Positions 1 through 64,000 of a stretch of 64,000 nt of DNA are shown here, piece by piece. Source of the DNA: Callorhinchus milii. Taxonomy: Eukaryota. The stretch is taken from positions 7,378,001 through 7,442,000 of the forward strand of contig NW_024704765.1 of the NCBI RefSeq assembly GCF_018977255.1. Reading direction: 5' to 3'. A program made the translations under genes and the position numbers. The first letter of the stretch is position 1. Each line of letters begins with the position of its first letter. The notes beneath the pieces were generated by a model. It searched no databases, had not been told where the DNA came from, and saw only the letters and a program-made list of their open reading frames with translations.

Positions 1-819
1 GTGACTGCCAACCCACAGCTCAGATTCATGACTGCAAACCTCGTATTCTAAGATGTTAAAAGCTTGTTCGTTGTGCGAAACGTCTCTCTCGCACAGGGAC
101 ACTGCCAACCAACCAACTCGTCCCATTTGCATCACTCAACTAATCTCAGTCCAGGCAGACACTCCACTGCAGTCCTGAGGTTGTTGTAGGTGCAGTCCTT
201 CAGATGAGACCAAGGTCCCAACCGCCTGTGAGAAGTTACTGAGGACCTAACAAGAGCGCACGCACTTCCGAAGTAAAACAATAATAATCCCCGTGTTTGA
301 TGTAGCCCCTGATCACCTCATTGAGATGTCTCAAAGCGCTTCACAGGATTACACTGTAAAGTGAGTTGACTATTTTGTGGGCAAAACCCGGCAGCCAATT
401 GCGCACAGCAGGTGTCCCACAAACAGTCGTGGATCGAAGTGACCAAATTTAGTGTATTTGTTTTGCATGGAAAGAGTCAGACAATTTGATTGGGAGAAAC
501 TCAAAACAAATTGAAAGGCATTTCCTTTTGAAATGATTTCTTCAACAGCAAGAGGCAGATTAACGAGTTACAGATCTTGTTCTTTGCAGCCTCAGCTGTT
601 TCTTCGTTGCTCATTTCTCCCCTTACCACCACCCCCCGCCACTAATTCACACCGCAATCTGCAGCTGGCAGTCGAACAAACACAGTGAAGCAAACTTTCA
701 GCGAGAGACATCATTGAGGCAAGAAACCAACAACCGCTATTGACAAAGCCCCAGCTGAACATCAATGCCCTGGATTACGCTCATGGGTATAATGAAGCTC
801 GCTTGGAATAAAAGCTTAC

Positions 820-953
820 GGGGACTGGCAAGATGAGTTCTTGATTCTCAGCCAGATCAGCAATATGACGATAGAGAGGGACCCCTTTCTCTGCAGCACC
901 AGCCTTACAAACAGCCAGGGAAACGCCAAGAATCGCATTGGCGCCGTACTTAG
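820..953 (-). CDS. ENO1: Alpha-enolase coding exon (134 nt); gene continues off the left edge of the window
   Basis: Translates (S)[44 protein letters not shown], a classic enolase segment; AG acceptor at 954-955, GTAAG donor at 815-819. Confidence 0.96.
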
Positions 954-1021
954 CTGGAACGCAAATAAAAACAATAAATTAATTCTCACCTTAAAACTGC
1001 GGGGAAGGAGAAAAAGGAGAG

Positions 1022-1061
<40 letters not shown>

Positions 1062-1610
1062 ACGTGCTCATTAAGAATATTTCCATTTAAAATTGATATC
1101 CAAATCCCTGACTGTCCAGCGCCTTAGGACGTCCTCCCAACATGAAAGGCGCTATAAAAATGTAATTCTGTATTCTATCTAAACGCAGGGTCTGTTAGAG
1201 ATTTTTTTCTAATGTTCAGTTTACAAAAAGGCACTACCCATGACATTACTGTGAAGTGCATGGAGATATTCAACATGGTAAAGTGCTTATAATGTATATT
1301 AAAAAAATTGCTGGCACAACCAGATGATCACACTCCACCCAGCAAGCCAAACTGAACCCCTGGTATTCTGATGACTGAATTGGGCTCAGCTATAATAAAA
1401 TAATAATCCTCGCATTTCATATAGCGCCTTATCACGTCTTCGAGACGTCTCAAAGCGCTTCACAGAATGTACTGTAAAGTGAAGTGACCTGTAGCCTCAT
1501 AGCTTTGTAGCAGTCACTCGCAAATCAACGCTATGCAGATGAAGTTGTCAAAACCCATTGGGGGAGGGGAGAATATCAGTGAGGGGAGATAGATAAGACC
1601 GCACACCTAC

Positions 1611-1680
1611 ATTTGTTTGGAGTTGCATCCATACACAACATCAGGTTGTCAATCTTCTGCTGTTCGACGACATTTACATT
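1611..1680 (-). CDS. ENO1: Alpha-enolase coding exon (70 nt)
   Basis: Translates NVNVVEQQKIDNLMLCMDATPNK(S); AG acceptor at 1681-1682, GTAGGT donor at 1605-1610; phases match flanking exons. Confidence 0.93.
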
Positions 1681-4293
1681 CTACGAGGAAAGAGATGACA
1701 TCAAGCACATGAAACACAACTACAAAGTACATAGTCCGTGACAGCTTAAACAGCCCAATTATAATAATAATCCTTGCATTTGATAGAGCGCTTTTCATGT
1801 CTTCTCGACGTCTCAAAGCAGTTCACAGAACAGACTGTAAAGTGAATTGACTGTGTATTTTGTGGGCAAAACGCGGCAGCCAATTGCGCACAGCAGCGTC
1901 CCCACAAACAGTCATGGTTTGAAGTGACCAATTTATTATTGTTTTGTTATTAATTATCTTAAAGCACGTGCAAAGTGCTGAATTCCAATACTCAGCAACC
2001 TCATTTGCTGTTTGGATCTGTCCAATTTGGACCACACTTTGTGCAGTTTTAATCAACTAAAAGTACTTAAAAGTTCAGTCGCCGACAAATTTTATCAGCT
2101 GGATCACATAATATTACAATCCAGAAGAAAGGGCACCCAGCCCATTAATTTTACGATGGTATTTTGTCCTCTCCACCAGCCGTCCAATGTAATTCAACTC
2201 ATGCTGGCTCCACTTCGCCCTCACCCTATCCTTGACATTCCTCTCATATATATATCTGTCAAATTCCCTTTAAGAATTTATGGGCTGCCTCAACAACAGT
2301 TTGTGTCAGAGAATGCATCGTTCCAACCAACTTTTTTTAAAAAATATAGCCTCAATTTTACTCTGAGGAATTTGGACCCTCATGATGCCCAATTTCACAG
2401 TGGTAACAGCCTGCAGCTGGGAGGTAGGCAAACTTTCGCAGATGTCGCAACAAAATGTCCCAATCATAGTTGATTGAACAGATTTATGGCAATAGTTAAG
2501 CACCCGTTCCATCTACAATCATCCGTGTAAACCACTTCTGAAACATTGCCATTCACAAAAGACGCTGCACAAGTGCATCACTTCTGTAACTCATCAAAAC
2601 AAGCCAAGAATAAATCCGAATAGAAAGCCATGCATTAACATGAAGGGTAGGCGATTCGGGACGAGGGAGGGGAAGGGAGCAAGCATTCCCTGCTGCAAAT
2701 ATACAAACTCGGTTTAGTTCCAGAGAGGAATGAGTCTGCAAGAGGCCACAACCAAAAATAGAACTCAAACAATTGACGGATTGGGGAGCGGAGCAAAGTA
2801 AGACCGCCAAAGCAAATTCCATTACATTAAGCGGCCAGGAATGTGCTTGTGTAGAAAACGCTCCTCGAAAGGATCTTTAGCACCCAACTGAGCTAATGAC
2901 AATTTTTGTTTTCTCTTTTAGCAGCGAGAATCTGGCAGCAAAAATATTTCAAGTGCGTTAGAATATTTGAAGAGGTTGACAAGATTTAGAGATAGTGGCT
3001 TGACAATGCCTTTTCTTCTCTTCCCTCCCCCACCCCCCCAACTCAAGGGTTATGTTTAGTCATTAACGTCTCTGGGCAAACATGAATCCCTCAATGATGG
3101 GCAGATCTTATTCCTTCCGGGCAGCTGCCTGCTGAGTATACCCATGACTGAAGTCAGACAAGCATGTTCACTCGGGAAAGGTCAGGCGACTCGAGAGCAT
3201 TCACAAGCAGGAATTAATGAACATGGCCCATGTGGGTCAAAGACATTGAAAACGCATTAGCATGCCTTTACCTTATTCTACAGCAACACAATGTTGGGTC
3301 AGAAAAAGAATTTAGTACAGCTAAATGCAGCCTCTCTTCAGAATAGCTATGCAATTGGCTCTGTACATTTGAGATGAGCTAATGCACTTGACGTGTTAAT
3401 ATTGTGAACTAAACTATCCTGAAGAAAGTTGTTTCAATCACCAATTTATCTTGACGCTCAGAGCTACTTTGCACAGCTGGGAGTCCTTTGGGTTCTGCTG
3501 TGTTCAGTGACCCTGATAAACTGCGGCAGATTAGAGCCAAGATTGGATGCAATTGAATCTCCATTCCCAAGTACCACAGGTGCCAAAATAACCCTGGGCT
3601 CAGTTTCCCTACTGAATTAATCTTATTAACTCACCCACCCAAATCTCTTCCCCCACCCTCCTCCCCAAAAATTCCCCAAACTGAACAATGAAATTTTTTT
3701 AAAAAATATATATTGCCTGCTTTACATATCCACATTGGGCAAATTAATCTGGGGCTCGTCTTTTGACAATACAGATTCTGACACAGTCGAGTGTAACGCT
3801 GTAATATTAATGCTGCATTTAACTTACAAACTACTCGAGAGGCAAGTCGCCCGAGGCAGCTGGTGCCTGGAATTCGACACGCTTGCTTTCCAGACTGGAA
3901 TTCGAGGTGCGAGCTCGAGGTGTGAGCTGCGGTTTCAAAGTTGCATCTCCGACTTGTGTCGGCCTCCAGAGAAAAACTTTTGGAGCAACCACGAGAGGGA
4001 GTGACGATACTTTTCTGCCGAAAACACCCACCCGCTCCGTATCCCATCACAAGTTGACTGGCTGCCAAACAGCACCCTGGGTCAGGTGCTATCATCCACA
4101 TTGTTACCTGGACTGAGTTATTTCTTCAAAGTCAACAGGAACGGTTAAAAGTCTCTAAGAAGCAAGTGAAAACGCTCTGTATTGAGGGACTACCAATTGC
4201 ACACCCGGAGGAGTACATTCCAGTTCCGTAAGGCTAGTTTCTACATCAAGGCCTCAATGTGGACAAACTAATTTGAGGCTTTGAAACACCTAC

Positions 4294-4352
4294 CTTCTTT
4301 AACAGGCCAGGTGCTATCGTTGTATTGATGTGGTCAACAGCTTTTAACACAC
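4294..4352 (-). CDS. ENO1: Alpha-enolase exon 4b (59 nt, canonical-like alternative)
   Basis: Translates (G)VLKAVDHINTTIAPGLLKK; CAG acceptor, GTAGGT donor; phase 1 in, phase 0 out. Confidence 0.92.
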
Positions 4353-4872
4353 CTGGAACAAACGAGCAAACCAATCATTGTGCATTCTCACACACATGCT
4401 CTGTAGGCACCAGTAGACATCCGGCCCAAATTGTTGCAATTATCTTTGCCAATTTTTCCCATATTGCTTGAGTTATTAATTTTTCCATCCAGCTTGGGTA
4501 CAGAAGGCCAAGCAGTCTTCAGTGAAGGTCCCAAATTGGCCATGATTCACAAGTGGAGGTAACAAAAAGATCCTGTCCTGATGCATCCAAACTTCCAGTG
4601 GAGATAGCAATGAGCCAATTTCTTCCACTAAACCAACTCCAATATAGTGCCCCAACTTTTATCCTCAGCTGAGGTCAACCAATTCAGAAAGTGTGTTTGG
4701 CCCAATAGGCTTGTGGGTGAGATAAATGCATTTGGCGTTATCAATAGGAAAAAAAAGCAATATTTGAAAGATCACATTGGGAATGAACAAAGTCTACTGA
4801 TACCCAACTCCACAAATTAGTCTGTAAAACACATGCTCTGCAGGTTAAGGTCACCACAGATGCACTCGTTAC

Positions 4873-4931
4873 CTGATTACATAAAGCAGGTCCAATGAAC
4901 ATGTTAATATACTTAACAGCCCTCGACACAC
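4873..4931 (-). CDS. ENO1: Alpha-enolase exon 4a (59 nt, duplicated mutually exclusive alternative)
   Basis: Translates (G)VSRAVKYINMFIGPALCNQ, homologous to exon 4b with identical length and phases; strong polypyrimidine tract plus CAG acceptor, GTAAC donor. Confidence 0.85.
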
Positions 4932-5380
4932 CTGCCAGAAAGGGAAACGAGACAGGTGGTTGAATTAAATAGAAGAAACATTGGGGGGGAAAAAGGTAAA
5001 ATAACACAGAATACCAACAGTCTAGAGTTAAAGAAAGGAAATAGCAGGAGCCCAAAGCACAGATGAAGAGCGATCACAATATGATTTCAGTCACTGCACC
5101 CTGAACCTCTGGAACTCTCTCGCCCCCAATCCCTCCGCCTTGCCCCCTTCCCACTTTCAAAACCCACCTAAAGACCTTCCTTTTTGATCCTGCTTATGGC
5201 CACCCTACCCCTTCCCTCTGGCTTGGGGACAGACTCTGCTACTGTTAAGCACTCCAGGGCGAAGGGCGCTATATAAATGTAAATTGTTGTTGTATGATAC
5301 ATCTATAGTCGATCCATTACTCAAAGTTCTGCAAGTGACAAATTGCGGAGTTCCAATGAATATCTGAAAGAAACGAGTTA

Positions 5381-5644
<264 letters not shown>

Positions 5645-6664
5645 CTACTATTAGCAGGGGTTGGGCGGAGGGAAAGGTTGGAAAATTGCAGGGTTTGGAA
5701 AATACGAGATTTTTGTCTTGTACATCTTACCGTTACAAATTTATTCCACAAAGACTTTAAGTGGCATCAAGGTAGATAATTCAAGGTAATAATTTAAATC
5801 AAAAATCTAGAACTAGGCTGAAATGACACATAACTGACAGTCACGTTAGGAATTATAAGCTCAGACTAGACTCTGCACTCCAGAGGAAGTGGATTTAGGG
5901 CAGTGAACATCAAAACCTACTGTACGAAGAATTCTAAAACTAGTTCTGGGTCATTTCAGCTCATTTCCAGATTTTTGATTTGAATAATTAATTCAGGGCC
6001 TTTCAACCTTGATTCAGGTGGACATGGGCCTCTTTGACACCTCCTCCCAAGGGGGGGGAGGGAAAAAAGTAATCTTACTTTATATTCCCTCCTTGTCCAA
6101 ACTTGCCCCCTCCATCACCCAATCCAAATTAACTACTCATTCCATTACTGTATCTGGGACATTGATGGGTGCAGATTAGCTGCTGCACTTGTCTCTGTTC
6201 CATTTCATTCTTTCCAATTAATCTGGAAATTGCCTTAAGAAAGGCACTGTAAAAACATAGCAATTGATATTAAAACTTTAAAGTCAAAATGTCTCAAAGC
6301 GATTCAGTTAATTGCTGGCAAGATATCCGACTGTGTTTAAAGCTGTTTGATATAAGGCCACTAAGATACTACAGTATAATGGATGTCTGCCTAAAATAGT
6401 CACTACACGTTACAGTAAAATACTGTTAAGCACTTTTGAGACATCAACATGAGGTACTATATCAAGTGGAAACGCTGAAGAGGAGACAGAAAGTCTTGAA
6501 ACCCAAGCAGGAAGGTTTTCATCAGCTTGAATCCACAACTGAAGTGCTTAAGGGACCTACTTATGCAAGCTACCCCTAGGACACCAGCTTAAGCACATCT
6601 TTGCTGGAGTTTTTTTTAAATGTTTCCTTCAAGTGTGCACTTCACCTCCTTTTTCAAAGTTACA

Positions 6665-6990
6665 AATAATAATCCTTGCATTTGATACAGCCCCTTGTCA
6701 CGTCATTGAGACGTCTCAAAGCGCTTCACAGAATAGATTGTAAAGCGGATTGACTGTATGTTGTGGGCGAAACGTGGCAACCAATTGCACACATCAGTGT
6801 CCACAAACATTCGTGGCTTGAGTGACCAGATTTGCTTTTGGAGGGATTATTACTCCCAGAAAGCGATCCGCCAATCAACTAACTATTGTGTTCCTACATT
6901 TGGTTATGAGTGTGGAGTAAAGAAACTCGGTACTCGTTTCGCCTTGCCTGGGGAATTGAACCCAGGTCCTCTTGCTTGCGAGACACTACA
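6665..6990 (-). mobile_element. Near full-length tRNA-derived Deu-domain SINE (long subfamily)
   Basis: Reverse complement of tail, core and most of the head. Confidence 0.82.
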
Positions 6991-9221
6991 CTATGCTTAG
7001 AGAATTTGGATTTAACAGAGAGAGAAAAACAAACACTCAAGTTTTTGGCGGACGTAGCCCTGAGCAAAAAAATAAAACCTCACGAGTCTGATTGCTTGAG
7101 CGCAAGACAAATTGAACAATACTGGGAAGCACTGTATCCAAATGTCAGCTCTTTTGGTTCTTCCTTCCACTAAAGATTGCAATCAAATACTGCTCACATT
7201 TGCCCTATTTACTGCTCCACATCAAGTTTGATTCCTAACAATCCCGGGTCCATTCATGCAAACCGTGCCTTGGTGCCTGCAGCCCCATTAAGACACCACA
7301 AGTGCTAATTGCGTAAAAATATTGCCAAGTCTTGCATCACCCAATTTCCATTGTGGAAACAGCTGAACCTCCATTACCCACTCAACCCATTTCCTCTGCT
7401 ACGACGGTTAGACAATAACCCGTCAATGTGCATCATTGCCCTTTTCTGAAGTCTTTCAGAAAGTTCAGCAAGCTCTTTCAAGGCAGAGTCCACATCAAAC
7501 GGGTCAATTGAATAAAACCCATCAAGCGACTCATCTGTCCATGCTGGTTGCCCTCCAGTTTCAGAAAGCAATTCACTGCAAAAATGCGCAGGAACCTGCC
7601 AAGACAAACTTGCATTGTAACCACCGCACGTGTTCCGCACAAAACTGCTGATCGAGTGAAATGCTTGAAAAAGTGTGCAATTTAGTCCAGAATAAGGTAA
7701 AACACTGAGATGAGCAGAGCAGCAGGTCAATCAAGATTTGAAAGAGCAAAACAGGTTCTAACCTCTCACGACACAGGGTTTGCCTTGCAGATTACTAACC
7801 CATCTTTCTCTTTTGGATGCTAACTGACTTGCAATGCAATTCAACCACTCGGGCCTTTTCTTCTCTCCACCCCACCCCTCCCAATTCCATCGAGCATTTA
7901 GCCCCAATCATACCAGCTCTGTTAAGCTACAGATATGTCACATCCCAGTCTAAAAAGTCTGTAGCGTTACTTTCCTGGCATCTTTTAAAGTTAATTTTCA
8001 CAAGTGCTTCCCTGAACAACCATTGAAAAGGGAGACAAGGAACAACAAATTACATTTGTATAACACCTTTCAAGTCAGGAGGACGCCCCAAGGTATGGCA
8101 AAGATCATACGTCTCCCTCCGCGCCTACCTATCCTCTGGGTCAGAAGTTTTTGTAGGTTGTTAAAGATCCCATGACACTACTCGAAAAGAAAGGTTCTCC
8201 CAGTGTCCTAGGAAACAAACACCAGATCAATCGTAGGACCTTACTGTCTGGCACACAGTACTGCTACAGTAATCTACAAAAAAAATCACTACGCAAATCT
8301 TCTCAGGAAACCTTAATGTTTTGATTTTTTTTAATTAAGGCAAATTTAGGCAAATTGAGCAGTTGCCGTTTCCAAGAACGTTGCCAGTTCCCAGTAATAC
8401 AAGAACAAGATAATGATTTTTTTGCTGATTGTGCAAAGTGGGTCTGAATAATCGGGGGCAGGAAACTCACTATTAGCAGCTCAACAAATGCTACATTCAT
8501 AAAATTTCACATTTAATGTTCCCATGTGGACATGCAGATTCTTTCCTAAGATCTCCAGCCAACTTCCATGGGCAAAAGGAATATGACTGGACAAGCACAA
8601 TACCAAATTAGGTGCATTAAGTGAACTAGTGGCCCAAATAATTCAATCTTTTCATAAGTGCAATCAACAGGAACACTGCGAATCCAGCCGCCAATTTTTC
8701 TCTCGACAAGTACGAGGTTGCCTCGAGTGGAACATTGAAGCAAACTAATTCCTACGAGCTGATAGACTACCTCTCTTGTCCTAGTCAAACAGTTCCAGCA
8801 AAATTAAAATGAAATGAAGCAACAAAGTTTGCGAGAACACGACCTTGTCTTCAATGTATTGGTGCTTCTTAATAGCACTCTAGGTTGAATCATCGAATCC
8901 TACAGCAATGAAAGAAGGAGATCATTCGGTCCATTGTGCCTATGTTGGCTCTTTGAAAGAGCTTTCCAATTAGTCCTACTCGCCCGCTCTTTCCCCCTTG
9001 CATACATTTTTCCCCAGACGAAAAAGGTTTACAACCTCTGCTACTCCAAGTTCATGACATGCCCAAGTTTAAGGAGCAGAACTTTCTGGAGCAGCAAGTC
9101 CACACAATCAATGAATGCAACACCGGCAGTCTAAAGACTAAATAATGTAATTTGCCCAATAAAACCCACATGCAGATGTTGGGTTAACACAAATTGGCTG
9201 ATCCTCAATTGGGCATAAATG

Positions 9222-9570
9222 TTCCTCAGTTGGTAGCTTTCATCTCAATATCTAAAGGTTGTGAGTTCCAGTCTCCTATTGGGACTGGTTCATACTCCAG
9301 CCCAATCAATCAGTTGTGCTGGGGGAGCAATAGACATGTACTTGGTACAAGATGTTAAACCAATCTGCCACTTCAGGTAGATGCTCACGATAATCAACAA
9401 GAGAAGGGAGTTTCTCCTGGCCCAAATCATCCAGATTAATTGGTCATTGACTCACGGCTCCTTTTGTGCAAAGTGGTTGCTGTGTTTCACAGTCAATTCA
9501 CAGGAATTACTTGGGAAGCACTTTGAGTCGGTTTCAACATTCGACGTGCTATCAAAATGCAAGGATTTAA
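9222..9570 (+). mobile_element. Older, diverged DeuSINE-type element (SacSINE1/AmnSINE1-like)
   Basis: Head CTCAGTTGGTAGC...GGTTGTGAGTTCCAGTC, middle GATGTTAAACC...TTCAGGT...AGAAGGGAGTT, Deu-like core; related copies near 10655-10970, 18620-18990, 19730-20120 (-), 20580-20900, 26520-26770, 27410-27770 and 45530-45875. Confidence 0.6.
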
Positions 9571-10990
9571 CTAATTTGCATAAGCAAATTGATGCTTCAC
9601 ACTGGCATTCGATCTAATTTTCATCGCAGTCACTTGCTGGTTTCAGCTCGACCTAACTAACTCCACAGCTGGATTTGTGATAAAGTTAGCAGGTGAAGGA
9701 CTTTGAGAGCGTTCCCGCTGTTGCATTTGGCCCTTTCCTGCGAAGGGCTTCTTACATCAGCTGTCAGCCTGTTTGCACTGCATTCAAAATGAAACTGGGT
9801 CTCAGAAGGTGAGAGGGCCTACCCTGAGCCATCTGCGCACAATCTCTGCGTTTTGAAAACACCGCATTATCCTGAGGTAATATCACAGTTCAAAACCCAC
9901 AAATTAATCCCAGAGCAGGGATTTGTAAAGAGAGTGGATTGCTCGGGGCTGATTTGGATCCAATTCTCAACAAACAAGGATGTGTTTGTTTCATTGAGCA
10001 GAGGTAGGACATACACTGCAGTGGAGTTTCTTAAACAACTTGCATTGTCGTTGTTTTATTAAGAAACTCAGCCACAGAATTTCTTTTGGAGGACAAAGAA
10101 AAAATTCCAAGTGCTGGTTAGCACTAACCAAACGTTACAGTATACCCAGAGAATTAAAAATGTCGAAGGCCACCCTCCGGGACCTCCAGTAAAGCAGGTC
10201 ATGTTCTAGGACAGGCAGCTAGCTATACTTATCTCCATAACCAAGCTACAAGCCTGTGCATTCATTCCCCGGCGTTGACATCAGTCCGAGCAAATGTATT
10301 AATCAGCTGCAATAAAAATAAACATGCCTCATTTAGATTCCTACACTCACTTACGGGCAGGTGGGAGTGTGGACCCAGGGAACGCAATTGCTATAAACGA
10401 ATGGTGGGAGGTTGTGCTTCAGAGGGACAGCACTTGTCAAACTGTGTTCGCTCTCAACTCTCGAGAGTGGATAATATGTCGAAGGAACGACTTATTCAAA
10501 TGAGAAGTCCGAAATTCCATTCAAAGCTGGGAGGTTTGCGAGCAAATCCATGCCTTAAAAAAATGACTACTCTACTTGCAGATTAAGCAATTGCTCCACA
10601 CATTTGTGCAAAGGTTATAAAGTCTGGTACGTTGCATAATACATCCATCTGGCAGATTGGCTCAGTTGGTAGCCCGCTCAACTCTTAGGTCAGAAGGTTG
10701 TGGGTTCCAGTCCCAAATTGAGACTCCAAGCCCAAAACCTTAGCCAACACCCCAGGGCACGACCTGAGTTAGAGTCCCCGTTTGTCAGGTGAGACTTCAA
10801 GGTTCCCCTCAAGTGAGCATTAAAGCTACCAAACCTTTGATACTATTCATTAAGAGAAGGGAGTTGCTCCCGGCTTCCTGGCCAAAATTCCACGGAAAAA
10901 ATAGCAATTTACTTCAATGGCTGTTTGTGGAACCTTGCTGTGCAAGCTTGCAACTGCATTTGCCATCAAATCATCACCACACTTACAGGA

Positions 10991-11366
10991 AATAATACTT
11001 TTTGCATTTCATGTAGTGCCTTTTCATGTCTACGAGACGACTCAAAGCGCTTCAGAATATACTGTAAAGTGAATTGACAGAATGTTTGGTGGGCAAAACG
11101 TGGCAGCCAATTGCACACAGCAGCGTCCCACAGGCAGATATGGATTGAGTGACCAGTTTATCATTATTATTTTTTTTTGAAGGGATTATTACCCCTGGAA
11201 AAGCGATCCGCCAATCGACTAACAACCGGGTTCCTACTTATTGCTGGGTAAACCGAGGTATATGTGTGGAGTAAGAAACCTCACCCAACATTTCACCCTG
11301 CCAGGAATCAAACCCAGGTTTCTCGTTTGCGAGGCGAGTGCTCTGACCACTGAGCTACAGGACTCC
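10991..11366 (-). mobile_element. Full-length tRNA-derived Deu-domain SINE (long subfamily)
   Basis: Reverse complement of the head (CCACTGAGCTACAGGACTCC), core and tail. Confidence 0.86.
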
Positions 11367-11396
11367 GCAGTATAAAGTAAAAGTAAAACAACTGAC

Positions 11397-11481
11397 CTTT
11401 ACCAGTGTACAAGTCTACTTCCACAGTGGGGTTCCCACGTGAATCCAGAATTTCACGGGCATGGATCCTCAGGATAGACAT
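11397..11481 (-). CDS. ENO1: Alpha-enolase first coding exon (85 coding nt)
   Basis: ATG at 11481; [28 protein letters not shown](G); acceptor 7 nt upstream of the ATG (AG at 11489-11490), GTCAGT donor. ENO1 rather than ENO2/ENO3 is assigned from synteny with CA6-SLC2A5-GPR157. Confidence 0.96.
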
Positions 11482-14400
11482 GATGCTTCTGTGAAGGAAG
11501 AAAACAAGCGTTCGAGTTAATATTCCTATTCCTCTCTCTCACCTGCTAAACACACAGCCTTAAAAAGAACACAGCTGGGATCGATAACCCAGAAAATCCC
11601 CACAAAATTAATCAATATCCTAAAAGCGCACATTAAGAGATTTATTGATTCCCCCCCCCACCAGATACCAGCCTGAAGCATATGCTGTCCTGGGAAGGAA
11701 TGCAGCATTGATGGATTAAATTAATGGAGTGACTTGGTTTAGCAATGATGGGAGGCTAGGTGAAATTGCACTATATTCTCCGTCTGAGGAAGGTAAAGGA
11801 TAATCTGACCGAGGAATTTTAAATAATTGTGGTGCGGGAAAGAGAACTGTTAAATACCAAAATATCTCGCGTTTGATACAGCACCTTTCACGTCAGGACT
11901 TGGCAATACGACAGCCAATTTGCACTTAGCAATGTCCTGCACACAGCTATGATTAAGTTAAACAGAGGAGGATTCTTAACTCTGGTAAGAGGGGCGGTCA
12001 TCAAATAGAGATAAGCCGGTCAAGCGTGATCAGAAAATGTCTTCACACAACAGCACGAGCACGCGGAATGCCCTGTCCCCAGAAATAAACTGGGATATTT
12101 AAAGGGGTTGAGCATATATTTTCAGAGGAGACGGATACTTGGAAGCAAAGTAATGGGGGGGGATTGTTGAGAAAAAAAATTGGCCACAATTAATAAAACG
12201 TCAGAAACTGAAAAATATAGCCTCTCCTGGTTCGGTTTCTAGGCATATTGTAAGGTATATTGACGGAATCTGGCAACGTCTCGTTTTGGACTCGAAACAC
12301 CCACATGCAGTTTTACGACACCAGACAATTTTGATCACCATCAACCACACATTTATGAATTAGTGTGGCAGTACCACAACAACATGCTTTAGGCAGCAAC
12401 TATATTGTACCCTACATGTGTGTGGAACAGCATTTGAGAGCTTAAACGCACCAACAATCAAACCGTTAATTCTTTTGCTGACCCATCCCATGAAACACGC
12501 AACTCAAACTTGACAAGTCACCGACTTCATCGAAAGCAGAGAGAGCAAGTACTCCTACCTCCAAACACTCTAAAGCTATTTTAAAACAAATAAAGCAGAG
12601 CAATTAGGAAGTGATCTGACGAAGGCTCAGATTGCCGGGCCGCGATGCCATCTGAACCTCCTTGGATATATTTAGAATCACTTCCAGGTACCTGTGCTGA
12701 ATGAATGATGATTCAATAATACAGTAGCATTGAATTGAACCCCAGCGTTCAGAGATTATAACCCAGAGTTATATTTCTTCAGTCCAATACATTACTGTAG
12801 TTGGATGGCTTTGAAATTTTAAGGTTAAAAAAACAAGTTCAGATTACTTTTTCTTCCAAAAGAAAATGACACACATTATTAACACAGCCTCTCTCTCTCT
12901 CTACATTTCCTTGTGAAATACACACACACTTTACATAATACACTCACGTATTACATAATACGCTACTGTGGCATCTGTCCCCAACTGTAAAATTTCAAGA
13001 CTAGAAAGTGCCAGTTTGTTTTAATATAAAAGAGAGGATTGTGAAACTTCCATTTTCACTGAGGAAACAAAATAATGCACCGCGTAGATCAACTAAGAGT
13101 AGACACAGCAGAGCAAAAAAATAATAATTTGGTCACTCAATCCGCAGGATGTTTGTGGGGACGCTGCTGCATGCAATTGGCTGCCGCGTTTCACCCACAA
13201 AATGCACAGTCAATTCACTTTACAGTATATTCTGCGAAGCGCTTGGAGACGTCTCAACAATGTGACGAGGCGCTCTATCAGAAGGATTCTTATCAGCGTC
13301 ATCTAATCAAAGACGCGCATTTACGACGAAATTCGGCGCGGCGGGAGATTCAATCGTGAACTTCATTTCAACTTTAAGGTTTCAGTGAATGCATCGATTT
13401 TAACCTTCACTTTTTTTTAAAAAAAGAAAAGAAATCACAAAACCTTTTCAGTCATTCCGAAGCGCGTGTGTGACAGGTGGGGGGGGGGGGGGTAAAAGGG
13501 GGTTAAGAGGGGGTTAAGTCACCTTGCCTGATTAGCTGGTTCCATTCACTAACTAACTCATCACATCAAGTCACTCCAACACCACAGCCAGATTAAATAT
13601 TAAAGATTAAAATAAATCAATCGACTTCGAATTCAAGTTCTTGAGCCATTTGAGATCCAACAAATGAGTTCTCCTGTTTCCCCCCCCCCCCACCCCATCT
13701 CATCCACCCCCCAGCCCACCCCACCCCACCCCCCCCCCTCCCCACTTAATGTATTACTTAACACAGGTTTAACGAAGTAAAGCCACAAAGGATTCCAGTT
13801 CAAAACGAGCCACAGCGATTGATTTGATCCTCCAGAAGAAACACACAGACGTGGGATGCAAACGGTTCCATACTTCTGACAAAGAAGGGCGACACAAACC
13901 ACAGGAAAGTGGAGAGATCACTGTCCAGCCGGTGGTTGGCAGAGAAAATTTCCCTATTTTTAGCCCCCGGGGCTATATTTGCACCGACCCTTCCAAATCC
14001 ATATTGGGTACAACTCCTAAACTTCTTCTATTCCGGGTCGACATATTAAAAGCAAGAGAGGGGGAGAGAGAAATTAGATATATTATATATAATATACATA
14101 TATTGTATATTATATATAATATACATATTTTGTACATTATATATGATATATATATCACAAACGTATTTTGGTGGATTTGCTTTTAAAAACAAAATAAAGT
14201 ATATAAATCCAGGTTAAGGATTACAAAAATGGGTGGGTGGGGGGGGGGGTCTGATCACCGTGTGCAGTGTTTAATATATATAATATACAACGTCACAGTT
14301 TTTTAATAAATTGCACAATATACGGGATTCAGTCTCAAAGCAAACACCGACCTCCCCCCCCACCCCCCACCCCCTGCAAAATAAAACAACCCTAAGCTTT

Positions 14401-14644
14401 GCAAATTCCCCCTAGAGATGCGTTTAAAGGCAACACCCCCCCACCCCCAAACACCCCACACACACCCCCCCCCCAAACACCCCCCCCAAACACCCCCCTC
14501 CCCAAACACCCCCCCCCCCACACACACACACACACGCAAATAAAACGCTGCGTTTCGAGACGCTTTTAAGAATAATTACAAATGACTTCACGCCGCAAAA
14601 CGGTGGCAACGGAACGTTAACCCTAATACAAACCGAACCGTACA

Positions 14645-14901
14645 CCAGCAGAGGGGGGGGGGGGGCACAGCAGGAGGGGGGGGCACAGCAGGAGGGGGGG
14701 GGCACAGCAGGAGGGGGGGGGCACAGCAGGAGGGGGGGGCACAGCAGGAGGGGGGGGGCACAGCAGGAGGGGGGGGGCACAGCAGGAGGGGGGGCACAGC
14801 AGGAGGGGGGGGCACAGCAGGAGGGGGGGGGGGCACAGCAGGAGGGGGGGCACAGCAGGAGGGGGGGGGGCACAGCAGGAGGGGGGGGGGCACAGCAGGA
14901 G
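14645..14901 (+). repeat. G-rich minisatellite (G7-11 CACAGCAGGA)n, about 13 copies, in ENO1 intron 1
   Basis: Directly visible tandem units with variable G-run length; source of the spurious Pro/Cys-rich ORFs. Confidence 0.95.
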
Positions 14902-15454
14902 GTGATCCGGTGGAAGAGAGGAACCTGTGCGTTGGGTATCACAGCTGCCAACTGACTGCCTTTGGGGAGGGGGGAGTCTAACCTGTAGAGGAGGGCTGCA
15001 CACAGGTGAGAGGGAGAGTCTGGGGGGGAGGGAATGTGCACAGGTAAGGAACAGTGTGTGTGTGTGTGTGGGGGGGGGGGGGGGTGTCCACAGATCAGAG
15101 AAGCTTTAAGGAAACACTTGTCCCCCCCCCCCCCACACACACACACTCACTCACTCCCAACAAATAAAACAAATAACTCGCCTTTTGGAAGAAGCGCTTA
15201 GAATTGCGCACAGGTCAGACGAGGAGCTCGAGGGATGCGCACAGGTGTCTGTGGTAGTTTGGGGTGGGGAGGGGGAGGGGGCGAGGAGATGTCGTGTGCA
15301 CAGGTGGAGGAGAGAGCGCCGGGGAAGTGTGTGCACAGGTGAGGTCACTGTCTCCGGCTTTTAATGCAACGCCTTACTGCACTGGGGGGGGGGGGGGGGG
15401 GAAGGGGAGTGCAGGTCAAGAGGGGCGAGGCGCAGGTGAAGTTAGTTGGAGCAG

Positions 15455-15652
15455 AGGGGGGGGGGAATATATTACACAGGTGAGAGAGGAGGGGGGGAAT
15501 ATATTACACAGGTGAGAGAGGAGGGGGGGGGATATATTGCACAGGTGAGCGAGGAGGGGGGGAATATATTACACAGGTGAGAGAGGAGGGGGGGAATATA
15601 TTACACAGGTGAGAGAGGAGGGGGGGAATATATTGCACAGGTGAGAGAGAGG
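15455..15652 (+). repeat. ~32-bp minisatellite GGGGGGAATATATTACACAGGTGAGAGAGGA, about 6 copies
   Basis: Directly visible tandem units. Confidence 0.92.
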
Positions 15653-15679
15653 GAGCACAGGTCTGAGGGTGATGCTTAC

Positions 15680-15810
15680 CTGTGTGCAGAGCGGGGAGGG
15701 GGTGGTGGTGGTGATGATGATGATGGTGGTGGGGGTGATGGTGGTGATGGTGGTGGGGGGGAGAGACAGGACCTGAACCTCTGGACCGGTCGGCGCGGGA
15801 ACCAACACTC
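15680..15810 (-). other. ENO1: Putative non-coding exon 1 of ENO1 (5' end approximate)
   Basis: Consensus donor CAG|GTAAGC (intron starts at 15679) directly downstream of a CpG-rich promoter; the ATG exon has an acceptor, so an upstream exon is required. Confidence 0.55.
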
Positions 15811-15963
15811 CGCTGTCCAGGCGGTCAGGCCGAGCTCGGGCTCTTATTGGTCGGGACCGGACATGTAGCAGTTGGTCGCCATGGACACGCTTGTGATACA
15901 CTGACACCTACTTCCTGGGGGCGGGGCCAACCTGGCGGGACATCATTGGCTCACACCCCCAAA
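15810..15963 (-). promoter_or_regulatory. ENO1 CpG-island promoter (partly lost in the assembly gap)
   Basis: CCAAT boxes (ATTGG at 15846-15850 and 15945-15949), GC box GGGGCGGGG at 15918-15926, ETS-like ACTTCCTG at 15910-15917, CpG-rich. Confidence 0.6.
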
Positions 15964-16249
15964 NNNNNNNNNNNNNNNNNNNNNNNNNNNNNNNNNNNNN
16001 NNNNNNNNNNNNNNNNNNNNNNNNNNNNNNNNNNNNNNNNNNNNNNNNNNNNNNNNNNNNNNNNNNNNNNNNNNNNNNNNNNNNNNNNNNNNNNNNNNNN
16101 NNNNNNNNNNNNNNNNNNNNNNNNNNNNNNNNNNNNNNNNNNNNNNNNNNNNNNNNNNNNNNNNNNNNNNNNNNNNNNNNNNNNNNNNNNNNNNNNNNNN
16201 NNNNNNNNNNNNNNNNNNNNNNNNNNNNNNNNNNNNNNNNNNNNNNNNN
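15964..16249. other. Assembly gap (N run) in the ENO1 promoter
   Basis: Run of N. Confidence 1.
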
Positions 16250-16677
16250 TGATACAGCCGTCCGTCTCGCCGGGTCTTCCAGACGTTCCCGAAGCGCTTC
16301 TCAGTGGGGGGGTGGGGGGAGAGAAGGAGAGGGAGCTGCACTGTAAAGCGGAGTGACCGTGCTTTTTTTTTTCCCCCCCGTGGACGAAACCCGGCAGCCG
16401 ATTGCCGTGAGGCGGCGGCGTCTCCCCCCCCCCCCAACCCCCCACGGCAAACGGTCATGGATTTGAGCGACTTCGCGCCCGCGAACGCGCCAAACAAACA
16501 AAAACAATTATTATTATTATCCACCCGGAAAGCAATCCGCCAATCGACTAACGACCGGGTTCCTCCTTACTGCAAGGCAAACAACAACAACAACAACAAC
16601 AAGATTCCATTTATAAAGCGCCTTTCACGTCAGGAGGACGTCCCAAGGCGCTGCACAGTTGGGTCATGACCCGAGCA

Positions 16678-16930
16678 GGGGGGAAATGGTCGAGGGGAGG
16701 GAAGGGAGGGAGTGAGGAGGGGGGAAATGGTCAGGGTGAGGGAAGGGAGGGAGTGAGCGAGGAGGGGGGAAATGGTCAGGGTGAGGGAAGGGAGGGAGCG
16801 AGGGGGGGGAAATGGTCAGGGGGAGGGAAGGGAGGGAGCGAGGAGTGGGGAAATGGTGAGGGGAGGGAAGGGAGGGAGCGAGGAGGGGGGAAATGGTGAG
16901 GGGAGGGAAGGGAGGGAGCGAGGAGGGGGA
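16678..16930 (+). repeat. Purine-rich ~40-bp minisatellite (GGGGGGAAATGGTCAGGGGAGGGAAGGGAGGGAGCGAGGA)n, about 6 copies
   Basis: Directly visible tandem units. Confidence 0.9.
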
Positions 16931-19900
16931 AGAGAGTCGAGAGGGGAGCTGAAGGCACGGTCAAAGAGAATACAACAACGTTACATTAGTAAAGCGCCTT
17001 TCACGTCGGGAGGACGTCCCAAGGGGTTGAGGTGTGAGAAGCGAGGAGACTTGCCTAATGTTTCACCCGGCCGGGAATCGAGCCTGGGTCTTCTCTCTAA
17101 CCTCCAAGCTACAGGACCCCACCACCTGCCTCCCTTATGCACCCCGAGGATATAGACATGTACTGTGTATCATCAGCAACTGGTCAAGACCGCCCCACCA
17201 CACCTGCTGGGCAGTGAGCCATCCCGGAGTCAGGAGGCTACATGAGATAGATTTATTTTAGAAAATAATACAGTGGGATACAGAATGTAATTTGGTCACT
17301 CAATCCACAACTGTTTGTGGGATGCCTCTGTGCGCAATTGGCTGCCGCGTTTCACCCACGGCAGGTTGCGGGGGGGGGGGGGCGCGTGCATCGATCTGCA
17401 CATCAGGAAGAAACACCTCCGAAAGGCACAAAGTAACCCTTCGCTCTCCACACCGATAGAGCAAGAAGGAACAGAATCCACTCGACTACATTTGTCCAAT
17501 CGGTCTGTAGGAAGGTGCTCGCCCCTGTCTGGTCCAGCCACAAACTGACCTCCGAGCGTTCTCTGACCATTACCGCCTGAGAATGTCCCCCAAAATATAC
17601 AGTCCAGTCAATTCACTTCAATAATATATTCTGCAAAGCACTTTGAGATGACATGATAAGGCACTACATCAAATGCAAGGATTATTGTTGTTATAACATT
17701 CACCTGATCATCTCTCTTGGTGCCAGCTACTCAGTCTACTCGTAGGGAAAAAAAGACAGAGAAACCCCTTCCCCCCCCCCCCACGCAATAAAAACCTCAA
17801 GGCCACTTGGGGAGGGAAGGGGGAAAGAGTTAACTGGAAAATGGGAAAATTCCTCCAACTTCCGACAGCAGTCAAGTAAGCTCCAGGAGATTACCAAGAT
17901 ACCACTAACAGAAAAGCATTGCTCAATATCTCCTGCTTAATACCTTGCTGCACTGCTGTTCATGTCACACGGCAGATTAGGCTTCCCAGTCTGTCACTGC
18001 TGAAACCTCTCTTCCTTAATAAATCTGCCCAGCTTTCTCCTGATTGAGTGGATGTTATCTGCACAAACAGAGTCACCTGGGAGCCTGTTCCAGATGTCCT
18101 CTACCACAGTCAATTCACTCAACAATATATTTATTCTGTGAAGCTCTATGAGCCGTCTCAACGACACGATAAGGCATTATATCAAACACTAGGATTATTA
18201 TTATTATAATAATAAATGCTTCCTTGTGTGATTTTTCTCCAGCCTTACAGCAATTACTGAGTTTCACACAGCAGTTTAATCAGCTGCTCAATTATTTGCG
18301 AGCATTTTCAGTGAAGTTGCTGAAACTTGCCTGAATCAGTACAAACGAGATTGTTTGTCTCCACCATTTATTTGAATGAATTGCATTATACAATCAGAGA
18401 GTGATTTGCGGCTGATTAATCACCCGGATCACGGAACCTGTCAAATAGTCTCCAGCTTGGTTGATAAATTAAAACAATAAAAATTGCTGACTTGAAACAA
18501 CAGCTTTCATTTATATGGCATCAATAATCCAAGGTAATCAATTGCACAACCATCTGCCAATTGTTATTTGTGCCATTAGAAATGCAGAGAATTGATGTTA
18601 TGTGTGGGCTATCATGACCCTGTTGGTAGGGTTGTGAGTTCAAGGTCATCATTGGGACTTGAGCTCACAATCCAAGCTGATTCACCAATACAGTACTGGG
18701 GGGGAAGGAACACACTGTAGTATCAGAGGTTTGCTATGACTCAGATGAGACAATTATCCAAGGTCCTATTTACCTGTGCAGGTGGATGTCAGTGACCCTG
18801 TGACAGTCTTTGGAAAGAGAAAGCAATTTCCTCTTGTCTGAAAATCCGCCAGATTATTCACCTCATGGCTGATTGTGGGACATTGCTGTATGCAAAATGG
18901 TCACCGTGTTTGCCTAACAACAAATAGTCACTACACTTGGCAATGGTTTCTGTCATGTGCTTTGAGATATTTCAATGCAAGTTCTTTCCCTACTGTTCAA
19001 ACTGATAAAAAATAGATTGTGTTTTAAGACAAGCAGTCATTATATTCCGAGAATATAATAAGCACAAAAATTCCAGCTATTCTCAGCCTGTAAGGCATTT
19101 TATCTTAAAATGTAGATCACACAGAATTCTGGAAGATTTTCAAATGTAGTGTTAATTTGGACATTGCAGTTCGTAAAGAGAATCGCTTCCATTTTTAATA
19201 ACTTAATATTTAATAATAATTGGAGTTGAAGTACAGACTAATTATGATCCAATAGAATGGAGGAACAGTCTCGATGTTCCTACAATGAACAGTAAAGTTA
19301 AGAATTTTGTACAATCCTGGGCATCTTACATTTTGAGGCAAAATAGTCATTTTTTACTCGAAACTAGATGGAATTTCATGCCTTCTGTGGTTTGATACAC
19401 TTTGCATTTACACAATAAGTTCCGCCCTGGTATTGAATGCCTTTTATCCAAGGTTGTTTTCTCTGCGATGGAATTTTACACTTACAAATCATTATCTCCA
19501 CAGACAGTACGTTCCAGCCCTGGGGTAAACAGCCTCACAGCAGTGAGAAACGGTATTGATTTTCTGCACAAAACAGAGGCGCAGAGGGCAGGAATGGATT
19601 GACTGACTGTAAATCACTGTGCTATTGTCCTCGGTTTCACAAGAATGAATAATCTCTATTTAAACCTGTAATGCCTTCTCTCTGGGCCTATATCAAAAAG
19701 TATAGGAAGGAAGAACATGCATTTTAACTCCACTTTAACATGTCAAAACATCTCAAAGTCTTCGTAGGGACTTGCTTGTTACGTGCAGTGATAATTTTGT
19801 TTCTCGGCAAATCTGGCAGCCACTTGAGGCAGCAAGGTTCCCCTGAACAACCATGATGTTGGAAGATTGCTGGCCAGGATGCCAAGGAGAAACTCGCTTC

Positions 19901-21281
19901 TATTTCCAAATCATGTCACGGGATCTTTAGCGTCTGCCTGAAGTGAAGGACACAGAACCTCCAGTTTGTTATCTCATCCAAAGCACGGCACCTCTGACAA
20001 AGCAGCGTTCCCCCAGTATTATACTGGTAATGTCAGCCTGGACACAAATTCTTGTCTCAATGTCTAGTAAGAGTCCATAGCCTCCAGACCCAGAGGCGAG
20101 AGCGCTGCCAACTGGCCTGGACAACTGGTGTACGGTTTCTGCACAACTCTTTTCCACTTTGGTGACAATATGAGTTTCAGGCCTTTCTGTAGGTACTCAA
20201 CTGAAAAACACACATTTGCTATTTCCCAAACATTTGGGGGCTTGTGACCATTTGAGGGAACGCTGAATAAAATACCTGTTCGATAACCTGAGTCAATTAT
20301 TACACTTTAACCACCTGGATTAAAAACTGTAAGAAACCGGTGCCCGAAATTTCTCAGGGGTCTTGAGGCCATTGTCTTTAAGTGTAAAAATTGGGGGAAG
20401 TTCATTCTCGATTTGGAAGTATTATTTCCGCTGTTCTTCAAACAAATTATCCGAATTTCTGCATGATCTTACATTTGAAGACAATAGTCTTAAGGCTAGG
20501 GCTAAGACCATGAGGAATTTTGGAACCTCAAGAGCCTCACTGACCTTGACTTTCTGCAGCCAACTCAATTTTTGGGTCTTTGAACTCAGACTGCAGGTTG
20601 ACACTGGGGGAGCGCTGCATTGTTGGAGGTACCACCTTTCGGACCAGACATTAAACCGAGGTCCCGTCTGCCTGGTCGGGTGGACGTTAAAGATCCCTTG
20701 TCAATCTTCGAAAAGAGAAAGGAGTTCCGACCAATGTCTTGGCCAACAATCCCCCAGAGAGAAAACCTGGCTGTGCAAACTGACTGCCACTTTCACCTAC
20801 AAATACATGGACCTGATGCTATCCTTGTGAAGCGCTTTGAGACATTTTGACAACGCGATGAGGCCCCAATAATGAAATGCAAGGATTAATATTATTATTA
20901 ATCTAATAATGGCATCCTGGCTTTGCGGCGATAAAGGCTTAAATCTACACTCCACTCACCTTGAAACTGTATCCCACAGAGCGTCGCGAAATAACACTTA
21001 CGCATTTGAATTCTTACTCTTTTTAGGCAAAGCTGTAATTTGGTTAGCGCAGCTAAAAAAAATCCAGAAATGACAGTTTCCATAACCATTTCTATCGAAT
21101 TTGCGGGAGCAAAAGTAGTACTTGAATAAACAATCTGCCACACCCGAGAGTAGATACTGTTACTTTAATTGACCTATCAATCCTATACTCTATCTGGGAC
21201 TCATACCCTTCCTGCTCACTGTCAGTCAGTGTACAGCAACAAAAACAGTCTGGCGTGTGCTAATCCCTTTATTCTGTTAAT

Positions 21282-21372
21282 ATGGAACGTTTGTGTTTGA
21301 AATCACTTGCGGGAAGAGCGTTAATTCTCCTCTGCATGTTCCAGTTCACACAAGGACACTGGACTTACCAAG
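21282..21372 (+). CDS. CA6: Carbonic anhydrase VI exon 1 (signal peptide and HWTY motif)
   Basis: MERLCLKSLAGRALILLCMFQFTQGHWTYQ(E): hydrophobic signal followed by the alpha-CA WxY motif; G|GTAAA donor, phase 1 matches exon 2. Confidence 0.85.
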
Positions 21373-22104
21373 GTAAAACAACTGTTCATTTTATTTTAAT
21401 GATTTAATTCTGTACAAAAGCTTAGTTGGAAGAGATGAGCAAACTTGCATTTTTAAAGCGGCTTAAGAATCGCCTACAAAAATACTCAATCGCTGCACTT
21501 CGAGACGTCCTCTCGACGTGAAAGTTGCAAGTATCAAATGCGGGTATTGTTTTTAAAATCAAAATTATTAATAGTAGTAAAATAATACTATAATAATGAC
21601 GATAAAAGTCAAAACGTGCCCGAGCCTTCACGCAAATTGTCTGGGCATTCTTTAACATGCTAATCATAAGAACAGAAGAATTTGCTGGGCAAAAGAAAAC
21701 CAAGGTCCATCCAGTTTGTCTTCCACCATCCTTGCAGTCGCATTGCACGTTATATCCGAAACTATATATTGAATCCCGAGATATTATTTCTATCTAACAG
21801 AAATCTATCTAATTTGTTCTTGAAAGAATCCACACTTTCTGCTTTCATCGTCTCCCGAGGGAGCCCGTTCCATACATTTACGACTCACTCACTGAAGTAG
21901 TGTTTCAGCATTAATTTTGTTACTGTAATAATCAGTATTAATCAGGAGGAATCATTGTGCTTTGGAAAATGAATTTCAACATTTCGCTGTGAGAACGGGT
22001 GAAAGAATGTGGCGGGCAAATGAAGATTGTCACAACTAAATGGTTCTGACCTGCTTTCACTTAACCATTGCCAACATGTTCTCCTGAGTGTTATTGTTTA
22101 TTAG

Positions 22105-22287
22105 AGGGCGACATGGATGAAGAACATTGGGAATCACAGTACCCAGCCTGTGCTGGTAAGCATCAGTCTCCCATCGATATCCAGAGGAAAAAAACCAAGT
22201 ACAACCCTCATCTTCCCCAAATACAACTAAGTGGTTACGATGCACATTATGAGGAACCCTTGAGATTAACCAACAACGGACATTCAG
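22105..22287 (+). CDS. CA6: CA6 exon 2
   Basis: (E)GDMDEEHWESQYPACAGKHQSPIDIQ...LTNNGHS(V): QSPID motif and the NNGHS proton-shuttle His. Confidence 0.96.
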
Positions 22288-23021
22288 GTACTGTATCTGG
22301 TCTCTGAAATTCTTAAGGGAAAACATAAGGTAAAAAAAAGGGGGAAAAAATATTTCTTTTACTTGGGAAATTGGTGACGAGGAGGAGGGCACAGTCTGAG
22401 GATTGTTCACAGAACAAACGAGAGAGAAGGAATGTTTTCATTCAGAGGCGTTGAGGAATTCACTCCCACAAGTGTCTCTTTGAACAGAAATCGTTCAAAA
22501 GGGAATTGAGTCGAAGGGAACTGAGCCGACATTAAAAGGATAATAAAGGGAAAGTGGGAGTATAATTGAGGGGCAATTTTTTTTAAACATGGGTGGAAGT
22601 AGGGAGGAAATGATGATTATTAAATATTAAAATGGCCTGTTTTGGGGCTGACATATATATTTTTTTGAAAACCCATTTTCAGGTCGCGTCGGAAGACCTT
22701 CTTCTTCGACCGTGCCTATGGCCACTTCCACCCCCTACCCCCCCACCACCCCTCCCGGACCGGTGTCGTGCTCCACCCTCTGGGATGCAACCCTGCCTGA
22801 GGGGCTCTGCGTAAATACAAGTTGTTGCTGTTGATGTCGAACATTTCTAGGTGTCCTATATTTCCAAAGGCGGGGGGGGGGGTGGGGGAGTTGATACGAG
22901 CTGTTACCCATTCAGAAATTGTTTAGTATTAAAATGACACGTGGATATCTAAGTGAAAACGATGTTACAGTATTTTTGCTCTTAACCATTAACTGTTTGT
23001 GTGTGTGTTTTGCTCTCGCAG

Positions 23022-23170
23022 TTGCTTTAGGTGTGCCGCCCAATCTCTTTATCAGCCACGGGCTACAGAATAAATTCACAGCGGTTCAAATGCACTTTCA
23101 CTGGGGTGGTCTGGACCTGGAGAGCAGTGGTTCTGAGCACACAGTGGATGGGATGCGATATATTGCAGAG
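23022..23170 (+). CDS. CA6: CA6 exon 3
   Basis: (V)ALGVPPNLFISHGLQNKFTAVQMHFHWGGLDLESSGSEHTVDGMRYIAE: zinc-binding HFH and GSEH motifs. Confidence 0.97.
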
Positions 23171-23229
23171 GTAACAGAAACCCCTTCAATGCCTACCCGG
23201 GAGGAGAATTATATTGTAATTTTAAATAA

Positions 23230-23526
23230 TAACCTCCGTTCCACCATCGCAGTCGGGCTTTGAGCCACTAAGCCCCGAAACTCTGGAACACTCTTCCTCT
23301 ATCCCTCCACTTTGCTATCCCTATCCCACCCCCCACCCCCACCAACCTTCCTCATCTTCAGGTCACAGCTGAAGACCTTCCTCTTTGACCGTGCCTTCGG
23401 TCACCTCCCCCACCTCTCCTCCTCCTTCTCCTCCCCCAAGGCTGAGTCGTGCTCCGCCACGGTCAAGTGCTCTAGGACGTTACCCTGCATGAGGGGCGCG
23501 GTGTAAAAGCAAGTTGTTGTTGTTGT
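23230..23526 (+). mobile_element. L2-type LINE 3' fragment
   Basis: Decayed ORF2 end (KLWNTLP...FRSQLKTFLFDRAF) followed by a stem-loop tail and (TTG)n; related fragments at about 5090-5293, 22675-22835, 34570-34745, 45100-45270 and 28330-28520 (-). Confidence 0.78.
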
Positions 23527-24647
23527 GGAGGGGAGAAATTCCATCTGGGTCTAGACTTGAAACGTTTAGAGCGTACAAGCTTCAGAGAGTTCTTAAACCC
23601 GGTCTTAATTTTCAAAACTGGGATTTTCCGTAGTTCTTAAAAGACCCTGGATTGAGTGTCAAGACCCAGACAGACAGCATTGTAGGAATAGCCCCAAACT
23701 TGCCTGCTCTGATACACGAGAACAAAAAAAAGGCTAAACCCAGACCGAAACGCAATGTCTTCCTCCAGGATTGCACAGGATGCTACTGTTTTGCGGAGGT
23801 TTAACCCCATTGAGCTTGGATTATGAACCACAAGCCAGTTCCGATTCCAACAGTAAGGAATTACTCACCATCGAGGAAGTTACCTTGTGTTTCTCAAAGG
23901 GAAAAGGTACCACTGTGGGGGAATGAACACTCCTCTCGATAACTTGTTATCAATGTCGCCTGATGGATTGTCAGCACTTGTCATCAGCGAAGGTAGTCAG
24001 CCCATCATCACTAAGGAATGAAATAACATCACCGGGCCATTTAATGAAAGAGAGCGAGCCTTAGTTTGTCCTTGACATTACATGACTCCTTCTCCCCTGA
24101 CCTTTACCAACCACCCATTTTGGTTACATCGCTGCTGGCATTATTATTGTCTATAGACGAATAGAAATTGCGAGTTAATTGACTGCTCCCTGTTTGGAAC
24201 AGGCAATCTGTGACCTTCATCAATAAACCTCGACGGGCAGCAATGCTAGAGTGCAAGGAATAAATCATTTATTTTCCTAAAGGCATTAGTATTTTACCGG
24301 GTTAGCACACTGCTAGTTGTATTCAAAACATTTCTCCTCCAATTTTACGCCCATGTTTTCTTGAAGGCAGCAGCTCATGTTTTTGCCCAAGCAGTAACGA
24401 CTTTGCTCAATGGCCATTATTCCGGTCTGTGACCAGATAGTCACCACAAAGATCATTCTCACCCAACCCCCACAACTCGAACGGTTCGAAAACACGGATA
24501 GTGATCAGGAGCAGGTTCCCTGGATGCTTCCATCCCCTTTCGCCAAAGTAAGATGCAGGAAACATGGGCGCTTTACCTAAAAGGGTAGCTCACAAGCCCA
24601 GGTAATAAAATCATTCCCTGACACTTTCTCTTTGGTTGTCTTCTCAG

Positions 24648-24743
24648 CTGCACATTGTTCACTATAATTCGGAGAAGTACAAGACCTTTGAGGAAGCGCA
24701 TGACAAAGAAGATGGATTGGCTGTCCTTGCATTTTTCTATGAG
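24648..24743 (+). CDS. CA6: CA6 exon 4
   Basis: LHIVHYNSEKYKTFEEAHDKEDGLAVLAFFYE: third zinc His and GLAVL motif; CAG/GT boundaries. Confidence 0.96.
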
Positions 24744-25540
24744 GTGGGTCTCCAGGCGTCCAGGAGTGATATAAAAGTCTCCGATGATGAGACGGTGATC
24801 TGACCCAAAGCAACAACGACTAGCATTTACACAGCGTCCTTCACAAAGACCAACCTTGGCACATCAATTAACATGGCTCCTTAACCCCACTAATGAGTAT
24901 TCTTCCTGCCAGCCAGTTGCTCACTGGGAGTTCCCACTCGGCCAAACTGTCCTCCTCTGGCTGGTATCATGTTTTACAAGAAAACACAGTGTGTAATACA
25001 GAGCATCGGAAATGATGAGGGCATAAGGAAAAAAAATAATCTTCCCATTTAAAGCCAAGCTGGGACTGCATTTGGATTGAAATCTGAACTGACATATTTC
25101 ATTGACCTGCACATTACACCAAACAGTTAAGTCTGATTAGGAGAGACCCACGGGGATGTGTCTGTACGTCGCATTGTAAAGCATTGTGGGCCTCGCTTGC
25201 AATTTACAAGATGGATCATGGGTCAGTAATTCCTGCATGGAATCTGGATCAAGATTCCACACGGGTTTGATATGGATTACAATGAAGTCATTTCGGGACA
25301 AGCTGATCCCTGGCTCATGGTACAATTAGATTCTGAACCTGCTGAAGAGTTAACAGGAGTCGATTGGGAAAGATCCCTGTGACACCACCCCCGCCCCCAC
25401 CCACCCCCCAGTGGTTAGTCTGCCCTTCCACTCCAAACGCAGTTCACACCCAGAGCAGAGTGGTCGAAGGGGATTCTAAAGGGATCACGCGTGAAGGAAT
25501 CCAGCTTAGCTACACAGCAAATTGGGACAACGATCATTGA

Positions 25541-25858
25541 GGAGTCCTGTAGCTCAGTGGTTAGAGCACTCGCTTTGTAAGTGAGAGACTTGAGTTCAAT
25601 TCCCGGCAGAGGGCGAAACCTTGGGCAAGTTTCCTTACTCCACACAGAGCCTAATAATATTCCCTCCAAAACCAAAAACAATAATAAATTGGTCATTTTC
25701 AATCCATGACTGTTTGTGGGACATTGCTGTGCGCAATTGGCTGCCGCGTTCGCCCACAAATATACAGTCAATTCACTTTACAGTATATTCTGTGAAGCAC
25801 TTTGGGACGTCCTCCCGACGTGAAAAGCGCTATATCAAATGCAAGGATTATTATTATT
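25541..25858 (+). mobile_element. Full-length tRNA-derived Deu-domain SINE (short, young-looking subfamily)
   Basis: tRNA-like head GGAGTCCTGTAGCTCAGTGG...GAGTTCAATTCC (A and B boxes), Deu-like core GTTTGTGGGACATTGCTGTGCGCAATTGGCTGCCGCGTT, 3' stem-loop and (ATT)n tail. Confidence 0.88.
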
Positions 25859-25959
25859 GAGACGGGCGACAAAGAGTTCATGGTGTGTACTTACCATCTC
25901 TCTGTGCTGTGGAAACCTGATGATACTTTCGGACTGATTCTTGGGTGGCTTTGTTGCAG

Positions 25960-26026
25960 GATGGTCATTTTGAAAATACCTACTACAGCGACTTTATCTC
26001 CAGCTTAGGCAAAGTCCGATACGCAG
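25960..26026 (+). CDS. CA6: CA6 exon 5
   Basis: DGHFENTYYSDFISSLGKVRYA(G); CAG/GTAG boundaries, phases consistent. Confidence 0.93.
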
Positions 26027-26161
26027 GTAGGTGAAACAACAACTTACACACACACACATATATATATATATATATTGTGTTGGGTAATGTCCCAGGGTGC
26101 TTTATTTTCCTGCAACCGTAGAATTCAGAAGCACTGTGTCTCTTTTCCTCTTCCATTTCAG

Positions 26162-26319
26162 GGCAGACGACTCAAATGCATCACTTAGATATCAGCACCA
26201 TGCTCTCGGATGACCTCTCGCAGTTCTACAGATACAAGGGATCTTTAACCACACCGCCTTGCTTTGAGTCTATAACTTGGACAGTCTTTGACACGCCGAT
26301 CAAGCTATCCCATAATCAG
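26162..26319 (+). CDS. CA6: CA6 exon 6
   Basis: (G)QTTQMHHLDISTMLSDDLSQFYRYKGSLTTPPCFESITWTVFDTPIKLSHNQ: GSLTTPPC motif. Confidence 0.97.
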
Positions 26320-29300
26320 GTAAATATGATCTGAATTGTTTGTATGTAAAATCTGTAAAATCTCAGTTGGTAGCAGTCTTACCAATAATAACAATAATAA
26401 TCCTTGCGTTTGATACAACGCCTTATCATGTCTTCGAGTCGTCTCAAAGCGCTTTGCAGGACACACTGCAAAGTGAATTGACTGTATATTTTGTGGGCGA
26501 AATATGGGTTAGAAAGTTGGCTTTCGTTCAAAGTTCAGTCTGATACTTCAGTGCAGTACTGGGGGAAAACATCGCGCTCTTGGAGGACGGGGCCTTCAGA
26601 CGAGAGAATGAACTAAGATCCCCATCTGCCTGTTCAGGTGGAAGTTAAAGATCCCGTGAAGCTGCTTGAAAAGAGAAGGGAATTCCTCTCTTGTCTTCTA
26701 AATCTCCCCCAATGCAACTGATCATTTATTTCAATGCTGTCGTGGGCTCTTGCTATGAGCAAAATGGTTGCTTCAAATACCGGAAATGACCTCTGAAGGC
26801 CTTTTTTAATGTTATACGTGTTATATATTCAAATTCCCACATACATACACATATATATATATATTTTAATAGAATTTTCACAACCCACTACCTTCCGACC
26901 AGGAGACACCTGGAGCAAAGTTGAGTGGGAATTACAGTGGATGACTCCAACGGTGGGAAAAGCTATGGCCGTTCTCCGCCTCTCTTTGTCTGTTTTTTTC
27001 GCAAAAAAAAATAAAATGAAAGATAAGGTCCTCAGGAGATAAGAGGGAATCGGCTGTTGACCCGCTTTACGACAGCAGGCGTTGAAATGAATTGTAATAC
27101 CGTTGCCTCGCTGCTGGAGGCGCTGCCGAGCTGAGCTCCCAGCTGTTGCCCGTTGTCAGCGGTCAGTGTTGCTTACAGCGCCGCCAGGTGGACATTGAGC
27201 AGTTCTGACCATCTTGAGCAAGTCACGTCATGACAAGGGATGGGCCCGATACGGTTGAGTTGTCCTCCATCGCTTCACAGGATCTTACTCCGTGCGTCAG
27301 CCCGGCCGCAGCGTCAGGCCGCTCGCCTCTGAGTCGGAGCGCTCCGAGACGCTATCCGGCGTGGAGGGGCGCTATAAAAATCCAAGTTGCTGTGGCTGTT
27401 GTTGTTGTTGTTGTTGGGTTCAAGCCCCCACGTCGGGATTTGCAATCACGTCGTCTAAGCTGACATGTCTCGGGTGAGACGTTAAATCGAAGCCCCATCT
27501 GCCCGTTCAGGTGGATGTTAAAGATCCCGTGGCGTAAAGAGAAGGGAGTTTTTTCTCTCTCCCGGTGTCAGGGCCAACGATCCCCCCAAATAGATTGGTC
27601 GCACACACTCCACGGCTGTTCGTTGGACGTTGCTGCGTGCAACCGGCTGCTGCATTTCACCCAACAAATATACAGTCAGTCGACTTTACAGTATATCCTG
27701 CGAAGCGATTTGAGACGTCTCAACAACGCGATAAGACGCTATATCAAATGCAAGGATTATTATTACTCTAAAGGGTAGCGACTGTGCTTTTGAGGGCGAG
27801 TGTGGCAGCCAGTTTACTACACGCAGCAATGTCCCACAAACAGCCATGAAGGGAATCAATTTTTTTCTGGAGGATTGTTGGCCGGGAAACCGGGAGATCT
27901 TGGCCCAGATTTAGCACCAGACAACAGGCGGAGTTAGCAATGGCCACAAATCTCTTCCGTTTTCCACAGAGCAATTTACTCCACTGGTGGTAACGATTGC
28001 ATAAAAAAAACACTCAGTGTTTCAGGTTAAAAAAAAGTGTGGCCTTTTTTTAAACTGGTATAAATACTATAATTTAATGTTGGTTTCTTTTTTTTTAAAT
28101 GCACTTAAACGGAATTACATAAAGAATGCAAATAGTTTCTAGGCTCTGTTTCCCCCCACCCCTCTCTCTGTGCCCCTCTTAAGTGGTTGCATGCACGCAA
28201 AGCAGAACAAAATTCTTTTGAATGGAGTGTTCTCTGCAACCACCTGTAAGATTCCCCCCTGCCTGCCAGTTCCTGTTACCAATCCTACAACACTATTTAA
28301 CTATCTAAGTTTTCCACAGTGACCGGGGTCACAACAACAACAAATCGTATTTCTATAGCGCCTCTAACATCAGGAGGATGTCTTGAGGTGCTGGCGGCTG
28401 GATTCGGGAGGGGTGGCGGTGTAGGGGTGGAAGGATGACTGAAGCCACGTTCAAAGAGGTAGACCTTGAAGGTGAGGGAAGAGATGAGTTGACGGGACTC
28501 AGGGATGGAGTCCCAGAGAGTGGGGTCTGTCAATCTTCCAGAATAATTGGGTCTTTTCACTATTTGTGAGACTGTGCCGTGTGTAAAGTTCCCGTGTTTG
28601 CCTAGAAATACAGTCACTACACACGTCAGTAATTGCCCGTGAAACATTTTTGCTTAGGTTTGATTTTACCACTGCAACGACAACCACTTGCGGTTGTATA
28701 GCTCGCTTCACACAGGGCAGAGTCTTGGGAGCGTTTACCAGTGTTGGACCCTGTCTATAGTCGGTTTAATGCGAAGATTATTATCATACTCTCGAACCCT
28801 CAATTCTTCCATCCAGCTCAGGCCCACAGTACTCATTCCTGCTCTCAATCGGCCTGTCTACTTTGCACCAGGCGGCTTATCTTACCTCCCCTCCAGGAAG
28901 CAGAACCTCCTAGTGATGCCATCCCAGAACAAGAAACCTACACCTCCCCTCTCCGGTACATGGATCCAATGTAGTTGCCTTCCACAGTGCCAGTTCGGAC
29001 TCTCCTACATTATTACAACAACTTGCACACGTTGCAGTTCGGGAGACTGAGAGAAGCTTTGGAACAACCCTAGTTTCAACTCAGTGTAGACTCGGGTGAC
29101 TAGATTTTGTAAACCAAATCCGGGGACGCAGAGACATACAAAAAATTTAACTCACCACAATTCCTGATGCTGGCAGTACAGTTACTTGGAGAAGTGTGTT
29201 GGATTAATGCCTGTGTTTCTCTGATTAATAAGTGTATGTGCTTTAGAATGCTGTTGTTGTTCTTGGTCAGTTTGTGGCTGAACTCAAGACGGGGCAAATT

Positions 29301-29612
29301 TGGCCCCAGTAACACAATACCTCATTGCCCCAAAAATCAGGGACGTATGGTCACCCTAGAGTAAAGCAGAGCTCAAGCCTAGGATCAGTTCTGGTTTGTG
29401 TGACTCGGTCACGCACCAGGCTGTATGATAATAATAATAATTGATATACCATCTTATTGCGTCATTGAGACGTCTCAAAGTGCTTCACAGAATTTATTAC
29501 CTGTATATTTTGTGGGTGAAATGTTCACATGTCCGTATGTCCACCAAACGAGCCGTCGGTGGCCGATATTGATCGGTAAAGTGCATTTCCTTTTTCTTGT
29601 TGTGTTTTACAG

Positions 29613-29736
29613 ATCCGACTGTTGGAAAACTCTGTGCTGGATTGGGAGAACAAGACTCTGAGAAACGATTACCGTCATGCCCAGCTCGTGAACGACAGAA
29701 CCATAGAAGCAAGTTTCCAAACAGATCTGGTGAGAG
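29613..29736 (+). CDS. CA6: CA6 exon 7 (end of the CA domain)
   Basis: IRLLENSVLDWENKTLRNDYRHAQLVNDRTIEASFQTDLVR(G); phase-1 donor chosen to match the next exon. Confidence 0.9.
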
Positions 29737-30476
29737 GTGCGGTAATAACATATAATACTGCAGAGTGAAAAATGTACTGTATGATGTGCTGACACATTGC
29801 GAGACAGAGTTGGTATCGTGGAGATGTCCTATTTGATTATAGTAGTGAGATGGGGGGGGCAGGGGGCTGGGGTTGGGGGGCTGGGAGGTGGGCTAATGAG
29901 GGGGAGACCTACTGGGTTTGACATCTCCTTTGCTGAGCTTCCAACTCCAGCGCTCTGAGATGCCGTCCCTTGTGAATGGCGCAACATAAATACAACTTGC
30001 TGCTGTTGCTGAAACAGTTTTGCCCCCAAAATATTGGGATCCATTGGGCCAGTACGTGGCGCTAGCAAACCTGCTGCCATGCAGGTCTCATGAGAACATA
30101 AGAATTAGCTAGGCGAAAGAAGACCAAGGTCCATCCAGTTCACCTTTCACTATCCTGGCAGTCGCTTGCACATGGGGTGTCCCAAATTCTATAATAAGAA
30201 CAAAAGAATTAGTTTAGATGAAGGAAATCCTTCGACACATCTGATCTCATCCTTCCAGGATACCCACCCAACCATTCTCCCATCACGGCGTCAAGATATT
30301 TTGCTTACATGAGTCCCAATGTCGTGGACTCAGCCACCCTTCCTGGCAACTCTGTTCCGGTCGTTACCTTCCGTGTCAAGAAAAACTTCCTGGTGTCTGT
30401 CCTGAAATTGCTTCTTGTCAGTGTGAAATGGACTCATTTAGAATGTGCCTCTGTGTCCTCCAATTCCGTGACTTAG

Positions 30477-30569
30477 GTTCCTGCCACCTGGACGAAATCA
30501 ATGAGAAGCTGGAAAAAATTGAAACGATTTTGCACAAGTTCCAACTAAACGCGGAAGCTGGCCAGGCAG
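30477..30569 (+). CDS. CA6: CA6 exon 8 (amphipathic helical linker)
   Basis: (G)SCHLDEINEKLEKIETILHKFQLNAEAGQA(G): heptad-like hydrophobic pattern; TAG acceptor, CAG|GTGAG donor. Confidence 0.85.
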
Positions 30570-31575
30570 GTGAGATATACGGCAGGATTTCCTAACCATC
30601 TCAGACGATTTTCGCAGCCAGAGGTCTCAAGGTTTCTCTGCAGAAGGTCGTGGACTGGCTTCACCATACTAGGTTTAAGGTAGTGATACTTTATGCAGGC
30701 AGCTTGTGATCCACAGTAAGTGACCTCAGTAGTGAAGCTGCTGAGCTGGAAATCAGCCACTATTTTCGCATGGGAAGTTGTGTGGTCAGTGCCCAAAGCA
30801 GAAAGTGCCACAACTGACGTAAAGGACACCCGCACTGAAATCTACTAAATCAACAGCAACAACTTGCATTTAGATCCATATATATGTAGGTGGCGCTAGC
30901 AAACCTTCATGCCGGACGGGGTCTCGGAGGGCTTAAGGCGTTGTATGTATCCCGCGAAGCGCTTCGAGACATCTCGGCGACATGGTAAGGCGCTCTATCA
31001 AATGCAAGTGCTATTATTATTATTATTATTATTATTGAAATGCACACTCCGGGAACCAGTCAGCCACTAGAATTAGCCTGTGATGTAACTCATAGGAGAG
31101 AGCTAGAGAGAGAGAGAGAGAGAGACAAATCAGACCTGGCGGCCGTTGGTGTAATTTAATGCCGTTCCTTGCTTCCTCCTTAAGGTGGCAGTCAAACAAG
31201 TCACCCTTCATCAGGAAAATCATCCACATTCACCGCATGTAAAAGTTTTCCCCTCAAGTAAAAATTGTCCTGGAATCTACCCAGCGGTAGAAGTTCTTGT
31301 TGTTGGTCATATGCGTCGCAGCTGTTTGGGGCAAGTTGCTATGCACAAATTGGCTGCCACGTTCCCCCTACCAAATACAGTCACTACACTTTACGGTAAA
31401 TAATAGCAATAATTCTTGCATTTGATATAGTGCCTTTGAGACCTCTTCGAGACGTCTCAAAGCGCTTCGCAGAATACGCGGTAAAGTGAATTGACTTGTA
31501 CATTTTTTTTGAAAAGAGAACAAATCGGTTACAAGTTGGCCATTGATGATGTATTTTCTTGATGGTTTCCGAAAG

Positions 31576-32192
31576 GCATCGAGTTGGCTTCGCACCCCGC
31601 CTTCCACTTCTCGGAGGGCAGACGAGAAAGCTACGTTGAAATCCGAGCCCTTCGCAGTATGGATCTGCGTTCCTTCAGCGTGTGCATGTGGATCAGGATA
31701 AAGGATTCCCGGTCAAAGATACTTCTGTCCTACGCCACCAAGGGCAGTGACAATGAACTGGTGATCTCTGTGGGTCTGGATTGGGGGCTATGGATCGGAG
31801 GCCACTTTGTGAACATCGGGTTTCACTTCAACTCCAAAGACTGGGTCCACTACTGCCTGACCTGGAGATCTCAATCCGGATCTGCGGAAATGTGGATTAA
31901 CGGATTGTCGGGAAAGGAGAAGCGGATCAAGAGAGGGCACGTCCTCAGGAAGGGTGGGACGCTCTTACTTGGTAAAGACCAGGATGGTTTCGAGGGCATT
32001 TTCTCCGACGTCTTTGTCGGCGACATGACTGCCGTTAACATGTGGGATTATGTACTCCGCCCCGCAGAGATCCGAGAGTTAATGGAGTGTAAACACCGGT
32101 GGAAAAAGGGGAATGTTATAGCTTGGGGGAAGAGTGCTGTGACCCTTTTCGGTGGAGTGAGGGTTGAAGATGATAACAGTTGTCTTGGGTGA
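31576..32192 (+). CDS. CA6: CA6 exon 9, pentraxin domain, ending in TGA
   Basis: ORF 31584-32192 has SFSVCMW, LSYAT..DNEL, the pentraxin signature HYCLTWRS, LGKDQD and VNMWDYVL; in frame with exon 8; total CDS 1578 nt (525 aa). Confidence 0.95.
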
Positions 32193-33809
32193 TCTATTCA
32201 CACCCAGTGCGCAGAGCAGTATTGGATATCTACCAGGATTGAAGGAGGTGAGGGGGGGAGAGAGAGAGAGAGGAGTGGGTGGGGGGGGGCAGACTGATAT
32301 TTTGCAACTTCTTCGCTAGTAATCTTTCTTTTATATATATACACACACACATACATGTAGAGCAGCAACATTCCACAAGGCCCAACAAACCCGGACGGGA
32401 ATTGTAAGGAAATTTCCTTACGTAAGAAATGCCATAAAATCAACTCCTTCGGGTGTCAAAAACCTACACATTTTATGAACGATCATTACAATCGTTGCGT
32501 TTCATGTAGAATGCCTCATCACAATGTCTCAAAGCACTTCTTTTTTTTTCCAACAGCATGTACTGCGTATTAATCTAGGCAAAAAAAATCTCAGTTCAGT
32601 TTATGGTACAATTTCTGCCAGCCATTCTGCATCAGTGTGAAGCTGACCTCAATACTGATTAACAATGATTCCATTGATAACACATTGAATAAAAGAGTTG
32701 TAGTTTATCTAAACCATTGATTCGATTCACCCAAACAGTCCCAAACATATGCTTAGCCCCGCGCTATAGTAATCTATATCTTTATTTAACAAATAAAGGA
32801 TTGTTCTTGGAGTTGGCACAGGGCCAAATGGCCTTCTTCTGTGCCCTAAATTTCTGTGGTTCTAAATGATTTCTAAAGTCTCTGAATAAAATAGGTTTCA
32901 CTGATGGAAAATGCCAATAAAAAGCAATGTACAGCAATGTATCTTTGGATGGGCTACATTATTATGAGGCACAGGTTATAAATAATAATCCTTGGATTTA
33001 ATCCACGGCTGTTTGTGGGGACGTTACTGTGGGCAATTGGCTGCTGCGTTTCGCCCACAAATATACAGTCAATTCACTTTACAGTCTGTTCCATGGAGGT
33101 CTCTGAGACGTCTCGAAGACTTGATAAGGCGCTTTATCAAATGTAAGTCTTATTATTATTTGATTGTTGTGACTGTATATTTATAAGCAAATGCAGCAGC
33201 CAATTTGTGCATAACAATGTCGCACAACCGACTGAAAGACCAACAAGGTAGGCAAGGTGAGAGACTTCCCTTCTCCTTCTGTGTGATGCCATGAGATCTT
33301 TGACACCCAACTTAACAGGCAGATAGAACCACAAGTTCCTTCTCAAATTTCAGGAGAATTTTCTCAAGGCCAAAGCAAGCTTTGAAGGATGTGAAGTTCA
33401 CCTAACCCAAAAGAATTGACAAAAATCAGTTTTTTTTATTGTAGGCTTTATCTTATCAGTATAGGGTTGGCTTTGTCAAATTGTATGGACCAGCAGATTT
33501 AACAGTTCCACTCTTGCCCAGGCCGCAAGCCTAGACTTTCAATGGAGCCAGACTGTTGGGGTGAAAACAGTGGGGTCCAGTAATGCTAGCACATTGTCAA
33601 AAATTGCATTCGGAGCAAGTCAATAATTACTGACAAGCCAGGAGAGGGCTGTGTGATCACGTGAGCACAACAGTGATTACATACACCCTGACCCTGTCCA
33701 CAATTTACAATAAAGTGATAATTATTATTGATCCTAACTATTCCATCAAACCTCCCAACTTTCACCCATTGTACCACAAAGGATGTTAAGTCTCGGTGCT
33801 TTTCTGCTC

Positions 33810-34004
33810 CTATTGTTTTTCCTTGACCTCCGCTTGACTCATATCCAATTCCTCCTCAACCTCAACTTTGTTCCTCTTTGCCATAGTCTGACTGATTTCC
33901 TGGAATGTTTTATTCTTTGTCTCGGGAACGAAGATGAAGATGTAAGCGAATGTCAGGAAGCAGATGCTGCTGAAAATGACGAAACAGTAGGGGCCGAATC
34001 CTTG
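33810..34004 (-). CDS. SLC2A5: GLUT5 last coding exon (with stop)
   Basis: QGFGPYCFVIFSSICFLTFAYIFIFVPETKNKTFQEISQ...: sugar porter PETK motif. Confidence 0.95.
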   Translation of the reverse strand, partial: QGFGPYCFVIFSSICFLTFAYIFIFVPETKNKTFQEISQTMAKRNKVEVEEELDMSQAEVKEKQ

Positions 34005-34347
34005 CTGAAAGTAAAATACAAACAAAAAAACAAAATCTAACAAATGTCTTCAATAGGTGAGCATCAATTTTGCCAAACTCTTAAGATTTCACTGCAAAAT
34101 CCACCTTGAACCATTACTGGAATCAAAATTTGCACGTGATCATTATCACCAGTTATTATTAAGATAAGAGTAATAATAGTAATTAACTGTGTTTATTACA
34201 ACGCTTATCGTGTAATATAGGTGAATTGTCGTCAAGTGTAGTGTAGAAAGAGCTATGTGTTCGTTCCCCGCCGTTTCCCCACATCCTTTTCTTGGTATCA
34301 ATAAGTCAAACATTTAAAGCAAACTCAGAAATCAAAAGGCCACCCAC

Positions 34348-34475
34348 CACCAGGAAAGGAAAGATGATGCCCACAAGAAAGTTACAGAACCAGTGCACTG
34401 ATCCTGCCACCATGAAGGCTGCTGGTCTGGAACTCTGACGAAACAGCTCTGTGGTCACCACGTAAGGTATCGGAC
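34348..34475 (-). CDS. SLC2A5: GLUT5 coding exon
   Basis: (S)[42 protein letters not shown]: class II GLUT GSVHW motif. Confidence 0.95.
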
Positions 34476-35124
34476 CTCGAACGCAGAGAAAGACAACAAG
34501 TTAGTCCATTGCAAAAAAAAATCAACCCACTTGGTGAAGTTGTTCATTAAGGAGACAAACAATTGTACTAAAGCTCTGGAGCTCTCTCTCCCTCAATCCC
34601 TCCGCCTTGCCCCCTCCCTCCCTAAAGACCTTGCTTTTCGATCATGCTTACGGTCACCTCCGTGCACCCCCCCCCACCCCCTCCCTCGCCGCTGTCAAGC
34701 ACTCTGGGACGCTACCCCACGTGAAGGGCAAGTTGTTGTTGCTGTGTTGGACACCTATGCTTCCATATGGCATTTGCTAATTATTTACATACATACGTAC
34801 CTACTTTTAAAGGCTCCGATTGATTCTGCCTTGACATACAACCAATTTGGGCTCAGACTTCTGCTAACTGTCCTGTTTGTCCAACCTCAGCAAACCAGCT
34901 TCCCCTCACGGCACATATCCTCTATTCCAGAACTCACTCTTGCCAAAGGATCGGTTCTTGAACGAGTTGAACTCCCCCAAAATCGGCAGCAATAATAATA
35001 ATAACCTTGCATTTGATACAGCGCCTCACGCATCTTCGAGAGCCGCGATATTACAAGTTAACTTCGGGGTGTACGTTCTTGGTTTGAAAGGGGAACATAA
35101 ATTCTGCCAATAAAATACACTTAC

Positions 35125-35200
35125 TGGGTCCTATCGCGTGTCCAATGATATAAACGATAATGCTGAGTATGCTTATAGCAGGCATCCAGTGAATCATATT
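35125..35200 (-). CDS. SLC2A5: GLUT5 coding exon
   Basis: NMIHWMPAISILSIIVYIIGHAIGP(S); AG/GTAAG boundaries. Confidence 0.94.
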
Positions 35201-35582
35201 CTAAAGAGAAAAGAGAAAAAAAAAGTTATTTCATGACAATAATAATAATCCTTGCATTTCATCTAGCGCCTGATCAAGTCGTCAAAATGTCTCAAAGCGC
35301 GTCACAGTGATTTAATGCAAGATGTAGTGACTGTGTATTTGTAGGCAAACACGGCAGGCAATTTAGACAGAGTATTGTACAAAAAAAACAGCCTCGATAT
35401 TAACAGATCGTTTGCCTCATGGCTTTTTGTGGAACTTTGCTATAAGCAAAATGACTGCTGCATTCACGGCAAAGATAGTCACCTACGGGAGTAATTTCCC
35501 TAAAGCTCCGTGTGACATCGTGACACAATCGGGTTTCTGTGACAACCCGAGTTCTGTCTTTCAATAGCGGAAAAATACGAAC

Positions 35583-35684
35583 CTGAAGTTTTAGAGCCAC
35601 TGTCAGTACTGCAGAAAACAAGCCGCAAATAGCGAACCCAATCAGCAGAAGAATCTTACGGCCGGCTGCATCCACAATGAAGAT
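35583..35684 (-). CDS. SLC2A5: GLUT5 coding exon
   Basis: IFIVDAAGRKILLLIGFAICGLFSAVLTVALKLQ: MFS GRK loop. Confidence 0.94.
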
Positions 35685-35849
35685 CTGCGTACAACAAAGA
35701 TTGAGGTATATCTTGGTGAAATTCGCGCAAGACTCAACCCGGAATAGCAAGTGAATGCACAAAAAAGCAGAGTCACGTTTCCAGTACGGTATTTGCTGTA
35801 GTGGATTTCTTAATTAAATTAGTTAAGAAATAGGGGGAAAATGAACCCC

Positions 35850-36062
35850 TAAGGCCTCTGGAATGCACTGTCTGAAAAGGCGGTGGAAACGGATTCAATA
35901 ACAACTTTCAAAAGGGAATTGGAGAGTTACTTGACAAGGAAAAATTTGCAAGGATAATGGGGAAAGAGTCGGGGAGAGGGACTGATTGGGTAGTTCTTCC
36001 ATAGAGCCAACACCAGCACGATGGGCCGAATGGCCTCCTTCTGAGCTACAATAATCTATGAT
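35850..36062 (+). mobile_element. CR1-type LINE extreme 3' fragment
   Basis: TGGAATGCACTG...TTCAAAAGGGAATTGGA...GATGGGCCGAATGGCCTCCTTCTG; related fragments at about 8885-9010 (-), 21666-21900 (-), 30095-30430 (-), 39655-39790 (-) and 54735-54850 (-). Confidence 0.75.
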
Positions 36063-36237
36063 TAAACATTTACCATTACTACTATTGTTTTATTCTTATT
36101 AATAATAACGCTAACATAATAATAATAATAATAATAATCCTTGCATTTGTTATAGCGCTTTTCACGTCGGGAGGATGTCCCAAAGCGCTTCACAGAATAT
36201 ACTGTAAAGTGAATTGACTGTATATTTGACAACTTAC

Positions 36238-36348
36238 TGCTGCTATGGTCATGATGACATTGATGGTGCCCGTTCCGACAGTGATAAACTGAATGCTATT
36301 TTCGTAGACTCCAGCTGTTCGAAATATAGAGTCTGCGTAGTAATATAT
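36238..36348 (-). CDS. SLC2A5: GLUT5 coding exon
   Basis: IYYYADSIFRTAGVYENSIQFITVGTGTINVIMTIAA. Confidence 0.94.
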
Positions 36349-37065
36349 CTAGGAACACAATCGCAGTATCAACGGCAGATGAAAAACTAATAGAGAGAAA
36401 GGCCTTTCACTCCCGCAAGATTTTGCAAGGTTATTATTTTCGCTACCTTGATAAATTAGCCGTGCAGAATTTATCGGTGGTAGCGTGGTGGTGCACTTCA
36501 CTGTCAAAGGTACCATCTTTTGAATGGCATTAAATAAGAACCCAACTGCCTGCAAACTGTGAATGGAGCATCACCTAGCGTCTCGGTCAATGGTCAATAG
36601 TCCTCCCGTTTGTGGCTGTTTGTGGAACCTTGCTGTGGCCAAACCAGCTCCCCGTTTATGTCTACAAGAAGATGAATAACCCTTGCATTTGATACAGCAC
36701 CTTATCACGTCATTGAGACGTCTCAAAGCGCTTCACACAAAGTACTGCGAAGTGGATTGACTGTGTGTTTTGTGGGCGAAACGCCTTACGACCAGGTGAA
36801 ATGCCGTGAGATGCTTTGATGTTGTATAAAAATACTTTCTCTCTCTCTCTCTCGCTCTTTCTTTAGACCGTCTTTGAAAATACAGCGAATCGACTAAGAG
36901 TTTTGACTGGACAGATGAGACAATGACTCGAAGGAACAAAGATTGCTCTTGCGAGGAGTGACTCAAAAGGAGCATCAACAGTTACTGGTGTATTCTTTAC
37001 CCACCCATGAGGAATGAGTGCCTCATTCTCTTGCCCTGTATCTTTGCGTCATTTTCGTGACTTAC

Positions 37066-37253
37066 CGCATTGACGCCCGAAAGCTGCTGTCCCATGTTCA
37101 GCATAATGACTGTAATCAGCTGCCAACGCAATGCCTTAAGTGTGAACAGATTCTTCACTGTCAAAAGCCCGTCTGCCTTCTCAGATTGATCTTCCAATTG
37201 CATTTCCTCTATTTCATTCTCCACATTGTCGTAGCCTCTCAGTCTTTGTAAGG
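37066..37253 (-). CDS. SLC2A5: GLUT5 coding exon
   Basis: (A)LQRLRGYDNVENEIEEM...LRWQLITVIMLNMGQQLSGVNA: QQLSG motif. Confidence 0.95.
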
Positions 37254-37807
37254 CTTCACGGCGATAAAATCAAACAACGCTGGTTATAATATTGCTCACT
37301 TTGCCTTTGACCCGACGCACTATAACGTCGCAAAAGCGCTTCGCAGCAAATTGCTTTCAAGTGCGGTGACTGTGCGTTTGCAGGGGAAACACAGCAGACA
37401 TTTTGCGAACAGCGAGAATTCACAAACAATTTGTCTGGGCGATTGTTGGCCAGGATTCCAGGTGGCCAAATAATCTAAATAGTCCCCCCATCCACCTGCT
37501 TGCACCCTAAACCCTCTAATATTCCTCTATTTCAATCATCTATCCAATTCCCTTTTAAAATAAGTGTGAGGTTTCTCCTTAAATCCCAACCGTAGATCCC
37601 AACCACCAGCTCAGGTGTGGATCCCTGCCTGTCCAGCATCTTGGGACGTCCTCCTGACGTGAAAGGCGCTGTGTGTAAATGTAATGTGTTGTTGTGGTTG
37701 TTGTTGCTGTTATTGTTGCTTCCGCAACGGTTGGTGGCAGAGAATTCAGCAGGTTCCTTGCAATCACCTGCAGCGATCCTTTCATTTAAACCCTCCGTGT
37801 GGTTTAC

Positions 37808-37933
37808 CTGCCCTGGCTTTATCTACGCTGCCTTTCTGAATCAACAGGAATCTTGGACTCTCAGGCAAAAGAGGCAATAGGATGACCTGCAGGATGGCAG
37901 GAATCCCTGTCATTGCCAGCATCAGCGGCCAAC
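37808..37933 (-). CDS. SLC2A5: GLUT5 coding exon
   Basis: (G)[41 protein letters not shown](A): PESPR motif. Confidence 0.95.
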
Positions 37934-38327
37934 CTGCCAACAAAACAGAAGCATTAAGAATCCTTTGTGGGAAACTGAGTCATTCTCAAACATCTGAATT
38001 GGGAGGGGAGGAAGGTGGCGGGAGAGTTAATATTCTGGTATTAGGATTTACGGTCAAATATTAGTATTTACGGTCATAGAAAATACACCTCACCCCAAGC
38101 AGCCGTTCTGTTTTTGCACGGGGTTGTGTGGGTGACTGTCAAGCAACTTGTTTGACAGTGAAGCAATGCGGTGGGTGGGGGGGGCGAAGAAAGTGAATTA
38201 TAATTAATCTGATCCCAATCATTCCCTATGATATAGAGGCTTTAACATTAAAACAGAGTCAGTGAGATCAATCGTATATTCCTGTCACTGCCCTGGATGG
38301 GGTTAAATGACAACAGCTTGCATTTAT

Positions 38328-38612
38328 ATAATAATAATAATCCTTGCATTTGATATAGTGCCTTATCACGTCGTTGAGACGTCTCAAAGCGCTTCACAGA
38401 AAATATTGTAAAGCGAACTCACTGTATATTTTGTGGCCAATTGCACACAGCAGTGTCCCACAAACAGTTGCGGATTGAGTGACCAACATTTTTCTTTGAG
38501 GGATTATTATTCCCGGAAAAGCTATCCGCCAATTGACTCCTGTTCCTACTTACTGCTAGGTAAACAGAGGCGTGTGGAGTCAGGAGATTTCCTTAAGATT
38601 TTGCCCCACCCG
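38328..38612 (-). mobile_element. 5'-truncated Deu-domain SINE (long subfamily)
   Basis: Tail, core and internal segment present; tRNA head mostly missing. Confidence 0.8.
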
Positions 38613-38740
38613 GGAAAGGAAAAATAGGCTTGGAATGCTGCACAGTTGGATCCGAGCAAGGGAGAGGAAGGAGTTGATCATACTGCCACCAATTGAACTA
38701 GGCTGACACACAGTCTAAATATACTGAGAATATTCCATAC

Positions 38741-38893
38741 CATCATCGTTGGCGAGCAAGAATCTTAATCCGAGGATCTGAGCAAACAGAATTCCAATTG
38801 TAATGAACAACTGAGGAACCACACCAATTCCTCCTCGAAGCCTCTTTGGTGCAATTTCCCCCACGTACATTGGGACAACATTGGCAGCGACGC
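38741..38893 (-). CDS. SLC2A5: GLUT5 coding exon
   Basis: (G)VAANVVPMYVGEIAPKRLRGGIGVVPQLFITIGILFAQILGLRFLLANDD(G). Confidence 0.95.
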
Positions 38894-39173
38894 CTAGACG
38901 CATAAAAGACAGAAATTATAATAAATAACAATAATCCTTGCATTTGATACAGCGCCTCATCACGTCTTTGAGAGGTCTCAAAGTGCTTCACAAAATAGAT
39001 TGTAAAATGAATTGACTGTATATTTGTGGGTGAAACATGGCTGTAAATTGCGCACAGCAGTGTCATGGATTGAAGAGACCAATTTATAAAGGGAGATTGG
39101 TCAGGCATAGCACAGTAGTGGAGTGTGGGAATGACAGGGTAACGTTTAGTTCAGACTGCCTGGGTTTACGTAC

Positions 39174-39298
39174 CTGCACATAACCCAACAATAAATCGAC
39201 TGATCATAATGATTTCAAAAGATTTTGATTGTTTGCTGGTTCCCATCAGTATAGCTGGCACGATGGAGAATATATTGTTCACCAGCAGAATGCCCTTC
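39174..39298 (-). CDS. SLC2A5: GLUT5 coding exon
   Basis: (R)[41 protein letters not shown](G). Confidence 0.95.
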
Positions 39299-39828
39299 CT
39301 GCAACAAGGGATCGTTGATTGTCTTACGTTTAGGCCAGAAAATGCATTGGTTACACAGCTTTCATGTAATTAAGTGAATTTACCGTTACATCTGATAACG
39401 TGCAAATTGAATGGACCTGATGTGAGTGTTAAAGATCTTCACTTTGGATCAATGATCCCACCGCCATGATGCACTGCTTGTTTCCATGAAGATTCCATTG
39501 CAAACCTTCTTTCATTTCACCCCCCACTCTCCTCCTCCCTAATACAAATGCCCTCCAGAGGCCTTTTCTCTCAAAGTTCATGTGCTAATGTTGGGGGTCA
39601 GACTCCACCACTGCTAAGCACTCCAAACAAGGTCAGTACATTTACTGACTTCATAGAATCATAGAATTATACAGCACAGAAGGAGATCACTCGGCTCATC
39701 GTGTCTGTGCTGGCTCTTTGAAAGAGCTATCCAAATTAATCCCACTCCTCCGCTCTCTCCCCTTAGCCCTGCAAATGTATCCTCCCCAAAGATTCACCCC
39801 TTACATCTATTAAGTTCAATCGACTCAC

Positions 39829-39992
39829 CTGCCCAATTTATCTACCAAGAGAGGAACAATCAGAAGTGATCCAAACAGGCCACCCAATGGAAACAGGGAC
39901 ACAGTCAGGGACCATGACACAGTGAGTAAATTTTCATTCATGGGCTGATTATTACGATCTATGTAGGTCTGGTTGTAAAAACTCTGCATGAA
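39829..39992 (-). CDS. SLC2A5: GLUT5 coding exon
   Basis: FMQSFYNQTYIDRNNQPMNENLLTVSWSLTVSLFPLGGLFGSLLIVPLLVDKLG(R); N-glycosylation sequon NQT in loop 1. Confidence 0.95.
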
Positions 39993-40264
39993 CTGTGAGA
40001 TACAAAACAAACATTCATCACATAGTTAAAAGAACATTCTACTTTATAATGACATCTTTATTCTGCGACTCTTTACATTCTATACATTACATTTCCACTT
40101 GAATATTCACTGAGAAACCAATCTTTTTTAATCTGAAGACAATTTCTTTATTAAAAGATTCTGGAAATATAGTAAGTTCCTGATCACTTGTCGCTCCGAG
40201 GGAAATTGGCTCACTGATGAGTTATAAGGGGTGGCAGGTTAGGCACATGTATAAATACGTGTGT

Positions 40265-40640
40265 GGAGTCCTGTAGCTCAGTGGTTAGAGCGCTCCCCTC
40301 ACGAGCGGGAGACTGGGTTTTGATTCCTGGGCAGGGCGAAAGTTCGGGCAAGTTTCCTTACTCCACATGCCTCTGCTTACCTAGCAGTAAGTAGGAACCC
40401 GGATGTAAGTCGATTGGTAGATCGCTTTTCCGGTGGTAATAATCCCTTCAAAAAAAAAATTGGTCACTTTAATCCACGACTTTTTGTGGGACGCTGCTGT
40501 GCGCAATTGGCTGCCGCATTTCGCCCACAAAATATACAGTCAATTCACTTTACAGTATATTCTGTGAAGCGCTTTGAGACGTCTCAAAGACTTGATAAAG
40601 TGCTGTATCAAATGCAAATGCAAGAATGATGATGATGATG
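40265..40640 (+). mobile_element. Full-length tRNA-derived Deu-domain SINE (long subfamily)
   Basis: Same head and core plus an internal segment CTAGCAGTAAGTAGGAACCCGG...GATCGCTTTTCC. Confidence 0.86.
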
Positions 40641-40818
40641 ACTTAAGTAGTCGTGACAAGTTAAGCCAGGGTCGAGTTATCAGTTTACTGTATTATTATT
40701 ATTCACTAATGAATAACTTTTTTTAAGAGAGGCAGAAGGAATGTATTTGTCTCTCCTGTTGCATCTGCACAGCCAGGAAACTACAGTGTAATGAACGTTA
40801 AGTATTTTAGCAACTTAC

Positions 40819-40917
40819 CTTAGACGGAGGGTTGACAACAGCGACGTTGTACCCATACTGGAAAGAAGAGCCAAATGCAGATATAAGAGTCGCTGAAACA
40901 AGTACAACGGTCAAACC
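40819..40917 (-). CDS. SLC2A5: GLUT5 coding exon (TM1)
   Basis: GLTVVLVSATLISAFGSSFQYGYNVAVVNPPSK: class II GLUT GSSFQYGYN motif. Confidence 0.95.
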
Positions 40918-41216
40918 CTGCGGAGAACAATAAAAACAGGTTTCCATTTGCGAGTTAAAACTAGTCCACAGAGACCAATGTGGGCTTTTGGGACAAGGTG
41001 ACATTGTAAAGTCATGGGGTGAAATAGCAACCCACGATGTTAAAATTCAGGCATCACTAGCAACACAGTGTAAAACATCCAGTCAATTCACTTTACAGAG
41101 TATTCTGTGAAGCACTTTGAAGGCTTGATAAGGTGCTGTATCAAATGCAAGGATTATTATTATTATTATTTCTGATGCATCAACATTGGTGATCAGCATG
41201 GAATAGCTAAACTCAC

Positions 41217-41246
41217 CTTCTTAACTTCAGCGAAATGTTCGAGCAC
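41217..41246 (-). CDS. SLC2A5: Candidate 30-nt N-terminal GLUT5 exon (VLEHFAEVKK)
   Basis: CAG acceptor with a weak pyrimidine tract, strong AAG|GTGAGT donor, phase 0/0, no stop. Confidence 0.45.
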
Positions 41247-41985
41247 CTGTGTGATTGCCATGATTTCTTGCTGGTGTTGTGGGAAATCCAAAAAGGACTG
41301 AGATTCGGGACTTTGTACTTTGGACCCATTACCAAAAAGGCAGGACTATTACTCTTAGACCCTTTTGATAAGCGATTCCAATCCTTGTACTCATCCGATA
41401 ACATTGCGTTTAAGAACAAATACTGTACCTCGGGTAAAATTTGCAGTATTTCTTAACAATATTCCTTAATATGCAATCTGAATTATACGAATAGAGGACT
41501 CCTTTGCTTAACTGGACACAATTATTTCTTCGTTAAGGAATCCCATTAAGGAATACTGCAAATTTGATCACATTAGAGGGGATGGCTTGTGTGCGCAATG
41601 AAATGTTGTGTAAGGCAGAGAAGGGCCTTTTTCAAAGTTGAGCTCAAATTTATGACAGATTAACAATTATAGTAGATTATGATTTTTGTTTTACGGACTT
41701 TATCTTTTCCTGTGTCCTGCCAGTGAACACAATCTGCCAGCAGAAATTGTTCTTAATAGCTAGGAAGGCATTTAGAAATAAATTTGCATGTTTCAGGACT
41801 GGAAAGGACAAGATGTCTTGTTCAGCCTCTAAAAGTGGTGCCAAATTGCCTGAGGATCCATTTGTAATTTGTAAAACTTGGCCTAATCTACAATCGCTTT
41901 CAAGTGTTTTTTTTCTTTTGAGTTCTGATACAGGGTCATATACAAAACACATATTTTAATATAAAAATGAGAATTTGAACGCATC

Positions 41986-42328
41986 GGAGTCCTGTAGCTC
42001 AGTGGTTAGAGCACTCGCCTCGCAAGTGAGAGATCTGGGTTCTATTCCCGGCAATGCAAAATGTTGTGAAAGTTTCCTTACTCCACACGCCCCTGTTTAC
42101 TGAGTATTAGATAACCTGCTTGTTAGTCGTTCGGTCGATCGCTTTTCCGGGGATGATAATAATACCAAACAAAAAAAATAATAATAATTGGGTGGGGACG
42201 CTGCTGCGCGCAATTGACTGCCACGTTTCACAGTCAATTCACTTTACAGTATATTCTGTGAAGCGTTTTGAGACGTCTAGAAGACGTGAAAGGCGCTCTA
42301 TCTAATGCAAGGATTATTATTATTATTA
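41986..42328 (+). mobile_element. tRNA-derived Deu-domain SINE (long subfamily)
   Basis: tRNA head, partial core, (ATT)n tail. Confidence 0.85.
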
Positions 42329-42967
42329 CTTGATAAGTTTCCTTTGTTTGCCGCTCAAAAATGTGTTGCAGACACAGACCCAACTTTGTCCTGTGATGCG
42401 GAGCATGTATTATTTGCAGCAGATGCGGTAATTTCATTCATAAAGTGAAATATGCTATCAGTGCAGTGATTGCAGACACTGCAGTTTCAGCCCCAACTTG
42501 GATGTGATGCCTCATTGCGTGCTTATACGTTTCTCAACAATTTTGAAGCGTTTTTGGAGGCTACCGTTGCAGGCATTTTTAAAGAAATCAATACAACTGC
42601 AGTATAGCCAATGTAGCTGAAAGGCATTCATTTTACGTCTATTTTTTCCCCTTCACTTTCACTCTTTGCTTCCCCCTCCCTTTCAATTTTCGAAACTGCC
42701 TTTTTCTTCCCTGAAATATCAAGTGTTATCTATGTCATTTCTTGGCCAATGTTCCTCCCTAAATCACTGGCAAAAAACATCAATTTAACCTGACTGTGTA
42801 TCTTGTTGTTTGACACGATGGGCCGAATGGCTGTCTTGTGTGCTGTAAATAAAATTGTCTTTGGCTGCCGCGTTTGCCTGCATAACAATATTTAACAGCA
42901 AACTTTTGCATTTATTTCCAGATCACTATTCCTATTTTAATTGAGTCATTAATTTGGTCCAACTTAC

Positions 42968-42979
42968 CTCGTGATCCAT
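42968..42979 (-). CDS. SLC2A5: Candidate GLUT5 start exon (MDHE)
   Basis: ATG GAT CAC GAG|GTAAGT consensus donor, phase 0; with the 30-nt exon it gives a 502-aa protein, similar in size to mammalian GLUT5. Confidence 0.5.
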
Positions 42980-43949
42980 ATGAAAATTCCTTCCTGCTGC
43001 TGTTATTTCAAAGAAAAGTAACCTTTTCTGGTTATATTTCCTCGTCATCCAGTTTCTCCCCCCAAACAAAAATCGAACTAATTTCCTATTCACGTCATTG
43101 TTATTTGTCGGATAGTGTTGGCACAAATTAATCAGAGTTATTTCTAATTAATCTCATCCTGTTAAGTGCCTTGAGATGTTTCTTTAATGTGAAAGGAGCT
43201 ATTGAAATATAAATTGCTGCCCATCCACGTGACTTAGTTATTGCTGAGAATAAATTGCTCCTGATTAACATACTATTGCAATTTAGATACCTCCTATCAC
43301 CTTTAATGAGTTACCAAGGAACAAGAGAAAACAATAATGGAATCTGGAATGAGGTTTGCACAAGGTCTTCAGAGATCAAACAGAAACGGATTATTCCCAC
43401 TGGTCGGTGAAACAGTGGGACTGAGTTCGCACTCCCTTCAGAGAGGGGGCTGTAAACTCAAGGGTTGTCATTCGGCGAGTTAAGAGGGAAAGATTAAGAG
43501 GAGAGTTCCTCCCTCGCCAGCGGGTTGGTGAGTTAGTTAGCAGGTCGGCACGATGGTGGAGTCCAAGTGAATGGACAATTTCGATTCGTTTTTTTTTTGA
43601 AGACCTCAATTTGTCATTTCAAATGCAGATCAGGAGACCGAACAAATGAAATAAGTTCCCCCCCCCCGAAATATTCTTTTCACTGAAGACGTGCTTCAAC
43701 AGCGGCACACGGCGGGGGAGATAGGAGGTTGGCGAATATTCAAGGTTGTGCTGGGGTGGGGGTGGGAGGGGGGTGGGGGCTTGACAGCGAACGGCACTAA
43801 ACCACCAACAACAACAACAACTTGGATTTATGTAGCGCCCTCCACGCCGGACGGCGTCTCAGGCCAGCGTCCGAAATTAAGGAATGAAATCTTGTGGCGG
43901 TCCGTAACGACGTCCCTTTTGGATTGATTTGACACACAAGGAGCCCCTT

Positions 43950-44830
43950 AGAAAACGCCGGGACTTTTAACAGCCCCCACGTCATCAGTCGAAGAGCCGC
44001 CACCACCACCACCACCACCACAACAACAATAATTCATGGCGGGGCTGGGCCGCTGAAGCGTAGTGACTGTGCGCGCGCGCGTTGTGTGGGAGCGCGAGAG
44101 GCGGCGGCGTCACCCCCCGCCCCCCCCCCCCCCCCCGTCCTCGCCACAAACAAAGCAGCCGCCGACGGACGTCACCAAATTACTGCCATTAAAATATGTC
44201 TATTTGTGTTTTGATGGGATTTAAAGGGCAGACCACGTGGTGGGTGGACCACGTGGTGGGTGGACCACGTGCACGTGCTGGGGAACCACATGGAGGGGGT
44301 TGAAGGGGAGGGGGAGGGAATGCGCATGCGCGGCGCGAGCAGGGGGCGGGGTTCGACCGACGTCACCGGAAGTCGCCGCGCGCGGGCGCTCGCTCGCTCG
44401 CCCCCTCACCGGTTGGTTCATCGGGTTCCTCGTTATCCACATGGCGGCGGCGGAAGAGCGGGACCATCACGTGCAGGAGGAGGAGGCCGGGGGTTGGTTT
44501 GGAGACCAGCGGCGGAGCCGACATCACCTGAGCCTCACGTTTCGTGGCCCACACAAGAGGGATGGCGGCGGCGGCCATCGTCGTCATCACAGCAGGGTGG
44601 GTGAGCACGTGCGGGGAGCGTCACAGGGGCGTCACGTGACCGGAAATGGCGCCGTTGCCGTCCGCGTGGCGGCGGTGGAGGAAGTGCAGGAAAAGCGCGG
44701 GAAAAGTAACCCCAACAAAATGGCGGCGGCTGCTTTTTTTGGGGGGGGGGGTAACCCACTGCGGTTCAACTGGGTTCAGTCCACAGTGATTCGAAGACCG
44801 ACGTCCGTCCCTCTGAAGGTAATGGAGGGA
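43950..44830. promoter_or_regulatory. CpG island with dense housekeeping-type promoter motifs
   Basis: CACGTG at 44234, 44250, 44266 and 44272; NRF1 TGCGCATGCGC at 44321; GC box at 44343; GACGTCAC at 44359 overlapping CCGGAAGT at 44366; GTCACGTGAC at 44631 abutting CCGGAAATGGCG; YY1-type ATGGCGG at 44441, 44562 and 44720. Confidence 0.85.
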
Positions 44831-46610
44831 GGGAAAAGGGGGGGGGACAGGAGAGGGAGGGAAAGGAAGGAAGGAAGGAAGGAGGGAAAGGAGAGAGGGA
44901 AAGAAAGGAGGGAGGGAGCGAAGGAGATGTTTTCAAGATCTTCGCGCTCGTCTTCAAATCTGGTCAGGCCCTGACTGACACCGACCCCCCCCCTCCCCCT
45001 CCCCGACCTGCTAACTCACCAACCCACAACCCGTCCGTCGCTTCCGCTCGACTGTCTCTCTACTCGTCCCTCGTGCCCTCCGTTCCACCGTCGGCGGTCG
45101 CGCTTTCAGCCACTGCGCCTCGAAGCTCTGCAACACTCTTATCATCTCTCACCTTTGCCCACGACCCCGCCCCCCCCCCCCCCACCACCTGCTCTCCTTC
45201 CCCATCATCAGGCCACACCTGAAGACCTTCCTCTTCGACCGTGCCCTACGGTCAGGTCACCTCCCCCCGTCCCTCCGGCTCGGCCTCAAATAAAATTAAT
45301 AAAGCAAAATATACTTTATTACAGTTTCAGGACGCTGCAATGTTTCCACGTTATAAATAAAATGCTACTAAGAGCCACCTGCTCTCACCTGAAGAGTAAA
45401 AGGCAGAACATATTCACAATTTGTACCTCACAGCGATTTTGTAAACAAAAAGGTAAAAGGATTTTTTTTTAAAAAAAAATTCATGAACCTTTTAACTACA
45501 TTCATTTCAGGGGGTAAAGGTAACACTCCATTGCAGTGCTGGGGTGGTATTGCACGGTCAGGAATGCCGCCTTTCGGATGAGACGTTAAATTGAGGTCCC
45601 GCCTGCCTGTTCAGGTGGAAGTTAAAGATCCCGTGACACTATTCGAAAAGAGAAGAGTTTCTCCCGGTGTCCTGGCCAATAATCCCCTAAATAAAATTGT
45701 TCATTCGGCTCATGGTAGTTTGTGGGACATTGCTGTGTGCAATTGTGGTGCTGCATTTGCCTACAAAATACACAGTCACTCCATAACTCCACATTACAGT
45801 AATTCCTGTGAAGCGCTTTGAGACATCTTTCCGTCGTGATAAGGCACTATACTAAATCCAAGGATTATTATTATTAAAATTCTGTGTCTTTTGGAAGAGG
45901 TTTCTAAACAGAATGGAATACAAGGTGAAAATTCCAACCTGTTGATGTTAAAAGAAAAATGCAGACTTTCAAATACATTTGTCTGATTGGGCCACTTATC
46001 ATGGTTAGGTCTGACATCCCCGTTAGTTAGCCTTCTGGCCCTCAGGCTGGTTAGCAGAAAAGCTGATTAGCTAAAGAAACAAATAAGAGTACCATGTATC
46101 CTACTAACTCGCACAGCTGAGTTGGCAAAACTAATGGGTAACATAGCAGGTGTGGGACCAGTCACTGTAACAATATATAGTGTGTTGAGGGAGGGCTCAT
46201 ACGCGTGGACCAGTCAAGAAATAAAGACCTGGATTGACCATGATCCAAATTTCACACTGCGTTGTGATTTGCACCCCATCAGGAAAGAAACAGCTGCACC
46301 ATTTATAGAAGGCACTACGTGTAGCAATACATTACAGAACACACATCTTAGAAACATCCGCCTCCCTCCGTCCCCGACTTTGGCTGTAAAAGGATGTTCA
46401 TTTAAATTGCTCTCCAGGTGGTACAGCAGAAAGCGGGATGGGATCAAAATCGCTGAAACTCCCTTATCTTCACTTTATACCAGAACCAACCACTCAATAA
46501 AACAAGTTTCGATTACCAAACAAAAAACAAAGTTCAAGAACTGCTGCTTCAGGCACGTTCATATCACTTGACACTGGTTTGAAGCTGTCTCTCTGTGGTT
46601 CAAGGACTAG

Positions 46611-46808
46611 TTATTCTTCAGTTACAAAGGGTGAAGGCAGTGAGGTGCTCGCCTGACGGCTGGTGATCTTAGACTCGCTTTCCATGCTCTTGTCATCCTC
46701 GTTCCTGCAGAAGCTGCACAGAGAGGAGATCAGGCGCAGGCGAATGGGCTTGGTGCAAAGTATGAACATGATACAGTTTGCAGCTCCTTGGAAGGTGTTT
46801 CCGACTCC
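46611..46808 (-). CDS. GPR157: GPR157 last coding exon (with stop)
   Basis: GVGNTFQGAANCIMFILCTKPIRLRL...TEE*: TM7 of the cAMP-receptor-like GPCR; CAG acceptor. Confidence 0.93.
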   Translation of the reverse strand, partial: GVGNTFQGAANCIMFILCTKPIRLRLISSLCSFCRNEDDKSMESESKITSRQASTSLPSPFVTEE

Positions 46809-47621
46809 CTGTGAAGTTACAGCAAAAAAATTAAACATCAATAAGCTAACTGCAGAAAGGATGTTAGCCTGAAGTAATAAAGCGTTTATCTGCCCCAGAT
46901 CTTTGCACTGCACTAATCCCTTGTGCCATTTCAGCAGCAACTTGCATTTATTTAACACCCTTCGCATGAAAGAAATGTATTGGGGCATGTTACAGAATGA
47001 GAGAAAATTAGAGATGAACATATTATGAAGGCCAACATGGCAGCTAACTTGCAAACAGCAATGATTGGTCAAAATTATTAGAATTTGGAAATCAATTTGA
47101 ATGAGGAGGGAATAATAAGCGTAAAGTATTACAAACTGAGCCAAGCTGACAACATCGAACATCATAATGCCTAAGAACTGATGAACCTGTGGGTTACCCT
47201 GAAACGGTGGCAGAAATGCAGGCAATAGACATTCAAGAACTTGAGGGAGAGTAGAAAAAGTTATAAACACAAAATAGACACTGTACAATAATATTTATTT
47301 CCCTGCCAAAACATGGCTATTAGAGCTCGTGTTTTCCTGTAAATAGCCAAAGCTAACACAAAATAACAAACTAACATTTATTGTTTGTAAACACAAGAAA
47401 GCCTTGTGCTTATCTATTAAGCACACTTTGTTTCCATTCCTTTCTGTGAGCAGTAACTCTCTAAAGTATCTAAAATTAGACACGACTGATACTTCACCAT
47501 AACTGAAGGTGCATTCAAACAAACAACATGTGGTGAAATATAACCTTGGGCAAATGGATTGAGTGAGTGTCTTGCACTGGCTGCTAGATACTACTCATTC
47601 ACGAGTGGGTGAGTTCCCATC

Positions 47622-47955
47622 AATAATGATAATGATCCTTGCATTTGATACAGCGCCTTATCGGGTCTTTCAGACGTCTCAAAGGGCTTCACAGAATATA
47701 CTGTAAAGTGAATTGGCTATATTTTGTGGGTGAAACGCAGCAGACAATTGCGCACAGCAGTGTCCTACACAGTCGTGGATTGAGTGACCAATTATATATA
47801 TTTTTAAAAGAAATTATTATAAGTGATTCGCCAATCGATTAACAACCTGGTTCCCACTGTGGAGTAAGGAAACTTGCACAACGTTTCGCCCTGCCTGGGA
47901 ATCGAACCCAGGTCTCTCGCTTGCAAGGTGTGTGCTCTAACTACTGAGCTACAGA
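47622..47955 (-). mobile_element. tRNA-derived Deu-domain SINE in a GPR157 intron
   Basis: Head, core and tail on the minus strand. Confidence 0.83.
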
Positions 47956-48007
47956 TCTGTTTTCTTGCGTCTTTTCCCATTCCAATTGGTAAAATCAGTG
48001 TACTCAC

Positions 48008-48202
48008 GTGTAGCGTCACCAGCAATCTATTCTCCACGACAGGAGAGCCACACAAGGTCAGGATGAACCTCACAGTACTCCATATCCGCAGCAAGATGAA
48101 TATGATGGGGATGAGGGTGAGCTTAAGGTCTGCGCTTGAAGATCTGCTGTGGTAGCTGGAACTGCTGGATAAGATGGGGCGATACTCCGATAAAGCTTCG
48201 TG
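48008..48202 (-). CDS. GPR157: GPR157 coding exon 3
   Basis: HEALSEYRPILSSSSSYHSRSSSADLKLTLIPIIFILLRIWSTVRFILTLCGSPVVENRLLVTLH; AG/GTGAG boundaries. Confidence 0.94.
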
Positions 48203-48516
48203 CTGGATGAGAAAAAATATTCACACAATTATACAATCAAATGATTTTTTTCAGCACGTTAGCGGGCCATTCAGTCCGAGGTGTCTGTGCCTGAAAGATC
48301 TCTGTTTAGTTCCACCCCCCTTTCACCCTCCCTCGCATCTTATATTTTATTTTCCCAACTATTCAGATTGCTTTGAAAAGCCATTCTGCTTCCCACGGTC
48401 AAGAGAGATCTCGAATGGCACATGATGTCAACCATGTGGGAACTCTACTCTTCATTAAGTGTGTTCCCATGGGTTAGTTAGCACAACTACTTATAAGCAA
48501 GCCCAGCAAGCAAATT

Positions 48517-48838
48517 AATAATAATAATAATAATAATCCTTGCATTTGATATAGCGCTTTTCACGTCGGGAGGACGTCCCAAAGCGCTTCACAGAATATA
48601 CTGTAAAGTGAATTGACTGTATATTTGTGGGCGAACGCGGCAGCCAATTGCGCACAGCAATGTCCCACAAACAGTCGTAGATTGAAAATGACCAATTTAT
48701 TATTGTTTTGGGTTTTGGAGGGATTATTATTAGGCGTGTGGAGTAAGGAAACTTGCCCAAGGTTTCGCCCTTCCTGGAATTGAACTCAGGTCTCTCGCTT
48801 GCAAAGCGAGTGCTCTAACCACTGAGCTACAGGACTCC
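48517..48838 (-). mobile_element. Full-length Deu-domain SINE (short subfamily)
   Basis: Near-identical reverse complement of the 25541-25858 copy. Confidence 0.88.
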
Positions 48839-49138
48839 ACAGGTAACACCAATAATCCTTGCACTTGACATGCACAAACAGCCATGAAGTGAACGACTGA
48901 TGCATCTGGAGGATTGTTGGCCAGGACACCTGGATCAACACCCTTCTCTTTCAAGGCCTTTGAGACGTCTCGAAGACGTGATAAGACGCTATATCAAATG
49001 TAAGTATTATTATTATTAAATATCCACTTGAACAGACAGGAAACAGCTTGTCTCATGGAACGCTCCTGTGACACTGACTTGTATGAGCTCAACCTCGTCA
49101 ATCACAATAGGCCTTGATCACGAGAGATTTTCCCTTAC

Positions 49139-49352
49139 CGCTCGGTTGATGTGTTTCTTAATGCGGATGTATAGAATTGGCAGGGTGATGTAGGCAATGA
49201 ACTCCCAGATTTTGCCTGTCAGCAACATCCACAAGAAGTGGTCTTCTGCCAGGATACTGACCCAACACCAGCCCACGGACACATCGGATGCATCGTAACC
49301 TATCTTCCTCAGGCTGACGGCAGCAACAGTGATGACGAGAGGCACCGACCAA
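49139..49352 (-). CDS. GPR157: GPR157 coding exon 2
   Basis: (S)WSVPLVITVAAVSLRKIGYDASDVSVGWCWV...TGKIWEFIAYITLPILYIRIKKHINRA. Confidence 0.95.
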
Positions 49353-50580
49353 CTGCCAACACACAAAAAGGTTGACGTTCATCAGTTATTTGGGTTGACA
49401 AAATAGTTTTTCTAGCAAAGTGATGGCATTGCTGGTGTCTGGCTAATAGAACAAGTTTGGCGATTTGCCTTTCCTGCAGGGAATCCCACTGAGTCACACA
49501 AACTCGATTGACCCTGACTTCAAAGGGGATTCTCAGGATGGAGCTGAGGTTGGCACAGTGTGTGTGGGAAGAGGTTGTGAAATTTCCCTGCAGGCCCTGT
49601 CAACCCATCCCCCACCATATCACTGCCTTCAGAGAGAGAGGCAATGACGGAGCAGAAAAGTTTCATCTGAGCAATTCCAACTGTCCACAGCTATCTTTGA
49701 TTGATACGGCTCATTAAGCCTGCGCTGGTGTTTTTCTTCACACTAACCGAACCCACTCCCCCATATCCTTTAATATTTATTCAATTATTCATGTGTAGAA
49801 ACCCTTCACACTGGGAATCCAAACAAGACTGGAGTTTCGCACAAATGTCACCTATGCATGGAAGTTTCGAGTTGTCTGAAATGGAATGCGCACTCTCAAC
49901 AACAACAACAACTTGGATTTATATAGCGCCCTCCACGCCGGACGGCGTCTCAGAGCGCTTTACTCTCCTCAGAGGGAAACACCTTGCTTACATAAGACCA
50001 GCTAAAACCAAATAGCTTCCCATTGAGAGCACTGTCTGACGAGCTACTTTTTGCTTGTCCAACTTGGCCCACCCTCGCTGTTAGGGCTTTTGCTTACAGG
50101 ACCGACAGGAGCTGAGTGGGAAGAGTCATTAGTTCCAGTGACCTAACTAGTTGGCCTGTCATTAGCAAAGCCTTGGTGTCCTGCAGACCTGCCTTAGCTC
50201 AGGAACCGCGACTACTGAAGATTGATATTCCATAGCCAGGCATCCCCAGCCCCTAGGATAGTCACAAATTGGTCATCAGACACCTCGACAAGTGCAGGTT
50301 CGAATCCTGGCTAGGGTGAACGGCCTTCACACCCTTCCTGTGAACGCTTATACAGTTTCGCCCACAAAATGTACAGTCAATTCACTTTACACTGTATCCT
50401 GTGAAGCGCTTTGAGACATCTCGAAGACGTGATAAGGCGCTGTATCAAATGCGAGGATTATTATTGCGACGTGGGGTTAAATGAAAGTAAAAACGTAGCG
50501 ACACAAACGGCGGCAAGACGACTCGTACGTAACAACACTCGGGTCAAAAAGCAAGCGTCGCTTCTTAAAAGAAAGCTTAC

Positions 50581-50954
50581 CTAACGGCGTGGAACAACAC
50601 ACACAAGCTCCCGGCCAGGTGCTGGTCAGACCTCACAATGATGATGTACAAGTAAATGGCGATGGCCACAGTCCAGAAAAAGGAGCTGGTGTTGGCGAAG
50701 GTGGACAAGGCGCCTTGCAAGACGCAGTCCCAAGAGGAGCTGTCAAAGTCCCTCAACACCCCGTACAGATAGGACACCGCCGAGAGCAAGTCAGCCACCG
50801 AGAGATAAACGAGTAGCTGCCGAGGTTTGGTCCTTAAATCAGGCCACAGACCGTGAGTGGCGATGATCAGGGTCGAGCCCAGGAACGAGCAGCAGCAAGA
50901 AATGGATATGATCACCTTCTCGTACAAGTAGACCTCGGTCTCTGGGACTGGCAT
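50581..50954 (-). CDS. GPR157: GPR157 first coding exon
   Basis: MPVPETEVYLYEK...RQLLVYLSVADLLSA...WDCVLQGALSTFANTSSFFWTVAIAIYLY...FHAV(S); total CDS 981 nt (326 aa). Confidence 0.95.
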
Positions 50955-51084
50955 GACGATTGCAATCTTCTTTCACCCCCCCTCCCCTCCCCACCCCACC
51001 CCCCCGCCTTAAAGTAAAATGATGAGAGAAAAAAAATAACACACAATTCTCAAGAGCACATTTAACTAAGTAGATTCTCCAAAT

Positions 51085-51290
51085 CTAACTCTCTTAACTC
51101 TCTCTCTCTGTTCTTAACTCACTCTCTCTGTCTCTTCTCTTAACTCTCTCTCTCTCCTCTATGTTCTCTTAATTCTGTCTCTTCTCTTAACTCTCTCTCT
51201 CTCCTTCTCTATGTTCTCTTAACTCTGTCTCTTCTCTTAACTCTCTCTCTCTCTCCTTCTCTATGTTCTCTTAACTCTGTCTCTGTCTCT
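51085..51290 (+). repeat. Pyrimidine-rich ~50-bp tandem repeat (CTCTCTCTCCTTCTCTATGTTCTCTTAACTCTGTCTCTTCTCTTAA), 3-4 copies
   Basis: Directly visible. Confidence 0.85.
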
Positions 51291-51731
51291 TAAAAAAAAA
51301 GACTGCGACTCAGGCACTTTGATTTAAAATGGGGAACCGAGACACAAAGTTCGAAACGCAGAAACAAATTTGAAAGTAGGAGGAAAGGGAAGGGAGTTGG
51401 GGGGGAGGGGAGGAGGGGGGGGGGGGGGGGGGAGAGGGGAGGGGTTGGAAACAACAACAACAAAATTACATTTGCAGAGCGCCTTTCAGGTCGGGAGGAA
51501 ACATTCACCCTCCAAATTCCTTAGAAGATCAACAACGCTTTGGGGGGGGGGGGGGGGGGGGGGGAGGGGGGGTGTGGAAATAAATTACAAAACGCAGCAA
51601 GTTTCTGGCTAAGTCTCTGGGGTTTAAAAAACTTTTTTTAATTTAAAAAAATAGAGAAAACTTAAAACAAACCCACCAGCTGTCCTGACCACAAAAACAG
51701 AAGGTAGTCTCCTCTCGCTCTCTCTCTGTAA

Positions 51732-51862
51732 NNNNNNNNNNNNNNNNNNNNNNNNNNNNNNNNNNNNNNNNNNNNNNNNNNNNNNNNNNNNNNNNNNNNN
51801 NNNNNNNNNNNNNNNNNNNNNNNNNNNNNNNNNNNNNNNNNNNNNNNNNNNNNNNNNNNNNN
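51732..51862. other. Assembly gap (N run) next to GAGT/GT microsatellites
   Basis: Run of N. Confidence 1.
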
Positions 51863-52159
51863 TGAGTGTGTTTGTGAGAGTGAATGAGTGTGTGTGAGTG
51901 AGAGTGTGTGAGAGAGTCAGTGAGTGTGTGAGAGTGAGTGTGTTTGTGAGAGTGAGTGTGAGTGTGTGTTTGTGTTGACCCTAAAGTTCTGAAGAAACCC
52001 TCCAAACTTTGCTCAATGACTTACTTGTTCAGAGACCAAATAGGGGCGCAGTTCGAGACGCCACAATCTTATATTCTTCTTCTTATTATTACTTATTGCA
52101 CATAGAAGTCGGGGAATTCTTGTCAAAGCGCTGTCGTGCAAATTATCGGAGGGGAGGGA

Positions 52160-52190
<31 letters not shown>

Positions 52191-52489
52191 GAAGGAAAGA
52201 AAGAGAAAGAGGGAGGAGGTGGAGGGGGGAAAAGGGGGAACGTAAGACTCGATACATCGTTGCACTGACACCGCGAATGTAACCAATTCTTTGGGGGAAA
52301 CGAAACCCTTCTCTGGTCGTAATGGGGAGTGTTACAAAGTCGCACCTCTCCCCCTCTCTGTCTCTCCCCCCCCCTTCCCCCCCACCCCCTAAAAGGAAAC
52401 ATGTATCCCCCGGGTTCCCCCCCTCCCTCCCCCCACCCCCCCCCCCAGGGCAAAATCTCAGCTCCTTTCTTCGTCGCTGCGACGCGACT

Positions 52490-52712
52490 CCTCTCCCTCC
52501 CTTCGCCCCCTTTTCTCTTTTCTCCCCTCTTTTCCCCTCCCTCCCCCTCTTTTCCTCTCTCCTCTCTTTCTCTCCCCCCTTCCCTCCCTCTTCTCTTCTC
52601 TCTTTTCCTCTCCTTTCTTTCTCTCCCCTCTTTCCCCCTCTTTTTCTTTTCTTTTCCCCCTTCCCCCTTCTTTTTCTTTTCCTCTCTCCTCTCTTTCTCC
52701 CCCCTCTTTTCC
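52490..52712 (+). repeat. Polypyrimidine (C/T) low-complexity tract
   Basis: About 220 nt made almost entirely of C and T; source of spurious K/R/E/G-rich ORFs. Confidence 0.9.
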
Positions 52713-53036
52713 GGGATGGCTGGTTGGCTCTTTTTGGCACAATCCCGGTACCGGACCCGGAACAATAAAGAACAAAAAAAAGTTCTTTCTTTGTTCATTT
52801 TTTTTAAAAAAATGTTAAAATGTACAGAAATTTGTATTTTCCATCCTTACCGCTGAAAAAATCTTTACTGGTCGGCATCTCCCTCTCTTATCTCTCTCTC
52901 TATAATAAATAACTAATAATAATTTGGTCACTCAATCCACGACTGTCTGTGGGACGCTGCTGTGCGCAATTGGCTGCCTTTGTTTTCGCCCCCAAAATAC
53001 AGTCAAGTCAATCCATTCGAGACGTCTCGAAGATAT

Positions 53037-53272
53037 TAATAATAATAATAATCCTTGCATTTGATATACCGCTTTTCACGTCTTCGAGACGTCCCAAAGC
53101 GCTTCACAGAACACACTGTAAAGTGAATTGACTGTATATTCGTGGGCGAACGCGGCAGCCAATTGCGCACAGCAATGTCCCACAAACAGTCATAGATTGA
53201 AAATGACCAATTTATTATTGTTTTTTTTGGTTTTGGAGGGATTATTATTAGGCTCTGTGTGGAGTAAGGAAA
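53037..53272 (-). mobile_element. 5'-truncated Deu-domain SINE (short subfamily)
   Basis: Tail and core match the 53529-53854 copy; head absent. Confidence 0.83.
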
Positions 53273-53528
53273 TGGGAGGATTATTGTTGTTATTATTTTA
53301 TTTATTACTGCTACTGTTCCGAAGTTTGAGTTCCGGAACCGGTGTTTCTGCCACAACATGGGAAACAACAACTTGCATTTTATTTCACGCCCCTTTACGG
53401 TGGGGTAGAGTCTTCAAGGGCTTGAAGTCGCTTATGCTGACGGGATTTAAAGCTGGACGGTTGTGGCGCTGACCGAAATGCAACAAATCAACAAATCCAG
53501 AGAGACATCACCCTCACATTCCAGGCTT

Positions 53529-53854
53529 TAATAATAATAATAATCCTTGCATTTGATATAGCGCTTTTCACGTCGGGAGAACGTCCCAAAGCGCTTCACA
53601 GAACACTGTAAAGTGAATTGACTGTATATTTGTGGGCGAACGCGGCAGCCAATTGCGCACAGCAATGTCCCACAAACAGTCGTAGATTGAAAATGACCAA
53701 TTTATTATTGTTTTTTTTTGTTTTTTTGGAGGGATTATTATTAGGCTCTGTGTGGAGTACGGAAACTTGCCCGAGGTTTCGCCCTCTGCCTGGAATTGAA
53801 CTCAGGTCTCTCACTTGCAAAGTGAGTGCTCTAACCACTGAGCTACAGGACTCC
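53529..53854 (-). mobile_element. Full-length Deu-domain SINE (short subfamily)
   Basis: Head, core and tail on the minus strand. Confidence 0.88.
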
Positions 53855-56189
53855 AGAAAATACATGGAAAAATGCGATATTTCATAACCCACTTCAACAA
53901 CAAACTGATTCTTGCACGAGTCCAGTGCTCTCGCCTCTACTACTCTTCCTCTTCATTAATTATCCTCTGTGCAGGTGTGGGTGAATGAGAGAGAGAGAGA
54001 GAGAGAGAGTGAGGTGGCCGGGGAATAGTGACGCCAAATCACTAAATTTGTTATAAAACACCACATTGTTGAAGGAAGCGTACAGGACCTTGCTGCATTA
54101 TTCGCCCACAAAACAGTCAACTCACTTTACAGTGTATTCTGTGAGGTGCTTTGAGACGTCCAGGAGACGTGATAAGGCGCTACATCAAATGCGAGGATTG
54201 TTATTATTATATTGTTCATTCGGAGCAGAAGGAAACTGCCCGAATACTTTCCCAATCAGACTATCAGGAATATGACTGACCTGCAGAGGGTGATATGGAA
54301 CTGCTGATTCCCATATAATTCCAGCTCAGACGGTGAGAGAGAGAGACTGCACAGCCAAGATTTCCCCTATTGGGGGCACTACTTATCATTAATGAGCAGG
54401 TCATGCGAGGTGCAAAGAGGACCTTTGGCCCATTTGATCTCAACCTTCCGGGACACCTACCCTACCCACCTCCTAGCTCTGGGACGCTACTCTGCGTGAG
54501 AGGCGCTACATGAATGCAATTTGTTGTTGTTATCGCACAATCAAGTTGAGCTTCCTGACCTCAAACACTCTTTCTGGTAACCCAATTGCAGTTCTTTCTG
54601 GATGTTGTGTTTGTCCTGAAATTGCCCGTTCGCCACCCTTAAACCGACCGGTGCCCTCATCCCACCCGCTGCCGGGGAGTATATGAGTAATGTTTTTTTC
54701 AGTTTCCTTTCTCCATCCCATTTAGTTTGTTGCAGAAACATAGAAACAGGAGGAGGCCATTCAGCCCCTCGAGCCTGTTCTGCCATTCTACAAGATTGTG
54801 GCTGATCTGTACCTCAACTCCAATTACCCGCTCTTACCCCATATCCTTTGTACACCGGTATAAGGCCCTCCTGACATGAAAGGCGCAATACAAATGTAAT
54901 TTGTTGTCTCTTATCGAGACTGAAAAGCCTGGGTTTACTCGGTCGCTTAGAAGAATGGGATGTCTTGCTTTTTTTTGCACATTTGCCCTTTTTTCTTACC
55001 TCTTTAAATGGTGGTAGTGACTCCGAATGTCTCTCTATCTGCTGCAGGAGGTTGTAGATACAGAATCGGTTGTGATATTTCAAAACGGAGGACTAATAAG
55101 ATACCTGGGAAGCAAGAGTGTTAAGGAGGGAGGTGAAAAGATAGGGAAATGGGATTGAAAGATCTCTGCCATGATATAATAAAATGGTGGAACTGAATGG
55201 CCTCCTATTCCTACGTTCTCGTTGGGTGTGTGTGTGTGTGTGGGTATTAGGATAGGAAGGTCTCTCGATGCTAATTATAGCTATGTTTGGCAGCTCCAGT
55301 GTTTAGTGATTTATATGCCGTAAGGCTGAGTGTAATTGCTTTGCTGCAGAAGCGACCCGAGGTGTGCGGCTGCTCTGTACTGTTTGTCATATAAATCGTT
55401 TTATTTGCACGCCTGTATGTATTTTTCTTTCTGCAGCCCAAGCCTATTATATCCCCTTCCCCTGCCTCAAACGGCATTTCTTTTGGTCAGCGCTTATTTA
55501 GCCATTAATTAGCAACTCCTCTGGTTTAAACCGCATTGAAAGAACCGTTTGCTCGCCCTGTGTGTGTGTGTGTGTGTGGAGTGATGGTGGGAGAATTCCC
55601 ATTAAGATTCTTTCACAGTCCCTATAAATGGTCATCACTTGCTTGCGATCTCCTTTGCCCGTATGCCATGACACATCTCGCATAAACGAGGCAGGTGGCA
55701 TTCCAAATGATATTCCCATAGTTTTAACGGAGGTCAATTTAATGACAGTCTCGATATTCAGCAGATCATCTGTGCCAGGAAATGCTGTAGAATTCCACCC
55801 CCCACCCCCCCCCACCACACACACACACACACACACACACACAAAGAGCAACAACATTCTTAACAGTAATGTTCGCGATACCAGCGTGAACAACAAGTTA
55901 CATTCGCATAGTGCTTTTCAGGTCGGAAAGACGTCCCATGTGGATTGTAGTGATAAGACTGCCCGTTAGCCGGTCTTTGTTAATGAATAAGCACTCAACA
56001 GCACCCGGCGTGAAGGGCCTTGTATAAATGCAAGTTGTAGCCAGTATTCTGCTAACCAGTAATGGACAACTGTTGTGTGAGCCAGAAGTTCAGTTACTTA
56101 GCGCTTCAGCTTCACGGATGTTGTCATTGAGAACATTGTGGATAAGAGGGGTCCATGTACGTCTGATGCAAAATATATCAGATGTACCT

Positions 56190-57002
56190 CACTGTGTTAC
56201 AACATGTAGAAAAGTGTGAGGTGGTACATTTTGGAAGAAGGAATAAGGAAGTCACATACATCCCAGAAAATAAAAACCCAAGTGGGGTAGAGGAGCAAAC
56301 GGACCTAGGGGTACACATACACAAATCACCAACAGTAGCAACCCAGGTTAAAAAGACCATTAAAAAAAAACTAGGCATTGGGATTAATGTATAGAGGAAT
56401 AGAAATGAAAAGCAGGGAAGTTATGGTAATCTTCTATGGAAACTTGATCAGAACACTTAGAATACTATGAGCAGTTCTGGTCCCCATATTATAGAAGGGA
56501 TGTAGAGGCACTGGAGAGGGTGCAAAGGAGATTCACAAGGATGGTCCCAGAACTGAGAGGTTATACCTATTAGGAAATGCTGAATATGCTTGGACTCTTC
56601 TCGAGGGGGGTAAGGGGTGACCTGATAGAGGTCTTTAAAAAGATGAAAGGTTTTGATAGGGTCGACATAGGGAAGGTGTTTCCACTTGTGGGGGAGACCG
56701 AAACCAGGGGCCATCAATACAAAATAGTCACAAATAGAGCAAATAGGGAAGTTAGAAGAAATTTCTTCACGCAGAGAGTAGTGGGAATGTGGAACTTGCT
56801 ACCACAAGGAGTTCTTGTGGCAAATGGCATAGATGTATTTAAGGGGAAGCTAGATAGGTACATGAGGGAGAAAGGAATAGAAGGTTACGCTTGAAGGCTT
56901 AGTTGACGAAGGGCAGGAGGCTCATGTGGAGCATAAACACCGGCATAGACCAGTTGGGCCGAACGGCCTATTTCTGTGCTGTATATTCTAATGTATTCTA
57001 AC
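56190..57002 (+). mobile_element. CR1-type LINE, 3' fragment (decayed ORF2 C-terminus and 3' UTR)
   Basis: KCEVVHFGRRN, DLGVHI, RGDLIEVFK, TRGHQYKI, RRNFFTQRVVGMWNLLP and FKGKLDRYM are CR1 ORF2 C-terminal motifs; frameshifts and stops present; GGGCCGAACGGCCT 3' UTR motif and TTCTA-type tail. Confidence 0.92.
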
Positions 57003-57674
57003 ATAACATAGAGGGTGGGGAAAGGTAATTGTGATTCTTGAATCAAGTGTGGACTCCTTCCTGTAATGTCACTCTTGGGTGGAGGGAACTGGCTCTGAGA
57101 ATAAGTTGAGTTGGAGCCACGCTGGTTAAGGGATCCGCATGAAAAAAAAGACTGCGCAGAATCAAACGCGCAAATTTCCATATTGTGGTAAGATCTGGCG
57201 GTTTGAATGCGAACAATACTGTTTTTTCATGCAACATTTTTTCCATTTGAAGCAGGGAACAACAGGGCACTGTGCTGTGTTAACCTACGCAGACTCTGCA
57301 GGAATGTGAACTTCTTTCAGACACTGGCTGGCTCTGGCTCCACAAGCATCATCATCTGTCCTCTGGCCGGACCGAGCCCATTCTCCAGGAGTGGGCTGTG
57401 ACAGTTAGTGTTGGAGGGCGGCACGACTGTGAGGGATCGTCACAGCCGAGCTCCGACGCGTCCTCACCTAACATCAACCAGCTGCCCTTTTCGCCTCCGT
57501 TGCCTCACTTCATTTCCAATTAATACATCTGACTAATACACCTCAAAACGTCTTTTTGACGGTCAACTTTCACTGCCCCACCCCTCCCCGGCTCCCAGCT
57601 CCAGCTCAGGGGCACACCTAGCACCTAGACATCCTCCCAGTATGACACATGCTTCATAAATGTAAATTGTATAA

Positions 57675-57989
57675 AAATAATAATAATCCTTGCATTTGAT
57701 ATAGCGCTTTTCACGTCGGGAGGACGTCCCAAAGCGCTTCACAGAACACACTGTAAAGTGAATTGACTGTATATTTGTGGGTGAACGCGGCAGCCAATTG
57801 TGCACAGCAATGTCCCACAAACAGTCGTAGATTGAAAATGACCAATTTATTATAGTTTTTGGTTTTGGAGGATTATTAGGCTCTGTGTGGAGTAAGGAAA
57901 CTTGCCCAAGGTTTCGCTCTCTGCCTGGAATTGAACTCAGGTCTCTCACTTGCAAAGCGAGTGCTCTAACCACTGAGCTATAGAACTCC
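57675..57989 (-). mobile_element. Full-length Deu-domain SINE (short subfamily)
   Basis: Head, core and tail on the minus strand. Confidence 0.88.
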
Positions 57990-60321
57990 ACATGTGTAAA
58001 GTAATAACAATCCTTATATTTTATATAGCGCCTTTTACATCGGGAGCGTGTCTCAAAGTGCTTCACAGGCGGGCGAACACGGCAGCCAATTTGCATATAA
58101 CAAAGTCCCACAAACAGCCATGAAATTAATGACCAATGTCATCTGACCCTGTTGGCCAAGATGCTGGGAGAATAATGCCACGGGATCCTCAACATCTGAA
58201 TAGGAAGACGACCTTTGTTTAACTGGATGGCGCCTGACAAAGCAGGGCTCTCCACCCCTCCCACCAAAGCACGAGGTCTGTGGTGCTTAAACCCACAACT
58301 TTCTGGCTTGGAGGCAATAGGATGACCACTGAGCCAGGCTGTCACCAGCGCTGTCTTTAGCCGTGCTAAAGACACCCAGATTTCTCTGGTTTGCACAGTG
58401 CTTTGCCGTGAACAATTTTTTTTGTATGAAATGGTTGCACATCTATCTAAATGCAGATGATCAGAGGTCGGAAGTGAAGTTGACTGCTCTGAAAGACGCT
58501 GTCCTAGGGAACTCCATCCCCGAGTTCCCTCAAGCTTACCCCCTCCCTCCGCACTTTTAAAGCCCACCTTTTGAATAACGTCCAGTCTCCCAACCCGGCT
58601 CAGATGCCCAACAAGCAGTGCGAGGCACTTTGACACATCCTACCGACGTGAAAGACGCTCATATAAATACAAATTGCATTGCGTTCACAGACTGCAGGTG
58701 GGAATCTTCCGTCAAACACAGCTGGGCGAACAAACTAATAACAAGAAATGTGGCTGCGTACTGAAAACAGGAACTTGGAGAAGACGGAAAAACATTCTCA
58801 GTCAGATTCTCAGACCTAACCTTTCAGCGTGAACTTAAATCGTATAAAATGAATCTGCAGGGAATAAGTAAACACCATCATTGTTGGCGCATTTTTTTGT
58901 TGGTGAGGTCCGAGCAATAAAATCCTAGCAATTACAGCACACTAGGAATAAGTCTGCGGATGCACCCACATTTCCATTTCCCCCCACCCTCCTCGTCACA
59001 GCATCAAGCTGTTTTTTAAATGAGTCCCAGTGTCATGGCCTCAACCTAAAATTTCCTACACCGCTTGTAAGGTCGCTAGGTGATGAGCTCAAATCCTGAG
59101 ATGGAATCCACAAAGTTATGACCTGTTTTTTAGGGGAAGGAGGGAGGGAGGGAGGGAATGGGAGAGAAGCTTTTGCCCAAAGATAAATAATAATAATTTT
59201 AATAATCACTGTATTTGATACAGCACCTTAACACGTCTTCGAGACATCTCAAAGCGCTTCACAGAATATGCCTTATAAAAGTGAATTGACTGCATATTTT
59301 GTGGGCAAAATAATGGACTGACAGTGAAAATTCCCCAGCATTGGCGTTCTGAAGCTTACAAATTCCTTTCGTCTAGAAAAATAACAACTCCATTTACCCC
59401 TTCAGCTAGTCTGAGATGCTGTAACAAGGGCAGGATGCAAGCGGATACCTCATGCATTAATCCTCCCCTCCCTCTTTAAGGAGGCTCCACCAAACAACTC
59501 CCCTTGTAATCGTTACAACTACATAACGCAGTCTTCATTTCAATGTGATTCAGTGCGACAAAAATCATCCAGCCCAGGGCGGAGGCAGCTCCCAGACAGA
59601 CCCCACCGTCAAAGGAACGACTCCGAGAGGGATTGGGATCATGTCAGTGAGAAGTGGGACTTACCTCCATGCCAACCCCTCTTACCTTGTCATTCTTGAG
59701 TCAGACCCCGAATCCTGGAGCCAAAGAGGAGTCACAGGTTTTAAAGCCTTCCAGAGACACTGATGTCCTGTTAATGCACGAACAAGGATAACTTGCGCTT
59801 ATATATATATATATATAATATATATATATGGCGCTCATCACACAGGAATAGAGTCCCCACTAACTGATCATTTATTGGATTGGATTAACATGCAGCGCAG
59901 GGGCCTTCTGTAAACCCAAAGTGCAGTCCAGCCAATTTCTGGTGCTGACCAGGTGCAGCAAACTGACCGCCCTCCACCTCCCGAGTCATCGAGTTACTGC
60001 TGCTGTCATCCCAGAAATCGGACGTGTTTTTTTTATTGTGGGTGTCGGCAACAACGGCAGATATTTTAATGATAACCTTTAGACTTGATGCAGCGCCAAT
60101 AAAGTTGAAACATCTCAAAGCGCTTCACAAGTGATCGCTGTCAAGTGTCGGGAATAGCGTCACAAGGGAACTTTAACGTCTACCTAAACGGGGAGAAGGG
60201 ACCTAAATTTAACAACTCTTCCGAAGGCCAGCACCTTCGACAAAGCAGCGCCCCTTTGAGTGTCAGTCCGGACGGTTGACCGCAAATGGTGCTGAACGTG
60301 TGGACTGGATGGAGAAGGCAA

Positions 60322-60429
60322 GGCCTGTTGAGGTGCAGCATTTCTGCGGCAGTATACTTGCTGATTGCTTTTTCTGACTGCACACAACAACCAGCTAAGA
60401 CACTGCCAGAGAAACACACACAGGTGGCC
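60322..60429 (-). ncRNA. MIR34A: pre-miR-34a hairpin; mature miR-34a-5p at 60387-60408, 3p arm at about 60345-60367
   Basis: Minus strand contains exactly TGGCAGTGTCTTAGCTGGTTGT and the star arm CAATCAGCAAGTATACTGCCGCA in a fold-back; syntenic position upstream of GPR157. Confidence 0.98.
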
Positions 60430-63400
60430 AGGACTTCCAAAGGAGGATTTCCTCTTGTTCCTCTTCCTTTCCTCTGCAGTCTTTGTTGAAGTAACTCGCT
60501 GGCTTTCTTCCCAAGGCCTCCAGGTCAGAACAGCGAGGCAAAGACTGCGAGAGGTAATCTTAGAGACGTGATCAAGACCTCCGTAAATAAAAACATCTGA
60601 ATCACTGCTCATTCCCCCCCCCCCCCCCGAGCCTTTCTTCCAGGGGTTCAGCGGGTCTGATTCCCTTTGAATTGCCACCTTGTTCAACTGGGCCAACAAG
60701 AGTCTTGTAATTGGTTCAAAACGGCCGGGGCCCTGCCACACCTGAACAAAACCAATGCTTCACTTTGTAGAATCTGAAAGAAAGAATGAAAGAACGGACA
60801 TTTGCTTTCATTTTCAGAGCACCTTAAAATGTCGAAAAAAAAAATCACACAATCACAAGAGAGGTTCGACTGAATAACACCCTTTGATCCCTATCATCTC
60901 ATCCTCCTTCTTTCACTCTTTCTTTCTTCCCTCTCTCTTTCCCTCCCTCCCTCACTTCATCTCGCTCCTTCTCTGTCTGTCTTCAAGTGCCTGCTCAAGT
61001 CCTACCTCTTTGAACACGGCTGTGATGAACCCCCCTGAGACATTACTCTTAAGTGAAGTGCGCTGTACAAATGCAAGCTGTTAAGATTCTTCCTGTAATT
61101 GTCTTCCCTCTCGCAGACTGCCTAACAGAACACAGTGGATCTTTAAGGTCTTCTAATAATCCATCAGTTTAATCTTCACCTTAAAACTTGACTTTATAAT
61201 TGATCAACGGTCTTCGCTCCTCCGCCCAAGGAGTGTTTGTCCGAAAAGGGATGGAGGCTTTTGCCTGGAATTTCAGAACAAGCTACTTGGGATGAAACAA
61301 AAAAAAACTTTTGACCTTGCAAACGTTTTGACGTCCACAATGCAGAACAAGTATGTCACTTCACTGAAGCAACTCGCACTGTATATTTAGTTATAGGGAG
61401 GGTTAGTGTCAGCGCTCTGGCTGGTCTTATTGCAGGGTTGCCCTGAGATCTGCAAACACGTGTTCTGCAATAGAACATAAGTTCCTGGATGGAACCTTTC
61501 CCAAGTTCAAAGTCATTACACGGATGATTTTTAACTGCAACCGCAATTTAACCGCAATTTAACCGTAAATTTACAACAATTCGCACTTATACAAACGCCT
61601 TTCACTTAGGCTAATGTCTCGAAGCATTTTGATATAATTTAGATGTTTATCCCAGTGGATGGGCCTGAGGGCTGTCTCCCCTAACCTTCCTTCCTTCCTT
61701 CCTTCCTTGGGTGGAATTCCACAGACTTCCTCGGCCCAATGAAAATCAATCGCTTGTGAGGATGTCGAAGGCAATTTCAGTTACAGAGCTCAGCGATCGA
61801 ACCACTCACTGTCCTTCCTTCAGGGACTGGCTCAGCCACTTAGTGAACAATCTCGCTGAGTCTGCGGTATTTTTCACATAACTGACGGCATTAGCAAAGA
61901 AGCGTACACACACACACCCTTCTCTTTTCACACAGCGCCAGTTTAACATCTCGTCCAAACAACAGCAACTCTTGACAATATAGCAATGCACACACCCCCA
62001 CTCACTAACGCAGTCTAGATTGCACGCTCGAAAGACCCCGACCCTGGATAAGAAGGGGTTGTGGCTGTGACAGCCCCTTCTTATCCAGAGAACTACCAAC
62101 CGAGACAGGCAGGAAGACCTTCAAGAAGAATTTCAAACGCACGAATAAAAGTTGCTTCCGGCGTGAAGTGTTTTAAGCAATTATCACTACGCAACTCGAA
62201 GAGGAACAGTCCGTACCTGGGCTTGAAACTTCGAACGCCGCGGTTCCCAGCGACTTGGGTTTCAGAGACCACAAAAGTTGGCTTGTGGACCCAACAGGAA
62301 CTTGCGACTGTATGGTCTGAGCAGTACCAAGAAGCTCTCTGGATTCGATTGCTCCGGAAATGGATGTTCTGGTGGCCACCTCATTCTAACTTAATGTACT
62401 CGCGACAATTCCCTTCAGGCAATAAACAGACACACCTAACACTGAATCACTGCCACCCTCTCAACCTGATTGACTGCAGAATGTGTTCTCTGCCCACTCC
62501 CGCCTCCTAGTCCTGTTGGAATCTCATATTAAAATAATATTTTTAAAAAAATTGGGGGGAGGAAGAGAGAAGCGAACGTGTGTGATGAGGAGATTGCAAA
62601 AACGAAAGAGCGTGAGTCAGATAATGAGCCACAAAGAGAGCTGAGGGGGGGGCGGGGGGGGGGGGGAGGGGAGGAATGTCTCCTGCATAAGGCCAAGGAA
62701 CTCAATATGAAAAGACCAGACTCCAAATCAATCAGCTGTTAATTCCCCTTTGTGCTGTTCATTTGGGAACTCGGTCTAATTCCTCCACTCGCTTGCCAAC
62801 ACACACACACACAATGTCAGAAGGAGACAGATATGAGGAAGACCAGTTTCTATGAGACACGTGCTCTCTGTAAGGAGCAAGTACAAAGAGAAGTTCCTTC
62901 TCTCTCTTTCTCTCACTTTGTCTCCCTTTCCTTCCCTAACCCAGGCTTTTACTACCTCACACACACACACCCAGACACGCGCACAAACTTTGCACACCAG
63001 AAAACTTTGCGCATCACAGTCCCTCCATTAACTTTCTCAATCCCATTTATAATCCAATTCGTCATTCGCAGCTCATTCCTCAAAGACCGGGGACACTCTC
63101 TATTTGCTCTCCTCTGCAATAACCTCTGGAGACTGGTCAGCCCCCACCCACCCCGCCACCCCTTATGTTGTGCGATCCATGTTTGTAATAATAATAATCC
63201 TTGCGTTTGATGCAGCACCTTATCACGTCTTCGAGACGTCTCAAAGCGCTTCGCAGGATACACTGTAAAGTGTAGTGACTGTGTATTTGGTGGGCAAAAT
63301 ATTTGTACGCAGTGCCCCAGATGGGGCCTGATCACAGCTCCATCCAGCTTGAGTACTACTTTTGGGGACGTGAGAGTAACAGAATGTAGTAGCTCTTCAC

Positions 63401-64000
63401 CTTGCACTGAATGATACCACGCCTCCTTTAACTTACAGGTGTAACCTCGGCAAAATATTGCAGGTATCCAAACCGGCCAGACCAGCTCGAACAAACAAGC
63501 AAGACAAGTGCAGACGACTGTGCCCATTATGCAGGAGACATTCCTCCCCTTGCGCACTGCAGACAAGACGCGATAGCAGGTCATCAGGCGTTTTAACACA
63601 TTCCTTCACTGCTCTTCCGTGAGGTGGAATCAGGTCACGATATCGGGGACAATCTCGGCCGGCCCCTTGCGATCTCGGCAGATGTTTCTCCGTGCCCCTT
63701 TGTTTTATCGCAGGGTGCTTTTACAGTCATTCCTGTCCAGGGGTGACTGGTTTTTTATATATCCAGGCAACAATTCCCCCAGACACAATCGCTCTTTCAC
63801 ATCGCAACTGTTTGTGTGCAAATTAGCAGCCGGGTTTGCCTACAAAAACACACAGTCACTACACTTCACAGTAGATCCTGTGAAGCACTTTGAGGCGTCT
63901 CGATGACGCTGGTTATTATCCTGTATTTTAAGGCAAGGAAGGGCCTTAAGATGAAATTCCTTCACCCTTCACCCCTCCTGATCCCAAACACGAGTTCGAG

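Follow-up and report, generated by a model that had tools for sequence, protein, structure and literature searches.

The window (the whole stretch of DNA that was analysed, 64,000 nucleotides from Callorhinchus milii) carries on its minus strand the first part of an enolase gene, ENO1, the last six exons of which lie past the window start. Within this part is a pair of similar exons, 4a and 4b, flanked by constitutive ones:

11397..11481, minus strand: first coding exon (ATG, 85 coding nt), with an Enolase_N match; contigs join it to the 96-nt exon (with a loose end at 5606)
5509..5604, minus strand: 96-nt constitutive exon, 5' of the pair (translation, genome search, spliced contigs)
4873..4931, minus strand: exon 4a (59 nt), which encodes residues 61-80 in the alternative isoform (RefSeq isoform X1, P0122); spliced contigs in runs X2, X3, X7 and X9
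4294..4352, minus strand: exon 4b (59 nt), which encodes residues 61-80 in the canonical-type isoform (RefSeq isoform X2, P0121); spliced contigs in runs X1, X3, X4, X5 and X6
1611..1680, minus strand: 70-nt constitutive exon, 3' of the pair (translation, spliced contigs)
820..953, minus strand: 134-nt constitutive exon (translation, genome search)

The coordinates, 59-nt lengths, AG/GT ends, phase and both peptides given in an earlier, sequence-only reading of this DNA were all exact on rechecking. The two exons share length, phase and type of splice site, and are identical at 34 of 59 nucleotides and 9 of 20 residues. Either exon alone between exons 3 and 5 leaves the frame open. Including both gives a stop at codon 83 (V-C-stop), and skipping both gives a stop at codon 71, within exon 5; the exon length is not divisible by three, so that splicing errors lead to early stops. 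The likeness of the pair was compared with that of 162 open-frame candidates of the form AG-59 nt-GT on both strands of the window: 4a against 4b has a BLOSUM62 score of 35, while the next unrelated score is 7. Searches with tblastn over 21 kb of the gene found neither a third copy of exon 4 nor any other duplicated exon. The tandem duplicated, homologous exon 4 pair in C. milii ENO1 is real.

Translation of exons 2-3-4a-5-6 is identical to the first 148 residues of P0122, and the version with 4b to the first 148 of P0121. Over these 148 residues the two isoforms are thus the RefSeq predictions X1 (4a, XP_042199606.1) and X2 (4b, XP_042199607.1) for C. milii, both named "enolase 1a (alpha)". 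In a tree of 32 rows with exon 4 removed, the C. milii protein is separated from gamma (97/94) and, weakly, from beta (76/88), and the alphas do not form one group. The tree therefore leaves the alpha group unsettled, and the identity as ENO1 rests on synteny and database naming, which both bear out the original assignment. The Pfam matches upstream of ENO1 are to a carbonic anhydrase (22898-32189), an SLC2A-type sugar transporter (35403-37266) and a GPR157-like seven-helix receptor (50580-50969); we take CA6, SLC2A5 and GPR157 to be the gene order beside human ENO1. As synteny markers, the transporter exons span 35400-39150 and the receptor exons 46611-50972, both on the minus strand. On the plus strand, at 20333-32192, carbonic anhydrase exons precede a long pentraxin exon (31566-32189, E 8e-38), an arrangement that presumably corresponds to the CA6-pentraxin fusion of non-mammalian vertebrates. 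Outside exon 4, the branch of P0121 and P0122 is long, at 0.17 where the median is 0.045, and residues such as C95, A98-T99-P100 and C287 are unusual.

Expression was followed in assembled contigs from 8 of 14 listed runs (8 samples from 3 studies, the runs being coded without tissue names). The runs carry no RNA label on record, and their RNA origin follows from the contigs being spliced. Three runs contain 4a only, four contain 4b only, and one contains both. Contigs continuous through exons 3-4a-5 were found in runs X2 (depth 1393.7), X9 (667.7) and X7 (60.3), and contigs continuous through exons 3-4b-5 in runs X6 (235.9), X5 (138.1) and X4 (80.8); in all six the depth of the non-used exon is zero. 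Run X1 has the joint from 4b to exon 5 only (depth 1103.8), and run X3 has both forms, 4b at depth 29.1 and 4a at 7.69. Exon 4a was detected in all three studies and 4b in two. Both exons are expressed, and they switch between samples near-completely. Spliced transcripts of exon 4a, whose absence had been named as part of what would refute the proposal, are present in four runs (X2, X3, X7 and X9). Among the joints listed for the eight runs none has both exons in or both out, with 16 joints not displayed and with contigs tending to drop rare forms; the exclusivity seen in contigs is for this reason a qualitative one. The suggestion of either-or splicing agrees with these results, in that each exon occurs alone between the same flanking exons and both or neither would be out of frame. 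The translations, contigs and RefSeq predictions likewise uphold the proposal that ENO1 makes two subunits differing at residues 61-80.

We next consider how widely the pair is distributed. Of 314 retrieved enolases with a readable exon-4 segment, 76 are of 4a type; the database entries used here are mostly predictions. A six-residue diagnostic score is bimodal, with 237 proteins scoring 0-1, one scoring 2, and 76 scoring 5-6. The 4a type is held by sharks, rays, bichir, paddlefish, teleosts, lungfish, caecilians, frogs, a salamander, snakes, birds, marsupials and placentals. A region search with residues 52-92 gave 49 candidates, of which the bichir was the sole addition. The C. milii exons fall with their own types: 4a matches on average 14.9 of 20 residues in the 4a set and 10.7 in the 4b set, and 4b matches 13.5 in the 4b set and 7.1 in the 4a set. 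Residue invariance was assessed on one sequence per genus, chosen by us (42 genera for 4a, 32 for 4b). The 4a type shows no variation at G61, V62, R64, K67, Y68, A76 and Q80, with F72 in 41 of the 42 genera and C78 in 39, and K never occurs at position 71. Twelve genera have both forms, and of the 66 pairs among them 48 show greater similarity in 4a than in 4b and 8 the opposite, the pairs being non-independent. Three gene models contain both exons, and all have 4a first.

ENO2, ENO3 and lamprey enolase each have a single exon 4, to which 4b is similar and 4a is not. Among 22 beta, gamma, lamprey and other rows (21 named and one unnamed), the single 4a type is an entry named beta-enolase, which clusters with eno1a and is probably a misnamed eno1a. 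An unnamed protein beside the shark beta-enolases in the tree, P0294, was dropped, being equally close to lamprey (87%) and shark (86%). We infer that 4b is the ancestral-type exon, and that the duplication occurred after ENO1 split from ENO2 and ENO3 and before sharks split from bony fish. The presence of the 4a peptide in ENO1 from sharks to mammals is in keeping with the jawed-vertebrate age suggested for the switch. Against general loss of the exon, or its decay through stops, stands the 4a-type segment conserved in 42 genera. The teleost eno1a entries have both forms, and the 4a type is absent from the 15 listed members of the eno1b cluster (145 members), a weak hint that 4a may have been lost in eno1b after the teleost duplication. 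The Swiss-Prot alpha-enolase of Xenopus laevis, P08734 (P0233), is the 4a form and not the canonical one; given this entry, 4a may be a major form in some other species.

The two isoforms have 434 residues each and differ at 11 of residues 61-80. A model of the 4a isoform has a mean pLDDT of 86.5 and a TM score of 0.92 to human ENO1 (2psn), with a helix at 62-79 and pLDDT of 85-94 within the block; the human 4b-type segment is helical in 2PSN (PMC5740500). The two exons thus encode the same structural element, helix 62-79, as modelled for 4a and as seen in 2PSN for the human 4b type. Searching the PDB with the peptides gave no matches for 4a at E 10 and 13 for 4b. The fixed changes in 4a are mostly at polar or variable positions, where exposure is a proxy derived from 35 distant enolases and not from coordinates. 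With R64 and Q80 in all 42 genera and K71 in none, 4a is without lysines 64, 71 and 80. Lactylation occurs at K64 and K71 of human ENO1, where mutation of K71 alters RNA and CNOT6 binding with activity unchanged (PMC12801394); K80 is listed as an inhibitory succinylation site (PMC13004432). C. milii 4b has T71 rather than lysine, so that only the loss of K64 and K80 applies here, and the argument from K71 is limited to bony vertebrates.

From the model and these substitutions, we lean towards the reading that fold and catalysis would survive the swap, and that helix 62-79 would present a different outer surface (K64R, K in place of the acidic residue at 67, H/N68Y, F at 72, C at 78 and Q at 80), thereby altering lysine acylation and partner binding. 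A changed regulatory surface is the most likely effect, and its main rival is altered kinetics. According to this rival the swap tunes catalysis or stability in the manner of PKM1/PKM2, the 4a helix altering loop closure, Km, Mg2+ dependence or dimer stability. It gains from the position of exon 4 directly after segment 39-60, a flexible loop region with low model confidence, from the sizeable changes T/L72F and V/I78C, and from P65 in the 4a of mammals and rays; the enolase paralogues also differ in affinity for PEP (as cited in PMC11030362). We nevertheless think it unlikely, though worth serious attention. The positions that are always hydrophobic in the 35 distant enolases (62, 65, 66, 69, 73 and 77) remain hydrophobic in both C. 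milii exons. To our knowledge, residues 61-80 include no catalytic residue. Mutation of K71, in the same helix, leaves the activity of the human enzyme as it was (PMC12801394).

The introns around the pair contain several features that could control the choice:

4934..5021, minus strand: AG-free pyrimidine-rich stretch before 4a, 88 nt; candidate repressor-binding tract (sequence)
4829..4840, minus strand: copy 1 of a 12-nt repeat with GCATG (4836-4832), 37 nt after 4a (sequence)
4816..4821, minus strand: ACTAAT, 52 nt after 4a (sequence)
4392..4403, minus strand: copy 2 of the 12-nt repeat with GCATG (4399-4395), 47 nt before 4b (sequence)
4792..4806, minus strand: 5' arm of a long-range stem of 15 bp predicted within the 520-nt intron (folding; a lead only)
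4404..4418, minus strand: 3' arm of the predicted 15-bp stem (folding; a lead only)

The AG-free stretch is 88 nt long before 4a, against 29-38 nt before the five other exons examined. We take GCATG to be an RBFOX-type motif and ACTAAT a QKI-type motif. The exact 12-nt repeat carrying GCATG occurs only twice in the window, and one GCATG is without the leading T of the full motif. GCATG and ACTAAT occur together in none of 17,701 other 60-nt windows of the gene and in 0.1% of the minus strand of the window, for motifs that were picked post hoc. RBFOX, QKI and PTB act according to position, and by their rules such an arrangement would promote inclusion of 4a and hinder that of 4b in heart, muscle or neurons. 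The chances are about even that factors bound at the motifs shortly after 4a turn it on in tissue of heart or muscle type and also repress 4b, with the pyrimidine tract silencing 4a elsewhere. Heart is named in the human tables; for C. milii, use in heart or muscle is a prediction.

Two other ways of keeping the exons apart were rejected. Steric exclusion by a close branch point needs a branch point of the second exon less than 50 nt from the donor of the first, with a zone free of AG up to the acceptor; the intron is 520 nt long, and the AG-free zone before 4b is 32 nt. Incompatibility between U2 and U12 sites is discounted by the donors GTAAGC, GTAACG and GTAGGT, which are U2-type by consensus.

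Exclusion by RNA structure was also considered. Here the 15-bp stem would loop out about 370 nt of intron, unite the two GCATG motifs and couple the choice of 4a to the rejection of 4b. The stem (4806-4792 with 4418-4404) has a predicted energy of -26.7 kcal/mol and pair probabilities of 0.99-1.0 for 13 pairs, its strength was matched by only one of 200 dinucleotide shuffles, and the two 12-nt repeats flank its base. Against this, it is the best of six duplex tests, an equally strong helix occurs in 18 of 120 windows of equal length from the same DNA, and the splice sites are still about 120 nt apart with the stem formed, compared with the steric limit of under 50 nt used in PMC5740500. We regard this account as doubtful; it is compatible with control by tissue factors and does not exclude it.

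An 11-nt copy of exon 4b sequence forms part of a small hairpin some 200 nt after the exon (4093-4070, minus strand). Its pairing with exon 4b was no better than shuffles, and nor were four docking-type duplexes (8, 35, 38, 69 and 72 of 100 for the five). Also after 4b there is a possible cryptic, frame-shifting exon of 47 nt (4154-4108, minus strand), with a pyrimidine tract, an AG and a strong donor; a contig of run X3 covers this stretch at depth 15 at 4123, and a splice joint to it is absent among the joints listed. The ENO1 introns further contain high-copy interspersed repeats, at 1760-1930 and 5120-5300, with very deep contig cover.

The 991.5-Mb assembly yielded one canonical enolase locus and one weak ENO4-like match, and ENO2 and ENO3 were not found in it. 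Neither was triosephosphate isomerase, an essential enzyme whose gene we take to be the neighbour of ENO2 in human, nor a second CAMTA locus. The single CAMTA is on the ENO1 contig, so that CAMTA2, presumably the neighbour of ENO3, is absent too. PELP1 is present, on a 322-kb contig, and the 200 kb around PELP1 and two profilin loci contain no enolase match or recognisable ENO3 neighbourhood. A profilin and cGMP-kinase-like segment occurs twice, inverted and about 50 kb apart, at G000:C28:2.05-2.12 Mb, either as a duplication or as an assembly artefact, and the profilin on C31 is likewise doubled. One could suppose that ENO3 (and ENO2) disappeared from this lineage and that the 4a isoform serves as its muscle enolase, with splicing replacing the paralogues. 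This would fit the single canonical locus, the recovery of PGK by the same type of search, and the two samples in which 4a is the sole assembled form at high depth. The missing neighbours count against it: since they are absent as well, the absence of ENO2 and ENO3 is uninformative, their loss is unproven, and unassembled regions explain it better than gene loss. Sharks, moreover, have kept beta-enolase alongside 4a. We consider the replacement very improbable. The original idea of isozyme diversity by splicing rather than by the ENO1/2/3 paralogues is similarly unsupported, given that sharks and humans have the exon pair plus separate beta-enolase genes and that the neighbours are missing here.

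The event is already catalogued in human. The supplement of PMC8373072 lists ENO1 as event 69: the 4a-type exon is at chr1:8870825-8870883 and its partner at 8870452-8870510, each of 59 nt, with peptides for both exons as proteomics support and Gnathostomata as last common ancestor. PMC5740500 predicted the human 4a type to be a novel mutually exclusive exon, included to different degrees between tissues (adjusted P 8.4e-5); its Gini value is 0.93, compared with 0.01 for the canonical exon, and the tissue columns, which are ambiguous, name heart and kidney. Table S2 of PMC9741552 marks the ENO1 event as tissue-specific in heart, the isoform not being specified; to judge from the Gini values, the heart-enriched human isoform would be 4a. 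In all three, ENO1 appears in tables and is absent from the main text as far as this was accessible. That 4a is a functionless copy, decaying or noisy, as its minor, restricted use in human (PMC5740500) and its absence from the listed eno1b members might suggest, is hardly credible and is refuted by the conservation and expression results, namely 4a as sole assembled form in three of eight runs, conservation in 42 genera that is tighter than that of 4b, and a human peptide (PMC8373072).

No functional study of the exon swap was found in a literature search that left subscription journals and most supplements outside its range, and in this respect the description of the switch as little characterised holds. 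Exon 4a is not mentioned in the accessible parts of PMC11030362, PMC10940350, PMC2881024 and PMC11978760, in the text and two of the three supplements of PMC4494069, or in the main text of PMC7561204, whose supplements may list it; the supplement of PMC11296937 has the canonical ENO1 entry only. A 2026 review (PMC13004432, in part) describes ENO1 with 12 exons and MBP-1 as the single variant mentioned.

Taken together, ENO1 carries a tandem exon 4, the copies of which are in all likelihood spliced one at a time. The choice is probably set by tissue-specific splicing factors, and messages with both exons or neither are probably removed by nonsense-mediated decay. A bolder and more tentative reading, which we hold to be possible but not probable, is that ENO1-4a is a hidden fourth glycolytic enolase subunit in jawed vertebrates, including humans. 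It would have been under tighter selection than the housekeeping exon since the shark divergence and would take over ENO1 output completely in some tissues, swapping the K64/K71/K80 face for an invariant R64-K67-Y68-F72-C78, switching off acylation-controlled moonlighting and making a new partner site. ENO1 is heavily studied, and a second form of residues 61-80 would be missed by antibodies, peptides and modification studies directed at the canonical helix. To what was known, the window adds support from the earliest-branching jawed lineage, near-complete switching between samples, and the stronger conservation of 4a.

The RefSeq predictions X1 and X2 for C. milii describe the same two isoforms as the window, by automatic annotation and without analysis of use or function. 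Human event 69 shares with the C. milii pair the gene, the 59-nt exons, residues 61-80, the upstream position of the 4a type and the diagnostic residues. It differs in the intron between the exons, which from the coordinates is 314 nt in human and 520 nt in C. milii, and in usage: 4a is the sole assembled form in some C. milii samples. The ENO1/ENO2/ENO3 system likewise provides tissue-restricted enolase subunits, but from separate genes rather than by exon choice within one gene. A parallel in kind is PKM exons 9/10 (PKM1/PKM2), which are also homologous, mutually exclusive exons of a glycolytic enzyme, listed in the same catalogue (PMC8373072) and switching in heart. The PKM exons are 167 nt long and change allosteric binding, whereas the ENO1 swap concerns one helix of the N-domain, with no known ligand site or known effect.
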